Assembly (NCBI GenBank): GCA_964373805.1 | Contig: CAYJWF010000002.1 | Span: forward strand, 13,861-77,860 | Length of the DNA stretch: 64,000 nucleotides | Direction: 5' to 3' | Origin: an uncultured Planctomycetia bacterium | GTDB taxonomy: Bacteria > Omnitrophota > Gorgyraeia > 1-14-0-20-64-10 | In this document: positions 1-64,000 of the stretch, in pieces | How the letters are laid out: each line of letters starts with the position of its first letter | How positions within the stretch are numbered: the first letter of the stretch is position 1 | Made by a program: the position numbers and the translations under genes | The notes under the pieces: generated by a model | What the model saw: the letters and a program-made list of their open reading frames with translations, nothing else | Told to the model about the DNA's origin: nothing | Database searches by the model: none

Positions 1-655
1 GACGCCGGATACGCTCGCAGCGCGATGTCGAAAATTCCGCGGTCGGTGGATGGAAAACACAGGATGCGTTGGGTTCTGCGCCTTGTTGCCCCGGCACGTG
101 AGGAATCGAGTGGGTTACTTTGACGAGACCCTTCAGCCGATGTATTTTGAGGATGCCGACTACTCCCTTCGAATCCAAAACGCCGGTTTTCTCTGCGGGA
201 TCGCCCAAGGGGCCTACGTCTACCATCACGGCGGCGCTACCCTTCGGCACGATGGCTTACGGGGCAAGCGTTTTCAGGAGAATGAGGACCGCTTCTTTAA
301 GAAGTGGGCGAGACCCCGACCTCTGCGGATTGCCTGGATTCTTCCCCCTTCAGGTGAGGTGGACTCCCCCGAAGAAGCCAGGGAACGGATCCGTTCCCTG
401 GCCAATCAGGGACATAAGATCTGGGTCTTCTTGACCTCGAAGAATCGTCCTCTCGTGCCGGACCATCTGCAAGTCGTTCCGGTCCTGCTTCCCCGACTCG
501 GCTTTTCTCTTTTTGCGCGCTGGAAGATCCTCACCAGGAAGAAAAAGTACCACCAGATCCTTCATGGGGCGGCTGGGGCTGAAGGAAGCCCCACCACGGC
601 CCTCAGGCCGGCGGCTGTGGGCCGACGGGGATTCGAACCCCGCTCACAAGATTAA
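1..655 (+). CDS. Glycosyltransferase family 2, C-terminal portion (5' end outside window; 3' end uncertain, ORF runs into opposite-strand tRNA)
   Basis: Translation contains GT2 C-terminal signature (GCVGFCALLPRHV...FDETL...FEDADYSLRIQNAGF...YHHGGAT) resembling the ED-x-D...YH(K)GG region of family-2 glycosyltransferases; tail after ~residue 150 is low-complexity and overlaps tRNA-Lys. Confidence 0.45.
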   Translation, partial: TPDTLAARCRKFRGRWMENTGCVGFCALLPRHVRNRVGYFDETLQPMYFEDADYSLRIQNAGFLCGIAQGAYVYHHGGATLRHDGLRGKRFQENEDRFFKKWARPRPLRIAWILPPSGEVDSPEEARERIRSLANQGHKIWVFLTSKNRPLVPDHLQVVPVLLPRLGFSLFARWKILTRKKKYHQILHGAAGAEGSPTTALRPAAVGRRGFEPRSQD

Positions 656-689
656 AAGTCTCGTGCTCTTCCTACTGAGCTATCGGCCC
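618..689 (-). tRNA. tRNA-Lys (anticodon UUU)
   Basis: Reverse complement GGGCCGATAGCTCAGTAGG...GACTTTTAATC...GGTTCGAATCCCCGTCGGCCCA folds as cloverleaf: 7-bp acceptor, D arm AGCTCAGTAGGAAGAGC, anticodon loop CU-UUU-AA, T arm GGGGTTCGAATCCCC. Confidence 0.8.
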
Positions 690-690
690 G
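671..690. repeat. 20-bp direct repeat CCTACTGAGCTATCGGCCCG, left copy (inside 5' end of tRNA-Lys); putative att site
   Basis: Identical 20-mer recurs at 2987..3006. Confidence 0.6.
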
Positions 691-783
691 TCCCGCCATT
701 TTAACGGATTTTTCTCTTCGTTGCTAACCTTTGATGCTGTTCTGAGTTACTGCCGAGGTGTCTTGTTGTTGTTTGATGCTGTT

Positions 784-1060
784 TTAGGCTGTTGCGGAGT
801 GATTTGTTAGCGCTACGTTAGCAGGGACCAGGGAACCAAAAACCAAGTCGTCAAGCCTCCGTCCCATCTCTCCCTGTGCATCCGGCAACAGGTGCCCGTA
901 GACGTTAAGGGTGGTGGCCACCGAAGCGTGGCCAAGCTGATTCTGAATGAATTTTACGTTCTCCCCCTGGGCGATCAATAGCGCAGAGAAGGTGTGCGCA
1001 GGTCGTGGAATCGGATCCGACGTAATCCCGCCATCGCACCGGAGAACTTGCGATAATCAC
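784..1060 (-). pseudogene. Tyrosine recombinase (phage integrase) C-terminal remnant, frameshifted and N-terminally truncated
   Basis: Frame 1 (784..978) encodes IAQGENVKFIQNQLGHASVATTLNVYGHL (integrase box II with catalytic Tyr); adjacent frame (975..~1040) encodes GLRRIRFHDLRTPS (HxLR box). The two are consecutive but in different frames; no N-terminal/core-binding domain present. Confidence 0.55.
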
Positions 1061-1086
1061 CCTTATCGCAAGTAATCTCTGAAACC

Positions 1087-1776
1087 TTAAGCCGCCTTCT
1101 GGAAAGCGTGCTTGGTCCTTGTACCCAACGGAAATACCCTGAGGGAGACGTGGTATCCCAAAACCCACACGATCTTCTGAATGGTCGATAGGTTGCTGAA
1201 ATCCCCCTCCTCAATCTTGGAAATGTACTGCTGGGTTACACCGACTCTCTTTGCGAGCTGCCCCTGGTTCAGATGATGGTCGGCGCGGTATTTGACAATG
1301 AGGGAGGCAACCTTGGCCTTTTCCTCCTCCAACTCAAGCAGCTCCCGGAAGCGGGGGTCCTTGCTCTTCTCCCTGAAATGCTCGTCTACGCTCTTTAATC
1401 GGACTCTCATGGTCTTTCCCTCCGATGGCGATAATTTTGAGCTTAGATAAAGACGCCTACGGTCAGCCGCTAACTCGATCTCGTTCCTCGGCGCCTTTTG
1501 GGTCTTTTTCTTGAAAGCATTCGTAAAAATCACCTTGTCCCCATCGAAGAAGTACAGCACACGGAAATCCGAATCCCTCCCTGAGAACCGGAGCTCAAAA
1601 ATCCCACTTCCTAAACTCTTGGCGTGCGGCTCCATCAGCCTCGGGCCGAGGCTCTCCAAGATGGAGCGTTTGTAGGCGAACTTACGCTGAGCCACTTGGT
1701 CTATGCCGTCAATGAACCCCTCCACAGGGTAACGGCCCTGCTCGGTCCCAAAGTATGAGCAATGGTATGTGGTCAA
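1087..1776 (-). CDS. RelE/ParE-superfamily toxin (Gp49/HigB-like) fused in-frame to XRE-family HTH antitoxin (HigA-like)
   Basis: N-terminal 124 aa carry the Gp49-like motif GSGIFELRFSGRDSDFRVLYFF...VIFTNAFKKKTQKAPRNEIELA; C-terminal part (from internal Met at 1410, preceded by GGAGGG) has HTH LNQGQLAKRVGVTQQYISKIEEG. No stop codon separates toxin and antitoxin. Confidence 0.6.
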   Translation of the reverse strand: MTTYHCSYFGTEQGRYPVEGFIDGIDQVAQRKFAYKRSILESLGPRLMEPHAKSLGSGIFELRFSGRDSDFRVLYFFDGDKVIFTNAFKKKTQKAPRNEIELAADRRRLYLSSKLSPSEGKTMRVRLKSVDEHFREKSKDPRFRELLELEEEKAKVASLIVKYRADHHLNQGQLAKRVGVTQQYISKIEEGDFSNLSTIQKIVWVLGYHVSLRVFPLGTRTKHAFQKAA

Positions 1777-2131
1777 CCTTTTCTCATCCTCTTTTAAGTA
1801 TACAACCGAAATGTTGTAACTTCAAGGGTAAAATGCTCACCCTGTCAGCCGGATGGTATCGGTCGCATTGTCCTCTAGGTTCTCATAGCCCCGGAAGTAC
1901 CACAATTGCCCGCATTTGGCGGGGCGAGAGCTCCAAAATTACCGTCTCGCCGAAGTAATTCCCCACCTCTCTTTCTCGTCGGAAGCACTTACCAAATCGC
2001 TGTTTGGCAAAGGTAAGTACCTTACCCTCGCGGCATGCACCGTATGGGGAAAAGCATTTCCATTCGAACCAAAAGGGACCGAGGAGTCTCCAATTCAGTC
2101 CCGTTTTGGACGATTCCGACCTGATCCGAGC

Positions 2132-2401
2132 TCATGTGGCGATCGGAACCCGCTCCTGGTGGTACTTCTCCACCGCCTTCGTGACGTAGGCCATTGGGTT
2201 CTTCACCCCGTTGGCCGCCACGACCTTATCAACCAAGCGCTGGAAATCGCTGGCTAGAAGCTCTGGCCCGGGCCGATTGCCTTTGAAGCCCATCGGGAAC
2301 TGCGTCAGGATGGGAGACGGGTCGGCCTGCATCTTGGCTTCCAGTCGACGGAGGGAGGCATTGATCTTGTCGGCTTCCGGTCCGTCCAAGCGATCTTTCA
2401 A
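2132..2401 (-). CDS. Hypothetical small protein inside the tRNA-Lys islet
   Basis: 89-aa ORF, no recognisable motif; only open frame of size in the 1.8-2.9 kb islet interior. Confidence 0.2.
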   Translation of the reverse strand: MKDRLDGPEADKINASLRRLEAKMQADPSPILTQFPMGFKGNRPGPELLASDFQRLVDKVVAANGVKNPMAYVTKAVEKYHQERVPIAT

Positions 2402-2986
2402 CAGGTCGTCCTGCCTTTCCGTATTCCCGTCAGAAGGACGGATAGGACGGTTAGGTATGGAAGGGACGGACGGACTGGAAGGGCATGGATTAGCAGGGTT
2501 CCTGGCAGGAATGCCGTCAGCATTGCTACCAGCATTGCTATCAGCATCCGCTGATTTCTCGGGGAGCTTCCCAGACTACAGGATCCTGAGGGTAAATCAT
2601 AACCCCGCCCGAGGCCTTGCGGCATGTCGAGCGGGGAGCAATTAAAATCATCAATGCTTGGTCCTGCCTAAAGTATACCCGAGTCGGGGGCTTTCAACAA
2701 GGGAATTCTGTGTCCTAGATAGGTTTCGCGGGGGAGGGGGGCGTAGCCAGAAAAAGATCCTAACACGCTCGCTGGCACTGGCTCCCACCGATCTATAAGT
2801 TACAGTAAGAGGGTACCGGTTAGATCCAACAGGGTACGGGTGGTTGCCATGAATCTCCCCTAGGGTTATATAGCCCCACTTTGAGGCCAAAAAGGGACCT
2901 GGCGGAGAATCTTGTTAGCAGGGTGTTAGCGGGAAAGGAATTGCTAAAATACAACTATCTGGCATCCTTAAGGTTATGGGGGGTAA

Positions 2987-3006
2987 CCTACTGAGCTATC
3001 GGCCCG
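2987..3006. repeat. 20-bp direct repeat, right copy (orphan 5' tRNA-Lys fragment); putative att site
   Basis: CCTACTGAGCTATCGGCCCG identical to 671..690; flanks differ. Confidence 0.6.
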
Positions 3007-3117
3007 AGAAGCGAGAGCGGATACTAACACGATTCATGCAAGTTGATCCGTTCACCCTGAGCAAAGTCGAAGGGTGAACGGGATAGGACACAGAAGTTAA
3101 CACGTTTGTATTAGGCT

Positions 3118-3705
3118 CTAAACGACTTTGAGTTCCGCCTCTTTGGCGGCGAGCAGTTCTTCGACCTTAGCCTGATAGCGGTCGGTGAGTTTCTGAAGTT
3201 GATCCAATCCCTTAAACTTCTCGTCCTCGGGGATCGCCTTATCCTTGAAAAGCCTCTCGATGGCCTCCTTGGCGCCGTGGCGGATCGTTCGAAGGGAGAT
3301 CCGTCCCTCCTCGGCTTGGCCGTGGACCAATTTGGTCAACTCCTCCCGCCTTTCCGTCGATAAAGGAGGAATCGAAACCCGCAAGACCTTCCCATCGTTC
3401 AAGGGAGTAAGCCCCAGACTGGATTTTAAAATCGCCTTCTCCATCTCCGGTAGAATCTTCAAATCCCACGGCTGAACGATGAGAAGCTGGGGATCAGGAC
3501 AGTGGATCGAGGCCAACTGCTTAAGCGGCGTAGGCGTCCCGTAGTACTCGACCCGAACTCCCTCCACCAAGGCCGGGGTGGCTCGTCCGGTGCGAACGCT
3601 CGAGAATTCCCGGATCACCGCTTCCAATGCCCTTTGCATCTTGGCTTCGGTTTCTTTTAAAACCGTTGGGACATTGATGACGATCGGCTTCGATTCGGTT
3701 GACAT
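3118..3705 (-). CDS. frr: Ribosome recycling factor
   Basis: 195 aa; VRTGRATPALVEGVRVEYYGTPTPLKQLASI... typical RRF; synteny frr-pyrH-tsf-rpsB. Confidence 0.9.
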   Translation of the reverse strand: MSTESKPIVINVPTVLKETEAKMQRALEAVIREFSSVRTGRATPALVEGVRVEYYGTPTPLKQLASIHCPDPQLLIVQPWDLKILPEMEKAILKSSLGLTPLNDGKVLRVSIPPLSTERREELTKLVHGQAEEGRISLRTIRHGAKEAIERLFKDKAIPEDEKFKGLDQLQKLTDRYQAKVEELLAAKEAELKVV

Positions 3706-3717
3706 TTTTAGAATCCT

Positions 3718-4452
3718 CTATTGAACCACGGTTCCAATCGCTTCCCCCAGGACCACCCGCTTGATGTTTCCTGAGCGCGCCAAGTTGAACACGATGATCG
3801 GCAACCGGTGCTCCATGCAGAGGGTCACCGCGGCCGCGTCCATCACTTTAAGCTCCTTCTTCAGCAAATCGATGTAGTGCAGGGAGGTGTACTTCGTGGC
3901 TTTGGAGTATCGGTGGGGATCGGCCGAATAGATCCCGTCCACTTTAGTGGCTTTTAGAACCGCCTCCGCGTCCACCTCCATGGCCCGAAGGGCCGCGGCG
4001 GTATCGGTGGAAAAATAAGGATTGCCGGTTCCTGCGGCGAATACCACCACCCGCCCTTTCTCCAGATGGCGGATCGCCCGGCGGCGGATGTACGGCTCGG
4101 CCAACTCCTCCATCTGAATCGCCGTTAAGACCCGGGTGAAACAGCCCTGCTTCTCTAAGGCATCCTGCAGCGCCATGGCGTTGATCACGGTGGCCAACAT
4201 CCCCATGTAATCGGCGGTCGTGCGATCAATCCCCTGGGAACGGGCCGTCGCCCCGGTGCCTCGGAAAATGTTCCCCCCCCCAATCACGACACCAATCTGA
4301 ACGCCTAAGCCCTGGATCTCTTTGAGCTGTGCGGCAATGCGGTGGGTGACGACGGCATCGATCCCAAAACCGGTTTCACTGGACGCCAACGCCTCGCCGC
4401 TTAACTTGAGCACAATCCGGTGGTAAACGGGGCGAGGGGCCTTCTTAGGCAT
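3718..4452 (-). CDS. pyrH: UMP kinase
   Basis: 244 aa; [11 protein letters not shown]...[11 protein letters not shown] amino-acid kinase fold signature of PyrH. Confidence 0.9.
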
Positions 4453-4454
4453 GG

Positions 4455-5039
4455 TCAGCCGGAGGCAGCTTCCGAGGAATTCAACCGTTCCCCAAGAGAG
4501 AACCGGACGAATCGCCGAATCACGATGTTCTCTCCGAGGGCTAAAACGGAATCGTGGAGCAGATCCTGGATCGTCTTGGTGGGATCCTTCACGTACGGCT
4601 GGTCGAGCAAGACCCGCTCTCGATAGAACTCCTCCATGTGGGCCTGCTGCATCGGCTGGGCGGCTTCGTCGTCAACGTCCTGAATCTCTTCGTGAAGATC
4701 CGTCAACGCCTCGCTAATCTCTTCCGGAGAGACCTCTTCTCGACGGACGTGGCGAGGGTTCATGGAAGCCACCTGGAGGCAGAGCGCCTGAACGAAATCC
4801 TTGAAAAGATCCGTGCGGGCCACCGAATCGGTCTCGCAGCTGACCTCCACGAGAACCCCGATGCGGCCCTGATGCACATAACTGGCGATCAAACCGAACT
4901 TCGCCTCTCGCTCAGCGATCTGCGCCGCGAGGGAGGCCCCTTTCGCCCGCAGGCGCTTCACCGCCTCTTCCATATCCCCGCCCGTCTCGGTGAGGGCTTC
5001 CTTGCAGGCTAAGTAGCCGGCGCCGGTTCTCTCCCGCAA
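4455..5039 (-). CDS. tsf: Elongation factor Ts (short form); start uncertain (TTG at 5039, or ATT/ATA at 5069/5075 directly after rpsB stop)
   Basis: [34 protein letters not shown] = EF-Ts N-terminal UBA-like motif; in-frame upstream extension ILTTEQIRT is open to the rpsB stop. Confidence 0.85.
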
Positions 5040-5071
5040 GGTCCTGATCTGTTCCGTCGTAAGGATAATCC

Positions 5072-6016
5072 TTATTCCTCTTTCCCTTTAACCTTGGGGT
5101 CAGCCTTAGGTTTGGCCACCCGCTTCTTCTTAGGGATAACCGGCCCCGTCTCCTCCACCTTCAAGACCTCCTCAGGAACAACGATCTGCTCAACCACTTC
5201 GTCCCCTACGGGAAGCCCCTCCACGGGAGGAATCGCCGTCTCCACCGGCGCCGCCTCCGGGGACTCTTCTGGTGCAGGAATCGGATCCACTGGACTCTCC
5301 GCCTCCGCGGCCGGCGGCGCCAGACCCGCCCGGTAAACTTGGACCCCTTCCAAGATCGCGTCGGCTAAAAGAGAGGTGACGAGCTGGATGGAGCGGATCG
5401 CGTCGTCGTTGCCGGGGATCACATGGGCAAAGGGATCCGGATCGCTGTTCGTGTCCACCAAACCGACGATCGGGATCCCCAATCGGCTCGCCTCCTTGAC
5501 GGCCGTTTCTTCCCGCTTGGCGTCGATCACGTAGAGGGCCTTCGGGAGATGATCCATCTCGATGATTCCGGTTAAGGCCTTCTCCAATTGGGCCAATTTC
5601 TTCTCTTTTCGGGAAGCCTCCCGCTTCTTCAGGCGGTCCAAGGTCCCATCCTGGCTCCACATGCGCAGGGTCTTCAGCCGCTCCACCGACTTGCGGATCG
5701 TTTGAAAGTTGGTCAAGAGCCCTCCCAGCCAGCGCAGGTTCACGTAAAACTGCCCGCAGCGGGTAGCCTCTCGCGCGATGATCTCCTGCCCTTGACGTTT
5801 GGTTCCCACGAAAAGGATTGCCCCTCCCTGGGTGGCCACGGAACGGAGGAACTCGCGCGCCCCGGCGAGGGCGGCGTTCGTCTTCTCGAGATCCAAGATG
5901 TAAATCCCGTTCTTCTGGCCAAAGATGAACCGCTTCATCTTGGGGTTCCAACGGCGGGTCTGGTGCCCAAAATGGACCCCGGCTTCCAGCAGATCCTTAA
6001 TCAATGGTTCGACCAT
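5072..6016 (-). CDS. rpsB: 30S ribosomal protein S2 with ~85-aa Pro/Glu/Ala-rich C-terminal extension
   Basis: MVEPLIKDLLEAGVHFGHQTRRWNPKM... canonical S2; tail AEAESPVDPIPAPEESPEAAPVETAIPPVEG...KKKRVAKPKADPKVKGKEE. Confidence 0.9.
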   Translation of the reverse strand: MVEPLIKDLLEAGVHFGHQTRRWNPKMKRFIFGQKNGIYILDLEKTNAALAGAREFLRSVATQGGAILFVGTKRQGQEIIAREATRCGQFYVNLRWLGGLLTNFQTIRKSVERLKTLRMWSQDGTLDRLKKREASRKEKKLAQLEKALTGIIEMDHLPKALYVIDAKREETAVKEASRLGIPIVGLVDTNSDPDPFAHVIPGNDDAIRSIQLVTSLLADAILEGVQVYRAGLAPPAAEAESPVDPIPAPEESPEAAPVETAIPPVEGLPVGDEVVEQIVVPEEVLKVEETGPVIPKKKRVAKPKADPKVKGKEE

Positions 6017-6042
6017 AGTAAACCAAGAGTATACCTTAAAAG

Positions 6043-6078
6043 GGTGCCAGGCACCATTTTAAAAAGGTGCCTGGCACC
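6043..6078 (-). terminator. Stem-loop (13-bp perfect stem GGTGCCAGGCACC / GGTGCCTGGCACC, 10-nt AT loop) between msbA-like gene and rpsB; candidate terminator/operator
   Basis: Perfect inverted repeat seen directly; on minus strand followed by CTTTTAAGG. Confidence 0.4.
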
Positions 6079-6080
6079 TA

Positions 6081-7946
6081 TCAAGGCGCAACCTGCAATT
6101 CGTAGAGGCGACGATAGACGGAAGAGGCCTCCATCAGCTCCTGGTGACGTCCGCTTCTCGTGGCCCGGCCTTGGTCCAGCACGACGATCCGATCGACGTT
6201 TCGAATGGTCGAGAGACGGTGTGAGATGATGAAAACGGTCCGCCCCCGCATCAATCGATCCAAGGCCTCTTGCACCAGAGCCTCCGATTCCGAATCCAAC
6301 TGGGATGTCGCCTCATCGAGAATCAGGATCGGCGGATCCTTGAGCAGCGCCCGGGCAATGGCAATCCGTTGACGTTCCCCGCCTGATAAACGGGCGCCTA
6401 ATTCCCCTACGGCGGTGTCGTAGCCTTGGGGGAGACGTCGGATAAAACCGTCCGCGTTGGCTGCCTGGGCGGCTCGAACGACTTCTTCCAAGCTGGCCGT
6501 CGGCTTTCCAAAAGCGATGTTGTTCCGGATCGTGTCGTGGAACAGAAACGGCTCTTGGGTCACCAGACCGATTTGGTTCCGAAGAGAAAGTAGGGTGACC
6601 TTCCGAAGGTCCAGGCCATCGATGGAGACGCGGCCGCGGGCCGGATCGTAGAAACGAGGGAGGAGGTTCACCAACGTCGTCTTCCCCGATCCACTCGATC
6701 CCGCAATGGCCACCACCTCCCCCCTGCGGACGGTGAGGTCCACCCCTTGAAGCACAAAGGAGCCCCTCGCTGAGGCTCGGGACTTTTCTGGACTGGCCGC
6801 TGGCGCAGTCAGAAACGTAGAGGAAGGAGCCTGGCTGGCAGGCCGGTACTGAAACCAAACCTCTTCAAATCGGATCTCCCCCTTAAAACCTGGAAGGTCA
6901 AAAGCCCCGGGCTCCTCTCGGACAGAGGGTTGAATCTCCAGCGTCTCCACCACCCGTTTGGCCGCGGTCAAGGCCTGTTGGTTGACCGAATGGAGCCGGC
7001 TCAATCGTTTCACCGGCTGGTAGAGGGAGAGGAGGGCCGCCAGGAAGAAAACGATCGTTCCGGGCGAAAGTTGGCCGTTCAGCACCGCCCGGCCTCCCAC
7101 CTCCAGCACGATCAGCCCTCCGGCCATGCTGATCAAGTCGGTGATTCCGGCTAGGGCCTCCCGGCGCTTGACCGTCTTGACGTTGGCCTTGTAATACTGC
7201 TGGTTGATCGCCGCGAAACGGGCCCCCTCCTTCTCCTCAGCGGAAAAGGCCTTGACGACTCGGATCCCCTGCAAGGTCTCGATGAGCCGACTGTTCAAGT
7301 CGGCCATCCGATCCTGCACCTGGAATCCTAACTTCCGCAGGGCCTTGCCGATCCGGACAATCGGATAGCCCAGAGCCGGCAACAACAGAAGCGTCACAAA
7401 AGCCAGCTTCCATTGGATGGAAAAAACGATTCCCAGGAAAACGGCCACCTGGGCCGTCTGGTAAACCAGGTCGGTGATCCCCTCGGTGATCGTGTTCTGC
7501 AGCACCGAAACATCGTACGTGATCCGTGAGACCAATTCCCCGGTCCGCTCACCGCTGAAGAAATCCAGCGACAGCCGATGGTACTGGCGGTAGAGGGCGT
7601 TTCGGACGTCCCTTAAGAACCGGGCCGAGACATCGTTCATCAGGTAGGTCTGGTAGAAGAGAACCAGGTTCTTCAAGAGGAACAGGACCACCATGGCGAT
7701 CGCCAGAAGGTGCAGCCGCTGGGCGGGATCTACCGCTTGGAACCGTTCGATCCACCCCACCACCGGGCCCGGAACCCAAGGGGGAAGCTGGACCGTTCGG
7801 TTTAAAAGGACGATGTCCACCAACGGGACCAGCATCCCGAGTGATACCCCTTTAAAAAGACTGGACACCAGCATGCAGAACGCGGCCACCCCCAACAGGC
7901 CAACGTGGGGTTTAAGAAACGGAAGTAATTTGGTGTAAATCTTCAC
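6081..7946 (-). CDS. ABC transporter permease/ATP-binding protein, MsbA-like lipid exporter, carrying an in-frame ~20-aa repeat-element insertion
   Basis: Six-TM N-terminal domain plus NBD with Walker A GSSGSGKTT, LSGGERQR signature, Walker B ILILDEATS; extra segment ASQAPSSTFLTAPAASPEKSRASARGS between the YRP motif and the VLQGVDL strand. Confidence 0.85.
   Translation of the reverse strand: MKIYTKLLPFLKPHVGLLGVAAFCMLVSSLFKGVSLGMLVPLVDIVLLNRTVQLPPWVPGPVVGWIERFQAVDPAQRLHLLAIAMVVLFLLKNLVLFYQTYLMNDVSARFLRDVRNALYRQYHRLSLDFFSGERTGELVSRITYDVSVLQNTITEGITDLVYQTAQVAVFLGIVFSIQWKLAFVTLLLLPALGYPIVRIGKALRKLGFQVQDRMADLNSRLIETLQGIRVVKAFSAEEKEGARFAAINQQYYKANVKTVKRREALAGITDLISMAGGLIVLEVGGRAVLNGQLSPGTIVFFLAALLSLYQPVKRLSRLHSVNQQALTAAKRVVETLEIQPSVREEPGAFDLPGFKGEIRFEEVWFQYRPASQAPSSTFLTAPAASPEKSRASARGSFVLQGVDLTVRRGEVVAIAGSSGSGKTTLVNLLPRFYDPARGRVSIDGLDLRKVTLLSLRNQIGLVTQEPFLFHDTIRNNIAFGKPTASLEEVVRAAQAANADGFIRRLPQGYDTAVGELGARLSGGERQRIAIARALLKDPPILILDEATSQLDSESEALVQEALDRLMRGRTVFIISHRLSTIRNVDRIVVLDQGRATRSGRHQELMEASSVYRRLYELQVAP
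6759..6817 (-). repeat. Family-1 ~58-bp repeat element, copy inside msbA-like CDS (in-frame)
   Basis: Reverse complement CGTTTCTGACTGCGCCAGCGGCCAGTCCAGAAAAGTCCCGAGCCTCAGCGAGGGGCTCC matches copies at 15504, 49480, 50754, 55066. Confidence 0.75.
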
Positions 7947-7975
7947 CGAGACCTACATTTTATCATGCTATACTA

Positions 7976-8950
7976 TTGCACCACAATATGAAACCGATAG
8001 GAGCCAAACCGATTAAGGTCGCCGTGATTGGGTGCGGCCATTTAGGAACCATTCACGCCCGGATCTATTCGGAACTTCCTTTTGCGCAATTGGTTTCGGT
8101 CTGTGACATCCTTCCAGATCGGGCCGAGTCGGTCGCCCGCCAATATGGCGGCCTTCCCCTCACCCATTTTCGAGAGCTGCTGGATCGGGTGGAGGCGGTT
8201 TCGATCGCGGTACCCACCCCCCTTCACTTTTCCTTGGCCAAGGCTTTTCTCTCCCGGGGAATCCACGTCTTAGTCGAAAAACCGATCACCCGCACGGTCC
8301 GAGAAGCAGATCGGCTTCTTCAACTGGCCAACGAATCCAAAGCGATCTTCCAGGTCGGCCACGTGGAACGATTCAACGCGGCCCTTCGGAAGGTGACCGA
8401 TCTCTTGAAAGACCCGCGGTTCATCGAGGTCCATCGCCTCGCCCCCTTTCAGCCCCGTGGAACCGAGGTGGGCGTCGTTCTGGATCTCATGATCCACGAC
8501 ATCGACATCCTCTTGGGGCTCGTGAAGAGCCCCATCCACCGCATCGAGGCGGTGGGGGTGAAGGTTCTTACCCCTTTTGAAGACATCGCCAACGCTCGAA
8601 TCTCTTTTGTAAACGGGGCCGTGGCCAATCTAACCGCGAGCCGGATCTCTAAAGAGGCGATGCGGAAGTTCCGGATTTTCCAAACCGACGCCTACGTGTC
8701 GATCGATTTCTTAAGTCCCGCGGCCGACCTCTACCAACATCGGGACGGTCAAATCCTCCATGAGACTCTCGCCATCCCTCAGGAAGAGCCGCTCAAGGCG
8801 GAGCTGGAGGCTTTCCTGGAATCGATCCATCATCGCCGTCCTCCGGTGGTCTCGGGGCCTGAGGCCCGCGAAGCCTTGAACGTGGCCTTAAAGATCACCC
8901 GCCAAATCGAGCGTCAGGTCCAGAAGGGGCTCATCCCCTCCCACAGATGA
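7976..8950 (+). CDS. Gfo/Idh/MocA-family NAD(P)-dependent oxidoreductase (GnnA-like candidate), translationally coupled to lpxB; likely true start ATG at 7988
   Basis: N-terminal Rossmann motif IKVAVIGCGHLGTIHA, EKP motif (VLVEKPIT); stop overlaps lpxB start (8947..8950). Confidence 0.8.
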   Translation: MHHNMKPIGAKPIKVAVIGCGHLGTIHARIYSELPFAQLVSVCDILPDRAESVARQYGGLPLTHFRELLDRVEAVSIAVPTPLHFSLAKAFLSRGIHVLVEKPITRTVREADRLLQLANESKAIFQVGHVERFNAALRKVTDLLKDPRFIEVHRLAPFQPRGTEVGVVLDLMIHDIDILLGLVKSPIHRIEAVGVKVLTPFEDIANARISFVNGAVANLTASRISKEAMRKFRIFQTDAYVSIDFLSPAADLYQHRDGQILHETLAIPQEEPLKAELEAFLESIHHRRPPVVSGPEAREALNVALKITRQIERQVQKGLIPSHR

Positions 8951-10095
8951 GCCGGAGGATTTTCCTGGTCGCCGGGGAATCCTCTGGGGATCTCCACGGC
9001 GGTACCTTAAGTCGCGCCCTCCTTCAACTTCAACCGGATCTCACCCTTTTAGGGATCGGAGGCTCCCAAATGCGGGAAGCCGGGGTGAAGATCCTGGTCG
9101 ATCCGACGCCCCTTGCCGTGGTCGGGTTGGTGGAGGTTTTCCGACATCTTCCTTTCTTTCGGAAACTTTTCCGATCGGCTTGTCAAGCCTTAGACGAACA
9201 TCGACCGGATCTGGTGGTGCTGATCGACTATCCCGGCTTTAACCTCCGATTCGCTCACGAGGTCAAACGCCGAGGCATTCGCCTCGTCTACTACATCTCT
9301 CCCCAGATCTGGGCCTGGGGCCGCGGCCGGATCCACAAGATCAAGCGGCTCGTCGACCGGATGATCGTGGTGTTTCCCTTTGAGAAAGAGCTTTACGAGA
9401 AAGCGGGAGTGCCGGTCACCTTCGTGGGACACCCCCTTCTGGATCTTGCTCACCCGACCTTGTCCCGTTTAGAGGCCTTGGAACGGCTGGGCTTATCCGA
9501 TGGGATGCCGATCATCGGGCTCTTGCCGGGTTCCCGGGAAGTGGAAGTCCGCCGCATCTTGCCGGTCCTGCTCGAAAGCGGTGAGAGGATGCGAGACCGC
9601 CTTCCTTCCACGGCGCAATTCCTTCTCATCAAGGCGCCGCATCTGGCGTGGGAGATTTACAAGACGATCCTGGACCGCTCTTCCCTGAATCCCAAGGTGG
9701 TGGAGCGCTGGGACTACGACGGCATAGCCGCCTGCGACCTGGTCCTGGTCGCCTCCGGCACCGCGACCCTGGAGTGCGCCCTCTTGAACCGCCCCATGCT
9801 GATCGTCTACAAAACCTCCTGGCTCACTTACCTCGCCTCCCGACTCCTCATCCGGATTCCAACCATCGGTCTGGTCAACGTGGTCGCCGGCAGACGAGTC
9901 GTTCCAGAGTTCATTCAGCATCGGGCTACGTCGGAAACCATCGCCACGGCTGCCCTCCAGCTCTGGAGTTCAGCCGGTCAACGAGAAGCGATGCGGGATG
10001 CCTTTTCCCAGATCCGCCGCAGCCTAGCCGAACCCGGCGCCAGCCTTCGCGCCGCCCAAGCCATCCTCTCCGGGTTGGATAGAAAGATGGTATAA
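8947..10095 (+). CDS. lpxB: Lipid-A-disaccharide synthase
   Basis: 382 aa; IFLVAGESSGDLHGG...LLGIGG...LVDYPGFNLR GT19 LpxB signature. Confidence 0.85.
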   Translation: MSRRIFLVAGESSGDLHGGTLSRALLQLQPDLTLLGIGGSQMREAGVKILVDPTPLAVVGLVEVFRHLPFFRKLFRSACQALDEHRPDLVVLIDYPGFNLRFAHEVKRRGIRLVYYISPQIWAWGRGRIHKIKRLVDRMIVVFPFEKELYEKAGVPVTFVGHPLLDLAHPTLSRLEALERLGLSDGMPIIGLLPGSREVEVRRILPVLLESGERMRDRLPSTAQFLLIKAPHLAWEIYKTILDRSSLNPKVVERWDYDGIAACDLVLVASGTATLECALLNRPMLIVYKTSWLTYLASRLLIRIPTIGLVNVVAGRRVVPEFIQHRATSETIATAALQLWSSAGQREAMRDAFSQIRRSLAEPGASLRAAQAILSGLDRKMV

Positions 10096-10106
10096 TTGAG
10101 ATTGAG

Positions 10107-10468
10107 ATGGGCGTCTTCTACCAAACAGCAACGGTATCGAATCCACAGACTCCTGAGCGACGGGAAGCGTTTAAGTTTCTCGTCGCTACAGGGGTTTTTT
10201 TACCGTAGTTCCGCGGAATCACCTTTCCAAACTGGGTATAAAACCGACCCGTGAGGAAACCGTCCAATTCGCTGACGGCCGCAAAGCCCAATGGAAGGTG
10301 GGAGAGGTTTACCTGCGTCTGGACGGCCGTTCTACTCACACCTGGGTTCTGTTCGGAAAACCTGGAACCCAACCACTTCTGGGAGCCTACACCTTGGAAG
10401 GCCTGGGTTTAACCGTCGATCCCCGCCGAAAGCGGCTCGCCCCCATGCCGGTCGTCATCGTCGCCTAA
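10107..10468 (+). pseudogene. Retropepsin-like (clan AA) aspartic protease, ~120 aa if repaired; frameshift in a T7 homopolymer and catalytic Asp replaced by Ala
   Basis: Frame 0 10107..10208 MGVFYQTATVSNPQTPERREAFKFLVATGVF; frame 2 continues TVVPRNHLSKLGIKPTREETVQFADGRKAQWKVGEVYLRLDGR...LLGAYTLEGLGLTVDPRRKRL (retropepsin C-terminal pattern). The shift sits in the TTTTTTT run at 10195..10201; VATG occupies the position of the usual DTGA motif. Confidence 0.4.
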
Positions 10469-10560
10469 GTCCCCAGGATCGTTCCCATTCAATGGGTGTT
10501 CTTGGTTTTGTTTTAAGGTCGCCATTTGTGACCATCTGGCCGTGACGAGAAAATGGGGGG

Positions 10561-11670
10561 TTATGCCTCTCGATCCAAAACGGCGTAGCGGCGCTCTTGG
10601 AATGTTTGGTAAGTAACCGTTCCCACGTTGAGGAACCGCCCTTCTTCAAGCCCCGCGGCCCGAATGAGGGCCTCCAGGCCGGCTGCCCCAGCTACGGAAA
10701 GATCCTCTACGGCTTTACGGGAGGCACGGATGATGGCGTAAGGCTCCACCCCATTGAGCTTCCAGGCATTGACTTCCTCTAGGCCAACCATCTGGGCATT
10801 CAAGAGAATGACATCCCCGTTGGCTACAGCGAGTTTCGGCATATCCTCTTCTTGGGGCCTGGGGCTCTTCGACAGGGGAATCCGCTTGACCCCAAGTGGA
10901 AGCACCCCCTCCAGTCCTACCTGATCAAACAGAAACCGCCCCTCAAGCTCTCCGGCTTGTTCCACATCAACGTAGATCTTGTTCCCCCTGTGGAGGACTC
11001 CCCCGTTGCCCTCAATCGCCCGAACCAACTCCCCCTCCTCCAGGCCGGCCCTGAACGAAGTCGAAGAGCCGGTGGGGGAATGAAGCTTGGCCAATAATCG
11101 CTGGACCGTTTCGGACTTCAGGAGGTCGCCCAAAAGCGAGGGGATCTGACCGGGATTGTTGGTACTTCTCGAATCGATAAGTACATCCGAATATCCTAGA
11201 TTATCTGGATGAGATTGTCTCACCTGTTTTCTCTCCAACACAGAAACGTAGTACCGCTGCGGCTCATCATCCCAGCGGCGGGCTTGCCCTACAACAATCC
11301 GTATCCCCGCCGGGTTACCCTGTTCCGCCACCCTGGGATTCCAAATCCAAACGCCCCAATCTTCCCCTCGCCCACCTTGTTCACCCTTTACCGGTACCGC
11401 AGATACCCTGGATCGCAATCCTAGATAGTCACTCAGAGACCTGTTCACCACCGACTCGATTTGATTCCGGTCAGGAGAGCTCGCCACACGGCCACCGACG
11501 ATCCCCTCCTCCAAGCCGGCGCGGACCTCTTTTCGAACCTCTTGGGAAGCGGGACCTTGAATGCGTAGGGCAAAGGAAGGAGATGGCAGGGTGAGGCTTA
11601 AGATGAGGAGAAACGCAACGATTCGGGGAGTGGGGTTATCCATCGATTCGTCGGGTTGCCTGCTGACCAT
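10561..11670 (-). CDS. Hypothetical secreted protein (signal peptide), function unknown
   Basis: 369-aa ORF; N-terminal hydrophobic segment VAFLLILSLTLPSPSFA; good coding statistics; no confident domain call. Confidence 0.5.
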   Translation of the reverse strand: MVSRQPDESMDNPTPRIVAFLLILSLTLPSPSFALRIQGPASQEVRKEVRAGLEEGIVGGRVASSPDRNQIESVVNRSLSDYLGLRSRVSAVPVKGEQGGRGEDWGVWIWNPRVAEQGNPAGIRIVVGQARRWDDEPQRYYVSVLERKQVRQSHPDNLGYSDVLIDSRSTNNPGQIPSLLGDLLKSETVQRLLAKLHSPTGSSTSFRAGLEEGELVRAIEGNGGVLHRGNKIYVDVEQAGELEGRFLFDQVGLEGVLPLGVKRIPLSKSPRPQEEDMPKLAVANGDVILLNAQMVGLEEVNAWKLNGVEPYAIIRASRKAVEDLSVAGAAGLEALIRAAGLEEGRFLNVGTVTYQTFQERRYAVLDREA

Positions 11671-11749
11671 TAAATTTACATCAAAAAGTCCGGGTTGTCA
11701 AATTAAATTACTAGGACAGATTACGACTAACTAATCTTCGATAATTTGT

Positions 11750-12049
11750 TTAGGAGCCGACGATGTCGAAGAGTCCCTCTACCACGCGGTTGCCCTCTTC
11801 CTCTGGAAGATGGGTTAGCTTGGAACCCAGTCGCTCGGAAGAGAGGGTCCGAATCTGACTGATCTTAATCCAGGAAGGCTTGGGAAGCAGCCGTTCGGGG
11901 GGTTCATACGTTAAGGGAAACCCAGCCCGCTGCGGCCGGCTGGTGATGGCCAGCGCCATCACCGTGCCCGAGTGGGCGTTGAAGGTCTCGTGGCTGATCA
12001 CCACTATCGGCCGGCGGCCCGCCTGTTCTCTGCCACGAGTGGGCTCCAT
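11750..12049 (-). CDS. MazF/PemK-family endoribonuclease toxin; N-terminal strand apparently frameshifted (first 13 codons MARILRGDIYWAD lie in another frame, ORF 11904..12086)
   Basis: EQAGRRPIVVISHETFNAHSGTVMALAITS matches MazF core; upstream frame carries RGDIYWAD, the typical first beta strand, separated by a +1 shift near 12049. Confidence 0.6.
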   Translation of the reverse strand: MEPTRGREQAGRRPIVVISHETFNAHSGTVMALAITSRPQRAGFPLTYEPPERLLPKPSWIKISQIRTLSSERLGSKLTHLPEEEGNRVVEGLFDIVGS

Positions 12050-12070
12050 CGGCCCAATAGATGTCCCCTC

Positions 12071-12316
12071 TTAGGATACGGGCCATGCGTCAGCTGAGAA
12101 AGATTCTTTCGCTAGGCCACGTTCTTCCTTCACGTTGAGTTTCTTGACCTCTTCGGCCAGGCGGCTGTGCTTCCAATGTTCAACCTTTTCGCGCAGCGTC
12201 TGTCTGAAAACCTGGCTTCGGCTGGCAACCCGCCTTTGGGCAACCCATCGGTCGACCCACCGCAACAGTTCTTGATCCACCGTAATGGCAATCTTGGCAG
12301 CGCTCATCCCATTCAC
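12071..12316 (-). CDS. Ribbon-helix-helix (CopG/MazE-like) antitoxin
   Basis: 81 aa; MSAAKIAITVDQELLRWVDRWV RHH motif; immediately upstream of MazF-like gene. Confidence 0.6.
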   Translation of the reverse strand: MNGMSAAKIAITVDQELLRWVDRWVAQRRVASRSQVFRQTLREKVEHWKHSRLAEEVKKLNVKEERGLAKESFSADAWPVS

Positions 12317-12389
12317 CTCCAGTATTCTGTTTTATCATACCAACGGCTTTTCGTTGGAAAAACTTGGGCTCTTAAGCTTGATGGGGGCG

Positions 12390-13727
12390 TTACAGCAGGG
12401 GGAGGTAGGTTTTCAGTTCGTAGTCGGTGACGGCGGCGCGGTAGCGCTGCCACTCGATCCGCTTGTTCTGCAAGAAGGAGGTGAAGATGTGGTCTCCCAA
12501 CGCCTCTTTGAGGAGGCTCGAACCCTCCGCAACCTCAATGGCCTCTCCCAAATCCCGGGGCAAGGCTTGGACCTTCAGCCGACGTCGTTCCTCCTCGGTC
12601 AAGGCCGACACATTCGTTTCCGCCGCCGGAGGAAGCGGCTCGTTGTCCTTTAATCCCTTCAAGCCGGCCGCCAAAATTGCGCTAAAGGCCAGATACGGAT
12701 TGCAGGCCGGATCCGGGGATCTCAACTCCAGCCGACAGGCCGACTCCTTCCCTGGCTTCGTCCGAGGAATCCGAACGAGATCGGCTCGATTGGTCAGAGC
12801 CCAGGTCACATAGACCGGCGCCTCGAATCCAGGGGTGAGCCTCTTGTAGGAATTGACCCATTGGTTGGTGACGACGGTAAACTCCCGAACATGTTTTAAC
12901 ATCCCAGCAAGGAACTTCTTCGCGACGTCCGACAAGCCGGTGGGATCGTTCGCATCGAAGAAGGCGTTCCGTTCTCCCTTAAAGAGAGAGATGTTGACGT
13001 GCATCCCGGAGCCGTTTTCTCCTTTTAAAGGTTTCGGCATGAAGGTGGCGTACACCCCATTTTTCAAGGCGATCTCCTTGACGACGAGGCGGTAGGTCAT
13101 TACCGAGTCGGCCATGGTGAGGGCGTCCGTGTAGCGAAAGTCGATCTCATGTTGGGAAGGGGCCACCTCGTGGTGACTGAACTCCACCCCCATCCCCAAC
13201 TCCTCCATGGCCAGGATCGTCTCCCGCCGAAGATCGCTGGCAAAGTCCAGGGGGGTAAGATCGAAGTAACCGCCGATGTCGAGTGGTGTCGGATCCTCGG
13301 ACGATTTGAAGTAGAAATGCTCCAGCTCCGGCCCCACGTAAAAGGTGTAGCCCAACTCCGCGGCCTTCTTTAAGTTCTGCTTTAAGATGGTGCGGGGATC
13401 CCCTTCAAACGGCTCTCCACCCGGCTTGACGATGTCGCAGAACATCCGGGCCACCGCGTTCTCCTTAGGCCGCCAAGGCAAGATCGCAAAGGTGTTGGGG
13501 TCCGGGAGGGCCACCATGTCCGATTCCTCCACTCGGGTAAATCCCTCCACGGCGGAGCCGTCGAAGCCGACCCCCTCCTCGAGCGCCTCCTCCAGCTCCT
13601 CGATGGTAATGGCCACATTCTTTAGCAGCCCTAAGATGTCGGTAAACCAGAGCCGAATGAACTTGACGCCCAGATCGCGGGCCGACTTTAAAACGTACTC
13701 TTTGTCTTTGAGTGTGACTGCTGGCAT
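12390..13727 (-). CDS. glnA: Glutamine synthetase type I (GSI-alpha-like, 445 aa)
   Basis: GS beta-grasp and catalytic motifs: FDGSAVEGF, HHEVAPSQHEIDF, KPLKGENGSGMHVNISL, NPYLAFSAILAAGLKG. Confidence 0.85.
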   Translation of the reverse strand: MPAVTLKDKEYVLKSARDLGVKFIRLWFTDILGLLKNVAITIEELEEALEEGVGFDGSAVEGFTRVEESDMVALPDPNTFAILPWRPKENAVARMFCDIVKPGGEPFEGDPRTILKQNLKKAAELGYTFYVGPELEHFYFKSSEDPTPLDIGGYFDLTPLDFASDLRRETILAMEELGMGVEFSHHEVAPSQHEIDFRYTDALTMADSVMTYRLVVKEIALKNGVYATFMPKPLKGENGSGMHVNISLFKGERNAFFDANDPTGLSDVAKKFLAGMLKHVREFTVVTNQWVNSYKRLTPGFEAPVYVTWALTNRADLVRIPRTKPGKESACRLELRSPDPACNPYLAFSAILAAGLKGLKDNEPLPPAAETNVSALTEEERRRLKVQALPRDLGEAIEVAEGSSLLKEALGDHIFTSFLQNKRIEWQRYRAAVTDYELKTYLPLL

Positions 13728-13750
13728 GGAAACCTTTTCTTAGAAGAATA

Positions 13751-13778
13751 GGGGGACAGCTTTAAAGACCTGTCCCCC
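13751..13778 (-). terminator. Hairpin GGGGGACAG(N10)CTGTCCCCC followed on minus strand by U-rich tract; terminator of glnA(beta) before glnA(alpha)
   Basis: 9-bp GC stem then TATTCTTCT on the transcribed strand. Confidence 0.45.
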
Positions 13779-13875
13779 TTCTTGAGATCCCTCGTCCTCC
13801 TCGTTTCACTCGGAGTCCTCGGGATGTAATTCGGCCTGGCACTTACGTCGTTTCACTCCGTAAGTGCCGGCCTCA

Positions 13876-15483
13876 TTACACGTCAAAATACAGATAGAAC
13901 TCGTACGGATGGGGTCGGAGCTTGACCTTCGGAATCTCCTGCCGCTTGTACTCGAGCCACACCTCGATCACGTCCTTGGTGAAGACGTCCCCTTTAAGGA
14001 GAAAGGCGTGATCCCTTTCCAAGGCGTCTAAGGCTTCTTCCAGTGAACCGGGCACCGTTGGGATCTTGGCCGCTTCCTCCCGGGAGAGCTCGTAGGTGTT
14101 CTTATCCAGAGGCTGACCCGGATCGATCCGGTTCTGAATCCCATCCAACCCGGCCATCAGCATGGCTGGGAAGGCGAGGTACGGGTTGCAGGAAGGATCC
14201 GGCGGCCGGAACTCCACCCGCTTCGATTTCGGATAGTCCACGTAGACCGGGATTCGGCAGGCGGCCGACCGGTTCCGGGCCGAATAGGCCAAGTTCACCG
14301 GCGCCTCGTAACCCGGCACCAACCGCTTGTACGAGTTGGTTGTGGGGGCCGCGAAGGCCAGGATCGAAGGGGCATGCTTGATCAGGCCCCCGATGTACCA
14401 CTTGCACAGCTGGCTGATCAAGGCATAGCCGTTCTTGTCGTAGAAGAGGTTCTTGCCCTCTTTCGCCAAGCTCTGGTGGGTATGCATCCCCGATCCGTTG
14501 TCGCCGTAAAGCGGCTTCGGCATGTAGGTGGCCACCTTGCCGTGCTTGCGGGCCACATTCTTGATGATGTATTTCAACATCAACAAGTGGTCGGCCATCT
14601 TGGTTAAGGAGGCGTACCGCATGTCGATCTCCGCCTGACCGGCCGTCGCCACTTCGTGATGGTGCTTCTCCACCGGAACCCCAGCCGCCCGTGCCGTATT
14701 CATGATTTCGCTGCGGATGTCCTGGAAAGTGTCGTGGGGGGGCACCGGGAAGTAACCCTCCTTGAATCGGGGTTTGTAGCCTAAGTTCGGCTTCTCCTCC
14801 CGACCGGAGTTCCACTCCCCCTCGATTGAATCCACATAGTAATAGCTGGAATTTTCCGTGGAATCGAAGCGGATGTCGTCAAAGATGAAGAACTCCGGTT
14901 CCGGCCCCCAGTAGCTGACGTCGGCGATGCCGGTCTTCTTAAGATACAACTCCGCTTTCTTCGCGATGTAGCGGGGATCCCGACTGTACGGCTGTTTGGT
15001 CAAAGGGTCAAAGATGTCGCAAACCAAGCTTAAGGTGGGAACGCCACACACCGGATCCAGCACCGCGGTGGAAGGGTCTACGAAAAGGTTCATGTCCGAC
15101 TCCTGGATCTTCTGGAACCCACGAATCGAGGAGCCATCGAATCCAATCCCATCCACCCAAATCCCTTCTTTGGAATTCTCGCTCAGTTCCGAGACCGGAA
15201 TCGAGAAGTGCTGCCACATCCCAGGCAGGTCGTTAAACTTAAGATCCACGACCTGGATGTTGTGGTCCTTGATCAGTTTAAACAGGCGCCGAATCTCGCT
15301 TTCGTCCACTTTCGCCGGACCGGCGGCCGCCTGGGTTTGAGTCGTCCCTTCAACACGCGCTCGGCTTCTTGCCATCGTTTCCTTTACCCTTTCCCTTTCT
15401 AGGGTCATTGTACCACCACGCCCTTGTGCCATGTCGCTCGTTCCTCCACTGTTCTTACTTCGGGTTACGGTTGATCGAGCCAT
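13876..15483 (-). CDS. glnA: Glutamine synthetase type I (GSI-beta-like); annotated start gives ~65-aa N-terminal extension, true start may be downstream
   Basis: [59 protein letters not shown]; adenylylation-loop region present. Confidence 0.8.
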
Positions 15484-15503
15484 AAAAAGGCAGCCTCCTA
15501 TAA

Positions 15504-15561
15504 GTTTTTGGCTGCGCCAGCAAACAGTCCAGAAAAGTCCCGAGCGGAGCGAGGGGCCTCC
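15504..15561 (+). repeat. Family-1 ~58-bp repeat element, intergenic copy (glnA-glnK spacer)
   Basis: GTTTTTGGCTGCGCCAGCAAACAGTCCAGAAAAGTCCCGAGCGGAGCGAGGGGCCTCC. Confidence 0.75.
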
Positions 15562-15562
15562 C

Positions 15563-15901
15563 CTATAACGCCGCTTCGCTCATCTCCCCGGTGCGAATCC
15601 GGATGACCTCCTCCACGGTTGAGACGAAGATCTTCCCATCCCCCACCGAACCGGTCTTGGCGGCCTCTTGGATCGCGCGGACGATTTTGCTGACGTCCTT
15701 GTCGCTCACCACAATCTCCAGCTTAACTTTCGGCAACAGTTCCACCCGGTACTGCTCCCCTCGCCACTGCTGAACCACCCCTTTCTGCTTGCCGTGGCCT
15801 TCCACTTCGGAGATGTTGAGGCCCGGGAAGCCCACCTTTTCTAAGGCCCGACGAACTTCATCCACCTTCTCAGGACGAACGATGGCTTCGATCTTCTTCA
15901 T
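15563..15901 (-). CDS. glnK: Nitrogen regulatory protein P-II
   Basis: 112 aa [20 protein letters not shown]...GDGKIFV; overlaps amtB start by 4 nt (glnK-amtB pairing). Confidence 0.9.
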
Positions 15902-17268
15902 CGTTTGCTCCCTTCATGAACCATCTCCCCATGGCTATCGTTGCTCCGCGCCACCGCCGTAGCATAGGAGTAGGAGGGCTTCCGAATCACAAATTCTGGG
16001 TAGGCGGCATTGCCGTGTTCCCCCACATCCAGACCGGCAATCTCCTCTTGAAGAGGAACCCGGATCCCCACGGTAACCTTCAAGATGGCCCAAGCTAAGA
16101 CAGAGATCAGAAACACATACAATCCCACACCAAACACCCCTGTGGCTTGGGCGGCCAAAAGCTTAGATCCTCCCCCAAAGAAGAGGCCGTTACCGGTCGT
16201 TCCAGGGACAAACATATCCTGCGCAAAAAGGGCCAGCGACAAGGTACCCCAGACGCCGTTGACCAGGTGAACCGAGATCGCTCCCACCGGATCATCCACC
16301 CGCATCCGGTCAAAGGCCATGACCGACACGACGACCAACGCCCCGGCCACCAAACCAATGAGGAGAGAACTTTCGACACTGACGAAAGCGCAGGGAGCCG
16401 TGATGGCCACGAGGCCGGCCAAACAGCCGTTTAACGTCATCCCGAGATCCGGTTTGCCCAATAAAAACCACGAGGTGACCGTAGCGCTTAAAATCGCCGC
16501 TGCGGCCGCGGAGTTCGTGGTGATGCAGATCCGGGAAATCGCCTCCGGATCGGCCGCCATGGTAGAACCTGGGTTAAAGCCAAACCACCCCAGCCACAGG
16601 ATGAAGGTCCCGAGGGTGGCTAAACTCAAATCGTGCCCAGGGGTTGGGCTAATGCGGCCGTTGGGCCCGTACTTCCCGAATCGTGGCCCCAGCATCAAGG
16701 CCCCAGCCAAAGCGGCCCATCCTCCCACCGAGTGGACCACCGAGGAGCCGGCAAAGTCCCACATCCCGGCCTTGGCCAACCACCCCCCTCCCCAAATCCA
16801 GTGACCGGTCACCGGATAGATCAAGATCCCCATGACAAAGGAGAAGAGGATGAACGAAAGATACTTGATCCTTCCTCCCACCGCTCCGGAGACGATCGTC
16901 GCCGCCGTCCCAGCAAAGACCAACTGGAAAAAGAACTTGGCGAACAAGGGGACGCCGGTCCAGTTCATCGAGCCGTAAACCCCTTTGTAGGCCGCGCTGG
17001 TGGCCGGGGAGTTATCGGCCCCGTGAAGACCGAACAACCCCTGCATGCCAAACCACGGGGTACCATCCCCAAACATGAGACCAAACCCCAAGAACCAGAA
17101 GGCGATCGAGGTCACGGCGAACACCACGAAGTTCTTGGAGAGCACATTGACACAGTTCTTGGACGGCTGAAAACCAGCCTCCACCATCGCGAAGCCGGCG
17201 TTCATCCAGAAAACCAGCATCGCCGTCAGCAATGTCCACATCGTATCCATCATCACCTTTGGATCCAT
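15898..17268 (-). CDS. amtB: Ammonium transporter
   Basis: 456 aa, ~11 TM; Amt signature regions (GAVAERIRF-like GAVGGRIKY, HGxxGxxG). Confidence 0.9.
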   Translation of the reverse strand: MDPKVMMDTMWTLLTAMLVFWMNAGFAMVEAGFQPSKNCVNVLSKNFVVFAVTSIAFWFLGFGLMFGDGTPWFGMQGLFGLHGADNSPATSAAYKGVYGSMNWTGVPLFAKFFFQLVFAGTAATIVSGAVGGRIKYLSFILFSFVMGILIYPVTGHWIWGGGWLAKAGMWDFAGSSVVHSVGGWAALAGALMLGPRFGKYGPNGRISPTPGHDLSLATLGTFILWLGWFGFNPGSTMAADPEAISRICITTNSAAAAAILSATVTSWFLLGKPDLGMTLNGCLAGLVAITAPCAFVSVESSLLIGLVAGALVVVSVMAFDRMRVDDPVGAISVHLVNGVWGTLSLALFAQDMFVPGTTGNGLFFGGGSKLLAAQATGVFGVGLYVFLISVLAWAILKVTVGIRVPLQEEIAGLDVGEHGNAAYPEFVIRKPSYSYATAVARSNDSHGEMVHEGSKR

Positions 17269-17283
17269 GCTTTAACCTCCTTA

Positions 17284-17342
17284 GAGAACGCTTCTCTCGG
17301 GGACACTTCCTTCTCAGAGAAGTGTCCTTTTAAGAAGCGTTC
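17284..17342 (-). promoter_or_regulatory. Nested inverted repeat (AGAACGCTTCT...GGACACTTC / GAAGTGTCC...AGAAGCGTTCT) between porin gene and amtB; terminator/attenuator candidate
   Basis: Two concentric perfect inverted repeats seen in sequence, directly upstream of the amtB RBS AAGGAGG. Confidence 0.35.
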
Positions 17343-17350
17343 TTGTTACC

Positions 17351-18607
17351 TTAAAAATAGACGTACGCCGCCACCCCCACCGTGTGCTGCGTGGTATCAG
17401 ACCTGAAAGTGTTCCGGCTGGTGAAGAAATTCTCCGAAGTTTTATCGAACCTATACTCCGGTCGAATCAAAAGGTTGAATCCCTTGCCTAAGGCCATCTT
17501 ATAATTCAGTGTCGCCGTCACCCCGTAAAGGGTCTGATCCACGCCGCTGGCAAAGCCGTCCTGGTCGTGGAGGTATTCTAACCGAACAGCCGGCTCCAGA
17601 TGGTCTGTTAGCTGATACCGTACCACGCCGGCCAATCCGTGCCAGACCGCGTTTTGGGTATTGGAGGCCAGCGCATTCTCCTCCAAGCCAACATCTCCAT
17701 ACAACAAGAGGTTCAGCTTTGGAATCGGCGTGTTGAAGAAGGCCTGGAAATCCACGAGGTGCCGGAGGTTATTCTGGATATTCCGCTGCTCCGGACCCAC
17801 CAGATAGTTTAGGTACAAATTAAACCAGGAGCAGGGCAGCCACCCGATGGAAGGTCCTACGGTAATCCCCCGATTATTGTCACCCGTAGTCACGTTCCAA
17901 CCCCGCAGAAGGTACAGCTCCGTATAGAACTTGTCGCTCCAAGGATAATTCAAACGGACCCCCGTGTCTTGGAAGGGGATCGCGTAGCTGTAGAGGAAAC
18001 TTCGAGAATGATTGTTGTTCTTGATCGTCTCAATGGTCTCCCCCCCGATGTGGGTGACGAATTTGCCTGCATCGATTCTTACGCCCTTGCCCACGGGAGC
18101 CACCCAGCCCACCGAGGCATGGGAGATCCATTTGTCGGCGTGGTGAACCACCCCTTCTCCCAAAGCCCCCTGAATCGTGTCGTAGATGATCTCCGGGGTA
18201 TCGCCCCAGTTGACATCCAGTTTGAAACCGGCCCCGCCCCACTCTCCTAAGGTCGGAACCTTCTCCAGCTCCACCTCCACCAAGGAGAGGCCCAACTCAT
18301 CGTTCTGGATGTCGAATGTTCGACCCTCGATGGTGACATTGGTGGCCTTCACCACCGAGGAGCTTTGATTGGCATTCACCGTGCTCCGAGAGGGCTGGTT
18401 GACGTTGTGCACGAAGTGGGTGTCGAGCCACCCGCGGATCTTGATTTTCCTCAACCACTCCAGACCGGTCCACTCACCGGCATCCTTGGTGGCCGCCTCG
18501 GTCCAGATTCCATTGACCTCTGCCGCGTGGGCAAATGGGAATGGAACCACCAAGACGCCGATGATCGCTACGAACAGAAGAAACCTTAGAGAAAATGCTT
18601 GAAACAT
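17351..18607 (-). CDS. Outer-membrane beta-barrel porin (signal peptide, C-terminal aromatic residue)
   Basis: 418 aa, N-terminal signal FLLFVAIIGVLVVPFPFAHA, alternating amphipathic strands, ends ...AAYVYF. Confidence 0.6.
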   Translation of the reverse strand: MFQAFSLRFLLFVAIIGVLVVPFPFAHAAEVNGIWTEAATKDAGEWTGLEWLRKIKIRGWLDTHFVHNVNQPSRSTVNANQSSSVVKATNVTIEGRTFDIQNDELGLSLVEVELEKVPTLGEWGGAGFKLDVNWGDTPEIIYDTIQGALGEGVVHHADKWISHASVGWVAPVGKGVRIDAGKFVTHIGGETIETIKNNNHSRSFLYSYAIPFQDTGVRLNYPWSDKFYTELYLLRGWNVTTGDNNRGITVGPSIGWLPCSWFNLYLNYLVGPEQRNIQNNLRHLVDFQAFFNTPIPKLNLLLYGDVGLEENALASNTQNAVWHGLAGVVRYQLTDHLEPAVRLEYLHDQDGFASGVDQTLYGVTATLNYKMALGKGFNLLIRPEYRFDKTSENFFTSRNTFRSDTTQHTVGVAAYVYF

Positions 18608-18822
18608 CGGGGAGCACCTCCTTTTCTATTTTAAGGTTTGAGGGAGATTTTACGCCAGGACGTTACCGAAAGATAACGGCAACGTTAAATCTTTGTTACG
18701 AGCAGAAGTGAGCGAAGCGAACGCAGCGAGTGGTTTCGTCTCCTTTAACGAAAGCCACGAGCAGCGCCAGCGCCGAAGCTACGAGGTAGGCAGCCGAGTA
18801 GTGAGGCTTCCATTAGCCGAAG

Positions 18823-21378
18823 CTAAGAAACAGGCGCAGGTGCCGGGCCCCGTTCAAAGAGGTACCGTAAAAGATAGAGAGAATCTTCGGGGCCGATTTT
18901 TCCATCCCCATTGACATCCGCCGCCTCCGGGATGGGCGGGGCTGGAATCCGCTGAGCCAGGTAGCTGTTGATGAAGGCTGCGTCCGAGATGTTGACCTCT
19001 CCGTCTGCGTTGGAGTCTCCCCGGATGAAGCCCACCGGGGCGGGCCCGCGTTGAAAGATATAGGCCAACAGGTAACGTACATCGGCTAGGGTGATCCTCA
19101 AGTCCCCGTTTGTATCGGCCGAAGCTGGAGCCGCCAGGGTAGGCTTGCGCCCCATAAGATGGAGCTGGATCCAGACGCAGTCGGTGATGTTGATCCGGCC
19201 ATCCCCGTCCACATCCCCCCGAACATATTCCACCGGGGCCTGTCCGCCCTGGAACAGATAGCGCAACAGGAGCTGAAAGTCGCCTGCCGTAATCTTGCCA
19301 TCTCCATCGACATCGGCGCGGGGAGTGGCCGGTGGGCGCCCTCCACGAAACAGATAGTTCATGATGAAGATGGGATCCGCGATGTTGATCCGCCCATCCC
19401 CATTGGCATCGCCCCGCAGGGGTCCACGAGTGACGTTCCTCACCGTGATGAGAACCGTCTCTTGGGTATCTCCCCCTTTACCATCGCTGGCTTCCAACAA
19501 AACGATCACCGTCCGGATCCCCTCCTTGGGGCTGACAAAAGAAAAGGGAGGGGGCCATTGAAAGGTCCCGGCTCCACTCGCCGGGTCCGCCGTAAAGGTT
19601 GCCCCGATCTTCTCCAACGGATCCCCGTTGGCCAGCCGAGCCGTCAACGTCAGACGATCCCCATCCGGATCGGTGGCCTGTACCGTAAACCGCAAGGTCT
19701 GGCCTTCATCGACCAACTGCCGAGGAATCGGCTGGATTTTCGGGGCAGCATTCGGCCGCGGAGCCAGCGGAAATACGCCCGATCGCTGTGCATCGTGTCG
19801 ATCCTGCGGCCACGGGAGTCGGTCAGGGTCATACCGCCCTGGCAGATGGAAGGCGTTCATGGACTGAGAAACCCCCTGAGGGACAACGATCTCAACGGTT
19901 CCATCTCGATCCAGATCGACGATGGAGGGGGCGGCCATCCAGCGGATAGCGGAGACTCCCAGTAGAACATCTCCGCTCAGTGGAAGAGGAAAACCGTTGA
20001 CCGGACTCCCATCCTCGTGCCAAGCGGCTAAGGTATACTTCACTGAAAGCAGTCCAGCCAGATTAAAGAATTCAGTGGCTAAGATCTCCAACCTCTGATC
20101 CCCATCGATATCCCCCACAATGGGGCCCTCCAAGATCCCCGTTGCACCGATCCCATCGGCTTCCATCTGGACGGGCCAACCGTCACGGACATTCCCCTGC
20201 GGATCGAACACCGTTAGGGTTACATTCTCATCTCTCTGTAGATACCGATGGGCCGACGAGCCAACCACCAACTCCGGCTGTCCATCCCCCTCAAAATCGG
20301 CCAGGGCAATCACCGGAGACCGGCCGGTCGGTCTCGGCCACCCTGGCATCGCTTCTCCATTCCCGCGCAATACGGAAACGAGCCCTATCCTCTCGCTTTC
20401 CGAGGAAACCCCTCCCAGCACAATCTCCATTACGCCATCTTTGTCCAGGTCACCCAGGACGGGTGGCCTTGTAGTAGAGGAAGTCATCCGAGAGACCGGT
20501 TGGTTAAGGAGAACCTTTCCCTGTTGATTGAAAACCACCAAGGAAACGGAAAACGGCCCAGGTGTCAGCTGCCTGGAGACCACCAATACCAGCTCCGGCG
20601 CTTGATCCCCTCGCACATTTCCTATGGCTACCCCATGACCTGTAAAAAGGTCATCCCCTGGGATCATCACCGGCCATCCAGCCAGGGGGGTACCGGAGGC
20701 GTCCCATACATAGACGAAGACGCCGTTTTCTCCAGCCGGACGAAACCGCGTCGAGGTGACCACGACAACCTCCAGGTCACCATCGCCATCGACATCCGCG
20801 AGGGTTTGATACGGTGGAGGAAATCGATCGGATCGGTCCAACCGGATGGGCCAGCCAGGCAACAGAGTTCCATCCTGCCTCCAGGCATGAACCGCCGAAG
20901 TTATGATCTGGGGAGACTCCTCTCGCCAAAAAGCGGTCTGCACAATCTCCAACCGTCCATCCCCGTCCAAGTCGCCCAACAAAGGGGAGGAATCGGTCAG
21001 GGCGTTTAACCCAAAGCCAAGGGGGGTTCCGTCGATCGGTTGAGGCCACCCCGGATGCGGCTGACCGTCCCATCGGTAGACCGCTACGACTGGCCTGCCG
21101 AATGGCTGCGGCGGGAAGATTTCTGGCGGGAAGCCCTCTGCGATATTGCCCTCCACCACAACCTCCGGATAACCGTCCCCATCCAGGTCGGCAATCGTTG
21201 GAGAATTTCTCACCCAAGGATGCTGGATCTGGCCCCCCTGTTGGATCGTCACCCGCACCGGCCAGCCGGGAAGCTGCTCCGGCGGCTCCGCGGCAAAAGC
21301 TGGAGTTAAGAACGAAAGAGTCCCAAGAAACAACCCTAGAGCGAAACTTCTCTTCTCGATGATCGCGGTCCGCTTCAC
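18823..21378 (-). CDS. Secreted FG-GAP/VCBS beta-propeller protein with cadherin-like Ig domain and six C-terminal type-I dockerin-like Ca-binding repeats
   Basis: Signal peptide; seven DxDxDGxxE blades (DLDGDGYPEVVV, GDLDGDGRLEIV, ADVDGDGDLEVVVV ...); six DxNxDGxIxxxD repeats each followed by LxYLF (GDANGDGRINIADPIFIMNYLF ... ADVNGDGKIGPEDSLYLLRYLF). Confidence 0.7.
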   Translation of the reverse strand: MKRTAIIEKRSFALGLFLGTLSFLTPAFAAEPPEQLPGWPVRVTIQQGGQIQHPWVRNSPTIADLDGDGYPEVVVEGNIAEGFPPEIFPPQPFGRPVVAVYRWDGQPHPGWPQPIDGTPLGFGLNALTDSSPLLGDLDGDGRLEIVQTAFWREESPQIITSAVHAWRQDGTLLPGWPIRLDRSDRFPPPYQTLADVDGDGDLEVVVVTSTRFRPAGENGVFVYVWDASGTPLAGWPVMIPGDDLFTGHGVAIGNVRGDQAPELVLVVSRQLTPGPFSVSLVVFNQQGKVLLNQPVSRMTSSTTRPPVLGDLDKDGVMEIVLGGVSSESERIGLVSVLRGNGEAMPGWPRPTGRSPVIALADFEGDGQPELVVGSSAHRYLQRDENVTLTVFDPQGNVRDGWPVQMEADGIGATGILEGPIVGDIDGDQRLEILATEFFNLAGLLSVKYTLAAWHEDGSPVNGFPLPLSGDVLLGVSAIRWMAAPSIVDLDRDGTVEIVVPQGVSQSMNAFHLPGRYDPDRLPWPQDRHDAQRSGVFPLAPRPNAAPKIQPIPRQLVDEGQTLRFTVQATDPDGDRLTLTARLANGDPLEKIGATFTADPASGAGTFQWPPPFSFVSPKEGIRTVIVLLEASDGKGGDTQETVLITVRNVTRGPLRGDANGDGRINIADPIFIMNYLFRGGRPPATPRADVDGDGKITAGDFQLLLRYLFQGGQAPVEYVRGDVDGDGRINITDCVWIQLHLMGRKPTLAAPASADTNGDLRITLADVRYLLAYIFQRGPAPVGFIRGDSNADGEVNISDAAFINSYLAQRIPAPPIPEAADVNGDGKIGPEDSLYLLRYLFERGPAPAPVS

Positions 21379-21522
21379 TGGTTTTCTCCTCTTTTCATGG
21401 GTGGCTGCGATGTAAACCTTTGTAAGTGGGATTTACTCTTATACTCTTCTTTAAGTGGCCCGATGCTACTCTATTTTAATATGGATGTCAAATAAATAAT
21501 AAAACCGGCTGGATAGGGAGAT

Positions 21523-22347
21523 CTAGGCGTAGTGCCGAAGCAGGCTCTTTACCTTAGGAAACTTCAAATGCTCAAGCTCATTTGGATCCAGCACGAAACG
21601 CTCCAGTTCCAAGCGCACCGCTTTCCAATCCACTGCTTCGAGTTCATCCTCCACCCACCCGGGAAACTCTCGCTCCTTAATCTCACTCCCACCTCCCTGC
21701 GTCTGGCGAATGGCGTTGTTGAGCAGTTTCAGGTTGGGCATGACACCCCGCCCCAGATACCAGACCAGATCGTAAACATCCCTTCCCTTCCGGTAGCGAC
21801 GAAAGAACAAGGCGTGGAGCTTCAGCGCGAAAAGCGAAGGCAGATCAAAGACGGTCACCGCGTAAGAAATGGGGGTCGTCACCAGCTCCACCTCGGTCTT
21901 TCCTCCCTTAGGGGGACGGGTGTCGATCTCCCACTTGAGCGTGAGTTTCTGCTCCGGCAGGTCCGAGAGATTGAACTCCTTCAATAAACCGGGGAATCGG
22001 CAATCGGCCGTCCGGACCGTCTTCTCTTTCCGGGGATAAACCTCGCATCCCAGCCCTTGAAGCTTAAGATCCTTGGCTACCTTCTCAAGGAGGGTCTGAA
22101 ACTCAAACCCTTCCGAATGGAGGAGGGAAAAATCCAGATCCTCCGAATAGCGATTCGTCCGATACAGCAGCCTCAAGGCGGTCCCACCGGTAAAGACAAG
22201 GTTTTGAAAGGCTCCATGACGGGACAGGCTCTGCAGCGTGAGATGTTGGAGGATCTCCGCGAGGGCCAGACGCTTCAAGTGAGGCTGAGGAACCCGGTCC
22301 AACTCTCGACGGATCAGATCCTTCAACGCAGCACCTCCTGGATCCAC
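21523..22347 (-). CDS. AbiEii/AbiGii-family nucleotidyltransferase toxin (type IV TA / abortive infection)
   Basis: 274 aa with FTGGTALRLLYRTNRYSEDLDF motif diagnostic of DUF1814/AbiEii. Confidence 0.75.
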   Translation of the reverse strand: MDPGGAALKDLIRRELDRVPQPHLKRLALAEILQHLTLQSLSRHGAFQNLVFTGGTALRLLYRTNRYSEDLDFSLLHSEGFEFQTLLEKVAKDLKLQGLGCEVYPRKEKTVRTADCRFPGLLKEFNLSDLPEQKLTLKWEIDTRPPKGGKTEVELVTTPISYAVTVFDLPSLFALKLHALFFRRYRKGRDVYDLVWYLGRGVMPNLKLLNNAIRQTQGGGSEIKEREFPGWVEDELEAVDWKAVRLELERFVLDPNELEHLKFPKVKSLLRHYA

Positions 22348-22952
22348 CGCCTGACCACGGAGATCAACCTTTGGGATCCGAATCGCTCTGCACAGGCCCT
22401 GACCTTCTGGGGATCCAGCCCCTCACAATTCTGAAAACGATAAGACTCTTTGAACACCGCCCCCTCCATAGCTGAAAGTCGGGAGAGATTTAAATACAGA
22501 AAGTCAACCACCGCCTTCTCCGGTGTAGCCACCAGAATGGAAAGCCCTCCCGCCGCCGAGATCGACTCGAACCCTCCGTAACCGGCCGGAAGCAGATGCT
22601 GATAAATAAAGATCCCAAACTCATTCTCGAAACGACAGGTCTTCCGGGGGGTGATCGACGTTGTCGCCGCGACAAACTCGGGGATCATCCCATGATACGC
22701 CAAGGCGGACTCCAGGCTCACATAGGACGGCAGATAGATCTGATTGGCGAGGTAAAAGCGAGACGGCTCCACCTGCCGATCCTCGTCATTAAGGACATAG
22801 AGCCCCTTGCGCAACGGCCGGATAAGCCCCTTCTTTTTCCAACCCGCCAGTTGGACCCGAAGCGTTCCCACCTGGTCCGTCAGAGAAACCAGCATGCTGG
22901 ACGAAAAGAGGGGGTACCTCCTCATCTTCCGACGAAACTCGTTGTATTTCAT
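22323..22952 (-). CDS. AbiEi-family antitoxin/transcriptional regulator
   Basis: 209 aa; YVSLESALAYHGMIPE core of AbiEi; overlaps abiEii by 25 nt in the canonical order. Confidence 0.7.
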   Translation of the reverse strand: MKYNEFRRKMRRYPLFSSSMLVSLTDQVGTLRVQLAGWKKKGLIRPLRKGLYVLNDEDRQVEPSRFYLANQIYLPSYVSLESALAYHGMIPEFVAATTSITPRKTCRFENEFGIFIYQHLLPAGYGGFESISAAGGLSILVATPEKAVVDFLYLNLSRLSAMEGAVFKESYRFQNCEGLDPQKVRACAERFGSQRLISVVRRWIQEVLR

Positions 22953-23045
22953 TTCATTATACTTTTCTATAATCTACAGAAATGATACCATCCCCGGCCT
23001 TCTTCATCAAGCGCTCTTAGCACACGCAGATTATTTCGTGGGTTT

Positions 23046-26000
23046 CTATCCCAATCCGTCCGGGGTGGGATCGGCGCCGGGATTCGGATACGGCGGGACC
23101 GGCGGTGGGCCGCCTTTGAATAGGTGGCTCACCAAACGGAGAGCATCCGTGACATCGATCCATCCGTTATCATCGACATCGCAGGGATCTAAGGAAGGGA
23201 CCTTCTGCCCCCGGTACAGATAAAGCAGGATCGTCACCACATCGGAGATGTCCACCCGACCATCCCCATTGGCATCGCCGCGGATAAACGACGGTTGGGC
23301 AGTCACTGTAACCGTTACTTCTTCGGTATCGCTGAAGTCGCTCGGATCCATGACCCGGAAGAAGAAGGTGTTGGTGCCCACCTGGTCTGCCCCCGGCATC
23401 CATCGGAGAATTTTCGTCAACGTACCGGGCTCGGAACGGACCGTTTCCAAGCTTGCCCCTCTAGGTAGTGGGGAAGGACGTGTCGCCAACACCAATGGAT
23501 CTCCATCCGGATCGGTGGCGGAAATGGGGAATTGGAGCGTCTCCCCAACACGAGCCGTTCTAGAACCGATCGGCTCTAGAACGGGTGAACGACTAGAAGG
23601 CCCGAACTCAGACACGTAGACCTGTCCCGTCAAAGTCATCCGGCTACTCACACCTATCCAGGCCACTCGATTACCGGAAAGGGAAGGCGCTGCATTAATC
23701 TCAAACAACGAAGAGATAACCCGGTGCGTCTCCCCTGTCGTCAAATCCTGGAGGAACGTAAGAGGAGGGATTCGGAATTGACCCCAAAAATCTTCCCAGA
23801 CCACCTGATTCCCTGCAACATCCGGACGGATCTGGGTAGCCGGGTGAGAGGTAAGCTGCCGTTCCCTCCCAGTTCGCAAGTCGTAGAGAAAAAGATCAGC
23901 GGGATCAGGATCAAGCGCATCCTGTTCCCGGTGATCCTCGTAGATGATCCAGTCACCCCAGATCACTGGTCTAACCTGGTCAGACGGATGGTCGGTAATC
24001 CGACGTTCCGTATCGGTAGACAGATCGTAGAGGTAAACGTCGACGTTTCCGCCTTCCGCATGAGAATAAACGATTCGGTCGCCGGACACCCCAACCTGAG
24101 GCCGCGGGTTTGCGAAGCCTGGATCCTCAAAGACAGGTTTCTGCAGACGCTCCCTGAACGTGGTTAAATCGTAGACCTCTAGAATGTGATCGACTGTCAC
24201 ATAAACGAGCCAATGACCAGACATAACAGGAGGCGAATCAAAGGGTAGATTCCCTGCGATTCCTCCCTGATTCACGATGCGCTCCTGCTTGGTGTTGAGG
24301 TTGAATAGATGAATCCTGCTTTGCTGGCCTAACCAAACAATCCAATCTCGCCAGATGGTTGGAGGCGATAACCAAGTGAGATCGGAGGAGATTGACCGCT
24401 TTGTGTCGGTAGGTAGGTCATAGAGATAAAGATGGTTCGAGGTGGGGTCTCTATCCCCTGTGGTTTCTTCCCCCCAAACGATCCGGTCTCCTGAGATCGA
24501 AGGCCCCCACTTCTGTTGGGGGCCGTCCGTAAGCCGTCTGGGGGTAACCCATTCCAAGTAGTACTGCGCTACCTCTTGGAACCGTTGTCCACTTGATGTC
24601 GTAACTGAAAGGAGAACCAAGCTAGGGCCATCCGGTAGATCTCCGATCAGCCAATTTCCCAACACCCCATCCACCACGGGGGTAAACACCGGGCCCCCCA
24701 TCGATCGCCACGGTCCTACGGGGATATCGGTCTGATAGAGCAACTCATACTGCTGAAACCCGGGTCCTGCCGCTGTTCCGGTAACCATTACGGAGCGATC
24801 CCGTCGGCTGAGGATCGCCTTATCTTGCGGGCTGGTGAGGTATACCTGTGGGACCGAATCGATCGTCAGGGCCCGAGCAGCGTTAACGCGTCCAAATCCG
24901 GTCTCCCAATCAAAGCCTGGGGTCCCTACATCATCCGCAGAAATCTGCAATACCCGTCGAACCTCTTCATTGGAAAACTCGGGATGCCTGGACAAGACCA
25001 ACGCGCACACACCGGCCACATGGGGAGCCGCCATGCTGGTCCCTCGAGCCCTGTAATAGGATCCCCCTACCACCATCCTGCCCGCAAAGGCTGGACCACA
25101 ACTTTCCCGATAAATATCGGTTCCCATAGCGCGGAGGGACAGAATCGATGGGGTCACTTCCGAACAACCACCTCCTGACTCACCCCCCGGAGCTGCTACA
25201 TCGATCTCTGCTCCTAGGTTAGAGAAACTGCTCCTCTGATCCAAGTGGTCCAGGGATGCCACCGAGATGACCTCGGATGCGTTCTGGGGACTGAAGGCAG
25301 CTACATCGTCCCGACTATTTCCACCCGCAAATACCAATACCAAGCCGTTGGCGTAGGCCAGACGTATAGCTTCCATAACGAGCGGATTCTCTGGGCACCG
25401 ACCCATACATCCCCAACTGTTGTTGATCACATCCGCTACCCCGTGGTTCACGGGGTAGCGGATACCCTGTGCCAGAACACTGGAAGTGGAGATGCCACGA
25501 TCATCTAGTACCTTAACCGGCATAACCTTTGCCCGGGGCGCCACCCCAACGACCCCGATCCCATTGTTAGCTACTGCAGCAATCGTACCGGCTACATGGG
25601 TCCCGTGTCCATTAAGGTCCATGGGATCCTTATCCCCGTAAATCACATCCCAACCAAACATGTGATCACCAATCTCATTCCATTCCACCTGCCTGTTGCC
25701 ATTAAGATCTACATCGTCCAGATCAACGACTCCATCCCCATTGCGATCCGGAACGATCCCAGGATCCACCCAGACGTTCTTCCAGATGTCCGGATGGTTA
25801 TAGTCCAAGCCGGTATCGACGACAGCCACCACGATCCCTTCCCCTTGGGAAATCTTCCAAGCTTCGTCGGCTTTGATCTTCTTTAATCCCCACAGATCCC
25901 CGTACTCTTGGCCCCAGGCCCCGGTTGACCAGACCCCATCTTGATCTGGATCGACATACGTATCGTTGGGAAGGGTATCCGGGAAGGCTTGGATCTTCAT

Positions 26001-26651
26001 AATGTAGTCTGGCTGAGCGTATTCTACTGCCGGATCATCTTGATAGGTACGCACCATCGATGGGATATCGGTCGATTCATCCACCTTAAGGAGATACGTC
26101 CCATCCAAAGAGGGAACCACCGCATCCTTCGGGGCACGCTTCTGCCGACGCTCTAAGCGGGCTATGAGTCCTTCCTGGCCTTTAATCCGGGAATCCAACT
26201 CCGCTTTCTCCTTCTCGATCCGAGTCTGGTATTCCTTGGATTCTGGGGAATCCTTATCCTTCCACCAGTACCAGCTCGGATGCTCCTGACCCTCCAGACC
26301 TGCTCGCTTCTTCTTTAACTCCTGCAACCGTTCCTGGGCGGTCGGCTCCTTCGGAAAAACCTCTGTCACCGAGCTCACACCAAATCGCTGATTCAACGGC
26401 TCGATCGCCGAAAGGTCGTACCCTTCCTTGACCTTGACGATGATCTGACCAGGGGCATAGGTAGGAGCTGTCGGCCTGCCCTCCTCTACTTCCTGATGGG
26501 AATCAGGTTCCCCCTCTACCCCGCCAAAGGCAGAAGGCTGACAAAGGATGAGGGAAAAAACCAAAGAAACGGCTAGGGCTGTGTGCTTATGGCCCATTGC
26601 CAAAATGCGATCCCCCTTTGTCGCCATGGTACTTCTATAAACCCGATTCAC
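23046..26651 (-). CDS. Secreted subtilisin-like serine protease (S8) with N-terminal I9 propeptide, beta-propeller, cadherin-like Ig domain and C-terminal dockerin-like repeat
   Basis: Catalytic triad motifs VAVVDTGLDYNHPD, HGTHVAGTIAA, GTSMAAPHVAG; repeated DRIVW/LYDL blades; C-terminal GDANGDGRVDISDVVTILLYLY...DVDDNGWIDVTDALRLVSHLF. Confidence 0.85.
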   Translation of the reverse strand: MNRVYRSTMATKGDRILAMGHKHTALAVSLVFSLILCQPSAFGGVEGEPDSHQEVEEGRPTAPTYAPGQIIVKVKEGYDLSAIEPLNQRFGVSSVTEVFPKEPTAQERLQELKKKRAGLEGQEHPSWYWWKDKDSPESKEYQTRIEKEKAELDSRIKGQEGLIARLERRQKRAPKDAVVPSLDGTYLLKVDESTDIPSMVRTYQDDPAVEYAQPDYIMKIQAFPDTLPNDTYVDPDQDGVWSTGAWGQEYGDLWGLKKIKADEAWKISQGEGIVVAVVDTGLDYNHPDIWKNVWVDPGIVPDRNGDGVVDLDDVDLNGNRQVEWNEIGDHMFGWDVIYGDKDPMDLNGHGTHVAGTIAAVANNGIGVVGVAPRAKVMPVKVLDDRGISTSSVLAQGIRYPVNHGVADVINNSWGCMGRCPENPLVMEAIRLAYANGLVLVFAGGNSRDDVAAFSPQNASEVISVASLDHLDQRSSFSNLGAEIDVAAPGGESGGGCSEVTPSILSLRAMGTDIYRESCGPAFAGRMVVGGSYYRARGTSMAAPHVAGVCALVLSRHPEFSNEEVRRVLQISADDVGTPGFDWETGFGRVNAARALTIDSVPQVYLTSPQDKAILSRRDRSVMVTGTAAGPGFQQYELLYQTDIPVGPWRSMGGPVFTPVVDGVLGNWLIGDLPDGPSLVLLSVTTSSGQRFQEVAQYYLEWVTPRRLTDGPQQKWGPSISGDRIVWGEETTGDRDPTSNHLYLYDLPTDTKRSISSDLTWLSPPTIWRDWIVWLGQQSRIHLFNLNTKQERIVNQGGIAGNLPFDSPPVMSGHWLVYVTVDHILEVYDLTTFRERLQKPVFEDPGFANPRPQVGVSGDRIVYSHAEGGNVDVYLYDLSTDTERRITDHPSDQVRPVIWGDWIIYEDHREQDALDPDPADLFLYDLRTGRERQLTSHPATQIRPDVAGNQVVWEDFWGQFRIPPLTFLQDLTTGETHRVISSLFEINAAPSLSGNRVAWIGVSSRMTLTGQVYVSEFGPSSRSPVLEPIGSRTARVGETLQFPISATDPDGDPLVLATRPSPLPRGASLETVRSEPGTLTKILRWMPGADQVGTNTFFFRVMDPSDFSDTEEVTVTVTAQPSFIRGDANGDGRVDISDVVTILLYLYRGQKVPSLDPCDVDDNGWIDVTDALRLVSHLFKGGPPPVPPYPNPGADPTPDGLG
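23059..23097 (-). repeat. 39-bp segment at 3' end of S8 protease gene (encodes PPYPNPGADPTPD), duplicated at 27881..27919
   Basis: 38/39 identical to 27881..27919. Confidence 0.7.
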
Positions 26652-26705
26652 CCGATTTTATTCCAGGATTATCCTTGAAAAGTGGCAGGTCGACTTTAGA
26701 CCCCT

Positions 26706-26939
26706 TTAACCCAAAAGCTGACGGAGATCTTTGGCTGTCAACTGCACACCGCGTAAGATGGCTCGGAGGGTTCCTGGTTTGATTGGCTTCGAACCGTGGA
26801 GGATAATCGTTGCCCGGCGGGATAGGTCTCCCTTATGTCTCATGAGCACGTGAGACCCTCGTTGACGGAGAACGATAAAACCGGCTTTCTCAAGAGCACG
26901 AACAACTCGCTGGCCAGGAACTTGTGGGAGGTCGCTCAC
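26706..26939 (-). CDS. hicA: HicA-family mRNA interferase toxin
   Basis: 77 aa; GFIVLRQRGSHVLMRHK...GTLRAILRG typical HicA. Confidence 0.7.
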   Translation of the reverse strand: MSDLPQVPGQRVVRALEKAGFIVLRQRGSHVLMRHKGDLSRRATIILHGSKPIKPGTLRAILRGVQLTAKDLRQLLG

Positions 26940-27175
26940 GCAGCGACACGAACCTCCCGCAGGAAGACATCGGACGATGGGATCGGTTGATGGTCTGCCT
27001 CTAATCCTCCCAGGTAGAGAACGATGGCCTCTTTAATGTTAGCAAGGGCTTCTTTCTCGGTTTCCCCTTGACTGGCACAGCCAGGAAGTGCCGGTACATA
27101 GACCGAAAAACCGCCTTCCGACTCTGTCTGAAAGACCACACCGAATCGCCGAATCACGGATTTCACCTCCTTCAT
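26936..27175 (-). CDS. hicB: HicB-family antitoxin
   Basis: 79 aa; FSVYVPALPGCASQGETEKEALANIKEAIVLYL (HicB/UPF0150 fold); overlaps hicA by 4 nt. Confidence 0.7.
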   Translation of the reverse strand: MKEVKSVIRRFGVVFQTESEGGFSVYVPALPGCASQGETEKEALANIKEAIVLYLGGLEADHQPIPSSDVFLREVRVAA

Positions 27176-27356
27176 TACAGTTTACCACAGACAAACCCAT
27201 CAGGAGGTCTGTTGACACAAAGATTGCCTCGGTCCCGCTTCGGCTAAAGCCTCGCGGTCCCTCGCAATGACTTAAAGGGGCTACAGCGAGTCGAGGAATT
27301 GGGTGCCTTTCGTTAAAGGACGGTGGACAAACTTCTCTAGGTTCCTGGAACCTTTT

Positions 27357-27530
27357 TTAGAATCCAACTCGCAAAGCGCTGGGCAGTCTCGCAGCACGCA
27401 TGGGCCTCCTCTGCTGAGGGCAATGCTCCAACTGCTGGATACCGTTCAATCGCCGAGCTGCTCGATGGGGATCCTGCTGCGCTTTCTGCAGCCACTCGGC
27501 AGGATAACCGGAAGGCTTACGACTTGGCAT
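27357..27530 (-). pseudogene. HEPN-domain toxin remnant (57 codons, truncated/frameshifted) downstream of MNT gene
   Basis: ATG overlapping MNT 3' end; encodes PAEWLQKAQQD...LNGIQQLEHCPQQRRPMRAARL resembling PF05168 HEPN N-terminus (AEWLxKAxxDL...FHAQQAAEKALKALL) then stops; a second frame continues with EEAHACCETAQRFASWILKK. Confidence 0.35.
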
Positions 27531-27843
27531 AGAGAACTTTACCGGACTGCAAAATATCCATCAGGAACTGGTCGCCTAAGGCCAGACGCCGGCTAAGTTC
27601 TTGAGGGGTCAGCACGATCGGATCAAAGGGGATACCTCGCCTTAAAGGCGAGACGAGCTGGCGGACGGTCGCCAACCGCTGATGAAACGTCTGCGGCGTC
27701 CGTTTGACGATCAAAAGGTCGATGTCGCTTTCAGCCTTTTGCCGACCCGTGGCAAACGAGCCAAACAGAACGATCCGTTCCGGCTGATAACGGGTCTTTA
27801 AAACCTCCCGAATGCGCTGTATCACTCGCTTGGACTTATTCAT
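27517..27843 (-). CDS. Minimal nucleotidyltransferase (MNT) antitoxin of HEPN/MNT module
   Basis: 108 aa; IVLFGSFATGRQKAESDIDLLIV (GS...DxD polymerase-beta-like NTase motif). Confidence 0.7.
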   Translation of the reverse strand: MNKSKRVIQRIREVLKTRYQPERIVLFGSFATGRQKAESDIDLLIVKRTPQTFHQRLATVRQLVSPLRRGIPFDPIVLTPQELSRRLALGDQFLMDILQSGKVLYAKS

Positions 27844-27880
27844 GCTACCTTCTATTTTACCACAAGCTTAATTGAGGTTA

Positions 27881-27919
27881 TCCGGCGTGGGATCGGCGCC
27901 GGGATTCGGATACGGCGGG
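27881..27919 (-). repeat. Orphan 3' fragment of a dockerin-type gene (…PPYPNPGADPTPDNLN*) duplicating the S8 protease 3' end
   Basis: 38/39 nt identity to 23059..23097; open only ~17 codons (TGA immediately upstream). Confidence 0.7.
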
Positions 27920-27924
27920 GCTGG

Positions 27925-27950
27925 GGGTCAGACCCCGAGGGGTCTGACCC
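27925..27950 (-). terminator. GC-rich hairpin GGGTCAGACC-CCGAGG-GGTCTGACCC downstream of response-regulator gene
   Basis: 10-bp perfect stem; T-run only on the plus-strand side, so terminator function for the minus-strand gene is uncertain. Confidence 0.3.
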
Positions 27951-27958
27951 TTTATAAT

Positions 27959-28633
27959 TTACAGGGATTCGAGGAACTTGTAGCCGACGTTGCGGACGGT
28001 GTCGATGAGGCTGGCGTACTTGGGGCCCAGTTTGGCCCGGAGGCGGCGGATGTGGACATCCACGGTCCTCGTACCCCCTATGAAGTCGTAGTCCCAGACC
28101 TGGTTAAGGAGCTGATCGCGGCTGAAGACCCGGGTGGGGTGGGTGGCCAGGAATTTCAAGAGCTCAAACTCCTTGTAGGTGAGCTCCAACGGTTCGTCTT
28201 TTAAGGTCACCTCGTATTGATCGACGTCCAATCGGAGATCCCCAATCTCAATGCCGGTCCCTGGGGCAGCGTGATTGAGGCGCTTCAGCACAAACCGAAT
28301 TCGAGTCTCCAACAGCTCTGGATCCGCTGGACCTACGAGGAAATCCTCCAACCCGCTGATCGATGGAAGCTCCCTAAGATGATCTGGCTTCAAGAGGACC
28401 AAAAGTGGCAGATCTTTCGCCGGTGGTTGGCTCCGCAGCCGAGCCACCAGCTCCGCCAATCGGCCAACGGCTGTCGCATCGAGAAGCCCAAAGTTGAACC
28501 GGTCCTTGACCTCTTCCAGCCGGTCCAATTCGTCAACGGAAAAGGCGCTCACCCGAAAACCTCGCCGAACCAGGTAGCTCTTCAGCCGCTTTAAGCCGGC
28601 CTCCTCAGAACCGATCAACAGTAAGGTTTCCAT
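27959..28633 (-). CDS. OmpR/PhoB-family winged-helix response regulator with atypical receiver domain; orphan (no kinase adjacent)
   Basis: C-terminal wHTH LTYKEFELLKFLATHPTRVFSRDQLLNQVWDY...TVDVHIRRLRAKL; receiver lacks the usual N-terminal DD acidic pair (LLLIGSEE). Confidence 0.7.
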   Translation of the reverse strand: METLLLIGSEEAGLKRLKSYLVRRGFRVSAFSVDELDRLEEVKDRFNFGLLDATAVGRLAELVARLRSQPPAKDLPLLVLLKPDHLRELPSISGLEDFLVGPADPELLETRIRFVLKRLNHAAPGTGIEIGDLRLDVDQYEVTLKDEPLELTYKEFELLKFLATHPTRVFSRDQLLNQVWDYDFIGGTRTVDVHIRRLRAKLGPKYASLIDTVRNVGYKFLESL

Positions 28634-28653
28634 AGCGGATCAGCGCTCGTTCG

Positions 28654-30363
28654 TTAAAGGGATTTCTCCGTGTACCGGTTGGTGATCGGCATCCGCCGAT
28701 CCTTGCCAAAAGCCCTAGGGGTTATTTTAATCCCAATCGGGGCCTGCCGGCGCTTATATTCGTTTAAGTCGATCATTCGAAGGACACGGTCTGTCTCACG
28801 AGGAGGGCTTTTAAGCCTCCGTCGGATCTCCGAGGCAGTTTGATTCTCCTCAACGTAGGCCTTGACGATGGAATCCAGCCGATCGTACGGAGGCAACGTA
28901 TCCTGATCCCGTTGGTTCGGCCTCAACTCCGCGGTGGGAGGCCGCCGGAAAACCGATTCCGGGATCACCGGCTTGCCAAAGATTCGGTTGGCGGTCCGAC
29001 CCAAACGATAGACCCAGGTCTTAGGCAGATCTTTAATCACCGCGAATCCCCCCACCATGTCGCCGTAAAGGGTGCAGTAACCGGTGGAAAGTTCCGACTT
29101 GTTCCCGGTGGCCAAGGCCAGCCAATGGAACTTGTTGGCGAGGGCCATCAAGAGAGTTCCCCGAATCCGGGCTTGGAGATTTTCCTCGGTGACGTCGACC
29201 GGTCGATCCCTAAAGACCGGTTTCAAGGTAGCGAGAACCGTTTGGAACATCCGCTCGATGGGAATTTCCAAAAACGGGATTCCGAGATTCAACGCCACGG
29301 CCTTGGCATCGGCTTGGGTCTCATTGGAAGAGTAACGGGAAGGCATGGAGACCCCGGTGACCGCTTCCTTTCCTAACGCGGCGACGGCGACGGCCGCGGT
29401 CAGGGCCGAGTCGATTCCTCCGCTTAGGCCGATCACCACGTGGGAGAAACCGTTTTTCCGAACGTAATCCCGGGTGCCTAAGACCAGGGCTTGAAAGACC
29501 TCTGCATCGGAATCCAGAACCGTCAAAACGGTGTCTGACACCTCGCGGCTGCGAGAAGCGGTGCCAGACACTTTGAGAGGAACTTCCACGAGAAACAAGC
29601 CCTCTTGAAATTGGGGAGCCCGAAATACGATCCTCCCCGAAGGGCTGGCGACCAGGCTTCCCCCATCGAAAACCAACTCATCCTGGCCACCGACTAAGTT
29701 GACGTAAACCACCCAACTCTTACACCGACCGGCCCAATCCTGGATAAGCCGCTCCCGTTCCCGGAGCTTGCCGGCATGGTACGGCGAGGCCGACAGGTTG
29801 ACCAGGATCTGAGCCCCCGCCTTCGCCTCGGCCAAGGGAGGCCCGGTTTTAACCCAGATATCCTCACAGATCGACACTCCAATAAGAACGGTACCAGGTA
29901 CATTTTTCGCGAAACTTTTATAAAGTTGAGCCGTTTTTGTACCTGGTACCATTTCTACGACAAGTGGATCGCCACCCGGGGTGAAGTACCGCTTCTCATC
30001 GAACACCCCGTAGTTGGGGAGCATCATCTTGTGGTAACCCGCCGCCCTGCGGCCGTTGGACAAGACGGCGGCCGCGTTGTACAGCGAGCCCTTCTGGTCT
30101 CTATCGACAAAACCAACGAGCGCCGTGATCCCTCGGGTTAAGGGGACCAACTTTTTCAGTGAGGCCAAATTCCCTCGGATAAAGGCCGGGTTAAACAAAA
30201 GGTCCTCCGGCGGATAGCCGGTCAAGGCCAATTCTGGAAAGACCACGAGATCCGCCGCCTGTTGTTTCGCTTGGGCGAGAAAACAAGCGATTTTCGTGCG
30301 GTTCCCATTTAAGTCCCCGACGGTCACGTTGATCTGGGCCAAGGCAATCCTCAACTTCCTCAT
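28654..30363 (-). CDS. nadE: Glutamine-dependent NAD+ synthetase (N-terminal nitrilase/CN-hydrolase domain + NadE domain)
   Basis: 569 aa; LRIALAQINVTVGDLNGN (CN hydrolase), SGGIDSAL P-loop of NAD synthetase. Confidence 0.9.
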   Translation of the reverse strand: MRKLRIALAQINVTVGDLNGNRTKIACFLAQAKQQAADLVVFPELALTGYPPEDLLFNPAFIRGNLASLKKLVPLTRGITALVGFVDRDQKGSLYNAAAVLSNGRRAAGYHKMMLPNYGVFDEKRYFTPGGDPLVVEMVPGTKTAQLYKSFAKNVPGTVLIGVSICEDIWVKTGPPLAEAKAGAQILVNLSASPYHAGKLRERERLIQDWAGRCKSWVVYVNLVGGQDELVFDGGSLVASPSGRIVFRAPQFQEGLFLVEVPLKVSGTASRSREVSDTVLTVLDSDAEVFQALVLGTRDYVRKNGFSHVVIGLSGGIDSALTAAVAVAALGKEAVTGVSMPSRYSSNETQADAKAVALNLGIPFLEIPIERMFQTVLATLKPVFRDRPVDVTEENLQARIRGTLLMALANKFHWLALATGNKSELSTGYCTLYGDMVGGFAVIKDLPKTWVYRLGRTANRIFGKPVIPESVFRRPPTAELRPNQRDQDTLPPYDRLDSIVKAYVEENQTASEIRRRLKSPPRETDRVLRMIDLNEYKRRQAPIGIKITPRAFGKDRRMPITNRYTEKSL

Positions 30364-31163
30364 AGCGCGACGATGGACATCCCTTTCCGGTCGGCCTCAG
30401 CGACGAGTTGAGGAAGCTGAAACAAGAGTGTCCGCTTCGCCTCCACCCCTAACACAGACACCCGGGCTTCCTCCATGGCTTGGATTGTTTCTAAGCCGAC
30501 CACCGGGATATCGAACCGCATATCGTGCTCCGGGCCGCAGGCCTTGACCACCACACATCCTACACCGGCCACCTCGCCTGCCCTTCGGATAGAGGCATCG
30601 GTCCCCTCCATCCCCTCGACGGCGACCACCGCTTTGCGTCGAACCACGAGAGTCTGACCGATCCCCAGTCTGGAAAGTTGTCTAGCCAACGGGAGCCCAA
30701 AGGCAAGATCGGCCTGTTCTTCTTGGGTAGGAACTCTTTGGGTCAAGGGTCCCGGACCAGGGATCCAATCCTTCAAGAACGTCCCAGAATCCAACACCCG
30801 GAACCCCTGGGCCTCTAAGTAATGGACCGCCATCTTCATCGCTGAAGTCCCGGATCGGTCCGGCAACAGCTTAAGCAACTGCTGGACCACTGCCTCAAAT
30901 CGACCCTCCCCTTGAAGGAGTCGCTCCGGCTTGATCTGACCGGCGAGGATCACCTCCTGAACCCCTTCCTTCTTCAATAGATCAGGCACCTGCCCGATCT
31001 GGGAGAAAGTCAACCAATGCATCCGATCCACTTCTTGCTCCAAGGAAGAGGAGGTTTCTTCCTTGAAACCGATCGCGACGACCTCGTAGCCTTGGGCCTT
31101 GGCCGCCCTGGCCACGTAAATGGGAAAGGTTCGGTTTCCTGCGATAATCCCAAGTTTAGGCAT
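30360..31163 (-). CDS. lpxI: UDP-2,3-diacylglucosamine diphosphatase LpxI (DUF1009)
   Basis: 267 aa; N-terminal LGIIAGNRTFPIYVARAA and C-terminal VVAVEGMEGTDASIRRAG...VVVKACGPEHDMRFDIPVVG match the LpxI family; located in lipid A cluster. Confidence 0.65.
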   Translation of the reverse strand: MPKLGIIAGNRTFPIYVARAAKAQGYEVVAIGFKEETSSSLEQEVDRMHWLTFSQIGQVPDLLKKEGVQEVILAGQIKPERLLQGEGRFEAVVQQLLKLLPDRSGTSAMKMAVHYLEAQGFRVLDSGTFLKDWIPGPGPLTQRVPTQEEQADLAFGLPLARQLSRLGIGQTLVVRRKAVVAVEGMEGTDASIRRAGEVAGVGCVVVKACGPEHDMRFDIPVVGLETIQAMEEARVSVLGVEAKRTLLFQLPQLVAEADRKGMSIVAL

Positions 31164-31198
31164 GGGAGTTGGCTAGAACCAAATGGGGTAAGACCCCA

Positions 31199-31471
31199 TC
31201 ATCCCTAGTTACTTAGCCTTCCTTCGGAAAGGGGGGTGTGTTGGGGCGTGCTGAGGAAACGGACGATCCCCCCATGGGAATTTCCCCCCAACGAGACCGA
31301 TTGCTTTTGCCTGCCTGCGCCGAGCAACGCGAGGCAGGCAGGCCGGATGGGGGAGTACGGAGGGGGAAACCAGGCAGTGGTTTCCCCCTCCGAGAGGCTG
31401 GGCGACTAACGATGGTGGCCACTCCACCGAAGCCGGGAGGCACACGATAACCGATGGATTCATCCCTAGTT
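31199..31471. repeat. Structured intergenic element (~260 bp) flanked by 12-bp direct repeats TCATCCCTAGTT (31199..31210 and 31460..31471), containing GC-rich hairpins; MITE-like or structured RNA
   Basis: Direct repeats seen; internal palindromes GCCTGCCTGC(N15)GCAGGCAGGC at 31309..31343 and GGAAACCA-GGCAG-TGGTTTCC at 31365..31385; sits between lpxC-fabZ stop and lpxI start. Confidence 0.5.
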
Positions 31472-31480
31472 GCCCAGCCT

Positions 31481-32830
31481 CTAAAGCTTCCCGTCCCCTT
31501 CCAACAAGGCAAACATGAGATCCCCCTCCGCCACGACCTTCTCCTCCACCAGGGCCCGGGTCCGCATCTGGCCGGTTTTGGAGCGAAGCTTCAGCACCTC
31601 CGCCTCCAGGCGAAGGGTGTCCCCGGGTAAGACGGTCCGCCGAAACTTGACGTTATCCATCGCCACAAAATAGGCGTACTTGCCCAGATTCTCCGGCTTA
31701 TTCAACAAGAGGATGCCCGACACCTGGGCGAGGGCCTCGATGATCATCACCCCCGGCATCACCGGACGCTTGGGGAAATGACCGGCAAAGAACGGCTCGT
31801 TGATGGTCACGTTCTTCAACCCCACCGCCCGCTGATCGGGAACCAACTCGACGATCCGATCCACCAAAAGAAACGGATAGCGGTGGGGGAGAATCCGCTC
31901 AATGGCGAAGATGTCGAGGGCGGTCGCCTCCGGTTCGACGAACTGCGCCTGGATCCCCCCTTCCCTGCCGCGCTCCAACGTTTGCCGGAGCTTCTGAACG
32001 AGCCGTAGGTTCAACGCATGGCCGGAACGGATGGCGATCACATGCGCTTGAAGGGGCCGGCCCAGAAGGTACAGATCCCCAATGAGATCGAGGACCTTGT
32101 GTCGGACGAACTCATCTGGAAAACGCAAGCGGTTGTTGATCACCCGCCCCTCGGCATCGACCACCACGGTGTTCTCGTAATTGGCTCCCCGGCCCAACCC
32201 GATGCGACGCAGCGCCTCCACCTCCTGGGCAAGACAAAAGGTTCGGGAAGGGGCCAGCTCCGTTTCCAAGAATGGAGAGGTCAAGTTCGCCGAAAAAAAC
32301 TGGGCCTTTAAACCGGGGATGGGATAGCTCAACGTGTAGGAAACGCGAAAGGCTTCGTCGGGCAACACCGCTACGATGGCCGAGTCCTCCTCGATCCAAA
32401 CCGGCTCCCGCACCGGGATCACCTGACGCGGAGCCTCCTGTTCCTGGAAACCAGCCTGCCGAAGGAGCTCCACAAAGGGATAGGCCGATCCATCGAGTCC
32501 CGGGACCTCTTCACCATTTAACTCCACGAGAAGGTTATCCACCCCGGAAGCGTAACAGCCGGCCATGAGGTGTTCGATGGTATGAACCTCAACGGCCCCC
32601 TGGCCGATCGAGGTCCGCCGAGGCCGACGAGAGGCGTCGAGGATGTTGGTGATCGAGGCGGCCACAGGCTGGGAACCGGCCAAGTCGGTCCGAATAAAAG
32701 CGATCCCATTGTCGGACGGAGCTGGCTTAAACTCCACTTGGGAACGCCGCCCGGAATGAAGGCCCACCCCTTCTACCCGGGCCGGCCGACGGATGGTGCG
32801 CTGTCGACTAAGGGGGGCCTTGTCTTCCAA
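31481..32830 (-). CDS. lpxC-fabZ: Bifunctional UDP-3-O-acyl-GlcNAc deacetylase / 3-hydroxyacyl-ACP dehydratase (LpxC-FabZ fusion)
   Basis: N-terminal LpxC (TIRRPARVEGVGLHSGRRSQVEFKPA...HTIEHLMAG) and C-terminal FabZ hotdog (ILPHRYPFLLVDRIVEL...EPFFAGHFP..PVMPGVMIIEALAQ). Confidence 0.85.
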   Translation of the reverse strand: MEDKAPLSRQRTIRRPARVEGVGLHSGRRSQVEFKPAPSDNGIAFIRTDLAGSQPVAASITNILDASRRPRRTSIGQGAVEVHTIEHLMAGCYASGVDNLLVELNGEEVPGLDGSAYPFVELLRQAGFQEQEAPRQVIPVREPVWIEEDSAIVAVLPDEAFRVSYTLSYPIPGLKAQFFSANLTSPFLETELAPSRTFCLAQEVEALRRIGLGRGANYENTVVVDAEGRVINNRLRFPDEFVRHKVLDLIGDLYLLGRPLQAHVIAIRSGHALNLRLVQKLRQTLERGREGGIQAQFVEPEATALDIFAIERILPHRYPFLLVDRIVELVPDQRAVGLKNVTINEPFFAGHFPKRPVMPGVMIIEALAQVSGILLLNKPENLGKYAYFVAMDNVKFRRTVLPGDTLRLEAEVLKLRSKTGQMRTRALVEEKVVAEGDLMFALLEGDGKL

Positions 32831-33914
32831 GCTGCTTCTCCAAGGCCGCTATCTTCCGATTCAACTCTTCTACCGCCCGGTGCAACTCGGGCAGCCGCTG
32901 AAGGGCGGCGTTCACCCGTTTCGCTTTGACCAGAGGCTTGGCCGGGGTTCCCCAGACCGAGACGTTGGCGGGGACCGACTTCGACACGCCGGCCTGAGCC
33001 CCTACGTTCACATGGTCTCCGATGGTGATGTGCCCCACCACGCCCGCCTGACCGGCGAGGACCACGTGGTGGCCTAAAACCGTGGAACCGGAGATCCCGG
33101 CTTGGGCCACCACCATACAGTTGCTTCCCATCACCACGTTGTGCGCGATCTGGACGAGGTTGTCGATCTTGGTCCCCTGGCCGACCACCGTCTTGCCGAA
33201 TCGGGCTCGATCGATGGTGACGTTGGCCCCAATCTCCACGTCGTCTTCGATCACCACGGTTCCGATTTGGGGAATCTTCTGGTGGACCCCCTCCACCGTG
33301 GCGAAGCCGAATCCATCCGAGCCGATGACCGTACCGGAATGAACCACGACCCGGTTCCCGATCTCGACCTTTTCTCGAATCGAGACGTGAGGGTAGATCA
33401 AGCAGTCGTTGCCGATGTGGGCTTGGCACCCGACGTACGCGCCGGCGTAGAGAACCGTTCGGTCCCCGATTTCGACGCCGTCCTCAATCACCACAAACGG
33501 ACCGATCGCCACCCCTTTGCCTAAATGGACCTTAGCCCCCAGAACCGCCTTGGGGCTAATCCCTTGGGGATGCTGAGGCATCACGGGCGACAAGAGGGTG
33601 ACCAGCTTGGCGAAGGCGAGCGACGGATTTTCCGTTCGGATAATCGGCTTCAAGCCGGCCGGAACCTCTGGGGAGGTAATCACGGCGGAGGCTCCTGTTT
33701 CCTTGATCAAATGGAGATATTTGGAGTTCGCCACAAAGGTGAGATCCCCGGCCTTCGCCTCCTTAATGCCGCCGAGGCCCGTAATGAGCGTCCGGCCGTC
33801 TCCAAGGAGATCTCCTCCAATGAGTTTGGCGATCTCCTTTAACGTGCGGGGTTTAAGGGCCCCGTTGCTTCTTGTAGCTCGCGTTGAGGGTTTCCAGGAC
33901 TTCGTCGGTGACAT
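32808..33914 (-). CDS. lpxD: UDP-3-O-acylglucosamine N-acyltransferase; annotated start probably too far upstream (overlaps lpxC-fabZ by 23 nt)
   Basis: TLKEIAKLIGG N-terminus, long left-handed beta-helix hexapeptide repeats (IGDRTVLYAGAYVG..., IGNDCLIYPHVSI...). Confidence 0.85.
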   Translation of the reverse strand: MSPTKSWKPSTRATRSNGALKPRTLKEIAKLIGGDLLGDGRTLITGLGGIKEAKAGDLTFVANSKYLHLIKETGASAVITSPEVPAGLKPIIRTENPSLAFAKLVTLLSPVMPQHPQGISPKAVLGAKVHLGKGVAIGPFVVIEDGVEIGDRTVLYAGAYVGCQAHIGNDCLIYPHVSIREKVEIGNRVVVHSGTVIGSDGFGFATVEGVHQKIPQIGTVVIEDDVEIGANVTIDRARFGKTVVGQGTKIDNLVQIAHNVVMGSNCMVVAQAGISGSTVLGHHVVLAGQAGVVGHITIGDHVNVGAQAGVSKSVPANVSVWGTPAKPLVKAKRVNAALQRLPELHRAVEELNRKIAALEKQLGRQGPP

Positions 33915-34467
33915 CGGTCGTTTCTTTCTCGTAATAGAGAACCGCCTTTTCGCTCAAGATGAGCTCAAATCCGTGGGCCTTGGCATAGGAGGTCACGGCC
34001 GTTTCGATCTCATCGAGGATTCGCTTCATGGATTCGTCCCATTGCTTTTTAAGGGACTCCTTGGCCTGCTGATCAAAGTTGGCGAGCCCTTTCAGCTTTT
34101 CTTCCATCTGGCCTTGACGCACCCCTCTGGCCTGCTCGTTCAAGAGGGCCAGCTCCTCTCGAAGGTTCTTGATCTCTGAGACCACCCGTTCCCGCTCGCC
34201 CTGCTTGGTATTGGAAAGCTGCTCCATCTGGGCGTTGGCGGCTTTCGTCCGCTCGTACTCCTGAAACAGTTTTTCTACGTTGACCACCCCAATCTTGTGA
34301 ACCGACGAGGTGGACTCCTCGGCGCGAAGGACAGGAGACAGAAGACAGAGAACAGAGAACAGAAAACAGAAAACAGACGGTCTGACCCCTCCCCTCTGTC
34401 CTCTATCCTCTAATATCTGATCTCTGAGATGTCCAACCTCTGACCTCTGCCCTCTGTCCTCTGACAT
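33853..34467 (-). CDS. skp: Periplasmic chaperone Skp (OmpH family); start codon uncertain because the 5' end lies in a large inverted repeat
   Basis: Signal peptide VFCFLFSVLCLLSPVLRA then coiled-coil OmpH body (KIGVVNVEKLFQEY...); lies between bamA and lpxD as in many diderms. Confidence 0.7.
   Translation of the reverse strand: MSEDRGQRSEVGHLRDQILEDRGQRGGVRPSVFCFLFSVLCLLSPVLRAEESTSSVHKIGVVNVEKLFQEYERTKAANAQMEQLSNTKQGERERVVSEIKNLREELALLNEQARGVRQGQMEEKLKGLANFDQQAKESLKKQWDESMKRILDEIETAVTSYAKAHGFELILSEKAVLYYEKETTDVTDEVLETLNASYKKQRGP
34336..34465. repeat. Large imperfect palindrome: tandem CAGAGAA/CAGAAAA heptamers (34336..34378) opposed to CT-rich complement (34398..34465) overlapping the skp 5' coding region
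   Basis: Seen directly; the two arms are reverse complements around GACGGTCTGACC. Confidence 0.6.
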
Positions 34468-34478
34468 CTTTCTTCTCC

Positions 34479-36908
34479 TTAAAAGCCCCTGCTGGCCGAG
34501 AAGTGCAGCCGTCCGCTCTTTCGTTCCCCCTTATCCGGATTGATGGGCCAACCGTAATCCAGTTTCACCGGCCCAAACGGCGTTTTAATCCGAACGCCCC
34601 CACCCACCCCTGATTTGAAACCTTCCTGGGCAAACTCCCCCACGTTGTTCCAAACGTTCCCCACATCGAAAAAGGCCGCCCCTTTCAAAAACTCTACGAT
34701 GGGAACGGTGTACTCGGCATTGAAGACCGCTAGGGCCTCTCCCCCAATGGGATCGCTGGTCACGCCATCCTTAGGGCCGATCCGCCGTTCCCGATACCCA
34801 CGGACCGAATCGGCCCCCCCGGCGAAGAATCGCTCGAAGATCGGTACCGCCTTGGAATCTCCAAACTCGTTGGCGAGTCCTACGTTTAAGTGGAATTCCA
34901 ACACCTGATTCTCCCAAAGGGGCTCGAAAAAGACCGCCCCGGAACTGGTCCACTTCCAAAAATCTTTCTGTCCGCCGAGGAACGACCCGGCGGTCTCGAT
35001 GTCGTTGTCGAGGAGGTACCCCTGCTTGGGGTTAAAGACGCTGTCCCGCGTATCCCGCGTGTATCCCAATCGAATCGAAGCGACGGTGTTCCGTCCCACC
35101 TCATCCCGCAACGCCGAGGAGGCGGTATCCGAAACTTCGCTGACCGAAACCCGCTCCAGCCGATACATCGCGTCCACCCGATCGTAATCCCCGAAGGCGC
35201 GGCCCAACCGCAGGTCACCTCCTCGGCGAGTCAAGTCGAAGCTGAAACCCTCTCCACGGGTTCGGGTCGTGTTGAACAGATCAAACCCAAAGAGGTAAGG
35301 CCGGTCAAAGACCCAGGGCTCGGTGAAGGAAAGCTCGAAATCTCGACGACGGGTACCGGCCATCACCCGAAATTTAAGTTCCTGGCCACCTCCGACAAAC
35401 GTGGGCCAGTTGAACAGATCGAAGTTTCGCTGGGAAATCTCGGCGAAGCCGATCAGTTTGTCCAAGGAGCTGAAGCCCCCTCCAAAAGAGAACTCGCCGG
35501 TCTTCGACTCCTTGACCGTTACGACGAGGTTGCGCCGGTCCGGCCGATCGGAAGGGGCGGTCTCTAAGCTCACTTCTTCAAAAAACCCCAAGTTGTACAA
35601 CCGCTCTTTGGAGCGTCGAAGCTTCTCCCCATCGAAACGCTCTCCCGGAGCGATCCGAAGTTCCCGGCGAATCACCAGATCCCGCGTCTTGACGTTGCCC
35701 TGAATCAGGATCTGACCCACATAGGCCACCGATCCTTCCGCGATCTGGTAGGTCACGTCGACGCGGTGGGTCGCGGGGTTCAGGGCCGTCGCCGGTTCCA
35801 CCGATGCGGCCATGTATCCTCTGGCGAAATAGACCGATTGCAGGGAAGCCACCTCCTGGGCCAACCGCTCCTGACTAAAGGGCTCCCCCTCGATCAGTTT
35901 CAATCGGGATTTAAGCTCCTCCACAGGAATCTGTTCCGCTCCCTTTAAGAGCGTCTGGCCCACCAGGTAGCGAGGGCCTTCGGCGATCGTCACAGCGACC
36001 GTCAGCCAACGTCTCTTCTCATCAAAGGAGGTCTCGGCCCCCACCTGGACGTCGCTGTAGCCCTCCACCCGGTAAAGCTCCTTCAGGCGCTCCACATCCT
36101 CCTCCAAGACCTCAGAGCGATAGTAGCCAGAGGTCAGCCACCCTCCCTGTTTGGTGGCCATGGCCTTTCGGAGTCGCCGATCGGAGAGACGAACGTTCCC
36201 AACGAATTGGATCCGACGAACCCGTACCTTTCGCCCTTCGGTGATGGCGATAAAGACCGTGGCCTTGTTGGTCGCCTCATCCACCTTCACCTCCTGCGCC
36301 ACCTCGACCAGGTGAAACCCCTTCGTCCGATAAAGCTGGCGGATCCTTTCCAAGTCCTCCTTCAGTTCTCGACGATCCAACAGCTCCTGTTCCTTGGTCT
36401 TCAGCTCCTCCCGAAGCTTGGCCTCTCGGAAGTGCCGACTGCCGGTGATCACGACCCCACTCACCAAGGGCCGCTCCTTGACCCGGAACCGAACGAGAGA
36501 TCCCTCCCGATAGGGCCGGACCTCCGCTGAGACGTCGGTAAAGAACCCGGTGCCGTAGAGCCTTTTGATGTCCTCATCCACGGTGGGTTGATTCACCCGA
36601 TCCCCCGGGCGGGTCTTAATCTTGGCCAGAATCGTAGCGGATGATACGATCGAGTTCCCTTCCACCTCGACCGCCGTCACCTTGCCCTCGGCCGGTGGTT
36701 CAGGAGCCTGCTGAAGAGATGGCTCTGCCCTCTCCGCCTCCTGGGAAACCGGTTCCTCCCTTGGAGGCTCCTCATCGGCCCTCGCCCCCCCACCGGCGGC
36801 TAGAAGGGCCACCAACAGATAGACGGTTCGTTTCATGGAAAGAGGAAACAGCTTAGCACACCCGACGGTCAATGGCAACGGCGGGTTCCTAGGTGGGTGT
36901 ACAGCCAA
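34479..36908 (-). CDS. bamA: Outer membrane protein assembly factor BamA (Omp85); likely true start at internal MKRTVYLL (about 36836)
   Basis: Signal peptide, Pro/Glu-rich linker, five POTRA-like segments, C-terminal 16-strand barrel ending ...HFSASRGF. Confidence 0.85.
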   Translation of the reverse strand: MAVHPPRNPPLPLTVGCAKLFPLSMKRTVYLLVALLAAGGGARADEEPPREEPVSQEAERAEPSLQQAPEPPAEGKVTAVEVEGNSIVSSATILAKIKTRPGDRVNQPTVDEDIKRLYGTGFFTDVSAEVRPYREGSLVRFRVKERPLVSGVVITGSRHFREAKLREELKTKEQELLDRRELKEDLERIRQLYRTKGFHLVEVAQEVKVDEATNKATVFIAITEGRKVRVRRIQFVGNVRLSDRRLRKAMATKQGGWLTSGYYRSEVLEEDVERLKELYRVEGYSDVQVGAETSFDEKRRWLTVAVTIAEGPRYLVGQTLLKGAEQIPVEELKSRLKLIEGEPFSQERLAQEVASLQSVYFARGYMAASVEPATALNPATHRVDVTYQIAEGSVAYVGQILIQGNVKTRDLVIRRELRIAPGERFDGEKLRRSKERLYNLGFFEEVSLETAPSDRPDRRNLVVTVKESKTGEFSFGGGFSSLDKLIGFAEISQRNFDLFNWPTFVGGGQELKFRVMAGTRRRDFELSFTEPWVFDRPYLFGFDLFNTTRTRGEGFSFDLTRRGGDLRLGRAFGDYDRVDAMYRLERVSVSEVSDTASSALRDEVGRNTVASIRLGYTRDTRDSVFNPKQGYLLDNDIETAGSFLGGQKDFWKWTSSGAVFFEPLWENQVLEFHLNVGLANEFGDSKAVPIFERFFAGGADSVRGYRERRIGPKDGVTSDPIGGEALAVFNAEYTVPIVEFLKGAAFFDVGNVWNNVGEFAQEGFKSGVGGGVRIKTPFGPVKLDYGWPINPDKGERKSGRLHFSASRGF

Positions 36909-36920
36909 ACCATGAGAGAG

Positions 36921-39900
36921 TTACACGCTAACCTTGGCCAATTCCTTCAGGTGGTCGGCGAGTTTGTTGAGACGGATGCCGTAGAAGGACTCGACCTCAG
37001 ACTGTGAGAGGCCCTCTTCCAATCCGGCCAGATTGCCGAGGATTCGCTTGAGCACAAAAGGGAGGTCGCCCATTGGAAGATGGGTAACCGTAATCGGAAC
37101 TCCGCGCGATTGGAGGAGTCGATTCAGAGCCTCAGCCCCATCCTCGGTGTCCAAATATCCCATCCGTCCAGCACCGAGGAGAGCCAGCGAACCGGCAGCT
37201 TCTTCCAGCCCCCCTGCTGCCAAAAGGACGCTGGGGTGATCCGCGTACGAAGGTGCCTCCGGGCCAATGACAACGAGGAACGGACCCAGCGCCGGCACCT
37301 GAGCCTTCAGGCGATCCAGGAATCCGATGAGTTCTGGCCCATCGGTTTTTAGCCCACTTGGCCCAATCCCGATCAAGGGCTGGGTTTTAAGTTCCGTCGC
37401 CAGGACCCGAGCGATCCGGACCATATCCTCCTCCAATCCAGCACTTGGTTTCCACTCATCGGGAGAAAAGGTCTGAATGCCGTCTTTGACCTTGACCAGT
37501 ACGGTGTCAGACTCTGGGTCATAGTGAATGGTCGTGGGTTCATTGAGCGCTTTACTCGGCAACTCCGCGGGAGGCTCGGTCGCCATATCATAGACGCGGA
37601 GCTTCTCCCGGTCATCGGTCACAAACAGGAGCTTTCGATCAGAAACATAGGCCATATCGCCAGTAAACCTGTATTCTCCAAAAGGCTCCCCAATCTGCTC
37701 TCCCGTCGTCGCATCAAAGCGGAGTAAGCGACAAATCGAAAGCTGACCAGGAAGATCAGGACCGACGGGGACAAGAAGGGTGTTATCATCCGCATCATAG
37801 ACAACCACGCTAGGGTTCAATGTGGAAATCGTTGGAGCTATCTCCTGTCCGGTTTCTGGGTCAAAGGTCCGTATCTGACTAACGAAGGCCACGAAGAGCC
37901 TCCGGTTTCGTAAATCCTGAGCGACGTCATTCACAGCCTCCAGAGAACGTACCGGAATGTTCTTGATCAGTTCTCCGGTCTCTCCTTGAAATAGCCGAAT
38001 CTCCCGCGTATTCTTAAATATTCCGGAAACTCCCTCCACCAGGATATCCGTATCCGGATCGTAATCTGCCTTGCGTAGCGTCACAACCTGCCGAACGGTC
38101 TCGGAAGGTTCCATTCTCTTTGGCTTGAACCATGGAGCAGCTTCTCCATTGGTCAGCTTCTCCAAAGCCTCCAATTGCGTCCTCACTTGGCTCAAAATCG
38201 GCTCCTCCAGATGCTGACTCGGTTCAACTCCCAGACCGATCAGCCGACCGGTCAGCTCCGCTAGTTTGGTGTCGTCCGACCCCAACCAGTCGGCCGGATT
38301 ACCACCGTAGAGGCTCATGGCATGCACCGCCCGCTGCGGCTTGGAACCCCTATCGACAAATTCCCGACGACCCCACCGAATCAGGGCTGCTTTAGAGATC
38401 GGTGGCCTTCCAGAATAAGGAGAAAGCGACAGAGAAGAGGCGTTACTGATTCTCTCCATAGCCTCCTTGAAAGCAGGGCCCGCGTGCCTTAAGGCTCCAT
38501 GGACATGTGGCCAATCAAAGTGATGTGCCAAAAGAATTAAGTTCTCTACCGCCAAGATATCCCGGCGCAACAGCCTGGGAGTCGACCGGAGCCACTGGGT
38601 AGTCTCGTTAAGTTTCTGATCGGCATACTCCACATTCGTAGGACCGTATCGAGGTCTTTCCAAGATTACACGCAGTTCATCCGACAGCTCTTCCAGGCCG
38701 GTCTTAGGCTCCGTTGGTGGATCGGGTGGGACTTGGCCTCTGAGTTGCGCGATCTCTTCATCCACGAGGCGCTCCACATCCGCTGGAGCTGCGCCTGGCT
38801 GTACCCCACGCTGCACCAAAGCCTCCACGTACCGGTCTATGGGGCGAAGCTGGGCGTTGGTATCCAGCTCTTCCATGCGGACCATCTCCACATTGGAAAA
38901 ACGCCCTTTAAGCAACCGCTCCGTCTGAAAGGCATGCATTCGGCCTCGGGGGACGACCATGACTGTACTTTCAGGTTCAGGATCTTCTTCCAGATACATC
39001 AAGGCCTTCAAGGCTGAGATCAGTTCCAGGCCGATCTGAACATCGTCCCTCTGGTAAGCGCTGGCTAGTTTTTCCTGTGCAGCATGAAGCAGATCGGCCT
39101 TCACCTGGGATTCAGCGGAAGGGTCCTTCACCTGTTGGAGAGCCAGATTCTCCCGCTCACGGGCCAAGAGAAATCTCCACCAGGATTCAAAGGAGGGTTC
39201 CTCCCGTAACGGGACGACGTTGATCCCTCTCTTCTGCTTCTCCACCAGAATCTCGAACAACCGGCGGTTCCAATCGGATGGAATAGGCGGATTAAACGAT
39301 GTCGACCCGGCCCGGATCTGGCTCACCCAGCCATCCATGAACTCGTTGACTCCTTCCATCGCCTGATGAAACGCCGGACGAACGATTTGGTCCACTCCCT
39401 GGGGATCCCTCCTAGCCGCCGCGATCAGATCTCCTGGTTGAAGGCCGGCGATCTGAAGCAACTCTGTCAGGAACGGTCCACCCACTTCCAACGGGACGAC
39501 CAGATGTTTGACGCCTGGTCGGGCACTCAAGAAACCATCCAACCGCTTTTTGAACTCCTCCAGCACCTTCATGGACAAGGGATCATCTCCATGCAGCAGG
39601 AAGCCGGCCAGAACCGGAATCTGAGAGATCCTTGTGGTACCAAGACCCGTTTGGGCAATCAACCACACTGGCCTAAGCTGTGGGAAACTCTGAACAAGCT
39701 GCCGAAAAAGTCCAGCCTCTAAAGTAGTGGGATCTTCGTGACGGTGGTGAGCTACCTCCCCTGCAACCAAATCGACCAAACGGGATAGGCTAAGAGGCGA
39801 ATCGGCAGAAATGTAAAAGTTAACCCGATTATCTTCAGGATCACCCGGCTTGGTGTACCTTACGACAGACAGCGCGTTCTTTCCATGCGAATCGCGATGG

Positions 39901-42900
39901 GTGACGACAGAACCTCTCGGATCGGTCACGGGAATAGGGTCTTGGAGGATGGCCCTAAATCTGTAAGACTCCCCATACCCTGTATTTGGATCCTCCGTAG
40001 ATAGATACTGTGAGCTGAGCCAATTTCGGAGAACAATCTCAATATCTTTAGGAGTCAAACCAGCCCAGTCATCTCCCAAAGTGGCAGGAGCTCCCCTGGT
40101 TTCCTCCTCCGGTGGGATCGGTTTCTCTAGCTCAGCCTTAATCTTGGCCAGCGCTTCCTCGGTTGGGAGTATATCGGCTGGGATCCCCAGACCGATCAGC
40201 CGACCGGTCAGCTCCGCCAGTTTCGTGTCATCCGACCCCAACCAGTCGGCCGGCTTGCCGCCGTAGAGGCGCATCGCCTGCACCGCCCGCTGGGGCTTGG
40301 TCCCTTTTCCAAACTCTTGACGACCAGAACGGATGAGCTCCGTCGAAGTGGGTTCCTCCTCCAGACCGGAGGCGGGGCCGGCGCTTAACCAGGTCAGGAG
40401 ACGGTCCATGCGGGGATCGCTGTAAAGATCCCCTGGCATGGCGATGGGATTGCTGTTGGAATCAAGCCGTTGCCATGCCAGAGCTCTCTGGAAGGTACTC
40501 CGCAATCGGTCGTCCGGCTGACTCAAGAAGGCATCCACCACCTCCAGGAACTGGGCCCAGCTCTGGCTCGTGGCCAACCGGTAGAGGTGATCCTTGAGCT
40601 GCTCGGTGGACAACCGTTGGGGAAGGTCAGGAAAGGAACCGGTGAGAACCAGCCCCTTTTGCGTGTCGGTTGGAGCGGGAAGGTGCCGCCCCAGGGCGGC
40701 TGCCTGAATGGTTTTAGCTTGGGAGTCGGTCTCTCTGGAAAAGGCCTCTAAGAGAGCAGGCACCAGTTGAGGCGATAAGGAGAGGTCCGAGCCTAAGCCC
40801 AGCTTGGCCGCCTCTCTCCGAGCAGCCACGTCTGGATCCGTTATCTTGGCGATGAGGGTCCTGAGGGCTGCTTCCGGAGAAGGGTTTACCTGGATATCGA
40901 GTTTGGCATCTTGAAGGGCCTTCCGGATCGTCTCGGGTTCCCCTTCCTTCAGGGGAACGTAGGTTCGCAGGATCAAATCGATCAGAGGAACGGATTGATC
41001 GGGCCTAAGGCTTAAATTCCCGACAGCCGCCTCAGTCAGGCGCATGTCGGGCGGCTCATACAGCTCCCCCTGTCGGAATAAGGGACGCAACACGTTGGCG
41101 GCCTTGACCACACTCCGGATGGCTTCCTCAGGAATCGTGGGATGGTCCTCGCGGAGGATCGCCACCTCATCGTTCTCCTCCGGATAACCGTAGCGATGGA
41201 TCGCCCAGCGATCTACAAATTCAGCGGAAAGCTCGTATACCTCATACGGCGGCCGAGGGGGATTCATGTTCAGACCCACGACCGCCCCCTCCGGTAAAAC
41301 AAACTCCTCGCCGTTGTCCATGAGGACTCTGCGCTCAGCCAGGAAGTCATTGAAGGCGGCCAACGTTCCTGGCAGGGCTTTGTTCCCTTCGTCCCAAACA
41401 ACGATGGGCGGACCTTCTCTCGCCACTCTGTCCGGCCTGAGGTAGGCCAGTGGTAAGGAATCTCTCCAGAGGGTCTTTCCCTTCTCGTACCATCGGATCA
41501 CCAGCATGTCCCGGACCTTAAAGTCCTTGCTCATTCCGAGGACGATGAGGTTCCGTTTTAAGGTCCTGGCCAAAATCTCCATAAAATAGTTCTTACCGGT
41601 TCCGGCATCTCCAATGTTCAGGAGGTGTTCTCCTAACGCCACCGACTTGAGTAGATCTTCCAGTTTCCTGAGGTTCCCGGCACTCTTCCGGAACAGCTTG
41701 GTGGGAATTAACCCTCCGGTTCCAGTGGCCAGGGAAATCCGGACATCCGCCGGCCAGTGAGGATACCGGATGAAACTCGAGGAATCGGTCTGAGGGTCCG
41801 ATGGAACCACGATCGGCTCCACAGCAAGAGACCTGGCGGCTGGCCAAGGCTGACCCGCAGGCCAGTGGGTCGGTTTAAAGACCCGCTCCAGGAGGTCCTG
41901 GACGTGTTGTTCCATCCCATCCCCATGGACCGTATCGTCCACCCAGTAGCTTTTGAAGAAGATATCCGGTATTCGGGCCAGATCCTCCGGAAAGGTATCG
42001 AGATGCCGAACCATCCGGACTAAGGCTCGGGTGGTCACCACAAAAGGAGATTCTGCCTGCCGGGCATCTGCCCGAAGCAACCGGGCCGCCTCCAGGAGGC
42101 CATCGATGATTCCATCGGAGACCACCCAATCTCCATCGGTGGTCTTGCGCCTCCTCTGCTGGCGAAGGATCTGCCGCTCGTGTTCTTGAAAGAGCGCAAA
42201 TTCCAGGTTGTCCTTCCCATCGGCCAGTTTCTCCGATGGATAATCCAGTCGGAGCTTGCCGAAACGGGTGAGAAACTCACCCGGAAGTTGCCTCCCCTTA
42301 TACTGCATGAGGGAAACAATATCCCCTTCCGGCGGGTTGATCGCTGCGACGAATCGGCTGTTGGGATGGAACCTGGCCACCCGGTCATGGAGAACTTTGA
42401 CTCGGCTTTGCAAGGGATCGTTCAGTTCCGCCAGAACGGAGCCTGGTGCCCGGTTGACTTCCGATAGAATCACTAAATCCCCCAATTCCCCTCCTTCCAC
42501 GATATCCGAGGTGGACCATTCCATTTCCTCTCCTCGATGGGAGAGGCGCTCGGTGACGTTGGGCTTACGCATGTTCTCGTTGAAGGTCACCACCCGAACC
42601 CGGGTTTGGTGAACGTAATTCAGCAGTTGGGAGCGGACCGTTGCCAACGTGGAATCGGTCATCTGGGTCGCCTTCCCTTGCAGCCACCCCCGATAGATCT
42701 CCCAGATGTATCGGGCGTAGAGGCTCTTGCCGATCCCGGCCTGCCCGATCAACAGGAGGTTGTTCCGAGTCGGATGCCGCAGGACATCCCACATCTGTTT
42801 CAGCTTCAGCACCGTCCAGTCAGAGAGTTCTATCTTCAGAGTATTCGGCGGATCGATCCGGATCCCATCGATCTCAAACCAAGCCTGGTCCCCTTGCCTG

Positions 42901-45900
42901 TGAAACAAAAGCTCCCCAGCGCCCGGCAAGCCCTCAAACGGGGAAAGCCGCGGGAAGGCCAACGGCAGACGCTCGGACGCTACCTCCTCCAAGCCAGCCT
43001 CTGGTCCAGCCTGGGGACTGGGGCCGCTGGGCTTCCAGGGGCGGACTGGGCGGCGCATCTCCTGGTTCATGGTGAAGATCCCTTTGCGGACCAGTTGGTG
43101 CATCTGGGGAATATGGATCCCGTAAGGGCCGTAGGTCTGTTTCACCGCGGCCATGGCAGGACCCAGGCCCCAGCCGAAAATCCGGATGTCCGGGTTTTTC
43201 TCCATCAACTGGGCCATGGCGGAAGCTCCACCTGCCCCGGAAAGCCCATCGGAGATCACCCAGAGGATCTTCTCGGTCTCGGTATCGGCCCCTTCTCGAA
43301 GGCGAGCCATCTCCTCGGCGACAGCACCGACATCGTCCGTTCCGCCGTGGGTTAGGTTCAGCGCCTGGTCGACTACGAATGCGGCCTTCTGCTCGTCCCA
43401 CTTCTCATCGAATCTCTTGACCACAATGGAGGCGTTAGGTGTCCAATTCGAAAAGAGGGTGATCTCAAACTGTTGCCCTGGAACTGGGGCAACCGCCTCG
43501 GCCAAGGTGACCAGGAGATCCAGGGCATGGTCGATCTTTCGCTCCTCCTTCTCGACGGCCTCCTTCTTTTTCCTGAGTAACTCTTCCAAATCCAGTCCTT
43601 GGCTCTTCCAATTCTCCCAATCCACCGGATTCTGCATGCTGCCGCTGACATCCAGCAGGAAGGAACGGCGCTGCTTGACCTTTCCTGGGTCCAGGACATC
43701 CTGGAAGATAAAAGGCCAACCGGTAGAGGCCAGCGGCAGCTCTTCCTCATCCAGGTCGTCCCCTTCCCGGAGGCCACCGACGTATTCGGTCGTCTCTCTC
43801 ATCTGTACCGATTGGAAAAGATGGGCCCTAGCGACAGAGATGAGTGAGAGTCTCTTGGCTACGTATCTGCGGTACCGATCCCGCTGATCGGTCAACGCCT
43901 CCTTGCGGACCTTCCGCTGCTCCTGTTGGCGTTGAACAGCTTGCCTTTCTCGTCCCCTTCGCTCCTGTGGAGAAACCTCGAACTCCCGCTGGAGCTTCGC
44001 CATGTCGCCCAGCTCCACGGGGGATAATGGGACCTCGGCCGGTTTCGGGGCTGCTGGGGGGAGTACCTTGAGAAGCTCCTCGCCGATTAACTCCGGCAAG
44101 GTCTCTCCAAGGCCGCCGGGTGAAAAATCGGGTGGCGTCGGAGCTGTTGGGATAGGAATCCCCGATTCCTGGGCTTGGGATCGGGCCTGCTGACCAGCCT
44201 GACGAATTCCTTCTGAAATGGATGCCGCCTGCTCACCCAATGATTGACTTTGCTGAGAGAGCTTCTGGGCCGTATCCGCCATCGGCGTTCCAGAGGATTC
44301 TTGAGCCAGTTGATTGAAACGGCTCTGAATCACGATCACCTGCGCCTGGATCCGGCCAGCCTGCTGACCAGCCTCATCCATTCCCTCGATGATGAGGATG
44401 ACCTGAAGCGGGACACCTGGATCTCCTTGAGCCATCCCTTTGAGGTTCTTAAGCCTTTCGGCCAGTTGGGCCAGCATCTGAAGAAGCTCGTGGAGTGCGC
44501 CGGAAATCGATTTCGCATCCTGACCGGCCTGTTTGGCCTCTGCTGCAAGCTCCGGTTTTCCTTGGGCCTGCGCTTGGGGCCACACCCCTTGCGCCAGTTC
44601 CTGTAAAATCCGACGGAGGGTCAGAGCCATGGCCTCGGCCTGTTGCCTCTGTTTCTTTAATTCCGGATTGGCCCATTCGGCGATCGAGCGGGCTGCCTCA
44701 AAGATTCGCTCCTGAGGAGATTTCCTGCTGGAGATATTTTTCGATTCTCGCGCCACCGCGCCCGCGGTGGACTCCGCCCCTTGAGCCAAGTCCTGGATCT
44801 GGCCCGCCTGTTGGGCTACAGAGGCAGCCTGTTCCTGAACGGAACGGGCCAGATCCCGCAAGGTGGAAACATCCGGCTTGGGCTGATTTCCTTCCTTAGC
44901 CAACGCCTGCGCCTGATCCGGAAGCCTCTCTGCCTTCTCGGTAAGCTCCTTGGCTTGGGCCTCGATCTGCTCAAACTGACCCGGCAGACGATGGGCCAGA
45001 TCTCGAAGCTTCTGGACAGGACCCGGAGCCAACTGGCTTAACCGTTCGGCATACTCGGGAACCTGTTTAGCTTGAGCCGCAGATTCTTGGGCTTGGGTGC
45101 AAAGATCCCCAACCTCCTTTTGGAGGATCTGCGACATCTGGGTAAGATTTTCCAATTGCTTAGAAGGGATCGGCGCGGCGCCGGCTGCATGACGGACCTC
45201 CTGGGCCCCTGAGCCCAATCCACCGGCTGATTGCTCAGCGGTTTTCGCCTCCCCAACGATCTCTTGAGCGGCCCGGGAAAGGTCCCGGGCCAGTTGACCA
45301 ACCTTCTCGGCCCGGCGCTGAAGATCCTCATGTAATTTCCCCATGGCTTCCGGGGAAGCCGAGCCGGGGCGACCCGATAAGAGACCCTGCGGGATTACCC
45401 CAGCCAAAGGAAATTTCGGCGCCATTTGCCGGACGGTTTCCTCCAACCGCTGGTCTCTCATGCGGGGATCGAACTGAAGCAGCCGTTCGGCAACTGGCCA
45501 GAGGTCGTCTCGGACCATCCGATACAAGGAGCTGAACTCTATCCCAACGGATTTCTGACGCGTCAGCCGGGTTTGATCCAACGCCTCACGGACTTCGGGG
45601 GAAACGATCCTCTCATCCTTGACCTGTTCTCCCGGCTTGGCCACCGTCTGCCTGCGGCCTTCGTAGAGGATCCCTTCCAAGAACTGGAGGAAGAGAGGCA
45701 GTTGTCCCATCGCACCTTGGGCGGCCTCAAGTTTCTGGCTGTAAAGCGCCGTATCCAGATTCACGAAGTCAGCCTGCATGCCGGGAAGCCGGGCCGTCAC
45801 CCGAGCGCGGGCCCAGGGAATTCCCGTAGCACGCAAAAGAGCCAGAAACGCTCCGTTGGTGGCCAGAGGAGGGTCTACCACGGAAAAATCCAGGTGGATC

Positions 45901-46265
45901 GCTGCCGCTACCGCCTCCATCAGGAAGGCAAGGAGAACCTGATCAGGCTGATCGCTGTACCGCTTGAAATCCTCTGGCGCATACTGGAGGATGTGGAGGC
46001 TTGGGATGTACCGCCACTGGGGCCAGTCCCCTTCCCAGAGCGCCTCCCAGGTCCGAAGCTGAAGCTTGTAGTCGCCGGTAAATGTACGGGCTAATCGAGT
46101 TAGGCGATCCAGAAATTGCGGATCGATCTCTCGGAGGGCCTCCTCAAGCCCCGACTCGACCGTCGCAGAACCCACTCCCTGTGTCCGGAGAGCCCACGCA
46201 GGATGCGGCAGACTGAGGATGACTGCAAGCAAAAGCGCTACAGACGTGCGCCAGAATCTTGGCAT
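36921..46265 (-). CDS. Giant (3114 aa) multidomain protein: N-terminal signal/anchor, ~500-aa Gln/Ala-rich helical region, VWA (MIDAS) domain, two MoxR/midasin-like AAA_5 ATPase modules, duplicated ~55-aa module, beta-propeller-like repeats, C-terminal domain
   Basis: MIDAS LLDVSGSMQNP...THGGTD...VISDG; Walker A LLLIGQAGIGKS and second P-loop NIGDAGTGKN; Walker B VVWDEGNKALPGTLAAFNDFL; repeated SLYGG-PADWLGSDDTKLAELTGRLIGLG; single uninterrupted ORF ending 12 nt before bamA. Confidence 0.8.
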   Translation of the reverse strand: MPRFWRTSVALLLAVILSLPHPAWALRTQGVGSATVESGLEEALREIDPQFLDRLTRLARTFTGDYKLQLRTWEALWEGDWPQWRYIPSLHILQYAPEDFKRYSDQPDQVLLAFLMEAVAAAIHLDFSVVDPPLATNGAFLALLRATGIPWARARVTARLPGMQADFVNLDTALYSQKLEAAQGAMGQLPLFLQFLEGILYEGRRQTVAKPGEQVKDERIVSPEVREALDQTRLTRQKSVGIEFSSLYRMVRDDLWPVAERLLQFDPRMRDQRLEETVRQMAPKFPLAGVIPQGLLSGRPGSASPEAMGKLHEDLQRRAEKVGQLARDLSRAAQEIVGEAKTAEQSAGGLGSGAQEVRHAAGAAPIPSKQLENLTQMSQILQKEVGDLCTQAQESAAQAKQVPEYAERLSQLAPGPVQKLRDLAHRLPGQFEQIEAQAKELTEKAERLPDQAQALAKEGNQPKPDVSTLRDLARSVQEQAASVAQQAGQIQDLAQGAESTAGAVARESKNISSRKSPQERIFEAARSIAEWANPELKKQRQQAEAMALTLRRILQELAQGVWPQAQAQGKPELAAEAKQAGQDAKSISGALHELLQMLAQLAERLKNLKGMAQGDPGVPLQVILIIEGMDEAGQQAGRIQAQVIVIQSRFNQLAQESSGTPMADTAQKLSQQSQSLGEQAASISEGIRQAGQQARSQAQESGIPIPTAPTPPDFSPGGLGETLPELIGEELLKVLPPAAPKPAEVPLSPVELGDMAKLQREFEVSPQERRGRERQAVQRQQEQRKVRKEALTDQRDRYRRYVAKRLSLISVARAHLFQSVQMRETTEYVGGLREGDDLDEEELPLASTGWPFIFQDVLDPGKVKQRRSFLLDVSGSMQNPVDWENWKSQGLDLEELLRKKKEAVEKEERKIDHALDLLVTLAEAVAPVPGQQFEITLFSNWTPNASIVVKRFDEKWDEQKAAFVVDQALNLTHGGTDDVGAVAEEMARLREGADTETEKILWVISDGLSGAGGASAMAQLMEKNPDIRIFGWGLGPAMAAVKQTYGPYGIHIPQMHQLVRKGIFTMNQEMRRPVRPWKPSGPSPQAGPEAGLEEVASERLPLAFPRLSPFEGLPGAGELLFHRQGDQAWFEIDGIRIDPPNTLKIELSDWTVLKLKQMWDVLRHPTRNNLLLIGQAGIGKSLYARYIWEIYRGWLQGKATQMTDSTLATVRSQLLNYVHQTRVRVVTFNENMRKPNVTERLSHRGEEMEWSTSDIVEGGELGDLVILSEVNRAPGSVLAELNDPLQSRVKVLHDRVARFHPNSRFVAAINPPEGDIVSLMQYKGRQLPGEFLTRFGKLRLDYPSEKLADGKDNLEFALFQEHERQILRQQRRRKTTDGDWVVSDGIIDGLLEAARLLRADARQAESPFVVTTRALVRMVRHLDTFPEDLARIPDIFFKSYWVDDTVHGDGMEQHVQDLLERVFKPTHWPAGQPWPAARSLAVEPIVVPSDPQTDSSSFIRYPHWPADVRISLATGTGGLIPTKLFRKSAGNLRKLEDLLKSVALGEHLLNIGDAGTGKNYFMEILARTLKRNLIVLGMSKDFKVRDMLVIRWYEKGKTLWRDSLPLAYLRPDRVAREGPPIVVWDEGNKALPGTLAAFNDFLAERRVLMDNGEEFVLPEGAVVGLNMNPPRPPYEVYELSAEFVDRWAIHRYGYPEENDEVAILREDHPTIPEEAIRSVVKAANVLRPLFRQGELYEPPDMRLTEAAVGNLSLRPDQSVPLIDLILRTYVPLKEGEPETIRKALQDAKLDIQVNPSPEAALRTLIAKITDPDVAARREAAKLGLGSDLSLSPQLVPALLEAFSRETDSQAKTIQAAALGRHLPAPTDTQKGLVLTGSFPDLPQRLSTEQLKDHLYRLATSQSWAQFLEVVDAFLSQPDDRLRSTFQRALAWQRLDSNSNPIAMPGDLYSDPRMDRLLTWLSAGPASGLEEEPTSTELIRSGRQEFGKGTKPQRAVQAMRLYGGKPADWLGSDDTKLAELTGRLIGLGIPADILPTEEALAKIKAELEKPIPPEEETRGAPATLGDDWAGLTPKDIEIVLRNWLSSQYLSTEDPNTGYGESYRFRAILQDPIPVTDPRGSVVTHRDSHGKNALSVVRYTKPGDPEDNRVNFYISADSPLSLSRLVDLVAGEVAHHRHEDPTTLEAGLFRQLVQSFPQLRPVWLIAQTGLGTTRISQIPVLAGFLLHGDDPLSMKVLEEFKKRLDGFLSARPGVKHLVVPLEVGGPFLTELLQIAGLQPGDLIAAARRDPQGVDQIVRPAFHQAMEGVNEFMDGWVSQIRAGSTSFNPPIPSDWNRRLFEILVEKQKRGINVVPLREEPSFESWWRFLLARERENLALQQVKDPSAESQVKADLLHAAQEKLASAYQRDDVQIGLELISALKALMYLEEDPEPESTVMVVPRGRMHAFQTERLLKGRFSNVEMVRMEELDTNAQLRPIDRYVEALVQRGVQPGAAPADVERLVDEEIAQLRGQVPPDPPTEPKTGLEELSDELRVILERPRYGPTNVEYADQKLNETTQWLRSTPRLLRRDILAVENLILLAHHFDWPHVHGALRHAGPAFKEAMERISNASSLSLSPYSGRPPISKAALIRWGRREFVDRGSKPQRAVHAMSLYGGNPADWLGSDDTKLAELTGRLIGLGVEPSQHLEEPILSQVRTQLEALEKLTNGEAAPWFKPKRMEPSETVRQVVTLRKADYDPDTDILVEGVSGIFKNTREIRLFQGETGELIKNIPVRSLEAVNDVAQDLRNRRLFVAFVSQIRTFDPETGQEIAPTISTLNPSVVVYDADDNTLLVPVGPDLPGQLSICRLLRFDATTGEQIGEPFGEYRFTGDMAYVSDRKLLFVTDDREKLRVYDMATEPPAELPSKALNEPTTIHYDPESDTVLVKVKDGIQTFSPDEWKPSAGLEEDMVRIARVLATELKTQPLIGIGPSGLKTDGPELIGFLDRLKAQVPALGPFLVVIGPEAPSYADHPSVLLAAGGLEEAAGSLALLGAGRMGYLDTEDGAEALNRLLQSRGVPITVTHLPMGDLPFVLKRILGNLAGLEEGLSQSEVESFYGIRLNKLADHLKELAKVSV
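38230..38344. repeat. Intragenic 115-bp direct repeat, copy 1 (inside giant gene)
   Basis: ~90% identical to 40186..40300. Confidence 0.7.
40186..40300. repeat. Intragenic 115-bp direct repeat, copy 2 (inside giant gene)
   Basis: ~90% identical to 38230..38344; both encode the PKPQRAV-A-LYGG-PADWLGSDDTKLAELTGRLIGLG module. Confidence 0.7.
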
Positions 46266-46421
46266 CTATGGGTTTGCCTTTTCGGGGAACTCTCTATCGC
46301 TTCTTCCAACTATAATATATTCTAACTACACTTTCCAAGTATAGCCGATAGGGCCCATAGAAATCAAGAGGAATTTACGGGGTGAAAAATATCAAGGCAA
46401 GGTGCCAGGTCGACCCGACCC

Positions 46422-47804
46422 CTAGCCGGGACGGCGGGAGAGGTTCTCGAAGCGAGTGAACTCCTTGAGGAAGGTGAGGTGAATAGAGCCGACCGGGCCG
46501 TTTCGCTGTTTGGCGATGATGATCTCCGCCCTGCCCCTGTTCTCATCGCTGGGATGGTAGAGCTCTTCTCGGAACAGCAGGACCACCACATCGGCGTCTT
46601 GTTCCAGCGCACCTGATTCTCGGAGATCGGCGAGTTGGGGACGACGGTCCTCCCGCTGCTCGGGGGCGCGGGAAAGTTGGCTGATGGCGATCACCGGAAC
46701 GTGGAGCTCCTTGGCCATGGCCTTCAAAGAGCGGGAGATCTCGGAGATCTCCTGCTGCCGATTCTCCAGGCGTAGCGGTCCGCGCATCATCTGAAGATAA
46801 TCCACGATGATGAGGCCCACCTTATGTTGGCTTTTGAGGCGCCTCGCCTTCGCCCGAAGCTCCAGCGCCGAGATGGCCGGGGTGTCGTCCACGAGGATCG
46901 GGGCCTCGGACAGCTTTCCCGCGGCGTTGGTCAGCCGCGGCCAGTCCGACTGAGAGAGGAACCCGGTCCGGGCCTTGTGCACATCCACCCGGGCATGGGC
47001 ACAAAGCATCCGATGGACCAGTTGCTCCTTGGACATCTCCAGGCTAAAGATCGCGACCGGGATCCGTTCCACCACCCCCGCGTGTTCGGCCATGCAGGCG
47101 GCCAAGGCCGATTTCCCCATGGAAGGGCGGCCGGCGACGATGATGAGATCCGACGGCTGCAACCCAGCGGTCTGAACGTCCAGGTCGTGGAGACCCGTTG
47201 GGATCCCCGTCACCAGCTCCTTGCGCTGGTAGAGGCGCTCGATCGTTTCAATGGAATCTTTGAGCATCTCCTTCAAGAAGATCGCTTCGGAGGTGGTGGA
47301 CTTGGTGGTGAGCTCGAAGAGGATCTGTTCCGCTTTATCTAAGAGGGCCTCAACGTCGTCCTGGTTTTCGTAACATTCCCCGACGATCTGGGTGGCCGTG
47401 GCGATGAGGCTGCGCAGGAGCCCCTTCTCCTTGACGATCTTGGCGTAATGCTGAACGTTGGCCGCTGTGGGAACCACCGTGGTGAGGGAGGCCAAGTAAG
47501 AGGCGCCGCCCACTTCTTCCAACAGGCCTTGGGATTTGAGTTCCTCCCTGACGGTCACCAGATCCACCGCCTTCTGCCGAGTAAAGAGATTCGACATCGC
47601 CTGAAAGATCTTGCGGTGGTCTTCGCGATAGAAGGCGCCGGCGATCAACAGCTCGAGGCCGATGGGAACGGCCTCCTCGTCCATCAGCATGGATCCCAAA
47701 ACCGCCATCTCCGCCTCAACGTTTTGAGGCGGAACCCTTTCGATCAGCTGTTCAACGGTGAGAATCGGCATGGGAGGATTTGGGGATGATTTCAATCCTG
47801 ACAC
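46422..47804 (-). CDS. dnaB: Replicative DNA helicase DnaB (true start probably Met at ~47771 to avoid overlap with rplI)
   Basis: N-terminal PPQNVEAEMAVLGSML, Walker A GRPSMGKSA, arginine finger/RecA-like C-terminal domain. Confidence 0.9.
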   Translation of the reverse strand: MSGLKSSPNPPMPILTVEQLIERVPPQNVEAEMAVLGSMLMDEEAVPIGLELLIAGAFYREDHRKIFQAMSNLFTRQKAVDLVTVREELKSQGLLEEVGGASYLASLTTVVPTAANVQHYAKIVKEKGLLRSLIATATQIVGECYENQDDVEALLDKAEQILFELTTKSTTSEAIFLKEMLKDSIETIERLYQRKELVTGIPTGLHDLDVQTAGLQPSDLIIVAGRPSMGKSALAACMAEHAGVVERIPVAIFSLEMSKEQLVHRMLCAHARVDVHKARTGFLSQSDWPRLTNAAGKLSEAPILVDDTPAISALELRAKARRLKSQHKVGLIIVDYLQMMRGPLRLENRQQEISEISRSLKAMAKELHVPVIAISQLSRAPEQREDRRPQLADLRESGALEQDADVVVLLFREELYHPSDENRGRAEIIIAKQRNGPVGSIHLTFLKEFTRFENLSRRPG

Positions 47805-48219
47805 GGGCCAACACCCCGGCGGCTACCCGAATGGGAACTTCGGAACCTCCCAGACGGGTGATCGGCTGTTCCATCACCAGCTGCTGCTTCTCGATGGAGA
47901 TCCCCTGTCGCTTAAGTTCCTGAACGATGGCAGCGGCGGTCACGGCCCCGTGGAGTTTGCCCTGATCTCCTACGGATACCGCGATCGTAAGGGAGGTTTC
48001 CTCAAGACGCTGTTTCAGTTGCAGGGTCTTTTGGCGCTGACCCTCGGCTTGACGCAGCAGCGTTAACCGCTCAGCCTCCATTCGGGATCGATTGGAGGCG
48101 GTCGCCGGCAAGGCGAGGCCCCTTGGGAAAAGGAGGTTGCGGGCGTAGCCGTCCTTGACCTCCACCACCTCACCCATCTTTCCCAGATGGCCAACGTCCT
48201 TGAGTAAAACGATTTTCAT
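47752..48219 (-). CDS. rplI: 50S ribosomal protein L9
   Basis: MKIVLLKDVGHLGKMGEVVEVKDGYARNLLFPRGLA canonical L9 N-domain. Confidence 0.85.
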   Translation of the reverse strand: MKIVLLKDVGHLGKMGEVVEVKDGYARNLLFPRGLALPATASNRSRMEAERLTLLRQAEGQRQKTLQLKQRLEETSLTIAVSVGDQGKLHGAVTAAAIVQELKRQGISIEKQQLVMEQPITRLGGSEVPIRVAAGVLARVRIEIIPKSSHADSHR

Positions 48220-48231
48220 GGCTCGCCCGTT

Positions 48232-48507
48232 TTATTCCGCCAGATACGGCAGAAGCGCCATCGCCCTCGCCCGCTTAATCGCCCGGGCCAGCTGACGTTG
48301 ATGACCGGCGCAGTTGCCGGAGATGCGGCGAGGCAGAATCTTGCCCCGTTCCGAGGTAGACTTTAAAAGCCGGGCGGTATCGAGGCCATCGATGAGGGTA
48401 ACCCTCTCCTGACAAAATTTGCAGACCTTCTTTCGGAAGGGACGGCGGCGATCCAATCGGTCGGCCTTCCCCTTCTCCCGATCTCGGGCCCTTCCCATCG
48501 CGCGCAT
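48232..48507 (-). CDS. rpsR: 30S ribosomal protein S18
   Basis: FRKKVCKFC...[12 protein letters not shown]...[20 protein letters not shown]. Confidence 0.85.
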
Positions 48508-48508
48508 T

Positions 48509-48991
48509 TTAAAAAGGAACCTCTCCGGACTCCGCCTCCGGTGGAAGCCCGGGAACGTCGGCGGATCCGACGGCCTCCTCCACGGTAGGAGCGGTCCGCT
48601 CCCGAGAAACTTGTTCCGGAACCTCTTCCAAAGAAGAACCTCCCTCGGCCCCTGGTTTGGGAGCCTTGCTCAAAAACTGGATGTTCTGGGCGACCACCTC
48701 GATGGTGGACCGTTTTTGGCCTTCGGGCGTCTCCCACGACCGACTCTGCAAGCGGCCTTCCACAAAGAGCGGAGATCCTTTTGAAAGGTACTCTCCGCAG
48801 AGCTCCGCTTGTCGGGCCCACGCCACCACCCGAACAAAGCAGCTCTCCTCCCGTTTCTCCCCTGAGGCCAAGGTATAAGCCCGGTTCGTGGCTACGGTGA
48901 AGGTCGCCACCGCCGTTCCACTGGGGATGTAGCGCAGCTCCGGATCCCTCGCCAGCCTTCCAATCAAGAACACCTTATTCAGATTTGCCAT
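48509..48991 (-). CDS. ssb: Single-stranded DNA-binding protein
   Basis: [23 protein letters not shown]-fold N-terminus; Gly/Pro-rich linker; acidic tail ending ...EVPF. Confidence 0.85.
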
Positions 48992-49313
48992 CGGACGTCT
49001 CCCGTTTAGTCTCTTGCGGAGGTTTACCCCCTTGAAAGATCGTCAAGCGCACCAGCGACTCCATGGAAGCAATCGTCTTCCTCAAAGAGGAGATTTCCAA
49101 AGGGGGCACCTCAAAGTTCACTTTGAGATAGATCCCTTCGGTCACCCGCTTGATTCGGTAACTGAGTCTCCTTTTCCCTAAAGGGGTGCACCCCAAAACC
49201 TTTCCCCCGAGACGGAGCACCTGTTCGCCAAACTGATGGGTGAACTCCGTCAGAGCCTGTTCACTCAAATCGGGGGCCGCGATGATCAGCGCCTCGTACT
49301 CTCTCATGGGCAT
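48975..49313 (-). CDS. rpsF: 30S ribosomal protein S6
   Basis: MREYEALIIAAPDLSEQ...; rpsF-ssb-rpsR-rplI order. Confidence 0.85.
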   Translation of the reverse strand: MPMREYEALIIAAPDLSEQALTEFTHQFGEQVLRLGGKVLGCTPLGKRRLSYRIKRVTEGIYLKVNFEVPPLEISSLRKTIASMESLVRLTIFQGGKPPQETKRETSDGKSE

Positions 49314-49320
49314 TTTCTCT

Positions 49321-49956
49321 CTAAACCCTCACCTTCTGGTTAAAAAGATTCATGGCAGCGGTCAAACCTTTCTGGACCCAAACCTCACAGGCCAACCCGG
49401 CGGCCCGTAAACCTTCCTCCAAGGGCTTCTTCTCCTCCAGACGGAAACGCCCCAAAACAAAAGGGGTCAACTCCCTTTTGCTTTTGGCTGCGCCAGCGAC
49501 CAGTCCAGAAAAGTCCCGACCATCAGCGAGGGGCTCCTCCAGGCCTGGATGGGCCCCAATCCCCACTCGGAGCCGCGCCACGTGATCGGAGTCTAACGCC
49601 TCTAAGATGGAACTTAACCCCCGATGCCCGCCGGCCGATCCCTGGCCCCGCAGTCGAATGGCGCCTAAGGGGAGCCGAACGTCGTCGCAAACAACGAGCC
49701 AACCGGACCGATCCAACTTCCATCGACGGACGAGACACCCTACCGCCTCCCCTGAGGCGTTCATCCAGGCGCGCGGCTGAACCAACCGGACCGAATGACC
49801 GTCGACAACCCCTTCCCCTACCCGACAGCGGCAGAGGGATTTTTTTAACGGGATCGACCATCGCTCCGCCAGTCGACCAACCACCGAAAACCCAACGTTG
49901 TGTCTCGTGCCGGCGTACGTCCTTCCAGGGTTGCCCAGCCCGATGATCACCTTCAC
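49321..49956 (-). CDS. pth: Peptidyl-tRNA hydrolase carrying an in-frame 20-aa repeat-element insertion
   Basis: MKVIIGLGNPG...TRHNVGF...GGHRGLSSIL...RLRVGIGAHPG; between GIGAHPG and FVLGRF lie 27 residues instead of the ~7 in E. coli Pth, encoded by repeat copy 49480..49540. Confidence 0.85.
   Translation of the reverse strand: MKVIIGLGNPGRTYAGTRHNVGFSVVGRLAERWSIPLKKSLCRCRVGEGVVDGHSVRLVQPRAWMNASGEAVGCLVRRWKLDRSGWLVVCDDVRLPLGAIRLRGQGSAGGHRGLSSILEALDSDHVARLRVGIGAHPGLEEPLADGRDFSGLVAGAAKSKRELTPFVLGRFRLEEKKPLEEGLRAAGLACEVWVQKGLTAAMNLFNQKVRV
49480..49540 (+). repeat. Family-1 ~58-bp repeat element, copy inside pth CDS (in-frame, translated as EEPLADGRDFSGLVAGAAKS)
   Basis: GCTTTTGGCTGCGCCAGCGACCAGTCCAGAAAAGTCCCGACCATCAGCGAGGGGCTCCTCC. 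Confidence 0.75.
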
Positions 49957-50729
49957 CCCTTCTGCTCTTGCGGCTTCTGCTGGGCTTTGGCCTTCTCCTT
50001 TTCTTTCGCCTTCTCCTTCGATTTTTCCTCAGCCTCCTCGGCGGCAATCTCTTCCGGCTTCTTCTGCTTCAAGACCTCCGGCTCTGCCGCCTCAGCGGGA
50101 GCCTCTGCCGCCGGCAACGCCTCTTCTTTCTTCGGCAAGACGCAGGCCGCCACCGGCAACTCCGGATCGGTGATCAACCGAATCCCCGGCGGTAAGGAAA
50201 CGGCCTTCACCAAGAGGGTCTTCCCCAAGCTTAAACCGGACACCTCCACCAGAATCTCGGGCGGAATCTCCGTAGGCAGACACTCGACCTGGAGATCCCA
50301 CCTAAGGTGCTCTAAGATCCCGCCCTCTTGCCTGACCCCGAGCGGCTCCCCTTTAAAGACGAGGGGAACCGTCACCGTAATCCTCTTGGTCAACGAGACC
50401 CGGTGGAAATCCACGTGGATGATCTGATGAGAAACGGGATGATGCTGGAGTTCCTTAATCAACACGGAGCCTTCCTTGAGCCGGCGTTCCCCACGGCCTT
50501 GGAGCTCTTCTTTAAGCTTCAGGGTGATCAAGACGTTCCCCCCGGCCTTGGTGCGCAGGATTTTTGAAAACCCCTTGGCTCCTACACGAATGGAAACCGA
50601 AGGCTCCTTCTCGCCGTAGACGATTCCCGGTATCCACCCCTCCCGGCGCAAGGACCGGGCCGCCCTCTTCCCACCGCCTTCTCGCGCCAACCCCTCCAAG
50701 ACGACTTGACTCGACGGCTTAGGGTTCAT
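49953..50729 (-). CDS. rplY: 50S ribosomal protein L25/general stress protein Ctc with Lys/Glu/Ala-rich C-terminal extension (start at MNPKPSS, not the upstream in-frame Met at 50849)
   Basis: GGKRAARSLRREGWIPGIVYG L25 N-terminus; ATG at 50727..50729 preceded by AAAGGAG and overlapping prs stop (TGATG); upstream 40 codons are repeat-derived. Confidence 0.8.
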   Translation of the reverse strand: MNPKPSSQVVLEGLAREGGGKRAARSLRREGWIPGIVYGEKEPSVSIRVGAKGFSKILRTKAGGNVLITLKLKEELQGRGERRLKEGSVLIKELQHHPVSHQIIHVDFHRVSLTKRITVTVPLVFKGEPLGVRQEGGILEHLRWDLQVECLPTEIPPEILVEVSGLSLGKTLLVKAVSLPPGIRLITDPELPVAACVLPKKEEALPAAEAPAEAAEPEVLKQKKPEEIAAEEAEEKSKEKAKEKEKAKAQQKPQEQKG

Positions 50730-51802
50730 CAACGCCTCCGAAGCTTCTCCTTTGTTTTTGGCTGCGCCAGCGGCCTGTCTAGGAAAGTGCCGCGCATCAG
50801 CGCGGCCTTCTCCATGGGTTCCTTGGCCAAAGGCGGGGCTTCCTCCCAATGGTCGTGAAAGAGAACGCTGAGCGACTCCTCCTGGTGGATCCGCCGGATC
50901 GCCTCCGCGAACAAGCCGGCCACGGAGAGAACCTTGACCTTCGGCATCCCTCGCCCGGCAGGGATGGGAATCGTATCGGTGACCACCAACTCCTTTAAAG
51001 GGGAGGCGGTCAACCGTTCCTTGGCCGGACCGGAAAGAACCGCGTGGGTCACGGCCGCGAACACCTCCTTCGCTCCAGCCTCCTTCAAGGCCCGCACCGC
51101 TTCCACGAGAGATCCGGCAGTGGAGACGAGGTCGTCCACGATGAGGGCGTTCTTGCCGTTGACCTCGCCCATGATGTCCATCACCTCGGCCTCCTCGTGA
51201 CTGATCCGACGTTTATCCACCATCGCCAAGGCGGACTGAAGGCGCTTGGCGTAGGCCCGGGCCATCTTAATGCCCCCCACATCCGGGGAGACCACCACCA
51301 GATCCGGAATCGGCCGCTCGGTCGTGAAGTATTCCACGAAGGTGTTCACCGCGAACAGATGATCCAAGGGAATGTCGAAGAATCCTTGGATTTGGCCCGC
51401 GTGCAGGTCCATCGTCAACACCCGATCGGCCCCGGCCACGGTAATGAGATTGGCCACCAGCTTCGCCGTGATCGGCACGCGCGGTTGGTCCTTGCGATCC
51501 TGGCGGGCGTAGCCATAGTAAGGAAGAACCGCCGTGATGCGCCGAGCCGAGGCCCGTTTCAACGCGTCGAGAAGGATGAGCAGCTCCATGAGATGGTCGT
51601 TCACCGGGGGTGCCGTCGGTTGGATCACAAAAACGTCCAGCCCCCGCACGTTCTGTTGGATCTTGACCCGAATCTCCCCCTCGCTAAAGCGCCCCACCAG
51701 CGCCTGACCCAGGGGAACCCCCAGCGCCTCGGCGGCCCTCGCCGCAAAAGCGGGGTGGGCGTTTCCACAAAAGAGAACCGGCGGATCCGTCTTAACTCCC
51801 AT
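50729..51802 (-). CDS. prs: Ribose-phosphate pyrophosphokinase with ~35-aa C-terminal extension read through a repeat element
   Basis: Prs motifs (VVSPDVGGIKMARAYAKRL, DLHAGQIQGFF); normal end near ...SLSVLFHD; tail MEKAALMRGTFLDRPLAQPKTKEKLRRR is encoded by repeat copy 50754..50813. Confidence 0.9.
   Translation of the reverse strand: MGVKTDPPVLFCGNAHPAFAARAAEALGVPLGQALVGRFSEGEIRVKIQQNVRGLDVFVIQPTAPPVNDHLMELLILLDALKRASARRITAVLPYYGYARQDRKDQPRVPITAKLVANLITVAGADRVLTMDLHAGQIQGFFDIPLDHLFAVNTFVEYFTTERPIPDLVVVSPDVGGIKMARAYAKRLQSALAMVDKRRISHEEAEVMDIMGEVNGKNALIVDDLVSTAGSLVEAVRALKEAGAKEVFAAVTHAVLSGPAKERLTASPLKELVVTDTIPIPAGRGMPKVKVLSVAGLFAEAIRRIHQEESLSVLFHDHWEEAPPLAKEPMEKAALMRGTFLDRPLAQPKTKEKLRRR
50754..50813 (+). 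repeat. Family-1 ~58-bp repeat element, copy at 3' end of prs (in-frame)
   Basis: GTTTTTGGCTGCGCCAGCGGCCTGTCTAGGAAAGTGCCGCGCATCAGCGCGGCCTTCTCC; contains hairpin GCCGCGC-ATCA-GCGCGGC. Confidence 0.75.
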
Positions 51803-51806
51803 GACT

Positions 51807-53087
51807 TTATCGCCCCCCCACGGTGGAACCGGCCTTGACCACCTGTCCGGGAGGAATTTGAAGAGGTCCTAAAATCAAGGTCCCCCCTTCCATCCGGGCT
51901 CGATCTCCAATTCGAATCGGATGGCTTAGAGAAGCCGCTGGCCCGAGGGCCGTGGTGAGGCTTCCTCTAGCCGAAGCCGCTTTCCGATGATTTCCCCCGA
52001 TGGTCACCGTCCCTACCCCCACGAAGACGCCCCGTCCAATGTGGGCGTGCGTGATGAAGCTGTGGTGGAGGATCCGACTCTTGGCCCCCACCCGACATTC
52101 GGCCAATTCCACAAAGTTGCCCACCTCCACCCCATCCTCTAAAATCGTCCCGGCCCCTACCCGACAAAAAGGGCCCAAGTGACAGCGGCGTCCAATCCGA
52201 ACCCCCTTTTCAATGACCGTGTGCGGATAGACCACGGTGTCCTGCCCAATCAAGGCCGATCCATCGATGTAGGTCGTATAGGGATCCACGATCGTCACCC
52301 CACCCAACATAAATTTTTCGAGCACACGGCTGCGCATGACGGTCTGCACGCGGGCCAGGTCCGCCCGGGTGTTGATCCCCAGGAACTCCCCCACGGACCG
52401 GGTAGACGCCGAGGCCAAGGGGGCTCCCTGCTTGACCAAGTAGGCGACCGTGTCGGTGAGGTAATACTCGCCGTTGCGCGCTGGCCGAATCCGCTTTAAA
52501 CTTTCCCTCAGGGCATTGGCCTTGAAGCAGTAGGCCCCGACGTTGATCTCCTCAATGGCCCGCTCCGTTGGGGTGGCATCGGCCTCCTCAACAATCCGGA
52601 CGACTCGACTGGTCTCATCCCGAACGACTCGACCGTAGCCGGTCGGCTCCTTAAGGAAAGCCGTCAGCAACGTACAGGCGGCCCTTTCCCGATGATGGGT
52701 CTCCATCAATCCCCGGATGGTTTGTGCCGTCAACAGGGGGGTATCCCCATACAGAACGACGATATCCCCTTGAAAGCCGGCCAAGCGTGGCAGGGCCTGT
52801 TGAACCGCGTGGGCGGTTCCTTTCAAGGGCCGTTGGACTACAGTCTTGACCGCCGGTCCGATTTGATCCTGAACCAAATCGGACCGGTAACCGACCACCA
52901 CGACGATCCGTTCAATACCGACCTCCTGGACCGCCTCCAGCACATGGCAAATCAACGGCTTGCCATAGAGGGAATGAATCACCTTGGGGATTTGGGAAAG
53001 CATCCGCGTCCCATCCCCGGCCGCCAGGACGATGGCCGCCACGTTCTTCTCTTCCTTACGCCTAGGCGACGGCCGCCTGTTTTCCAT
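51807..53087 (-). CDS. glmU: Bifunctional GlcNAc-1-P uridyltransferase / GlcN-1-P acetyltransferase
   Basis: N-terminal [13 protein letters not shown] nucleotidyltransferase motif; C-terminal left-handed beta-helix. Confidence 0.85.
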
Positions 53088-54333
53088 CTCGGTAGACCAA
53101 AATCGGCATCGCCCGCTGGGTCACACAGGCCGGGGTCACGATACATTCCGCCACGTCGCTCTGGCTGGGAAGCTGAAACATCACCTCCAGCATGATCTCC
53201 TCCAAAATCGCCCGGATCGCACGGGCCCCGGTCTCCTTGGAGATCGCCTCCTCAGCGATCAGCTCCAAGGCCTCCTCTTCCACGGTCAGCTTCACATTCT
53301 CCAACTCGAAGAACTTCATGTATTGCCGGACGACGGCGCTCTTGGGCTTCAACATCACGTCGATCAATTCCCTCTTGGTCAAAGGACTGAACGCCGCCAC
53401 CACGGGAAAACGTCCCACAAACTCCGGAATCATCCCGAACTTAATGAGATCCGCCGGCTCCACGTGCCTTAAGAGATCTCCTCGATTCTCTCCAGAATTC
53501 GAACCGGAACCGGCCTGCCCGGAATCGGCCTGAAAACCGATGACCTTCCCCCCTATCCGCCGGTGAATGATCTTGTCCAACCCCACAAAGGTCCCCCCAC
53601 AGATGAATAAGATGTTGGAGGTATCGATCTGGAGGTATTCCGCTTGGGGGTGCTTGCGGCCCCCCTGGGGTGGAACGTTGGCCACCGTTCCCTCCACAAT
53701 CTTGAGGAGCGCCTGCTGAACTCCCTCTCCCGAGACGTCGCGGGTGATGGAAACGTTCTCGTGGGTCTTTCCGATCTTATCGATCTCATCGATGTAGACG
53801 ATCCCGGCCTGGGCCCTCTTCACGTCAAAGTTGCAGTTCTGCAGCAGCCGAAGCAGAACGGTCTCCACATCCTCCCCCACGTAACCGGCCTCCGTCAAAG
53901 GGGTGGCGTCGCACAAGGCGAACGGGACGTCCAGGATCTTCGCCAGGGTGCGGGCCATCAGCGTCTTTCCACAGCCGGTGGGCCCCATGAACAAGAGGTT
54001 CGACTTCTCCAACTCCACGTCACTCACCGTCGGGCCGGCCCAGGTCCGTTTGTAATGGTTGTAGACGGCCACGGCCACCTGGCGCTTAGGCATTTCCTGA
54101 CCGACGACGTACTGATCCAGTTGGCGCTTCATCTGGGCCGGGGTGGGCAGTTCCCCTAAGGTCGCCGTCTTCTTCGGAGCGTGGGTGAAATCCTCTTCTT
54201 TGGAAAGGATCTGACCGCAGAGCTTGATGCAAAGGTCGCAGATGTAGACGCCGCTCGGTCCACTGAACAGCTTGTGGATCCGCTCCCGGCCTCGTCCGCA
54301 AAAAGAACACCGCTCCCGTGTCGTGGTAGTCAT
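53062..54333 (-). CDS. clpX: ATP-dependent Clp protease ATP-binding subunit ClpX (no clpP in window)
   Basis: N-terminal C4 zinc finger CSFCGRG...CDLC, Walker [12 protein letters not shown]-like loop, sensor motifs. Confidence 0.9.
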
Positions 54334-54513
54334 TTCCTCTTCGTTTCTCGATCACCTGAAGGTGATCGGTTCCAGGAAAATCCCGCCCTCGGGGGATCCC
54401 CCTAGGTTCTCGTCCAGGCTAAGCCAACTCTTCCTCTCCCGTGAAACTCCTATTCGTCGTTTCACGGGACTTTCCTGGGCCGGCCCCTACGGGGCCTCAA
54501 ATCTTAGAGGACG

Positions 54514-54584
54514 TTGCCCCGCTAGGACTCGAACCTAGATAACCAGACCCAAAATCTGGCGTCCTACCATTGGACGACAGGGCA
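54514..54584 (-). tRNA. tRNA-Gln (anticodon UUG)
   Basis: Reverse complement TGCCCTGTCGTCCAATGGTAGGACGCCAGATTTTGGGTCTGGTTATCTAGGTTCGAGTCCTAGCGGGGCAA folds as cloverleaf with anticodon loop UU-UUG-GG; followed by GC hairpins. Confidence 0.7.
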
Positions 54585-54645
54585 GAAGACTATAGACGGC
54601 CCCCCGGGTAGGACACTGGGGGACAGCCCTGCGGGGGACACTCTG

Positions 54646-55062
54646 CTACGCAGGGTGTCCCTCTGGGGAGGGTCCCCGTTTCAGTTCCGCCTCGTACGCC
54701 TGAAGAACCTTCTCTTGAATCGCCTGCCGACACTCAACGGTGATGGGATGGGCAATGTCCCGGTGCTCGGTGGAACCTTCCCCGTGGGATTCCGGGCCCG
54801 AATCTTTGGGGAGCGTCGTCGGATTGAACGCCCCCCCACACTGATTGCAGAATCGGCACCGGACGACGTTCCGGAACCCACATTGGGGACAGGGCCTCTT
54901 CGCCCGTTCCGAGGGCATAGCCACAAAGAGGCCTTTGTTGCCCTCAATGACCTTGACGTTTCGAACGACGAAACAACCGTCGAAGGTGATCGTCGCATAG
55001 GCCTTCAATTTCGATCCGGCCTCAGGGTTTCTCAAAAAAATGCGAACGTCTGTGACTTCCAC
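54646..55062 (-). CDS. spoVG: SpoVG-family protein with ~42-aa zinc-ribbon insertion
   Basis: MEVTDVRIFL...VIEGNKGLFVAMPSE and HRDIAHPI flank an inserted segment KRPCPQCGFRNVVRCRFCNQCGGAFNPTTLPKDSGPESHGEGST (CxxC-x7-CxxCxxC). Confidence 0.8.
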   Translation of the reverse strand: MEVTDVRIFLRNPEAGSKLKAYATITFDGCFVVRNVKVIEGNKGLFVAMPSERAKRPCPQCGFRNVVRCRFCNQCGGAFNPTTLPKDSGPESHGEGSTEHRDIAHPITVECRQAIQEKVLQAYEAELKRGPSPEGHPA

Positions 55063-55065
55063 TAC

Positions 55066-55123
55066 GTTTCTGGCCGCGCCAGTGGCCGTCCAGGAAAGTC
55101 CCGCGCATCAGCGCGGGGCTTCC
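55066..55123 (+). repeat. Family-1 ~58-bp repeat element, intergenic copy filling the ispE-spoVG spacer
   Basis: GTTTCTGGCCGCGCCAGTGGCCGTCCAGGAAAGTCCCGCGCATCAGCGCGGGGCTTCC; hairpin CCCGCGC-ATCA-GCGCGGG. Confidence 0.75.
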
Positions 55124-55127
55124 ACGC

Positions 55128-56129
55128 CTACCCTCTCGTGGCGGCAACGAACATCTGCCACCCCGTCTCTCTCTCTCTCAAACGCTGGGCAACCCTCTGC
55201 GCCTCTTGTTCAGTGGCGCAGAGGGCCAGCACCGTCGATCCGGACCCCGACACCAAGGGCCGCGAATGGGTAACCCTTCGAATCGTCGCCTTCACCTCCC
55301 GGACGACCGGGTAAAGGGCTTCTACGGTGGGCTCCAAGGCATTAAAGAGGAGCTCCTCAACTTGACGCACGTGGTTCTCTCTTAAGGCGCGGCAGATGAG
55401 TGTAACATCGGCCCCAGGGGCTGTCAAGCCTGTCCTGAGCGAGGGTGCATCCCAGATTCGTCGGCGCTTTTGGCTGTCATCCTCATGAAAATGAGGATCT
55501 GATTCCCACTTTCGCGGGAATGACAACCGATAAACTTGGGATGCACCCCTGAGCCGAGCCGAAGGGGTGAAAGCCTGGTAAACGGCTCTCGTTGAAATGG
55601 GAACGTTGGGGTATACCAAAAGATGCCACAGGGACATCGGAAAAGTAACCGGTTCCAGCTCCTCGCCCCTGCCCCGGCCCAACGCCCAGGGCCGTTGGGC
55701 AAGAAAGAAAGGGACGTCCGAACCGAGCTGCCGGGCGATGCGATCCAGTTCAGCCTCCGACAATCGGTTGGAACTTAGTTGCTGGAGGGCCAACAGGGTG
55801 GCGGCGGCGTCGGAGGAACCTCCGCCCAATCCGGCCGCGACTGGAATCTGTTTTTTAAGTTGAATCCGAATCCCAAGGGAGTCGTTGGTCGCCTGTCGAT
55901 AAGCGAAAGCCGCTCGGACCGCCAGGTTGGTCCCGTCCACCGGAACTTGGGGGCTGTCGCAGAGGCATTCGATCCGGCCGTCCCCGGTCAACTCCACGGT
56001 GAGGCGATCGGCCAGATCGATCCGCTCAAATAAAGTGACGAGGCTGTGGTAACCGTCCGGGCGTTTGCCCACCACATCGAGAAAGAGATTCACCTTGGCG
56101 TACGCCGGAACGCTCACCGCTCGCTTCAC
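55128..56129 (-). CDS. ispE: 4-diphosphocytidyl-2-C-methyl-D-erythritol kinase with an in-frame 38-codon insertion derived from a MITE-like element
   Basis: GHMP kinase motifs (KVNLFLDVVGKRPDGYH, PVAAGLGGGSSDAAA); 333 aa vs ~285 typical; extra segment LSFPRKWESDPHFHEDDSQKRRRIWDAPSLRTGL maps to 55441..55554. Confidence 0.8.
   Translation of the reverse strand: MKRAVSVPAYAKVNLFLDVVGKRPDGYHSLVTLFERIDLADRLTVELTGDGRIECLCDSPQVPVDGTNLAVRAAFAYRQATNDSLGIRIQLKKQIPVAAGLGGGSSDAAATLLALQQLSSNRLSEAELDRIARQLGSDVPFFLAQRPWALGRGRGEELEPVTFPMSLWHLLVYPNVPISTRAVYQAFTPSARLRGASQVYRLSFPRKWESDPHFHEDDSQKRRRIWDAPSLRTGLTAPGADVTLICRALRENHVRQVEELLFNALEPTVEALYPVVREVKATIRRVTHSRPLVSGSGSTVLALCATEQEAQRVAQRLRERETGWQMFVAATRG
55441..55547. 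mobile_element. 107-bp MITE-like element with 13-bp terminal inverted repeats (GGGTGCATCCCAG / TTGGGATGCACCC) and 7-bp flanking direct repeat CCTGAGC (55434..55440 and 55548..55554); inserted in-frame in ispE
   Basis: TIRs 12/13 complementary; internal hairpin ATCCTCA-TGAAAA-TGAGGAT; element plus duplication = 114 bp = 38 codons. Confidence 0.65.
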
Positions 56130-56143
56130 GGGTTACCCTCTTT

Positions 56144-57394
56144 TTAAGGAAGTGCCGCAGGAGTGGTGGAATTGCGTCGACGGTAAATCGGAAGATCCTT
56201 GGCTGGAACGGCCCAACGGGTCCCCTTCAACGCGTCGGTGACCTTGAGCTCCTCAAAATCGGAGAAACGATAGCTGTGCAAGAGATAGGCGCTCGTTTCC
56301 ATGAGGACCCGGCTCACCTCTTCTGGGGGAATCGGCTTTAAAGCGGCACCTTCTTCCTCTTCTAAAGGGATAAACTCAGCGGAAACCCGTTTCGCGATCT
56401 GCTCCGACAAAAATTGGGCGAGATCCATCGGCTCCAAATAGAAGCCTCCCTTCCACTTCTCCGGGGCCCCAAACGACTCATAGGCAGCCGGCATCTTCAA
56501 AGATTCCAACCGCTCGAGGTTTAACAGCTTCCCCTGACCCTCTTTTAACTCCACGGTAAACAAAACGGCCCCAGGCTCTTCCAAGGGGGCCAGGGAGACG
56601 TAGACCAAACAGCGATCGGATTGGATCTGGCGCACCGGCCAATCCTCCTCGATCAAATTCAACCCTCGGCCCTGGAGCTCCACGGCGAGCCTCAAGATTT
56701 TTTGCAGAAGCTCCTTAAACTGCTGGGTCGAGGCCACATACCGGGTCAAAAGCTGAGGCAATGGCTTTCGAAACAGATCCGCGAGAAAAGCCCTCACCGT
56801 TTCCCGGGCGGCCCCCTCCGGTTGAGGACGCACCTGCACGCGCGAGCGCTGTTGAAGTTCCCCGATGGAGATGTCCAAGTACTGAACCCTCTTTAAGTCG
56901 TTCAGGTGCCCTGAGAAGACCACCTCCAGGCCGGTCGGCCCCGGATCCCGGGCGATCAACACGTAAAATTCCAAGTGGGCGTCCGTTGAGAGGGCGACTC
57001 GGCGTAAAGCGGTCGAGACCCGATCCAATTTCGTTAAGGCTTCCGATTTCTTCTCCGAACGGGGCCCCGATTCCTTTTCCTTCTTATCGGCCCGGACAAA
57101 AGGGGCCCGGGCTAAGAATTGGAAGTCAAACGCCTTCTCCTCATACTGGCCTTCCACAAAAACCACGGTGGCAGGAGGCGGCCCGGAGGATTGCTTCATC
57201 AACTCCTCGATCAAACCCGGGATGGGAACCTGCACCCCCACGGTGGTCTTGACCACCTGGGAAAGCACATCGATCCCGTACTCCCGCTTGCACAGCCCGA
57301 CCAACGACTCGGCCACCCGTTCCTTCGGATAGCTCGGCCCACAGGAGCTTAAGAGAAGCGTCGCCCCTAAAAGGGCGATGGAGCGGCTCAACAT
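56144..57394 (-). CDS. Hypothetical lipoprotein (lipobox LLSSC)
   Basis: 416-aa ORF; MLSRSIALLGATLLLSSCG signal/lipobox; no domain recognised. Confidence 0.5.
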   Translation of the reverse strand: MLSRSIALLGATLLLSSCGPSYPKERVAESLVGLCKREYGIDVLSQVVKTTVGVQVPIPGLIEELMKQSSGPPPATVVFVEGQYEEKAFDFQFLARAPFVRADKKEKESGPRSEKKSEALTKLDRVSTALRRVALSTDAHLEFYVLIARDPGPTGLEVVFSGHLNDLKRVQYLDISIGELQQRSRVQVRPQPEGAARETVRAFLADLFRKPLPQLLTRYVASTQQFKELLQKILRLAVELQGRGLNLIEEDWPVRQIQSDRCLVYVSLAPLEEPGAVLFTVELKEGQGKLLNLERLESLKMPAAYESFGAPEKWKGGFYLEPMDLAQFLSEQIAKRVSAEFIPLEEEEGAALKPIPPEEVSRVLMETSAYLLHSYRFSDFEELKVTDALKGTRWAVPAKDLPIYRRRNSTTPAALP

Positions 57395-57414
57395 GGGAAG
57401 GTTTCCTTGAACCC

Positions 57415-59061
57415 CTAAGAACCGGAAGGGGAATCCTTCGAGGAGGGAAGAGGCATCCGAGACTTCCCGTACTCGGCAAAGATCGCCTCAATCTCGTCGT
57501 ACTCCAGCTCCTCCTTCTCCAGGAGTTCCTTGGCGAAACGGTCCAGGATCATCCGCTCTTTGGTCAACAGCTGTTCCACCTCCTCGGCGCAGGTTCGGAA
57601 GATGGCGTTGGTCTCGGCGTTGAGCTCACTCTTGACCGTATCGGAGAGCTGAGAGGAATTGCCATCGGCCAGCATCGCCCAATCGCCCAGATATTTGGTT
57701 CCCATCCCGAAACGCCAAACCATGTTGTGGGCGCGGCCCATGGCGTCCCGAAAGTCGCTGGCTACCCCACTGCAGGTGGTTCCAGAAACCAGCTTCTCCG
57801 CCATGTAGCCGCCTAAGTCGACCTTGATGTCGGCCAAAAGCTGATCCTTACTTTGGGTATGAAGCTCCTCCCTGGGACTGGGCCAGACGACTCCCAAGGT
57901 TCCCCGGCGAGCGATGATGGAGGCCTTGAAGACGTCGTCGATCGGATGGAGCAGGTACATGACGATCAGGTGTCCCGCCTCATGGTAAGCGGTCATGCGC
58001 CGCTCCGTCTGACTCATGCTCTTTCGATGTTTGATCCCCAGATCGATCCGCTCCAGCGCCTCGGAGATGTCGCCGTAGGTCACCTTTTCCCGCTTGTACC
58101 GAGTGGCAATGAGGGCTGCTTCTTTGACAATGTTTTCAATCTCCGCCGGAGTTTTTCTGACGGCGCGCCGAGCCACACGCCCGACATCGATGTTCGGCTC
58201 GGCCTGGACCTTGCCCAGATAATAGGTAAACAGCTTCTCCCGCCCTTCCAGGTTGGGTCGATCCACGTAGATCTTCCGGTCAAATCGGCCTGGCCTTAAC
58301 ATCGCTATATCCAACACCTCTTCCGCCGCATTTGTCGCCCCGATCACCACGACGTTCTCCTGGGCTCCCTGGAGGCCGTCCATCTCCACGAGAAGGGCGT
58401 TTAAGGTGGAGTTCGTCTCCTGGCCCCCCATCCAGCTAAAGCTTCGGGATCGACCAACGGCATCCAACTCATCGATGAAGATGATGCAGGCCCCCTGGGC
58501 ATACGACATCCGTCGGGCATCCTTGAACAGCTTTCGGACCCGGCTGGCTCCCACTCCCACGAACACCTCGACGAAATCGCTGGCGGCTAAGGAAAGGAAG
58601 GGGATCCCAGCCTCTGTCGCGATCGCCTTGGCGAGGTACGTCTTCCCGCAGCCGGGAGGGCCCACCATCAAGATCCCCCGTAGGATCTTCCCACCCATCT
58701 TTTTCAAGCGGGCCCGATCCCTTAAGAGCTGCACCACCTCCCAGGCCTCCTCCTTGGCCTCGTCAATCCCGATGACGTCCCTAAAATGCACATTGACCTG
58801 TTGCCCCTTGACCTGCTTTCGGTTCTGCTTGGAGAAATAGCCGAACAGGACCCAGACGTAGATGAAGGCGGAGATGGCGCCCATCAACAGCCACACCAGG
58901 ATCGTCATCGGCAGGGTGGCCAACTGCATGTTCCGGTAGAACGACTCCAACTTGGACATCCCGTACCAGGTCAACCCAAAGCAGATCACCGCCGTTAAGG
59001 TGATCGCAATGCCCAGCCAGTGATCCTGACAAAAGATCTTAAGTTTTCGCCACCCACGCAT
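57415..59061 (-). CDS. ftsH: FtsH-like membrane-anchored AAA+ zinc metalloprotease (short paralog, 548 aa)
   Basis: Two N-terminal TM helices, Walker A GPPGCGKT, Walker B IIFIDELD, second region of homology, HEAGH zinc motif. Confidence 0.8.
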   Translation of the reverse strand: MRGWRKLKIFCQDHWLGIAITLTAVICFGLTWYGMSKLESFYRNMQLATLPMTILVWLLMGAISAFIYVWVLFGYFSKQNRKQVKGQQVNVHFRDVIGIDEAKEEAWEVVQLLRDRARLKKMGGKILRGILMVGPPGCGKTYLAKAIATEAGIPFLSLAASDFVEVFVGVGASRVRKLFKDARRMSYAQGACIIFIDELDAVGRSRSFSWMGGQETNSTLNALLVEMDGLQGAQENVVVIGATNAAEEVLDIAMLRPGRFDRKIYVDRPNLEGREKLFTYYLGKVQAEPNIDVGRVARRAVRKTPAEIENIVKEAALIATRYKREKVTYGDISEALERIDLGIKHRKSMSQTERRMTAYHEAGHLIVMYLLHPIDDVFKASIIARRGTLGVVWPSPREELHTQSKDQLLADIKVDLGGYMAEKLVSGTTCSGVASDFRDAMGRAHNMVWRFGMGTKYLGDWAMLADGNSSQLSDTVKSELNAETNAIFRTCAEEVEQLLTKERMILDRFAKELLEKEELEYDEIEAIFAEYGKSRMPLPSSKDSPSGS

Positions 59062-59081
59062 GTTAAGGAAGTCCTTTCCTT

Positions 59082-60590
59082 TTATCGGTGCCTGGCACCG
59101 TTACCGGCACCGTTTAAGGCCCCTTCGGCCTCCTTCTGTTTGCCCAGTGATAAGTATACCTGACCCAAATGCTCAAAAACCTCCGGATCTGGCCTCTGAA
59201 CCGAGGCCTCTTTCAGAAGAATCTCAGCCTCCTCCAGCCGGCCCAACTTGAAGTAGATCCAGCCCAACGAATCGAGATACGCCCCGTTCTCAGGATCCAA
59301 CGCCAACGCCTGCTCCACGAGGCCGGCGGCCTCTGGAAGGTGGACCCCCCACGTCGCGTAGAGATACCCCAGACTGTTCATGAGATCCGGGTCGTTGGGC
59401 TCCAATTCCAGTGCCTGGCGGAAGGCCCCCTCCGCCTCCGGGTAACGGCCCCACTGAAAGTACAAGCTCCCTAACCCTAAGAAGATCCTCGCTTCGTGAG
59501 GGGCGATTTCCACCGCCTGCTGAAAGGCGGCTTCCGCCTCCGGTTTCTGGTCGCCGGTCTCAAAGGCCAGTGCCAAAACCAACCAGAGTTCGACCGAATT
59601 CTCCTCCGCGGGCGTCTGAACTTCCAGACCAGTCTTGACCAGCTCCACCGCATCCTTCCAACGACCCTGCTCGAGGCGAAGCTGTCCAAGCTCCAGATAC
59701 CCCGTCGGATCTCGGGGAGAAAAGCTCAAATACCGGTTCAGCCACCGGTCGGTCTCCTCCAGATCTCCCAATCGATACGAAAGGGCGGCCAAGTAGCGGA
59801 TCAACCGCGTATTGGCCGGCTCCAATTCCAGCGCCTTGACGAACTCCTCCTTCGCCCCTTTCAAATCCCCGGTTAACTCCAAGCCGACGCTCAAACCCAA
59901 TCGAGCCTCCACGCCCTCGGGATCGAGGGTGATCGCCCGACGGAAATGATCCACCGCCTCCTCCCATCGGCCGACCTTCGCATACAAGACCCCGACGTTG
60001 CAATGGCCGACCGAGGAATCGGGTCTCTCCTTCAGCAACCGTTCGTAGATCGCGAGAGCTTCCTGCACCTTTTCCTGGAGGAGGTAAAGATCGGCCAAGT
60101 GACTGAGCGCCCCCAAATGACCCGGATCGCGGAGCAAGATCTGGCTGTATTGAACGGCCGCCTCCTCGAATCGTTCTTCGTTGGTGTACAGGATCCCTAA
60201 GAGGAAGTGGGAGCGCGGATCCGCCGGATCAAGCCGGGTGGCTGTTTCGAAAAGCTCGGTCGCGTGGGGCCCATCGTCCATCTGGAGGTAGACCGTCCCC
60301 AAGCGCAACGCCATCTGGACGCTCTCCGGTCGGTATTGGATCGCCTGTCGGTACGCTTGTTCAGCCGCTTTCCAATCGCCTTGACCCTCGGCAAGGAGAC
60401 CCGCTAGGTAACGGCTTAATCCCTGAGCCTGGAGAAGGGACTTCCCTTCCAAGCCGATCCCCGGAGCGGGCCAGTGGAGGAAAGAGACCGAACGGGCCTC
60501 GGCGGTCATCATCATCCGACCGACCGGCTTGCAGCCAGCCAGCGTTCCCACAAAAAGGAATAACCCTATAACGATAAGCTTCATCGCCAC
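59082..60590 (-). CDS. TPR-repeat lipoprotein
   Basis: Lipobox LAGC; ~12 tandem 34-aa TPR units (W/LG-Y-A-F-P pattern). Confidence 0.7.
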   Translation of the reverse strand: MAMKLIVIGLFLFVGTLAGCKPVGRMMMTAEARSVSFLHWPAPGIGLEGKSLLQAQGLSRYLAGLLAEGQGDWKAAEQAYRQAIQYRPESVQMALRLGTVYLQMDDGPHATELFETATRLDPADPRSHFLLGILYTNEERFEEAAVQYSQILLRDPGHLGALSHLADLYLLQEKVQEALAIYERLLKERPDSSVGHCNVGVLYAKVGRWEEAVDHFRRAITLDPEGVEARLGLSVGLELTGDLKGAKEEFVKALELEPANTRLIRYLAALSYRLGDLEETDRWLNRYLSFSPRDPTGYLELGQLRLEQGRWKDAVELVKTGLEVQTPAEENSVELWLVLALAFETGDQKPEAEAAFQQAVEIAPHEARIFLGLGSLYFQWGRYPEAEGAFRQALELEPNDPDLMNSLGYLYATWGVHLPEAAGLVEQALALDPENGAYLDSLGWIYFKLGRLEEAEILLKEASVQRPDPEVFEHLGQVYLSLGKQKEAEGALNGAGNGARHR

Positions 60591-60613
60591 TCGTGTACGG
60601 TTTACCGTTTACC

Positions 60614-60703
60614 CTATTTCTTCTTATGCCGATCGCGCCGCAGCCGCTTCTTCCGCTTATGTTTGGCCATCTTCCTGCGGCGCTTTTTCCGTAAGTTGGG
60701 CAT
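60614..60703 (-). CDS. Candidate 29-aa highly basic peptide immediately downstream of hisG (TAG-ATG junction)
   Basis: MPNLRKKRRRKMAKHKRKKRLRRDRHKKK; 19 of 29 residues are Lys/Arg; no homology assignable from sequence alone. Confidence 0.2.
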   Translation of the reverse strand: MPNLRKKRRRKMAKHKRKKRLRRDRHKKK

Positions 60704-61582
60704 CTAGTAAATCACCTTATTCAAGGAGTATTCGATGATCCCCTCGGCCCCTGCCTTCTTAAGCTCCGGAACGAGGCTGCGCACCACCTTCTCGTCCAGG
60801 ACCGTCTCCACGGCAAACCAGCCGTTGGAGCTTAAGGGGGAAACCGTCGGCTTCTTGATGGCCGGCAGAACCTCCAGCACCTTCTTCAGACTCTTCTTGG
60901 AAACGTTCATCTTGAGTCCCACCTTATCCCGGGCGGCGATGGCCCCCTTCAACAGGGTGGCGATCGATTCCAATTTCTTTCGCTTGAACGGATCCTTCCA
61001 AGCCGCCTTGTTGGAGATGAGCTGGGTCGTCGAGGTGCAGATCGTATCGACGACCCGCAATTTATTCGCCCGCAAAGAGGCCCCGGTTTCGGTGAGCTCC
61101 ACAATGGCGTCCACGAGATCCGTTCCCACCTTGGCCTCGGTGGCGCCCCAGGAAAACTCTACCACGGCGTTGACCTTGTGAGACTTTAAGTACGACTTGG
61201 TGAGCGCCACCAATTCGGTGGCGATCCTTTTGCCCTCCAGATCCTTCGGCCTCTGGATCTTGGAATCCACCGGGACCGCTAAGACCCATCGAACCGGTTG
61301 GAACCCCTGCTTGGAATAACTCAGATCCGTCACCTTGACCACGTCGGAGCCGTTTTCCATGATCCAGTCGTTGCCGGTAATTCCTCCATCGAGGACTCCC
61401 GCCTCAACGTACCGAGACATCTCCTGGGCTCTTAACAGCACCACCTCCAGCTCTTCGTCATCGATGGAGGGGAAATACGACCGATCCGTAATATTCAAAT
61501 GAAAGCCGGCCTGCCGCAACAATTGAACGGTAGACTCCTGAAGGCTCCCTTTGGGCAGCCCTAATTTAAGCCTCATTCCCAC
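60704..61582 (-). CDS. hisG: ATP phosphoribosyltransferase (long form)
   Basis: 292 aa; [12 protein letters not shown]...GNDWIMENG...; C-terminal regulatory domain present. Confidence 0.85.
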
Positions 61583-61721
61583 CCTCCTCTAATAAAAAGG
61601 CCTCTTTGATCTGACGCTTGACCTTGGGCCTTCGGTAGACCCTCTTCGAAGGCTTCACCCGAGTGCGCGGATGAATCCGCCAGAAGCGACGGACCTTCAC
61701 GGTCCGTTTCCGTTTTGCCAT
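61566..61721 (-). CDS. Candidate 51-aa basic protein overlapping hisG start by 17 nt
   Basis: [51 protein letters not shown]; ribosomal-protein-like composition but no confident family match. Confidence 0.25.
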
Positions 61722-61790
61722 AAAACGGCTATTCTACGGGAAAGCTGCCTTTAAGTCAACTCAAAGAACGCTGCTTAAGGGCAGTGTGAA

Positions 61791-62834
61791 TTGATAACTA
61801 ATTTTAAAATTAATATGTCTACTAACCATAACAAAAAACCTTCCCCTTGCCTTCTCTTGGGCCTTATGGGTACAATAGGTTTTGTGAAGTGGATTCGAAA
61901 GCGAGTGGGGATCGTGGCGGGGGCCGCCATTGCAGGATTCCTCCTTTGGCTCGTGGGAACCGTGGTCTCCATCCAGACCACCCAGGCGGAGTCGGTGGGT
62001 CTTTTATTCGGCAAGAAGGTGCCTTTCAAGGAGTTCATGGAGGCGTCCCAAGCGGTCACCCATCAGGCGATCTTGACCCATGGAGACCGGTTCCAACAGG
62101 AAGTCACCAACGACCTCCTGGAAGCCCAAGCTTGGGAAAGATTGACCTACCTGGCCGAAGCCAAACGTCTTAAGATCCGAGTTTCCGACCAAGAGGTGGT
62201 CGAAGAGATCCAGAACCTCTTCCAGAGCAATGGTCAATTCGACCGAAAGGGGTACGAGACGGTGGTTCAATACCTGCTGGGAACCTCGCCTCGTGCCTTC
62301 GAGGAGGGGATCCGCGGGACCTTGACCATTCGGAAGCTGCTCGATCAAGCTCTCGAAAATCCCACCGTCACCGAGGAGGAATTGAAGAAAACCTTCCACG
62401 AGCGGGAAGACAAGATTCAGATCAGTTACCTGGTCCTTTCGCAAGAGCCGCTGGCTCGGGAGATCGCCGAAAGCGTGCGTCAAGATTGGGCGAGGATGAA
62501 GCCGATCGCCAAACAACTGGACGCCAAGATCCAACGGTTGGAATACTTCAAACGGACCGAGGATCTCCCGGAGTTGGGCTACGCCGGATCCACCTTTGGG
62601 CCGGCCTTCTCGCTTCAACCCGGGGAGGTGACCGGTCCTGTCTCCTCCCAAAAGGGGTGGCTGGTGGTCAAACTCGAGGACCAACGTCCGGCCGATGAGG
62701 AAAATCTGCCGGCGATGCGGGAAACTCTGGAAAAACAGATCACCAACCAGAAGCGGCTGATGGCCTATTTCAGCTGGTACTCCGACCTACGCAAGCGGGC
62801 CAACCTCAAGAAGAAGCTAGAGGCTAAGAGCTGA
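61791..62834 (+). CDS. SurA/PpiD-like periplasmic chaperone with parvulin-type PPIase domain (true start likely downstream of annotated Met)
   Basis: N-terminal TM (IVAGAAIAGFLLWLVGTVV), SurA_N-like helical domain, C-terminal parvulin-like segment GSTFGPAFSLQPGEVTGPVSSQKGWLVVKL. Confidence 0.6.
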   Translation: MITNFKINMSTNHNKKPSPCLLLGLMGTIGFVKWIRKRVGIVAGAAIAGFLLWLVGTVVSIQTTQAESVGLLFGKKVPFKEFMEASQAVTHQAILTHGDRFQQEVTNDLLEAQAWERLTYLAEAKRLKIRVSDQEVVEEIQNLFQSNGQFDRKGYETVVQYLLGTSPRAFEEGIRGTLTIRKLLDQALENPTVTEEELKKTFHEREDKIQISYLVLSQEPLAREIAESVRQDWARMKPIAKQLDAKIQRLEYFKRTEDLPELGYAGSTFGPAFSLQPGEVTGPVSSQKGWLVVKLEDQRPADEENLPAMRETLEKQITNQKRLMAYFSWYSDLRKRANLKKKLEAKS

Positions 62835-62964
62835 GCAGGGAAGAGGTAAGACGAAAAATAAAAATGTATTGATAAATCTCTGTAACGTATTGTATACTTT
62901 TTAGGGGGGAGGCCCCGCCTTTGGCGGGACATCCGCTGGCGCCGGCAAGAGCGCCAACGAGAAG

Positions 62965-63279
62965 ATGCCCGCCTCCACCGCTAGGGGACAGGCCCGTATT
63001 CCATTCATCGCCTTTGCTGAGATGTATGCCGCCTTGTGGCTTCGATTCGGGCAGGCAAAAGCCGATGAAGCCATCGCCTCTATCCAACAGTGGCAGTTAC
63101 CTTGGGCCTGGCCTACGGAAGAGGTCGTCTTGCTAGCGGGGCGATGGCGGGCCGTTTACCGTCTGGGGGTGGCCGACAGCTTCATCGCTGCCCTAGCCTT
63201 CAGACACCAAGCCACGTTGGTCACCAAAGACCCAGACTTCCGCCCCCTTCAACAGGACCTCAAGCTCCTGTTTCTTTAA
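62965..63279 (+). pseudogene. PIN-domain (VapC-like) toxin remnant, C-terminal part only
   Basis: [28 protein letters not shown] = PIN C-terminal motif; upstream frame lacks the N-terminal Asp-containing strand; 3' end overlaps nrdR on opposite strand. Confidence 0.4.
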
Positions 63280-63741
63280 AAGGCATCTGCTTCTTGGTAA
63301 GCAGTTCTCGAAGCTCCTTGAGGAATTGTTGAGGTCCTTAAAGGAGCGGTAGACCGAGGCGAAACGGACGTAGGCCACCTCGTCCAGCTCGTGGAGCCGC
63401 TTCATGAGCCTCTCCCCGATTTCCACCGATGGGATCTCCCGCTCAAATTCTCGCGCGATCTCCTGTTCCAGTTCGCCTACCATCGACTCGATCCGCTCGG
63501 TGGGAATGGGTCGTTTCTCACAAGCCTTGAGAAGGCCGCTTAGAATCTTCTTCCGATCAAACGGCTCCCGGCGGCCATCCCGTTTGACCACCAAAAGAGG
63601 AGATTCCTCGAGCCGTTCGTAGGTGGTGTACCGCCGCTGACATTTCAGGCATTCCCGTCGCCGCCGGATCGCGGCTCCATCCGGCGACTCCCGCGAGTCG
63701 ATGACTTTACCTTCCCCGAACCCGCAATACGGGCACCTCAC
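63193..63741 (-). CDS. nrdR: Transcriptional repressor NrdR (C-terminal end possibly over-extended)
   Basis: [17 protein letters not shown]...[17 protein letters not shown] zinc ribbon + ATP-cone. Confidence 0.85.
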
Positions 63742-63754
63742 GAAAGTCCACTCT

Positions 63755-64000
63755 TCATCCGCGGGGGAGACGGCTATCCTCGGTAACGATCTGAATATCC
63801 AAACCGATCTGCTGAAGGGGTAGGAAATCGTGATCCGCTGTGATCAGCTTCACCCGATGGACTTGGGCCACAGCGGCTAGAAAGATATCCCTGAAACCAA
63901 CCGATTTCTTCCTTCGGCGAAGCTGCCGCCAAAGATCACCCGCCTTTGAGGAAACCTCCCGGGTAAACTCCAAAACCGGCAGATGGGAAAACCGATGATC
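63755..64000 (-). CDS. PIN-domain (VapC-like) protein, partial (5' end beyond window)
   Basis: [24 protein letters not shown] matches PIN C-terminal motif; reading frame stays open to the window edge. Confidence 0.4.

Follow-up and report, generated by a model that had tools for sequence, protein, structure and literature searches.

A putative tiny mobile repeat carried in frame by the MsbA-like ABC exporter gene of a Candidatus Omnitrophota genome

Short dispersed repeats inside bacterial genes

Tiny mobile repeats that insert in frame into essential genes are best known from Rickettsia. As far as the cited accounts describe them, the Rickettsia palindromic elements (RPEs) are about 150 bp (100-150) long, are confined to that genus and encode, in each family, one conserved peptide (Ogata et al. 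2000, Science 290:347; PMC10969869). Other bacteria contain MITEs with intragenic in-frame copies, among them intragenic ERIC, Coxiella QMITE1 and the MITEs of Anabaena (PMC10969869, PMC5896051). REP/REPIN sequences are GTAG/CGTC-tagged palindromes that are mobilised by RAYT transposases (PMC3733652). At the protein level, NBD1 of CFTR has a mobile insertion, about 30 residues long, that separates strands 1 and 2 of the subdomain also interrupted in the exporter described here (PMC2217481).

We analysed a 64-kb stretch of a Candidatus Omnitrophota genome (hereafter the window) and report a segment of an MsbA-like ABC exporter gene that is probably a copy of a new family of tiny non-autonomous mobile repeats. 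The phenomenon would thereby extend from Rickettsia to uncultured, small-genome Omnitrophota, with three in-frame cases within 64 kb: the nucleotide-binding domain (NBD) of the ABC exporter, Pth and Prs. The repeat family is previously undescribed; insertion within genes has precedents in Rickettsia and other bacteria, and the understanding of ABC transporters and of mobile DNA is unchanged by the finding.

A repeat family with target duplications and empty sites

Five full copies of the repeat and one or two partial ones were located in the window. One full copy lies in the exporter gene and is treated in the next section; the other copies are the following.

15490..15565, plus strand: intergenic copy between the glnB stop codon and the glnA Shine-Dalgarno sequence
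49466..49541, plus strand: copy inside pth (49321..49956, minus strand), in reverse orientation in the mRNA
50744..50813, plus strand: prs copy (gene at 50729..51802, minus strand), in the C-terminal tail and shortly before the L25/ctc start
55056..55125, plus strand: copy between the ispE stop codon and the spoVG start
54460..54517, minus strand: diverged or partial copy directly downstream of tRNA-Gln (nhmmer E = 2e-4)

The cores of the full copies measure 56-58 nt and share 72-86% pairwise identity. In each core, of about 56 nt, an invariant GTCCAGRAAAGTCCCG-like centre is enclosed by two imperfect hairpins, and no ORF is present. With at most two mismatches, the core 16-mer GTCCAGRAAAGTSCCG occurs eight times in the window against 0.28 expected occurrences, and the central 16-mer is kept even in diverged copies; at 54460..54517, for example, the central motif is as in the family and the hairpins are different. 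Like MITEs, the family is short, multi-copy and devoid of coding capacity of its own.

Some copies are bordered by short direct repeats. The 56-nt core of the prs copy (50751-50806) lies between perfect 7-bp duplications CTTCTCC and that of the spoVG copy (55063-55118) between perfect 7-bp duplications CTTCCAC, the spacing being 63 nt in both cases. On the coding strand CTTCCAC reads GTGGAAG and takes in the GTG start of spoVG. At the glnA copy, a 7-bp repeat CCTATAA is found at 15497-15503 and 15562-15568 with a spacing of 65 nt, and contains the glnB stop codon. The closest relative found is the Omnitrophota organism SRR22387996, whose MsbA-like protein is 89% identical to the exporter by BLASTP and 90% in the alignment (dS 0.32). 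At its prs site (L124), an empty site, the alignment has a clean gap of 63 nt and GGAGAAG is present once; its pth has a gap of 21 codons, and its exporter loop is without the element.

Target-site duplication combined with empty sites in related genomes is a further property that the repeat shares with MITEs, and on these alignments it behaves as a small non-autonomous mobile element of an RPE- or MITE-like kind. The transposition mechanism that we infer is one in which the repeat would integrate at purine-rich, Shine-Dalgarno-like targets (GGAG/GGAA) and duplicate 7 bp. A 56-nt core plus a 7-bp duplication gives a standard footprint of 63 nt, or 21 codons, and since the repeat consensus is stop-free in five of six frames, an intragenic insertion would preserve the reading frame and add about 21 residues. 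Insertions would then persist only at places where a flexible extension does the protein no harm; the candidate tolerant sites are the hairpin loop between strands beta1 and beta2 of the exporter NBD, the Pth loop after GIGxxP and the C-terminal tail of Prs. Guide-like pairing of the target 7-mers with the CTTTYC centre was also considered and rejected, as inspection of five copies gave no covariation.

The pth copy is read as EEPLADGRDFSGLVAGAAKSKRE, 21 codons without counterpart in the closest orthologue, and the prs copy, in a frame that differs from that of pth, as EKAALMRGTFLDRPLAQPKTK. The exporter, Pth and Prs thus use three different frame and orientation combinations of the repeat, so that the family encodes no conserved peptide. 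In the AlphaFold2 model of Pth (whole-model mean pLDDT 90.9), the 10-residue blocks of the insert average 56 (residues 141-150) and 50 (residues 151-160). The dN/dS of pth against the closest relative found is 0.17.

Comparison with the described systems places the repeat near several of them. In the available accounts RPEs are likewise short, non-coding, hairpin-forming and dispersed, occurring between genes as well as in frame in unrelated housekeeping genes, and in both systems the added peptide fits the fold and takes surface positions. The Omnitrophota repeat differs in its 56-nt core, clear 7-bp duplications, three frame and orientation combinations and lack of a conserved peptide; it works in an RPE-like way, and length, host phylum and frames set it apart from the RPEs themselves. 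With bacterial MITEs it has in common that it is small, non-autonomous and multi-copy, makes target-site duplications and is occasionally fused with host ORFs, although at about 56 nt it stands at the smallest end of their range and, within the window, has neither terminal inverted repeats (TIRs) nor a parent IS that such repeats would match. No TIRs are evident in the aligned copies, where weak GCNGCGC subterminal similarity is all that is seen, and a Pfam search found no transposase or RAYT gene among the 30 otherwise unassigned ORFs of the window. REP/REPIN sequences resemble the repeat in size range, in being GC-rich imperfect palindromes and in their mostly extragenic positions at gene ends within operons. 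To our knowledge, however, REPs make no target duplications, whereas 7-bp duplications are present here; CTAC/GTAG stands at the end of only two of the five copies, and the 64-kb window has no RAYT gene. The repeat therefore falls outside the REP/REPIN class.

Outside this organism, the searches made did not find the element. In two scans of JGI metagenomes the exact 22-base pattern of the repeat had no matches and a relaxed pattern had six, five of which are confined to the pattern itself; the sixth (L125) runs slightly beyond it, at 19 bits, and all six appear to be chance matches, judging by their extent. The 16-mer core gave at least 117 single unrelated matches in genome contigs, and the longer pattern was in none of the matches listed. 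When the concatenated element peptides were compared with a set of 5.8 billion proteins, just four candidates had words in common with the query and none scored, the three carrier proteins of the window included.

The exporter gene and its expanded loop

The exporter gene and the features of its repeat copy are as follows.

6081..7946, minus strand: MsbA-like ABC exporter gene, a 621-aa ORF with ABC_membrane and ABC_tran domains
6753..6845, minus strand: expanded NBD loop, residues 368-398, between beta-strand 1 (ending at Y367) and beta-strand 2 (from L399)
6756..6828, minus strand: 73-nt segment with the repeat copy, in place of an unrelated 37 nt of the closest orthologue
6763..6819, minus strand: 57-nt element core, in forward ('F') orientation in the mRNA sense
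6757..6764, unstranded: left copy of the flanking direct repeat AAGGAGCC (plus-strand letters; perfect, 8/8)
6824..6831, unstranded: right copy of the flanking direct repeat AAGGAGCC (plus-strand letters; perfect, 8/8)

The ORF, which reads ...FQYRPASQAPSSTFLTAPAASPEKSRASARGSFVLQGVDL... in translation, is without interruption, and Pfam recognises both of its domains (PF00664 and PF00005). The residues of Walker A, Q-loop, signature, Walker B and H-loop all fall in invariant columns of the orthologue alignment. A sequence-only reading of this DNA had proposed that the insertion is in frame, with which the open ORF and the intact ATPase motifs agree. The gene is intact and apparently functional, and its dN/dS of 0.20 against the closest relative found points to purifying selection acting on it.

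The same reading called the protein MsbA-like and an essential lipid A flippase. MsbA (TIGR02203) is indeed the best NCBIfam family; the score of 491.6 bits, from a match split in two stretches, is however under the 602-bit equivalog cut-off, and NF008381 gives 398.9 bits against a cut-off of 867, also below equivalog level. The model has a type IV exporter fold, with PDB matches that include ABCB10, TmrAB and MsbA and target-normalised TM-scores of 0.71-0.88 over the 50 best-scoring matches. The gene adjoins, divergently, a UDP-GlcNAc 3-dehydrogenase-like gene and lpxB, the latter providing contextual support for an MsbA identity, and lpxI, lpxC-fabZ, lpxD and bamA are encoded elsewhere in the 64-kb window. 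The "MsbA-like" label thus holds for best family, fold and lpxB context and stops short of the family threshold. The features expected of MsbA, namely a half-transporter fold, ATPase motifs that are intact and a setting among lipid A biosynthesis genes, were all found, and the exporter may be the lipid A flippase MsbA, putatively an essential protein.

The origin of the additional residues is supported by several comparisons. The exporter copy is 91% complementary to 49482-49538 over 57 nt, 83% to 15488-15545 over 58 nt and 79% to 50744-50805 over 62 nt, and across the cores it is 77-86% identical to the other copies. A leave-one-out nhmmer model, for which the exporter copy was withheld and the four other full copies were kept, recovers 6758-6826 on the minus strand (E = 9.5e-20, 66 bits), and the family model places the copy at 6755-6830. 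This bears out the earlier proposal that the residues are encoded by a dispersed repeat in reverse orientation, and the coordinates then given (6759-6817) fall within the element (core 6763-6819, differing segment 6756-6828). The core encodes approximately residues 376-395, (S)TFLTAPAASPEKSRASAR(G).

In the protein, the insertion follows directly after the A-loop tyrosine Y367. It had been described as lying beside the A-loop, which is correct, and between the transmembrane domain and the NBD, which is not: in the AlphaFold2 model it is inside the NBD, between beta-strands 1 and 2. An alignment of 119 orthologues, which provided the comparison with element-free sequences, shows a gap of 31 residues between Y367 and L399 in the exporter and of 5 residues, the mode, in 73 of the 119. 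Among the 118 other orthologues the gap ranges from 5 to 24, the next longest being 24 and 19, and about 23 residues after F-x-Y-P, up to the following strand, have no match in solved ABCB-type exporters. An excess of some 27 residues, as originally estimated, is therefore close to the value against the modal loop (about 26) and too high against the closest relative, whose loop is element-free and just 12 residues shorter. The loops of relatives at this site are hypervariable and rich in Ala, Gly and Pro; in the alignment the site appears permissive, with a loop that was long and variable in the clade beforehand.

The AlphaFold2 model of the exporter has a mean pLDDT of 87.4, and its values fall below 50 for residues 374-385 and 387-393, which lie in the stretch that joins strand 357-365 to strand 399-407. 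The loop is presumably unstructured and surface-exposed in this model, in line with the expectation that the insert would be tolerated as a surface loop, and its product is probably an Ala/Ser/Pro-rich, disordered loop beside the A-loop. It may be neutral for exporter function, low pLDDT being a predictor of disorder only.

In the exporter, the copy did not insert cleanly. Compared with the closest relative (L118), 73 nt stand in place of 37 nt, a net gain of 36 nt or 12 codons, and the DNA alignment stops exactly at ...CCAGGC | ... | GTGCT..., with few mismatches in the flanks of about 100 nt. The flanking 8-bp repeats are spaced 67 nt apart. Because this spacing is not a multiple of three and 73 nt replace 37 nt, at least one extra deletion or rearrangement, or a different ancestral sequence, has to be assumed. 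The copy may have landed in an already long, variable loop, of which it would now stand for 37 nt. The loop of the relative, GLPAEKMEEGRW, was considered as a degraded element and rejected, its DNA being without significant similarity and L118 without an nhmmer match.

Alternative origins and consequences of the insertion

An error of assembly or binning, by which the repeat would have been spliced into the exporter of this metagenome-assembled genome, is a very unlikely origin. Repeats are classic points of misassembly, and the exporter with its insert is on record in a single NCBI contig and assembly, look-ups through five genes (exporter, rpsB, lpxB, pyrH and the gene at 7988-8950) having returned no independent contig that spans it. 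On the other hand, no other copy is more than 91% identical to that of the exporter, whose unique sequence shows that it was neither collapsed nor borrowed; at both junctions the DNA runs on in frame into orthologue-matching sequence with few mismatches, and a chimeric join would need luck to leave an open, stop-free frame. The repeat is also reproduced at other sites, with an identical and complete pth copy in four independent Logan assemblies and a complete prs copy in two (L121 and L122), alongside a cut-off copy at the end of L120. That no mobile element is involved, and that we see either a plain hypervariable low-complexity loop or copies derived from the exporter gene, is hardly credible. 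The hypervariable, Ala/Gly/Pro-rich loops of relatives would fit it, but the nucleotide identity of 79-91% over 57-62 nt to unrelated loci (E about 1e-19), the unrelated loop DNA of the closest relative and the target duplications and empty sites at other copies all speak against it. We conclude that the exporter segment is a real insertion and probably a tolerated passenger.

Whether the repeat is anything other than a passenger is a separate question. It could be kept for a function in cis as RNA or DNA, as a stabiliser, attenuator or terminator, translation modulator or protein-binding site, with the coding copy in the exporter as a by-product or an intragenic attenuator; we regard this as unlikely. 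Its two predicted hairpins show a few compensatory changes, the central 16-mer is conserved in diverged copies, and folding is significantly better than that of shuffled sequences for the prs (z = -3.3), spoVG (z = -2.7) and exporter-sense copies. The intergenic copies coincide exactly with ribosome-binding sites and start codons, and within the exporter coding sequence the element forms a terminator-like hairpin followed by a T-run (6778..6760). However, the glnA (z = +0.8) and pth (z = +1.8) copies fold no better than shuffles, the four terminator-like sites observed are no excess over a shuffle expectation of 3.3, and a target preference explains the Shine-Dalgarno-like locations equally well. 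The gathering score of Rfam 15 was reached in the window by two tRNAs only, and E-value scans of two copies gave different, non-recurrent sub-threshold matches. As the empty sites of the relative show, these genes can do without the element. Slightly less probable still is recruitment of the exporter peptide as a regulatory loop, controlling ATP binding or NBD dimerisation or serving as a phosphorylation or interaction site. The insert is at the NBD beta1-beta2 position equivalent to that of the CFTR regulatory insertion (residues 404-435; PMC2217481), is rich in Ser, Thr and Pro and adjoins Y367 of the A-loop, and the repeated loop expansion in the clade, to as many as 24 residues, may mark a tolerated or a useful one. 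The CFTR insertion is, however, ancient, conserved and phosphorylated and belongs to a eukaryotic channel, whereas that of the exporter is lineage-specific, repeat-derived and without evidence of function. The closest relative found is without the element, the model shows no ordered structure, a single carrier sequence makes conservation uninformative, and since other frames of the element are used in Pth and Prs, the exporter peptide would be an accident of frame.

For a tolerated passenger of a mobile repeat family, the three in-frame cases are natural insertion-tolerance experiments that would mark the NBD hairpin, the Pth loop and the Prs tail as permissive. A 21-codon footprint, five open frames and GGAG-like targets would also fit a further, improbable reading, in which the repeat is adapted to genes as a systematic maker of disordered loops or tails of about 21 residues in essential proteins of this Omnitrophota lineage and the exporter copy could have been co-opted in a CFTR-like manner. 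The spoVG copy parts the start codon from its Shine-Dalgarno sequence, a hint that copies of the repeat may also rewire translation initiation. Elements of this kind lengthen loops in the proteomes of metagenome-assembled genomes and lower family-model scores, here that of MsbA, and they may fragment short-read assemblies.

A dispersed repeat family and its in-frame copies

The extra DNA in the MsbA-like exporter gene had been taken for a reverse-orientation copy of a repeat family, and both pairwise matches and a leave-one-out model bear this out. On the reverse strand, the repeat search pairs 6758-6814 with 49482-49538 (57 nt, 91%), 6775-6832 with 15488-15545 (83%) and 6765-6826 with 50744-50805 (79%), and an nhmmer model built without the exporter copy recovers it with E = 9.5e-20. 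In the window, nhmmer identified five full copies, one diverged copy and one weak copy:

6755-6830, minus strand, full copy, exporter
15490-15565, plus strand, full copy, glnA
49466-49541, plus strand, full copy, pth
50740-50814, plus strand, full copy, prs
55052-55124, plus strand, full copy, spoVG
54460-54517, minus strand, diverged copy
54333-54396, weak copy

The element cores are 56-58 nt long and share 72-86% pairwise identity, and the central 16-mer (two mismatches or fewer) occurs eight times in the window versus 0.28 expected. RNAalifold predicts two hairpins flanking a conserved centre, with a few compensatory changes; single-sequence folding is better than that of shuffles in some copies only. 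No Rfam family matches the element, and no members were found in scans of JGI metagenomes. Between tRNA-Gln and clpX (54333-54517) are two diverged element-like sequences in opposite orientations, which have a central CCAGGAAAGTCCCG-type motif in common and different hairpins (e.g., CCCGTGAAAC...GTTTCACGGG). They could form a second subfamily.

Of the five full copies, three are located in coding sequence:

Exporter, 6081..7946, minus strand: copy in forward orientation in the gene, read as (S)TFLTAPAASPEKSRASAR(G)
pth, 49321..49956, minus strand: copy in reverse orientation, read as EEPLADGRDFSGLVAGAAKSKRE
prs, 50729..51802, minus strand: copy in the C-terminal tail, in reverse orientation and a frame other than that of pth, read as EKAALMRGTFLDRPLAQPKTK

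The standard footprint of the element is 56 + 7 = 63 nt, or 21 codons, and by inspection five of the six frames of its consensus are open, with extra stops in single copies. Because the three copies use three different frames, no particular peptide is under selection. Four independent Logan assemblies, built from other sequencing runs, contain the pth copy complete and identical; two of the four have the prs copy complete, and in a third it is cut off at the contig end. In peptidyl-tRNA hydrolase (Pth) the element follows the GIGxxP motif and contributes 21 residues (about 139-160) that are absent from the closest orthologue. In the Pth model (mean pLDDT 90.9) the insert lacks secondary structure and has block-mean pLDDT values of 56 (141-150) and 50 (151-160). 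In prs (PRPP synthetase) the copy at 50744-50813 is a clean 63-nt insertion five codons ahead of the stop, which overlaps the L25/ctc start (TGATG).

Target-site duplications and empty sites

Flanking duplications and sites that are empty in a relative indicate that the element is mobile. The prs copy is flanked by a perfect 7-bp direct repeat, CTTCTCC (50744-50750 and 50807-50813), and the spoVG copy by one of different sequence, CTTCCAC (55056-55062 and 55119-55125), each with a spacing of exactly 63 nt. The flanking repeats of the glnA copy (CCTATAA) and the exporter copy (AAGGAGCC/GGCTCCTT) are spaced 65 and 67 nt apart, respectively. Read in the element's reverse orientation, all duplications are GGAG/GGAA-rich, which accounts for the position of the intergenic copies on Shine-Dalgarno sequences and start codons; for the four minus-strand copies this orientation is the coding strand, and the exporter copy is inverted.

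Among the matches found, these genes have their closest relatives on contigs from sample SRR22387996, presumably from one organism (identity of the exporter 89% by BLASTP and 90% in the alignment; dS 0.32). The relative's prs/ctc junction has a clean 63-nt gap and a single GGAGAAG and is a textbook empty site. Its Pth is shorter by 21 residues exactly at the element, and its exporter loop also lacks the element. The relative's PRPP synthetase has the same C-terminal tail without it. We found no terminal inverted repeats in the element and no transposase within the 64-kb window.

Colonisation of ORFs by small repeats in frame is established for Rickettsia palindromic elements and there are reports of it for intragenic ERIC, Coxiella QMITE1 and Anabaena MITEs (PMC10969869). 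The element works in a similar way but belongs to no named family: it differs in host, size and sequence, shows clear 7-bp duplications, and lacks terminal inverted repeats, a GTAG tag and a conserved peptide. In a full-text literature search, no paper connected such repeats with Omnitrophota. In-frame insertion of small repeats is already known; this small mobile-repeat family, in frame in the exporter and also in pth and prs, is new.

The insert in the MsbA-like exporter

The exporter ORF is uninterrupted (621 aa; ABC_membrane and ABC_tran Pfam domains) and the protein around the insert reads ...GEIRFEEVWFQYRPASQAPSSTFLTAPAASPEKSRASARGSFVLQGVDLTVRRGEVVAIAGSSGSGKTT... About 23 residues between F-x-Y-P and the following strand align with no counterpart in solved ABCB-type exporters. 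In an alignment of 119 orthologues, 31 residues separate the invariant A-loop tyrosine Y367 from the nearly invariant L399, versus five in 73 of the 119; after the 31 here, the longest are 24 and 19. The extra residues, which the sequence-only reading had put at about 27 after an F-x-Y-R-P motif, are therefore real. An identical protein is known from a single 109-kb NCBI contig, and a search for a second assembly with the exporter copy found none. The window is part of a metagenome-assembled genome of Candidatus Omnitrophota and, where named among the matches listed, homologues are from Omnitrophica/Omnitrophota only. Residues of the Walker A, Q-loop, signature, Walker B and H-loop motifs occupy invariant columns and dN/dS is 0.20 versus the relative, so the gene looks functional.

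Comparison with orthologues lacking the element, one of two checks suggested earlier, also revealed how the exporter copy differs from the others. Flanks of about 100 nt align to the relative with only a handful of mismatches, and between ...CCAGGC and GTGCT... the window has 73 nt (6756-6828) versus an unrelated 37 nt, a net change of +36 nt or 12 codons. The insertion in the exporter gene is thus not a clean one. Orthologues of the sub-clade have in common an expanded PAGQAG...(D/E)xRW loop, which suggests that the element entered an already long, dispensable loop, part of which was lost. Since the 67-nt spacing alone would shift the frame, a further event, or an ancestor that differed from the relative, is needed to account for the in-frame state. 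Across Omnitrophota the beta1-beta2 loop of the nucleotide-binding domain (NBD) has variable length, with 5 to 24 residues and, in many cases, AGQAG-like repeats (orthologous proteins P0002, P0005, P0007, P0009 and others).

The other suggested check was structural modelling with the insert. The AlphaFold2 model (119 aligned sequences; mean pLDDT 87.4, pTM 0.79) matches ABCB10, TmrAB, TM287/288 and MsbA structures and has a strand (357-365), a loop, a strand (399-407) and then the Walker A loop. The insert had been placed between the transmembrane domain and the NBD, next to the A-loop. The second point holds, as the insertion site comes directly after Y367; the first does not, because a loop between these strands belongs to the NBD itself, as part of the beta1-beta2 hairpin in its antiparallel beta-subdomain. 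CFTR NBD1 carries a mobile "regulatory insertion" of roughly 30 residues at this same site (PMC2217481). In the model, pLDDT is below 50 at 374-385 and 387-393. Overall, the earlier interpretation is supported with these refinements: the insert is a tolerated, repeat-derived and probably disordered loop, and the MsbA-like exporter that carries it is intact.

The exporter had also been called MsbA-like and an essential lipid A flippase. "MsbA-like" is fair: MsbA (TIGR02203) is its best NCBIfam match, and support comes from lpxB and a UDP-GlcNAc 3-dehydrogenase-like gene, which it divergently adjoins, and from lpxI, lpxC-fabZ, lpxD and bamA elsewhere in the window. The match is broken into two by the insert, and its 491.6 bits miss the 602-bit cut-off; the role of essential lipid A flippase is one that we infer.

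Inside the coding sequence (6760-6778, minus strand), the second hairpin of the element and the CTTTGTGCTT that comes after it score as a terminator-like site; intrinsic-terminator-like sites in the region do not exceed shuffle expectation in number. Three sites in the window (6043-6055, 6066-6078 and 59087-59099) carry the palindromic 13-mer GGTGCCWGGCACC, versus 0.08 expected, and the first two together make up a 36-nt inverted-repeat structure that lies between the exporter stop codon and the rpsB start.

Other loci in the window

At spoVG (55056-55137), the duplication GTGGAAG includes the GTG start codon. The element puts 63 nt between the true start (55062) and GAGAGGG, a sequence resembling a Shine-Dalgarno site that is located at the stop of ispE. 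A 5-codon mini-ORF begins with the upstream duplicate of the GTG and is closed by a TGA of the element. A 3114-aa ORF (36921-46265, minus strand) has an AAA_5 (dynein/MoxR-like) domain as its sole Pfam match. Among the housekeeping operons are toxin-antitoxin or defence-type genes (1087-1776, 11750-12049, 21523-22347 and 27517-27843), comprising Gp49-like + HTH, a MazF/PemK toxin, an AbiEii nucleotidyltransferase toxin and a small Pol-beta-type nucleotidyltransferase. Two glutamine synthetase genes adjoin (12390-13727 and 13876-15483), followed by glnB and amtB; one protein has 445 aa with GlnA-type domains and the other is longer (535 aa).

Follow-up and report, generated by a model that had tools for sequence, protein, structure and literature searches.

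A dockerin-bearing S8 protease and FG-GAP propeller protein encoded together in a diderm bacterium, with possible docking at the cell surface

Two neighbouring ORFs in a 64-kb stretch of bacterial DNA (the whole stretch analysed, hereafter the window) very probably encode secreted proteins bearing real dockerins: ORF A, an FG-GAP propeller protein, and ORF B, a protease of the S8 family (Table 1). The DNA is probably from a member of Candidatus Omnitrophota: the window's GlnA clusters at 90% or more with proteins that bear this name at NCBI. The best explanation overall, which we hold with middling confidence, is that dockerins dock protease and propeller at the cell surface. An earlier note on this DNA had placed two large dockerin proteins at 18823-26651, and these limits coincide exactly with two minus-strand ORFs; what it had counted as "six repeats" and "one" resolves with Dockerin_1 into three dockerin modules in ORF A and a single, two-segment module in ORF B.

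Table 1. Features of ORFs A and B, numbered from the first letter of the window.
Feature	Position	Strand	Extent	Basis
ORF A: FG-GAP propeller, Ig-like domain and triple dockerin, secreted	18823..21378	minus	851 aa	ORF list, Pfam
ORF A signal peptide, probable cleavage between AFA and AE	21292..21378	minus	aa 1-29	by eye, hydrophobicity
ORF A FG-GAP/VCBS beta-propeller region, eight DxDxDG..E repeats	19774..21261	minus	aa ~40-535	Pfam
ORF A Ig-like (Big_9/cadherin-like) domain	19444..19752	minus	aa 543-645	Pfam, AlphaFold
ORF A dockerin module 1, segments at 657 and 689	19225..19416	minus	aa 655-718	Pfam, model
ORF A dockerin module 2, segments at 722 and 755	19027..19221	minus	aa 720-784	Pfam, motif, model
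ORF A dockerin module 3, segments at 788 and 821	18838..19023	minus	aa 786-847	Pfam, motif, model
ORF B: prepro-subtilase (S8), beta-propeller, Ig-like domain and dockerin	23046..26651	minus	1201 aa from GTG	
ORF B N-terminus with signal peptide (core aa 24-42), probable cleavage between SAFG and G	26523..26651	minus		by eye, hydrophobicity
ORF B fervidolysin-like N-terminal prodomain region	26007..26456	minus	aa ~66-215	Pfam
ORF B S8 catalytic domain, triad D279, H349, S539	24891..25844	minus	aa 270-587	Pfam, PDB
ORF B beta-propeller, six to seven G[DN]x[IV]VW repeats	23616..24554	minus	aa ~700-1012	NCBIfam
ORF B Ig-like domain	23301..23585	minus	aa 1023-1117	Pfam; homologous to Ig domain of ORF A
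ORF B dockerin module, segments at 1126 and 1158	23106..23282	minus	aa 1124-1182	Pfam, motif

That the repeats have a dockerin fold, and not that of EF-hand or TSP3 proteins, is borne out by Pfam scores, Ca ligands and structure prediction of the ORF A repeats. Dockerin_1 matched three modules of ORF A (1.2e-33, 115.5 bits) and one of ORF B (2.9e-5, 24.6 bits), the latter barely over the gathering cutoff of 22.9. EF-hand_7 reached 25.1 bits, under its own cutoff of 30, and no TSP3 family appeared in Pfam down to E 0.1; Dockerin_1 scores far higher, which speaks against a generic EF-hand/TSP3 identity. In the PDB sequence search, dockerins lead (3.9e-10 to 1e-4) and calmodulins follow (about 3e-4). 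The AlphaFold model of ORF A residues 652-851 (pLDDT 80.8) forms three helix, short-helix, helix units, and its best 32 Foldseek matches in the PDB are all dockerins, headed by the double dockerin of the Clostridium thermocellum S8 protease Clo1313_0689 (E 1e-4); single type I dockerins align with a target TM of 0.70-0.84 and an rmsd of 1.1-2.4 A, EF-hand proteins only at E > 2. Furthermore, the Ca ligands are kept in all eight dockerin loops of both ORFs, and likewise in a 70% ortholog. For the repeats of ORF A, sequence, Ca-ligand pattern and predicted fold agree on dockerin identity, and the module of ORF B, with canonical Ca ligands and 33-46% identity to those of ORF A, is by its sequence a bona fide type-I-like dockerin. 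A loose Ca-loop motif run over all six frames of the 64 kb gave nine matches, all within ORFs A and B, and an HMM built from the four modules found no further dockerins in the window.

Both proteins had been taken as secreted and, judged by eye and hydrophobicity, both N-termini indeed look like Sec signal peptides. In ORF A, a basic n-region, a hydrophobic core (maximum Kyte-Doolittle 2.03 over 11 residues) and an AxA site precede eight FG-GAP repeats (FG-GAP_3 108.3 bits, 2.8e-31; FG-GAP 1.6e-17), with Ca-loop motifs at residues 64, 136, 195, 254, 310, 361, 423 and 488, then an Ig-like domain and three dockerins composed of six Ca-loop/helix segments. The Ig-like domain (Big_9, 26.6 bits against a cutoff of 23.6) is modelled by AlphaFold at a pLDDT of about 85-89, with the dockerin part of the same model at low confidence, and its closest PDB folds are Ig-like adhesin, titin and cadherin domains. 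The six segments are spaced by 32-33 residues and fall into two similarity classes, odd and even, at both DNA and protein level; a drop in pLDDT where module 1 meets module 2 supports the pairing (1,2)(3,4)(5,6). In module 1, the best Dockerin_1 stretch covers residues 656-708, the Ca ligands are canonical (D1, N/D3, D5, D12) and the model again gives helix, short helix, helix. An NCBI contig encodes a protein identical to ORF A (P0001), and the 70% ortholog (P0002) has the same architecture.

ORF B starts at Met9 (ATG 26627; 1193 aa) in the NCBI record. Its signal peptide peaks at a Kyte-Doolittle value of 2.83 at residue 26, and inspection of the N-terminus by eye found no lipobox. The prodomain (Fervidolysin_NPro-like, 32.7 bits against a cutoff of 21) is followed by a catalytic domain (Peptidase_S8, 194 bits, 4e-57) that retrieves thermitase and Ak.1 protease from the PDB at E of about 1e-40 and carries DTG, HGTH and GTSMA motifs; the predicted catalytic triad is intact. 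The beta-propeller was assigned by TIGR04275 (beta_prop_Msarc, 105.4 bits against a cutoff of 85), TolB-like matches being weak. The cadherin-like Ig domain that the earlier note saw in both proteins was recovered here as well (Big_9, 29.5 bits; He_PIG, 27.1 bits, both above cutoff). In both ORFs the dockerin is immediately preceded by this Big_9/He_PIG domain, and the resulting Ig-plus-dockerin cassettes of A and B are homologous (36% identity over 172 aa, E 2e-24).

How might such modules operate? After export, the dockerins would fold around Ca2+ into non-covalent docking tags that keep protease and propeller on the cell surface, possibly side by side, via a receptor encoded elsewhere. We consider it rather probable that the role of the dockerins is docking to the surface or to a partner, and propose more tentatively that the partner is a cohesin. 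The receptor would most likely be a cohesin-type beta-sandwich protein with its own envelope anchor, like the PEP-CTERM-anchored single-cohesin proteins whose genes adjoin those of dockerin enzymes elsewhere in Omnitrophota. With its triple dockerin, protein A could provide multivalent attachment or bridging, its propeller could be a ligand-binding or adhesion module, and both proteins together would rebuild in trans the fusions of S8, FG-GAP and dockerin common in relatives. Among the best 120 homologues of the propeller, the C-terminal modules include dockerins (11), T9SS CTDs (8), FlgD_ig (11) and SLH (9), which appear to be alternative surface-anchor modules and which we count in favour of an anchoring role. 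If the proposal is true, the cell would own a surface protease with a target-binding propeller for extracellular proteolysis, conceivably used in peptide or nitrogen scavenging or in attack on a host or prey surface.

The claimed absence of a cohesin from the window was confirmed: Pfam detected none among 29 window ORFs, and an Omnitrophota cohesin profile together with four other cohesin sequences matched the six-frame segments at E > 0.2 throughout. Cohesins do occur in Omnitrophota. For instance, MAGs of this phylum encode a 205-aa protein with a signal peptide, a Cohesin domain (37.1 bits, cutoff 24.1) and a PEP-CTERM signal (30.1, cutoff 20.7), directly after a fused S8, FG-GAP and dockerin gene and adjoining an Opp peptide transporter. 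The same pairing is met again in L009, by a GH2-dockerin gene, and in four more metagenome loci; pairs of a dockerin enzyme with a single-cohesin PEP-CTERM protein were found in GCA_028714115.1, GCA_041643215.1, L021, L022, L024 and L025. This cohesin family is at most a putative partner of the window proteins, since the dockerins adjoining it are all of another subtype, about 20% identical to the window modules; they score 45-139 bits with the profile of that subtype but no more than 18 with that of the window.

It is possible, albeit somewhat doubtful in our judgement, that these dockerins are cohesin-free, the Ca2+-stabilised modules and Ig spacers binding something else, such as a host or prey surface glycan or protein, LPS or exopolymer of the cell itself, or one another. 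None of the six contexts of the window subtype (the window, L006, L007, L014, L018 and L019) has a Pfam-detectable cohesin nearby, whereas the cohesin-linked dockerins of the same phylum directly adjoin their cohesins; the flanks checked span about 10 kb, and say nothing on the remaining genome. The window-type cassette is found in 56,868 representative proteins at E <= 1e-3, its closest carriers are long Ig-array adhesin-like proteins, and no cohesin is among their top 25 Pfam families, which fits a cohesin-independent use. Omnitrophota dockerins have also been read as possible adhesins (PMC10066038; bioRxiv 10.1101/2023.11.21.568195). However, the metagenomic protein P0195 contains both a marginal cohesin (25.0 bits) and a dockerin of the window subtype. 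Furthermore, to our knowledge, the known ligand of a dockerin is always a cohesin, as it is in the list of PDB matches obtained here, which counts against a different ligand. Of the cohesin-dockerin surface assembly advanced in the earlier note, the true dockerins thus stand, while the cohesin part, with a scaffold that "must lie elsewhere", is weakened by cohesins of Omnitrophota relatives, which pair with the other subtype, and by the six contexts; by analogy, cohesin docking of ORFs A and B is plausible.

We regard it as unlikely that A and B have nothing to do with each other in function, the S8-dockerin gene having come with a mobile toxin-antitoxin islet and standing next to ORF A by chance. 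ORF B is flanked by MNT, HicB/HicA and AbiEi/AbiEii genes, and a 48-nt direct repeat, its copies 4822 nt apart, brackets MNT, HicBA and S8; an independent assembly breaks within this repeat. The locus of the 70% ortholog (L006) runs LpxI, NadE, response regulator, A-ortholog and BBP2 porin, with no S8, HicAB, MNT or AbiE genes; ORFs A and B are therefore not a conserved gene pair, because ORF B is missing there. Yet their cassettes are homologous, the FG-GAP propeller is fused to S8 in 17 and to C25 peptidases in three of its best 120 homologues, and C25-dockerin, FG-GAP-dockerin and S8-dockerin genes, all of the window subtype, cluster again in the unrelated locus L007. Moreover, an adjacency derived from insertion is compatible with a common docking partner.

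Very unlikely is a third possibility, that the C-terminal modules are mainly a non-binding, Ca2+-dependent folding or stability element or a secretion/sorting tag comparable to the T9SS CTD: propeller homologues do carry T9SS CTDs at this place, neighbours have PEP-CTERM or IPTL-CTERM, and an extra Ca-loop insert in the S8 domain (residues 302-313), unrelated to the dockerin segments, implies that protein B uses Ca-dependent stabilisation, but three tandem modules with both segments kept in each exceed what is needed, the fold is close to that of cohesin-binding dockerins, we know of no secretion system that recognises dockerins, and small secreted proteins consisting of three dockerins alone (P0171, P0172 and P0185) better fit binding or bridging.

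The proposed docking of protease and propeller through dockerins has several counterparts. The literature already describes dockerins outside cellulosomes, among them those of S8-dockerin proteins and of Omnitrophota. Clo1313_0689 of Clostridium (Acetivibrio) thermocellum is a double-dockerin S8 protease (PDB 8X39/8X3A; Chen et al. 2024, cited in PMC12484212) that is interpreted as cell-surface-anchored, since the cohesin preferred by its first dockerin belongs to a cell-bound scaffoldin. It too combines a subtilisin-family protease with dockerins, has tandem modules packed without long linkers, and is the best match to the window repeats in sequence (3.9e-10) as well as in fold. Its host, however, is a Gram-positive cellulosome producer with many known cohesins, whereas the window host, for which none is known, is a diderm, and the window protease has one dockerin, the triple array residing on a separate propeller protein and both carrying an Ig spacer. 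The diderm, non-cellulolytic context had been asserted earlier and agrees with the genes for LpxC, LpxD, LpxI, BamA and a BBP2 porin, and with the lack of carbohydrate-active enzymes among the window ORFs scanned.

Probably closer in kinship are the giant ORFs with non-cellulosomal dockerins of Omnitrophota (Seymour et al. 2023, PMC10066038; West-Roberts et al. 2023, bioRxiv 10.1101/2023.11.21.568195; bioRxiv 10.64898/2026.06.07.730766), which probably belong to the same phylum as the window and likewise bear multicopy PF00404 on extracellular proteins with a proposed adhesion role. Giant ORFs run to thousands or even tens of thousands of residues and also contain TSP3, discoidin and further repeats, whereas the window proteins are of ordinary size with a defined propeller or protease cargo. 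Another parallel is Ca. Stygibacter (Cloacimonadota), a diderm, non-cellulolytic candidate phylum for which a cellulosome-like complex degrading proteins and polysaccharides was proposed (Williams et al. 2021, PMC8542988): its S8/S53 and C25 peptidases have signal peptides and end in dockerins, and S8 and C25 are likewise found together in L007. For Ca. Stygibacter, a scaffoldin of 3,755 aa with tandem cohesins and a T9SS-type CTD was identified, while no scaffoldin is known from the window organism.

The cassette is also reminiscent of the X-module-dockerin dyads of type II/III cohesin-dockerin systems, where the dockerin likewise follows immediately on an Ig-like beta-sandwich; Ig domain and dockerin recur as a unit in both window proteins and at many other C-termini, although X modules turned up among neither the homologues nor the fold matches of the window Ig domains. 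Finally, the pairs of dockerin enzyme and cohesin-PEP-CTERM protein in Omnitrophota share S8, FG-GAP propeller and dockerin modules with the window, within the same phylum. They differ from it in that S8 and propeller are fused (1324 aa), the cohesin gene is immediately adjacent and the dockerin is of the "GDCDNNNVVSGVDxAILRAAYG" subtype. As judged from their predicted domains, these gene pairs demonstrate that diderms of this kind do possess real cohesin-dockerin pairs, envelope anchor included.

Two dockerin-bearing proteins, called secreted in the earlier note, are encoded in the window; their N-termini, judged by eye, resemble Sec signal peptides (AFA/AE in ORF A, SAFG/G in ORF B) and neither displays a lipobox. 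ORF A combines an FG-GAP propeller (Pfam FG-GAP_3 108.3 bits, FG-GAP 63.4 bits), known from sequence only and with eight FG-GAP/VCBS repeats bearing Ca-loop motifs by motif count, within the expected seven to eight, with an Ig-like domain (Big_9, aa 543-645, 26.6 bits, cutoff 23.6) and three dockerin modules (Dockerin_1, PF00404, 1.2e-33, 115.5 bits). ORF B, which in the NCBI annotation starts at Met9 (ATG 26627, giving 1193 aa), begins with a fervidolysin-type prodomain (Pfam), followed by a Peptidase_S8 domain (PF00082, aa 270-587, 4e-57, 194 bits), a repeat-type propeller (NCBIfam TIGR04275, 105 bits, cutoff 85), an Ig-like domain (Pfam Big_9 and He_PIG, aa 1023-1117), and one Dockerin_1 module that passes its Pfam cutoff by a narrow margin (24.6 versus 22.9 bits). 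With its complete catalytic triad (D279 in VVDTG, H349 in HGTH, S539 in GTSMA) and with thermitase (2.8e-40) and thermitase-like proteases (~1e-40) as matches in the PDB sequence search, ORF B is by sequence a subtilase of peptidase family S8. An extra EF-hand-like Ca loop (DRNGDGVVDLDD, then VDLNGN; aa 302-313) sits inside this domain between the catalytic Asp and His, and is probably a Ca-dependent stabilizing insert with no relation to dockerins.

The C-terminal repeats comprise six Ca-loop-plus-helix segments in ORF A (starting at aa 657, 689, 722, 755, 788, and 821, with a period of 32-33 aa) and two in ORF B (aa 1126 and 1158). A relaxed motif matched nine times in the six-frame translation of the 64 kb, namely in these eight segments and in the Ca loop of the S8 domain, and an HMM built from the four modules of both proteins found no further match in the window. 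In 8/8 segments, the Ca ligands D1, N/D3, D/N5, and D12 lead into a hydrophobic helix (xxxLLxYLF), and the ligands are preserved in P0002, the 70%-identical ortholog of ORF A. Because odd (A1, A3, A5) and even (A2, A4, A6) segments of ORF A form two similarity classes, its array is a triplicated two-segment module, whose duplication is old, since DNA identity among the segments is only 56-61%. A recent tandem duplication of the six segments at the DNA level is dismissed by the same identity and by the repeat finder, which gave short degenerate matches of Ca-loop codons alone.

EF-hand families remained below their Pfam cutoffs (EF-hand_7 25.1 bits, cutoff 30; EF-hand_1 20.6, cutoff 25.4), no TSP3 family was listed by Pfam down to E 0.1, and the PDB sequence search placed dockerins at the top (8x39, 3.9e-10; CelS 2mte, 1.5e-7) with calmodulins behind at ~3e-4. 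An AlphaFold model of aa 652-851 of ORF A, based on an alignment with 21 multi-dockerin homologs, reached a mean pLDDT of 80.8 and consists of three helix/short-helix/helix units, with a weak junction between modules 1 and 2. When this model was compared with the PDB by Foldseek, the top 32 matches were all dockerins, led by the double dockerin of the S8 protease Clo1313_0689 of C. thermocellum, and EF-hand proteins first appeared at E > 2; single type I dockerins matched with an rmsd of 1.1-2.4 Å and a target TM of 0.70-0.84. Because Pfam scores, PDB ranking, and fold search all speak against generic EF-hand or TSP3 repeats, the C-terminal modules of both proteins are dockerins, as the earlier note had held, on sequence and modeled fold for ORF A and on sequence for ORF B. 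The modules are 33-51% identical among themselves, 32-50% to those of the homologs P0008, P0009, P0195, and P0204, and ~30% to CelS.

The Ig-like domain and the dockerin following it form a cassette that is homologous in ORFs A and B (36% identity over 172 aa, E 2e-24), which confirms the cadherin-like Ig domain supposed to be common to both. At E <= 1e-3, a profile of the cassette matched 56,868 representative proteins, 1,098 of which passed E <= 1e-30. Among its best 150 matches, at least 20 proteins, of 0.9-5.8 kaa, carry the contiguous dyad at the extreme C-terminus; the 17 of these that we looked at contain arrays of Big_9, He_PIG, and cadherin-like Ig domains ending in a dockerin, whose consensus ('DVVYLxNYLFxxGPAP') is that of the dockerin sequence class of A and B (hereafter the window subtype), and cohesin is absent from their top 25 Pfam families. 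Because of these profile counts and the 17 Ig-array carriers, the cassette is common and typical of adhesin-like surface proteins. In an AlphaFold model of the Ig domain and three dockerins of ORF A (3-sequence alignment), the confidently predicted Ig domain matched Ig-like adhesin, titin, and cadherin domains of the PDB, and its top 50 fold matches contained no X module, the Ig/dockerin packing being unreadable at a dockerin pLDDT of 40-65. A hidden cohesin or X module in the guise of the Ig domain is dismissed by these fold matches.

A cohesin partner had been expected outside the window, and the 64 kb indeed contain none: Pfam detected no cohesin in 29 window ORFs, including a giant ORF of 3114 aa and all ORFs without Pfam annotation, and when all 936 six-frame segments of the window were searched with four individual cohesin sequences and with a profile built from 16 further ones of Omnitrophota, every match had E > 0.2. 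The cohesin plus PEP-CTERM protein of relatives is likewise without a window homolog (E > 0.2), and no window protein ends in a PEP-CTERM-like tail. This small protein is exemplified by the Omnitrophota MAG GCA_028714115.1, in which a 1324-aa fusion of S8, FG-GAP, and dockerin is encoded beside an Opp peptide transporter. Directly after this fusion comes a protein of 205 aa that carries a signal peptide, a cohesin domain (37.1 bits, cutoff 24.1), and a PEP-CTERM signal (30.1, cutoff 20.7). NCBI names the 205-aa protein 'cohesin domain-containing protein [Candidatus Omnitrophica bacterium]', and a search recovered 34 relatives. Genes of this kind adjoin dockerin enzymes in three loci of the table, among them L009 (GCA_041643215.1) with a GH2-dockerin gene, and the same pairing recurs in the metagenome loci L021, L022, L024, and L025. 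The neighbors of this cohesin family are large dockerin enzymes that combine S8 with FG-GAP or GH2 with discoidin, and more small PEP-CTERM proteins are often encoded alongside. The cohesin-paired dockerins constitute a conserved subtype of their own ('GDCDNNNVVSGVDxAILRAAYG'), ~20% identical to the window modules and reaching no more than 18 bits against the window profile versus 45-139 against their own. Judged by the subtype of its neighboring dockerins, the only Omnitrophota cohesin family identified does not match the window dockerins in specificity type.

Coordinates of the features discussed, in the window and in loci of relatives
Feature	Locus	Position	Strand	Remark
ORF of 369 aa	window	10561-11670	minus	
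Nitrogen-assimilation cluster (BBP2 porin, AmtB, PII, GlnA)	window	13876-18607		flanks ORF A
ORF A	window	18823..21378	minus	851 aa
Islet	window	21523-27928		toxin-antitoxin-rich, around S8-dockerin gene; missing from L006
AbiEii	window	21523..22347		
AbiEi	window	22323..22952		
ORF B	window	23046..26651	minus	1201 aa
48-nt direct repeat	window	23059-23106 and 27881-27928		copies 4822 nt apart
Extra Ca loop of ORF B	window	25713-25748		
HicA	window	26706..26939		
HicB	window	26936..27175		
MNT nucleotidyltransferase	window	27517..27843		
OmpR-type regulator	window	27959-28633		
ORF of 3114 aa	window	36921-46265	minus	
Dockerin gene cluster	L007	8296-16200		
~205-aa cohesin + PEP-CTERM gene	L008	5799-6416		adjoins dockerin enzyme
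~205-aa cohesin + PEP-CTERM gene	L009	10001-10624		adjoins dockerin enzyme
~205-aa cohesin + PEP-CTERM gene	L011	10001-10618		adjoins dockerin enzyme

Fusions among relatives bear on how the two proteins might act together. Within the best 120 homologs of ORF A, fusion to an S8 protease was seen in 17 and to a C25 peptidase in three, and the C-termini of the 120 bear alternative surface-anchor modules: dockerin (11), T9SS CTD (8), FlgD_ig (11), and SLH (9). Because of these fusions and alternative anchors, the comparison points to a functional link of A-type propellers with secreted proteases and to anchoring as the role of the C-terminal module. Against one genome per species, ORF A gave a single weak match, in Verrucomicrobia (37% identity over 68 aa). 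Some small secreted proteins, 200-245 aa long (P0171, P0172, P0185, P0179, P0181, P0184, P0190, and P0194), comprise nothing but a signal peptide and six dockerin segments at even spacing. Their three modules follow each other without linkers, in the compact array also seen at the C-terminus of ORF A, and these proteins may be bridging adaptors.

In the best-supported reading, both proteins would be exported, their dockerins would fold around Ca2+, and a receptor encoded elsewhere would keep them on the cell surface, where protease and propeller would cooperate as in the fused forms of relatives. The main rival is that the very common window subtype works without any cohesin. No cohesin lies within ~10 kb of the window-subtype dockerin genes in L006 (the locus of the 70% ortholog of ORF A), L014, L018, and L019, and the contexts L016 and L017 hold none besides a marginal, partial one (25.0 bits) inside the metagenomic P0195, which also carries a window-subtype dockerin. 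Because linked cohesins are so consistently lacking, this rival is nearly as likely. The unrelated cluster L007 comprises C25-dockerin, FG-GAP-dockerin, and S8-dockerin genes, each with a dockerin of the window subtype, and contains no cohesin. It also encodes a secreted protein of 328 aa with a terminal IPTL-CTERM sorting signal and no recognized fold, which by its position is a candidate non-cohesin receptor for the window subtype; the window itself encodes no homolog of this protein (E > 0.2).

A bolder version of surface docking, which we consider improbable though worth stating, is that ORFs A and B are the halves of the single-polypeptide S8 protease plus FG-GAP propeller plus dockerin enzyme of relatives, re-joined non-covalently on the surface through the widespread 'YLFxGGPAP' subtype, with a receptor that is no recognizable cohesin and with the triple dockerin of ORF A as a hub. 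If true, Omnitrophota and many uncultured diderm phyla would possess a second docking system that does not depend on classical cohesins, possibly for attack on host or prey envelopes.

The genomic setting is that of a diderm, as had been suggested: the window encodes LpxC-FabZ, LpxD, LpxI, BamA, and a BBP2 porin, and therefore the host is a diderm with LPS, while no carbohydrate-active enzyme was seen among the window ORFs scanned. The window GlnA falls into a 90%-identity cluster with proteins named Candidatus Omnitrophota by NCBI, and on this one taxonomic marker the host probably belongs to that phylum. Gene A lies between the OmpR-type regulator region and the porin/AmtB/PII/GlnA cluster; in the regulator, Pfam detected a DNA-binding domain alone, with no receiver-domain match at E <= 0.001. 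The adjacency of A and the BBP2 porin is preserved in L006, and in L011 the fused protease adjoins an Opp peptide transporter. Together with the nitrogen cluster, these neighbors hint weakly at a nutritional role. For two exported proteins held on the surface, the likely use would be to digest protein outside the cell for peptide or nitrogen supply, or to act on the surface of a partner cell.

Compared with L006, with its gene order LpxI, NadE, response regulator, A-ortholog, and BBP2 porin, the window contains ~6.4 kb extra between regulator and A (MNT, HicB/HicA, S8-dockerin, AbiEi/AbiEii). The A and B genes are not a conserved pair. This toxin-antitoxin-rich islet holds a 48-nt direct repeat (92% identity, 33-nt exact core; two copies in the window versus 0 expected), which flanks MNT, HicBA, and the S8 gene and whose copy 1 codes for the final residues of ORF B. 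Furthermore, a Logan contig of the same strain (L001), assembled independently, starts inside the repeat core. The islet looks like an insertion or recombination scar and is possibly variable in the population. Rfam gave no match in 17-29 kb of the window, and promoter- and terminator-like sites were no commoner than in shuffled sequence. Elsewhere in the window, the 3114-aa ORF, directly upstream of BamA, matches only AAA_5 (dynein/MoxR-like) and AAA_16 in Pfam and has a signal-peptide-like N-terminus ending in '...AWALRTQG'; an ORF of 369 aa without Pfam match has a similar N-terminus ('...SFALRIQG'). The former may be related to the large ORFs described from Omnitrophota.

The bacteria of this phylum are uncultured and for the most part ultra-small, and are believed to live in dependence on other cells or as their predators. 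The A and B genes offer compact and tractable examples of dockerin tags on putative surface proteins, one a protease and the other a propeller of ligand-binding type, in comparison to the giant ORFs studied hitherto, and their relatives reveal that the phylum possesses real cohesin-dockerin pairs, with a single cohesin anchored by a PEP-CTERM signal. If the receptor of the 'YLFxGGPAP' subtype were found, tens of thousands of orphan metagenomic dockerins would be explained.

Parts of this arrangement have precedents. S8-dockerin architectures were cataloged as early as 2008 (PMC2605481), and multi-dockerin modules have been described, including an S8 double dockerin with solved structure (PMC12484212). 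The dockerins of Omnitrophota giant ORFs were discussed as possible adhesins (PMC10066038; bioRxiv 10.1101/2023.11.21.568195; 10.64898/2026.06.07.730766), and for Cloacimonadota, protease-dockerin subunits together with a scaffoldin were proposed (PMC8542988). In the literature searched, FG-GAP and dockerin are named together in only two papers, and no paper was found that combines PEP-CTERM, cohesin, and dockerin. Thus, the window proteins are a further instance of the known non-cellulosomal dockerin class, and the more novel element is the PEP-CTERM cohesin adjoining a dockerin enzyme in relatives outside the window.

Follow-up and report, generated by a model that had tools for sequence, protein, structure and literature searches.

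The locus between the response-regulator and porin genes

The stretch of DNA that we analysed (64,000 nt, hereafter the window) carries a block of minus-strand cargo genes between an OmpR-type response-regulator gene on the same strand (RR; 27959..28633, Pfam Trans_reg_C) and a porin gene (17351-18607, Pfam BBP2). The block contains an intact S8 subtilase gene with a dockerin (23046..26651; Pfam Peptidase_S8, Big_9 and Dockerin_1), the translation of which holds the D/H/S motifs and comprises an N-terminal prodomain, a Big_9/He_PIG Ig domain and a C-terminal dockerin-like module (Dockerin_1 match at residues 1125–1177). The C terminus of this protein belongs to a widespread family. A HMMER search against representative sequences returned 29,392 cluster representatives with the consensus GG.PP.P(Y/F)P..G.DPT.D.LGC, their matches covering query positions 5–85, tail included, in thousands of proteins. 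The intact S8 C terminus thus has both the profile match to dockerin and, in a tail that aligns across the family, the DPTxDxLGC extension.

Downstream of the S8 gene lie an AbiEi-like/AbiEii toxin–antitoxin pair (21523..22952, minus strand; AbiEi-like, 22323-22952, assigned by position only and with no Pfam hit; AbiEii, 21523-22347, Pfam AbiEii) and the last cargo gene, which encodes an 851-aa FG-GAP/Big_9 protein with three dockerin modules (18823..21378, minus strand, Pfam). On its upstream side is a hicAB toxin–antitoxin pair (26706..27175, minus strand; hicB, 26936-27175, Pfam HicB_lk_antitox; hicA, 26706-26939, Pfam HicA_toxin), followed towards RR by a degraded copy of the RR 3′ end, described below, and by the remains of an MNT/HEPN pair. 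The MNT-type nucleotidyltransferase, the antitoxin of this pair, is intact (27517..27843, minus strand; Pfam Polbeta/NTP_transf_2). The HEPN gene is a pseudogene (27337..27530, minus strand), in which tblastn with the intact 131-aa HEPN of a relative (L091) recovers two pieces in different frames: codons 1–28 are fused out of frame to about codons 95–128, with an internal deletion of ~200 nt and a junction near 27447-27450. Neither piece has a Pfam match.

Between MNT and RR lie the orphan gene end that is the subject of this study (copy B; 27868..27927, minus strand) and a perfect palindrome, GGGTCAGACCCC-GA-GGGGTCTGACCC (27925..27950), found in a scan for terminator-like structures and forming a 13-pair stem. 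The palindrome starts 8 nt past the RR stop codon and marks the 5′ boundary of copy B. RNA folding of 27835-27965 gives −43 kcal/mol (z = −3.7). The same palindrome occurs at intergenic positions in three relatives (L072, L073 and L022) and is absent after RR in relatives. It is a lineage-typical intergenic hairpin of terminator-like or REP-like character.

The 39-nt repeat and its two copies

The original prediction described a 39-bp duplication, identical at 38 of 39 positions, between 23059-23097 (copy A) and 27881-27919 (within copy B). This is what we found: with up to three mismatches allowed, the 39-mer occurs at exactly two sites in the 64-kb window, with no mismatch at copy A and one at copy B, and 100 dinucleotide-preserving shuffles yielded no chance copy. 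The sole mismatch is a synonymous change in a Thr codon (ACC versus ACG). The pair stretches to 48 nt at 92% identity (23059-23106 and 27881-27928) and contains an unbroken identical core of 33 nt (23065-23097 and 27887-27919). Directly 3′ of the repeat, identity between A and B drops at once, with 3 of 12 nt matching over the last four codons; on the 5′ side it tapers, with 6 of 9 nt matching. A search for other genes with the same tail, which had been proposed together with the prediction, was run as a six-frame motif search and found no third copy in the window. As to the genes said to lie between the copies, Pfam finds S8, HicA, HicB and MNT there, and HEPN is the frameshifted remnant described above.

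The two copies differ in coding context. Copy A reads ...KGGPPPVPPYPNPGADPTPDGLG followed by a stop on the minus strand and is the true end of the 1,201-aa S8 open reading frame. Copy B reads ...GV on the minus strand, then an in-frame TGA (27928-27930), at the place where the prediction had put one, then 19 codons (PPAPPYPNPGADPTPDNLN, beginning PPA and ending DNLN) and a TAA (27868-27870). It has neither start codon nor gene body, and the hairpin and the RR stop codon lie within 32 nt of the in-frame TGA.

Three familiar kinds of repeat were considered as candidates and rejected. A transposon target-site duplication is exact and 2–15 bp long; the repeat here is imperfect and 39–48 nt long, no transposase is present and the 4.8-kb segment does not have terminal inverted repeats at its ends. 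The locus lacks the features of an integron cassette (attC), with no integrase, no extended dyad symmetry in the 39-mer (folding yields just the separate hairpin) and no Rfam match to a known RNA family at the repeat region. The repeat also has the wrong geometry for an att pair, the S8 body lying between the repeats and the orphan copy B upstream. As a candidate conversion tract, the core is identical at 33 of 33 positions, the same 39 nt of the window are 77–87% identical to relatives L090 or L091 and the next 12 nt match at 3 of 12. Recent duplication explains this pattern equally well as gene conversion.

Copy B and the island in related Omnitrophota

RR orthologues in conserved synteny are 61–78% identical in amino-acid sequence to the window RR over the whole protein, and partial C-terminal matches reach 87–96%. 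The porin orthologue comes immediately after RR in 10 relatives (L003, L062, L066, L068, L070-L073, L075 and L076); the interval ~18700-27958 of the window is therefore an inserted variable island. The distal edge of this ~9.3-kb island, just upstream of the porin gene, is a conserved intergenic sequence (TAACAAAGATTTAACG...; 18658..18702, minus strand), which in relatives follows either the RR gene or a duplicated RR tail (L091 2055-2096 matches window 18699-18658 at 90%). No relative more than 90% identical to this genome was found, and intermediates with two S8 copies or a tandem island were not observed.

The RR 3′ end is duplicated in L091/L092 and in L001. Since L091 and L092 probably come from a single sample assembled twice, they were counted as one witness. 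Their order is RR end, S8, MNT, intact HEPN, a 53-nt repeat of the RR tail (51/53), the conserved intergenic sequence and porin, and their S8 gene, which is internally deleted, has the tail ...PPAAPYPDPGVDPTRDNL followed by a stop. In L001, the insert is a Fic gene between copies of a 39-nt RR-tail repeat, 30 nt of which form a perfect core, and L002 presents the corresponding empty site. Direct repeats of a gene 3′ end, together with an empty site, thus occur at RR in this group. The only genes in the inserts are S8 fragments, MNT and HEPN in L091 and Fic in L001, and Pfam detects no integrase or recombinase among the open reading frames of the island or the other open reading frames scanned in the window. 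Two tandem S8 prodomain fragments follow RR in L063, and L064 and L015 hold other cargo at the same site. In this lineage the last ~40–53 nt of RR serve as the insertion point of the variable island.

The window retains a recognizable version of the L091 arrangement, with RR, the S8 end, MNT and HEPN matching in order and orientation. Its MNT is 75% identical in amino-acid sequence to the MNT that stands directly after the S8 tail in L091/L092, and a few bases past its HEPN stop also resemble L091. The HEPN remnant is directly followed by a decayed second copy of the RR 3′ end (ACCGTCC...ATTCCTCGACTCGCTGTAG; 27281..27330, minus strand), seen in the alignment and in a 19-nt stretch that is 95% identical to the tail of RR in L091, at the position occupied in L091 by the 53-nt repeat. 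Read from copy B through MNT, HEPN, the RR-tail, (hicAB) and S8 to copy A, the window block is circularly permuted relative to the L091 unit, which runs RR-tail, S8, tail, MNT, HEPN and RR-tail. The sequence after the RR stop has no similarity to that past the RR-tail relic. Such similarity is predicted by a simple tandem duplication unless it was later overwritten.

Copy B lies between the post-RR hairpin and the MNT/HEPN pair, and its homology is to the ends of S8 orthologues. Over 67 nt (window 27929-27863) the end of the L090 S8 gene is 88% identical to the window, a match that takes in the last four codons, the stop and 5 nt past it, and L091 matches window 27928-27878 at 80%. Copy B ends in DNLN, as do the S8 orthologues L059, L090 and L091 (tails of three orthologues: DNLN, DNLH and DNL). 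At the three differences between A and B near the repeat edges, copy B has the orthologue state (GCC in L090; ACG in L091; GAT in L059, L090 and L091). The intact gene departs from its orthologues over the same stretch: its last four codons and stop (23046-23060, DGLG and stop) and its 3′ flank are unlike theirs, and a 455-nt match between L090 and the window S8 gene (74.7%) stops exactly at 23059, the same base at which the L091 match stops. Since orthologue ends match copy B, and orthologue matches to the window S8 gene stop at the edge of the repeat, copy B is the ancestral S8 end, still joined to its ancestral neighbour MNT. Its gene lay between RR and the MNT/HEPN pair. The terminal codons and 3′ flank of the intact gene are the foreign, non-ancestral part, its annotated 3′ end being chimeric.

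Copy B, with homology to orthologue 3′ ends through the stop and into the 3′ untranslated region, no coding body and a conserved neighbourhood, is very likely a non-coding relic of an S8-dockerin protease gene, comprising its last 19 codons, its stop and the first bases of its 3′ untranslated region. At its 5′ edge the relic overlaps the hairpin by a few G/C-rich bases, and the exact junction is uncertain.

The original prediction had called copy B an orphan dockerin-gene 3′ end, and the S8 orthologue ends (L090 and L091) bear this out. It had offered two causes. The synteny comparison that it had recommended, with L091/L092 and about 10 relatives, favours the one in which an ancestral dockerin gene downstream of RR lost its body; recombination between paralogues does not explain the orphan, though recombination between paralogous dockerin tails may be the cause of the chimeric end of the intact gene. 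Three points depart from the prediction. The lost gene is an S8 orthologue of the gene still present 1.2 kb away and not an unspecified dockerin paralogue. MNT/HEPN is not inserted DNA: the order S8 tail, MNT, HEPN in L091/L092 shows that the pair followed the S8 end ancestrally. Finally, it is the orphan that has the ancestral last codons, and the intact gene that has the altered ones.

Origin of the relic and comparison with known systems

On balance we favour the view that the relic arose by duplication of the island, or accretion of a related one, and then decay, and this is the likeliest cause of the permuted block. We infer the following order and type of events. The starting point is the block of S8, MNT and HEPN, a small integrase-less island at the RR 3′ end, bounded by a duplicated RR tail as in L091. 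A second S8 copy would then have arrived distal to the RR-tail copy, behind hicAB, in the window lineage, perhaps because the island duplicated in tandem, or left and re-entered, via its flanking RR-tail repeats, or perhaps because another island related to the first was added there. Deletion of the proximal S8 body to ~60 nt from its end would have joined copy B to the lineage-typical hairpin, and the end of the surviving S8 gene, from the DPTxD motif onward, would have been replaced by a foreign dockerin tail (GLG and stop) and the AbiE module. Either recent shared ancestry of A and B or a short tract of gene conversion would account for the 33-nt perfect core. The persistence of the relic is probably due to its position immediately upstream of a conserved extended −10 element (TGGTAWAAT) that would serve the MNT/HEPN operon. 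The putative promoter role of this element comes from a by-eye match; a consensus scan returned no sigma-70 site there, and that consensus may not be the one used by Omnitrophota.

Two alternatives concern where the orphan came from. Only one S8 gene may ever have existed, its body having been shifted 1.2 kb downstream past MNT/HEPN and hicAB by template switching or copy-and-paste, with a 39–48-nt overlap duplicated and neither a whole-island duplication nor a second acquisition. Copies A and B do act as halves of one ancestral sequence overlapping by 39–48 nt: homology of the orthologues to A runs as far as the 3′ edge of the overlap, that to B sets in at its 5′ edge, and the core is fully identical. 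Relocation nevertheless leaves unexplained the RR-tail copy between the two positions, which is expected as the junction of a duplicated or circularized island unit, as well as the end of copy A, which is a different but family-typical dockerin tail (D-x-L-G) and not random sequence. No mechanism-specific footprint is visible, and we consider relocation unlikely. Alternatively, the orphan could derive from a non-S8 paralogous dockerin gene, the 39-nt identity being the footprint of gene conversion or crossover. The dockerin-plus-tail module is very widespread, a second multi-dockerin gene lies within the same island, and a perfect core with diverged homologous flanks has the look of a conversion tract. 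The flanks of copy B (PPA..., ...DNLN and stop, then TAAGCTTG), however, specifically match S8 orthologue ends, and L091/L092 have an S8 gene exactly here, ahead of MNT; moreover, the 851-aa dockerin protein ends without this tail, of which the window has no third copy. This origin is very improbable.

The repeat itself could instead be the attL and attR of a 4.8-kb element (MNT/HEPN, hicAB and S8) placed by a site-specific recombinase. Direct repeats of 30–53 nt from a gene 3′ end do flank inserts at RR in L091 and L001, the pattern of gene-end islands, and there is precedent for elements that have no integrase left but still have their att sites (CIMEs; PMC5704250). The orientation, however, is wrong, as excision would remove the gene and leave just a tail, there is no recombinase encoded in the island or the other scanned open reading frames of the window, and the junction between copy B and MNT is ancestral rather than the end of an element; we give this reading hardly any credence. 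Nor do we give more than that to an assembly artefact, a mis-join or graph cycle through a short repeat common to co-occurring strains. The source is a metagenome-assembled contig (one 109-kb NCBI contig), and at least one groundwater sample contains several related populations that differ in their cargo here. Against this, the copies are non-identical, usual assemblers finish with k-mers longer than the 33-nt perfect core, the junction between B and MNT is seen independently in L091/L092 and the RR-tail relic is too diverged from RR's own tail for graph collapse. The junction of hairpin and copy B involves no repeat, so that a wrong path through the repeat would still leave an orphan tail beside RR.

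A broader mechanism, which we put forward tentatively and regard as doubtful, is that integrase-less cassettes of 1–5 kb move as circles into and out of chromosomes in this Omnitrophota lineage via 30–53 nt of homology to the 3′ end of a neighbouring gene. A secreted S8 protease, Fic and MNT/HEPN would be among their cargo, and every move would leave the end of that gene duplicated. One process would then have left all these footprints: the RR-tail repeats of L091 and L001, the window's RR-tail relic and the S8-tail repeat. The circularly permuted unit would be a direct record of excision and re-entry. If gene-end repeats are recombination sites, they offer a simple route to small mobile cassettes in uncultured phyla without a nearby integrase.

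The repeat is a scar in a much-rearranged insertion hotspot, informative but a product of ordinary genome decay. The relic has no coding function of its own; its value is as a marker of the space after RR as a site of recurrent insertion and decay in a family of Omnitrophota, where S8-dockerin proteases and toxin–antitoxin or Fic modules are gained, duplicated and eroded. For annotation, 27868-27927 becomes a pseudogene fragment and HEPN a pseudogene with an orphan MNT partner.

Bacterial gene relics can be left by deletion, and tandem duplications can be remodelled by later internal deletions. Like them, copy B is a short 3′ fragment of a functional orthologue, with no start codon and a conserved neighbour, and the locus holds other decay, in the broken HEPN here, the deleted S8 gene of L091 and the S8 prodomain fragments of L063. 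Unlike usual relics, it shares a perfect 33-nt core with an intact copy 1.2 kb away, and it is the intact copy, not the relic, that has the altered terminal codons. Both tails fit the extension of the dockerin type I-like module that is common among secreted proteins of Planctomycetota-like bacteria and Omnitrophota, but the relic retains the extension only, without the calcium-binding repeats. The perfect core, flanked on both sides by homologous diverged sequence, resembles short-tract gene conversion between paralogues, but one of the partners here is a 60-nt relic, and a recent duplication with altered junctions would give the same picture.

The closest systems are decayed islands at gene 3′ ends, namely CIMEs and the tandem accretion of ICESt1-type elements (PMC5704250). 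The locus differs from these systems in that no integrase or conjugation gene was seen at any of the loci here, the units are very small (1.15–4.8 kb) and the S8-tail repeat lacks att geometry. As in CIMEs, the cargo blocks after RR are bounded by direct repeats of its last 39–53 nt (in L091, in L001 and, decayed, in the window), no integrase lies inside the islands and different cargo occupies the same site across genomes; as in tandem accretion, the window has a two-block structure split by an internal repeat copy. Short-homology (Campbell-type) recombination would leave the same footprints as site-specific recombination.

The duplicated dockerin-gene end and its neighbours

We confirmed the predicted 39-bp near-perfect duplication, which lies far beyond chance expectation: the 39-mer has two sites in the 64-kb window, 23059–23097 (copy A) and, with one mismatch, 27881–27919 (copy B), and none in 100 shuffled sequences. 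Extended without gaps, the repeat pair spans 48 nt at 92% identity. The only difference within the 39-mer is a synonymous ACC/ACG substitution, leaving a longest perfect run of 33 nt. On the 5′ side the copies share 6 of 9 bases, and 3′ of the repeat their final four codons share 3 of 12 (GGA TTG GGA TAG versus AAC CTC AAT TAA). Copy A closes a 1,201-aa ORF on the minus strand (23046–26651), which ends …FKGGPPPVPPYPNPGADPTPDGLG-stop, with DPTPDGLG as its last residues and AAACCCACG as 3′ flank. Copy B (27868–27927, minus strand) reads G-V-TGA-PPAPPYPNPGADPTPDNLN-TAA; it comprises 19 sense codons and its own stop, with no gene body upstream. Other genes with the same tail, suggested as a check on the duplication, were sought across the window in every frame, and no third tail was found.

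Pfam agrees with the gene calls of the original prediction, and all genes in this region are on the minus strand. The ORF closed by copy A encodes an S8 protease with a Fervidolysin-type prodomain, Big_9/He_PIG and Dockerin_1 domains in addition to Peptidase_S8. Between the two copies lie HicA (26706–26939), HicB (26936–27175) and an MNT-type nucleotidyltransferase (27517–27843), and beyond copy B is a response-regulator gene (RR; 27959–28633) with an OmpR-type C-terminal domain. Downstream of the S8 gene are AbiEii (21523–22347) and a three-dockerin FG-GAP protein (18823–21378), followed by a BBP2 porin gene (17351–18607). In RR, the Pfam match is to the OmpR-type DNA-binding domain only, the N-terminal ~140 residues having no reported receiver-domain match, and its receiver domain may be atypical or degenerate.

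The tail itself belongs to a recognizable family. Searching proteins by word index for the 49-aa tail gave no matches; an exhaustive HMMER search with the last 85 S8 residues, used instead, found 29,392 cluster representatives, in alignments that reach the final residue of the query. The tails of the best matches yield the consensus GG.PP.P(Y/F)P..G.DPT.D.LGC. Hence, the endings DPTPDGLG-stop and DPTPDNLN-stop are real dockerin-like module ends rather than accidental ends of ORFs. Secreted proteins that bear dockerins have already been reported as typical for Omnitrophota (bioRxiv 10.1101/2023.11.21.568195).

Several features elsewhere in the window were also recorded. Further toxin–antitoxin-type genes, one with Gp49/HigB-like and HTH domains that are fused or run together and one for a PemK/MazF toxin (1087–1776 and 11750–12049), make this a segment rich in such modules. 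A 3,114-aa ORF (36921–46265) adjoining the BamA gene (34479–36908) may encode one of the very long surface proteins that the literature discusses for Omnitrophota. The spacer from lpxI to lpxC/fabZ carries direct repeats (31199–31219 and 31460–31480, 86%) and inverted repeats (31393–31414 and 31461–31482, 86%); a 99-aa ORF without a Pfam match overlaps this repeat region (31199–31482), which may hold a structured element.

Gene order in relatives and the identity of copy B

The S8 protein is on record from a single 109-kb NCBI contig (P0001), its next relative being just 43% identical, and the best NadE match in the species-representative genome set is 69%, so that no near-identical strain is available for comparison. 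With the last 250 S8 residues as query we found two short, closer homologues, P0176 and P0270. P0176, encoded on an 859-nt contig (L090), ends GGRPPAPPYPDPGSDPSPDNLH-stop. The DNA of this contig matches the window S8 gene at 74.7% over 455 nt, the match ending exactly at 23059, and its final 67 nt match copy B (27929–27863) at 88%, through the last four codons, TAA and the next GCTTG. P0270 is found on loci L091 and L092, which probably represent a single groundwater sample assembled twice. There the RR end (90% amino-acid identity) is followed by an internally deleted S8 gene, its prodomain fused to Big_9 and dockerin and its end reading …PPAAPYPDPGVDPTRDNL-stop, then by MNT (75% amino-acid identity), an intact HEPN of 131 aa, a repeat of the final 53 nt of RR through its stop codon (51/53 identical), a conserved intergenic sequence (90% to window 18658–18699) and the porin gene. 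This layout gives RR, S8, MNT, HEPN as the ancestral order, in a block bounded by the duplicated RR end. A more distant S8 orthologue, P0002 (43% identical; locus L059), ends DNLN-stop; its context, LptFG on one side and Alr on the other, is unrelated, and its tail sequence alone is usable.

Copy B is very probably a relic of the S8 gene at its ancestral position. It retains the ancestral S8 ending with the ancestral neighbour MNT still attached, and lacks only the preceding gene body. At each of three differences between the copies near the repeat edges, B agrees with orthologues: it shares GCC with L090, ACG with L091, and GAT with all of L059, L090 and L091. Derivation of copy B from a dockerin paralogue other than S8 is unlikely, because its flanks are orthologue-specific and synteny speaks against it: the synteny comparison proposed for the duplication, once run, revealed that L091/L092 keep S8 between RR and MNT. 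The original prediction had allowed for loss of an ancestral dockerin body downstream of RR, an alternative that proves essentially right, if incomplete.

It is the end of the intact gene that departs from its orthologues. Past the Thr-Pro-Asp codons, the four codons and 3′ flank of copy A have no counterpart in S8 orthologues, and the L090 and L091 alignments to the window S8 gene both terminate at 23059. Since DGLG still fits the general consensus D.LG, another dockerin gene is the most likely source of this end, through a crossover in the conserved DPTxD that would have brought the AbiE module along.

The insertion site and the remnants within it

Relatives were collected as loci around NadE and RR orthologues, from Candidatus Omnitrophota MAGs and from groundwater or sediment metagenomes. 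In ten of these loci (L003, L062, L066, L068, L070, L071, L072, L073, L075 and L076) RR is followed within about 110–600 nt by the porin orthologue and then by amt-glnB-glnA, as in the window. Set beside this common arrangement, window ~18700–27958 (9.3 kb) is therefore inserted DNA; its GC content (53–56% versus 56–60% in the flanks) is a weak signal. Other loci carry different cargo after RR: a Big_9/FG-GAP protein (L015), an AAA/DUF4143 ATPase (L064), a Fic gene (L001), or a GspE-type secretion cluster (L002 and L089). Similarity among relatives stops directly at the RR stop codon, and the site 3′ of RR is an insertion hotspot. In L063 two tandem S8 prodomain fragments (Fervidolysin_NPro-like; 4106–4708 and 4737–5186) precede a GspE-like gene, further evidence that S8 genes have been repeatedly gained and eroded here. 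Viral contigs searched with the MNT and S8 proteins held no relatives of either.

The L001 cargo bears on how such insertions are bounded. Its single Fic/DOC gene (1.05 kb) lies between 39-nt direct repeats of the RR end (8643–8681 and 9796–9834; 30 nt perfect), the first ending EEI-stop and the second carrying the native ESL-stop and native downstream sequence; the empty site is L002 ~3040–3065. The RR-tail repeats of L091 and L001 remain attractive as att-like or short-homology sites. The same reading fails for the S8-tail repeat, where the geometry is wrong, with the gene body between the repeats, and where neither the island nor the other scanned window ORFs include a recombinase. A mis-assembly at the S8-tail repeat is unlikely: the copies differ, their perfect core is just 33 nt, the junction of B with MNT is independently confirmed, and that of B with the adjacent hairpin lacks any repeat.

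Other parts of the island are also decayed. HEPN (27337–27530) is a pseudogene in which codons 1–28 are joined out of frame to codons ~95–128 by an internal deletion of ~200 nt, with the frameshift at ~27447–27450; its MNT partner is intact. Directly past it, at about 27281–27330, is ACCGTCC…ATTCCTCGACTCGCTGTAG, a decayed L091-type RR end (last ~50 nt) in the position it occupies in L091. On the minus strand the elements follow one another as RR, hairpin, S8 tail B, MNT, broken HEPN, RR-tail relic, hicB, hicA, S8, tail A, AbiE, FG-GAP/dockerin, conserved intergenic sequence and porin. From B to A, the order is that of the L091 unit (RR-tail, S8, tail, MNT, HEPN, RR-tail) circularly permuted, with hicAB filling the space between RR-tail and S8. 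No further RR-tail copy was found at the distal island edge, nor any further S8 tail.

Small repeats accompany these remnants. A perfect palindrome (12+12 nt, 27925–27950) lies upstream of copy B, the RR stop codon following 8 nt further on. This palindrome of GGGTCAGACCCC / GGGGTCTGACCC, each half itself palindromic around one base, recurs between genes in L072 (19442–19478), L073 (7507–7558) and L022 (9131–9156) and has the appearance of a REP-like or terminator element specific to the lineage. Derivation of its 3′ arm from ancestral GGRPP codons was rejected, the identical palindrome occurring at unrelated intergenic spots in relatives. An 18-nt inverted match (94%) links the distal island edge (18741–18758) with the middle of the RR-tail relic (27303–27320), and takes the form of a small hairpin (CCTTT-AACG-AAAGG). 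The spacer that separates hicB from the RR-tail relic (27176–27280; GTCATTGCGAGGGACCGCGAGGC…GCGGGACCGAGGCAATC), with an internal direct repeat, resembles the short repeat elements that are frequent in MAGs from groundwater, such as that behind the ORF 'MDSRFRGNDN' of L080.

Origin of the arrangement

An island flanked by direct repeats can be tandemly duplicated by unequal exchange between them, or can loop out and re-enter. Either event, or the arrival of a second related island alongside the first, as in the accretion described for CIMEs and incoming elements (PMC5704250), would leave another S8 gene on the distal side of the RR-tail copy. The proximal S8 body would then have been deleted, from just past RR to about 60 nt ahead of the S8 stop, and the end of the distal unit replaced by the GLG-stop–AbiE segment. 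Set against a single relocation event, such a two-copy route has in our estimate slightly less than an even chance.

In their shared region the relic and the intact gene match L090 equally well (about 84–88%), and the frame of the relic is still open. As the RR-tail relic is heavily decayed, loss of the proximal S8 body appears much younger than the island; alternatively, the relic has been kept fresh by conversion from copy A. The core is identical between A and B (33/33) and the same bases are 77–87% identical between window and relatives, which suggests either a recent common origin or a short tract of conversion.

Retention of the relic could reflect a regulatory role. The relic region has no ORF and no structure beyond the adjacent hairpin, and Rfam found no family in 18000–29000. 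Just past the S8 stop and ahead of MNT, both the window (27844–27867) and L091 (1213–1265) have an extended −10-like TGGTAWAAT, a candidate MNT/HEPN promoter. It is TGTGGTAAAAT, 5 nt past TAA, in the window and GATGGTATAAT, a few nt past TGA, in L091, about 10–45 nt ahead of the MNT start; transcription of MNT would then begin a little past TGGTAAAAT, at about 27850. A generic promoter scan called no site at this element. The relic would fill the −35/UP region of such a promoter, which could explain why deletion of the body spared it.

Duplicated gene ends may mark a process in which cassettes are shuttled by short homology. Copy B is a gene relic in a decaying, rearranged island without an integrase at a conserved hotspot, a known kind of thing encountered here in a poorly studied phylum.
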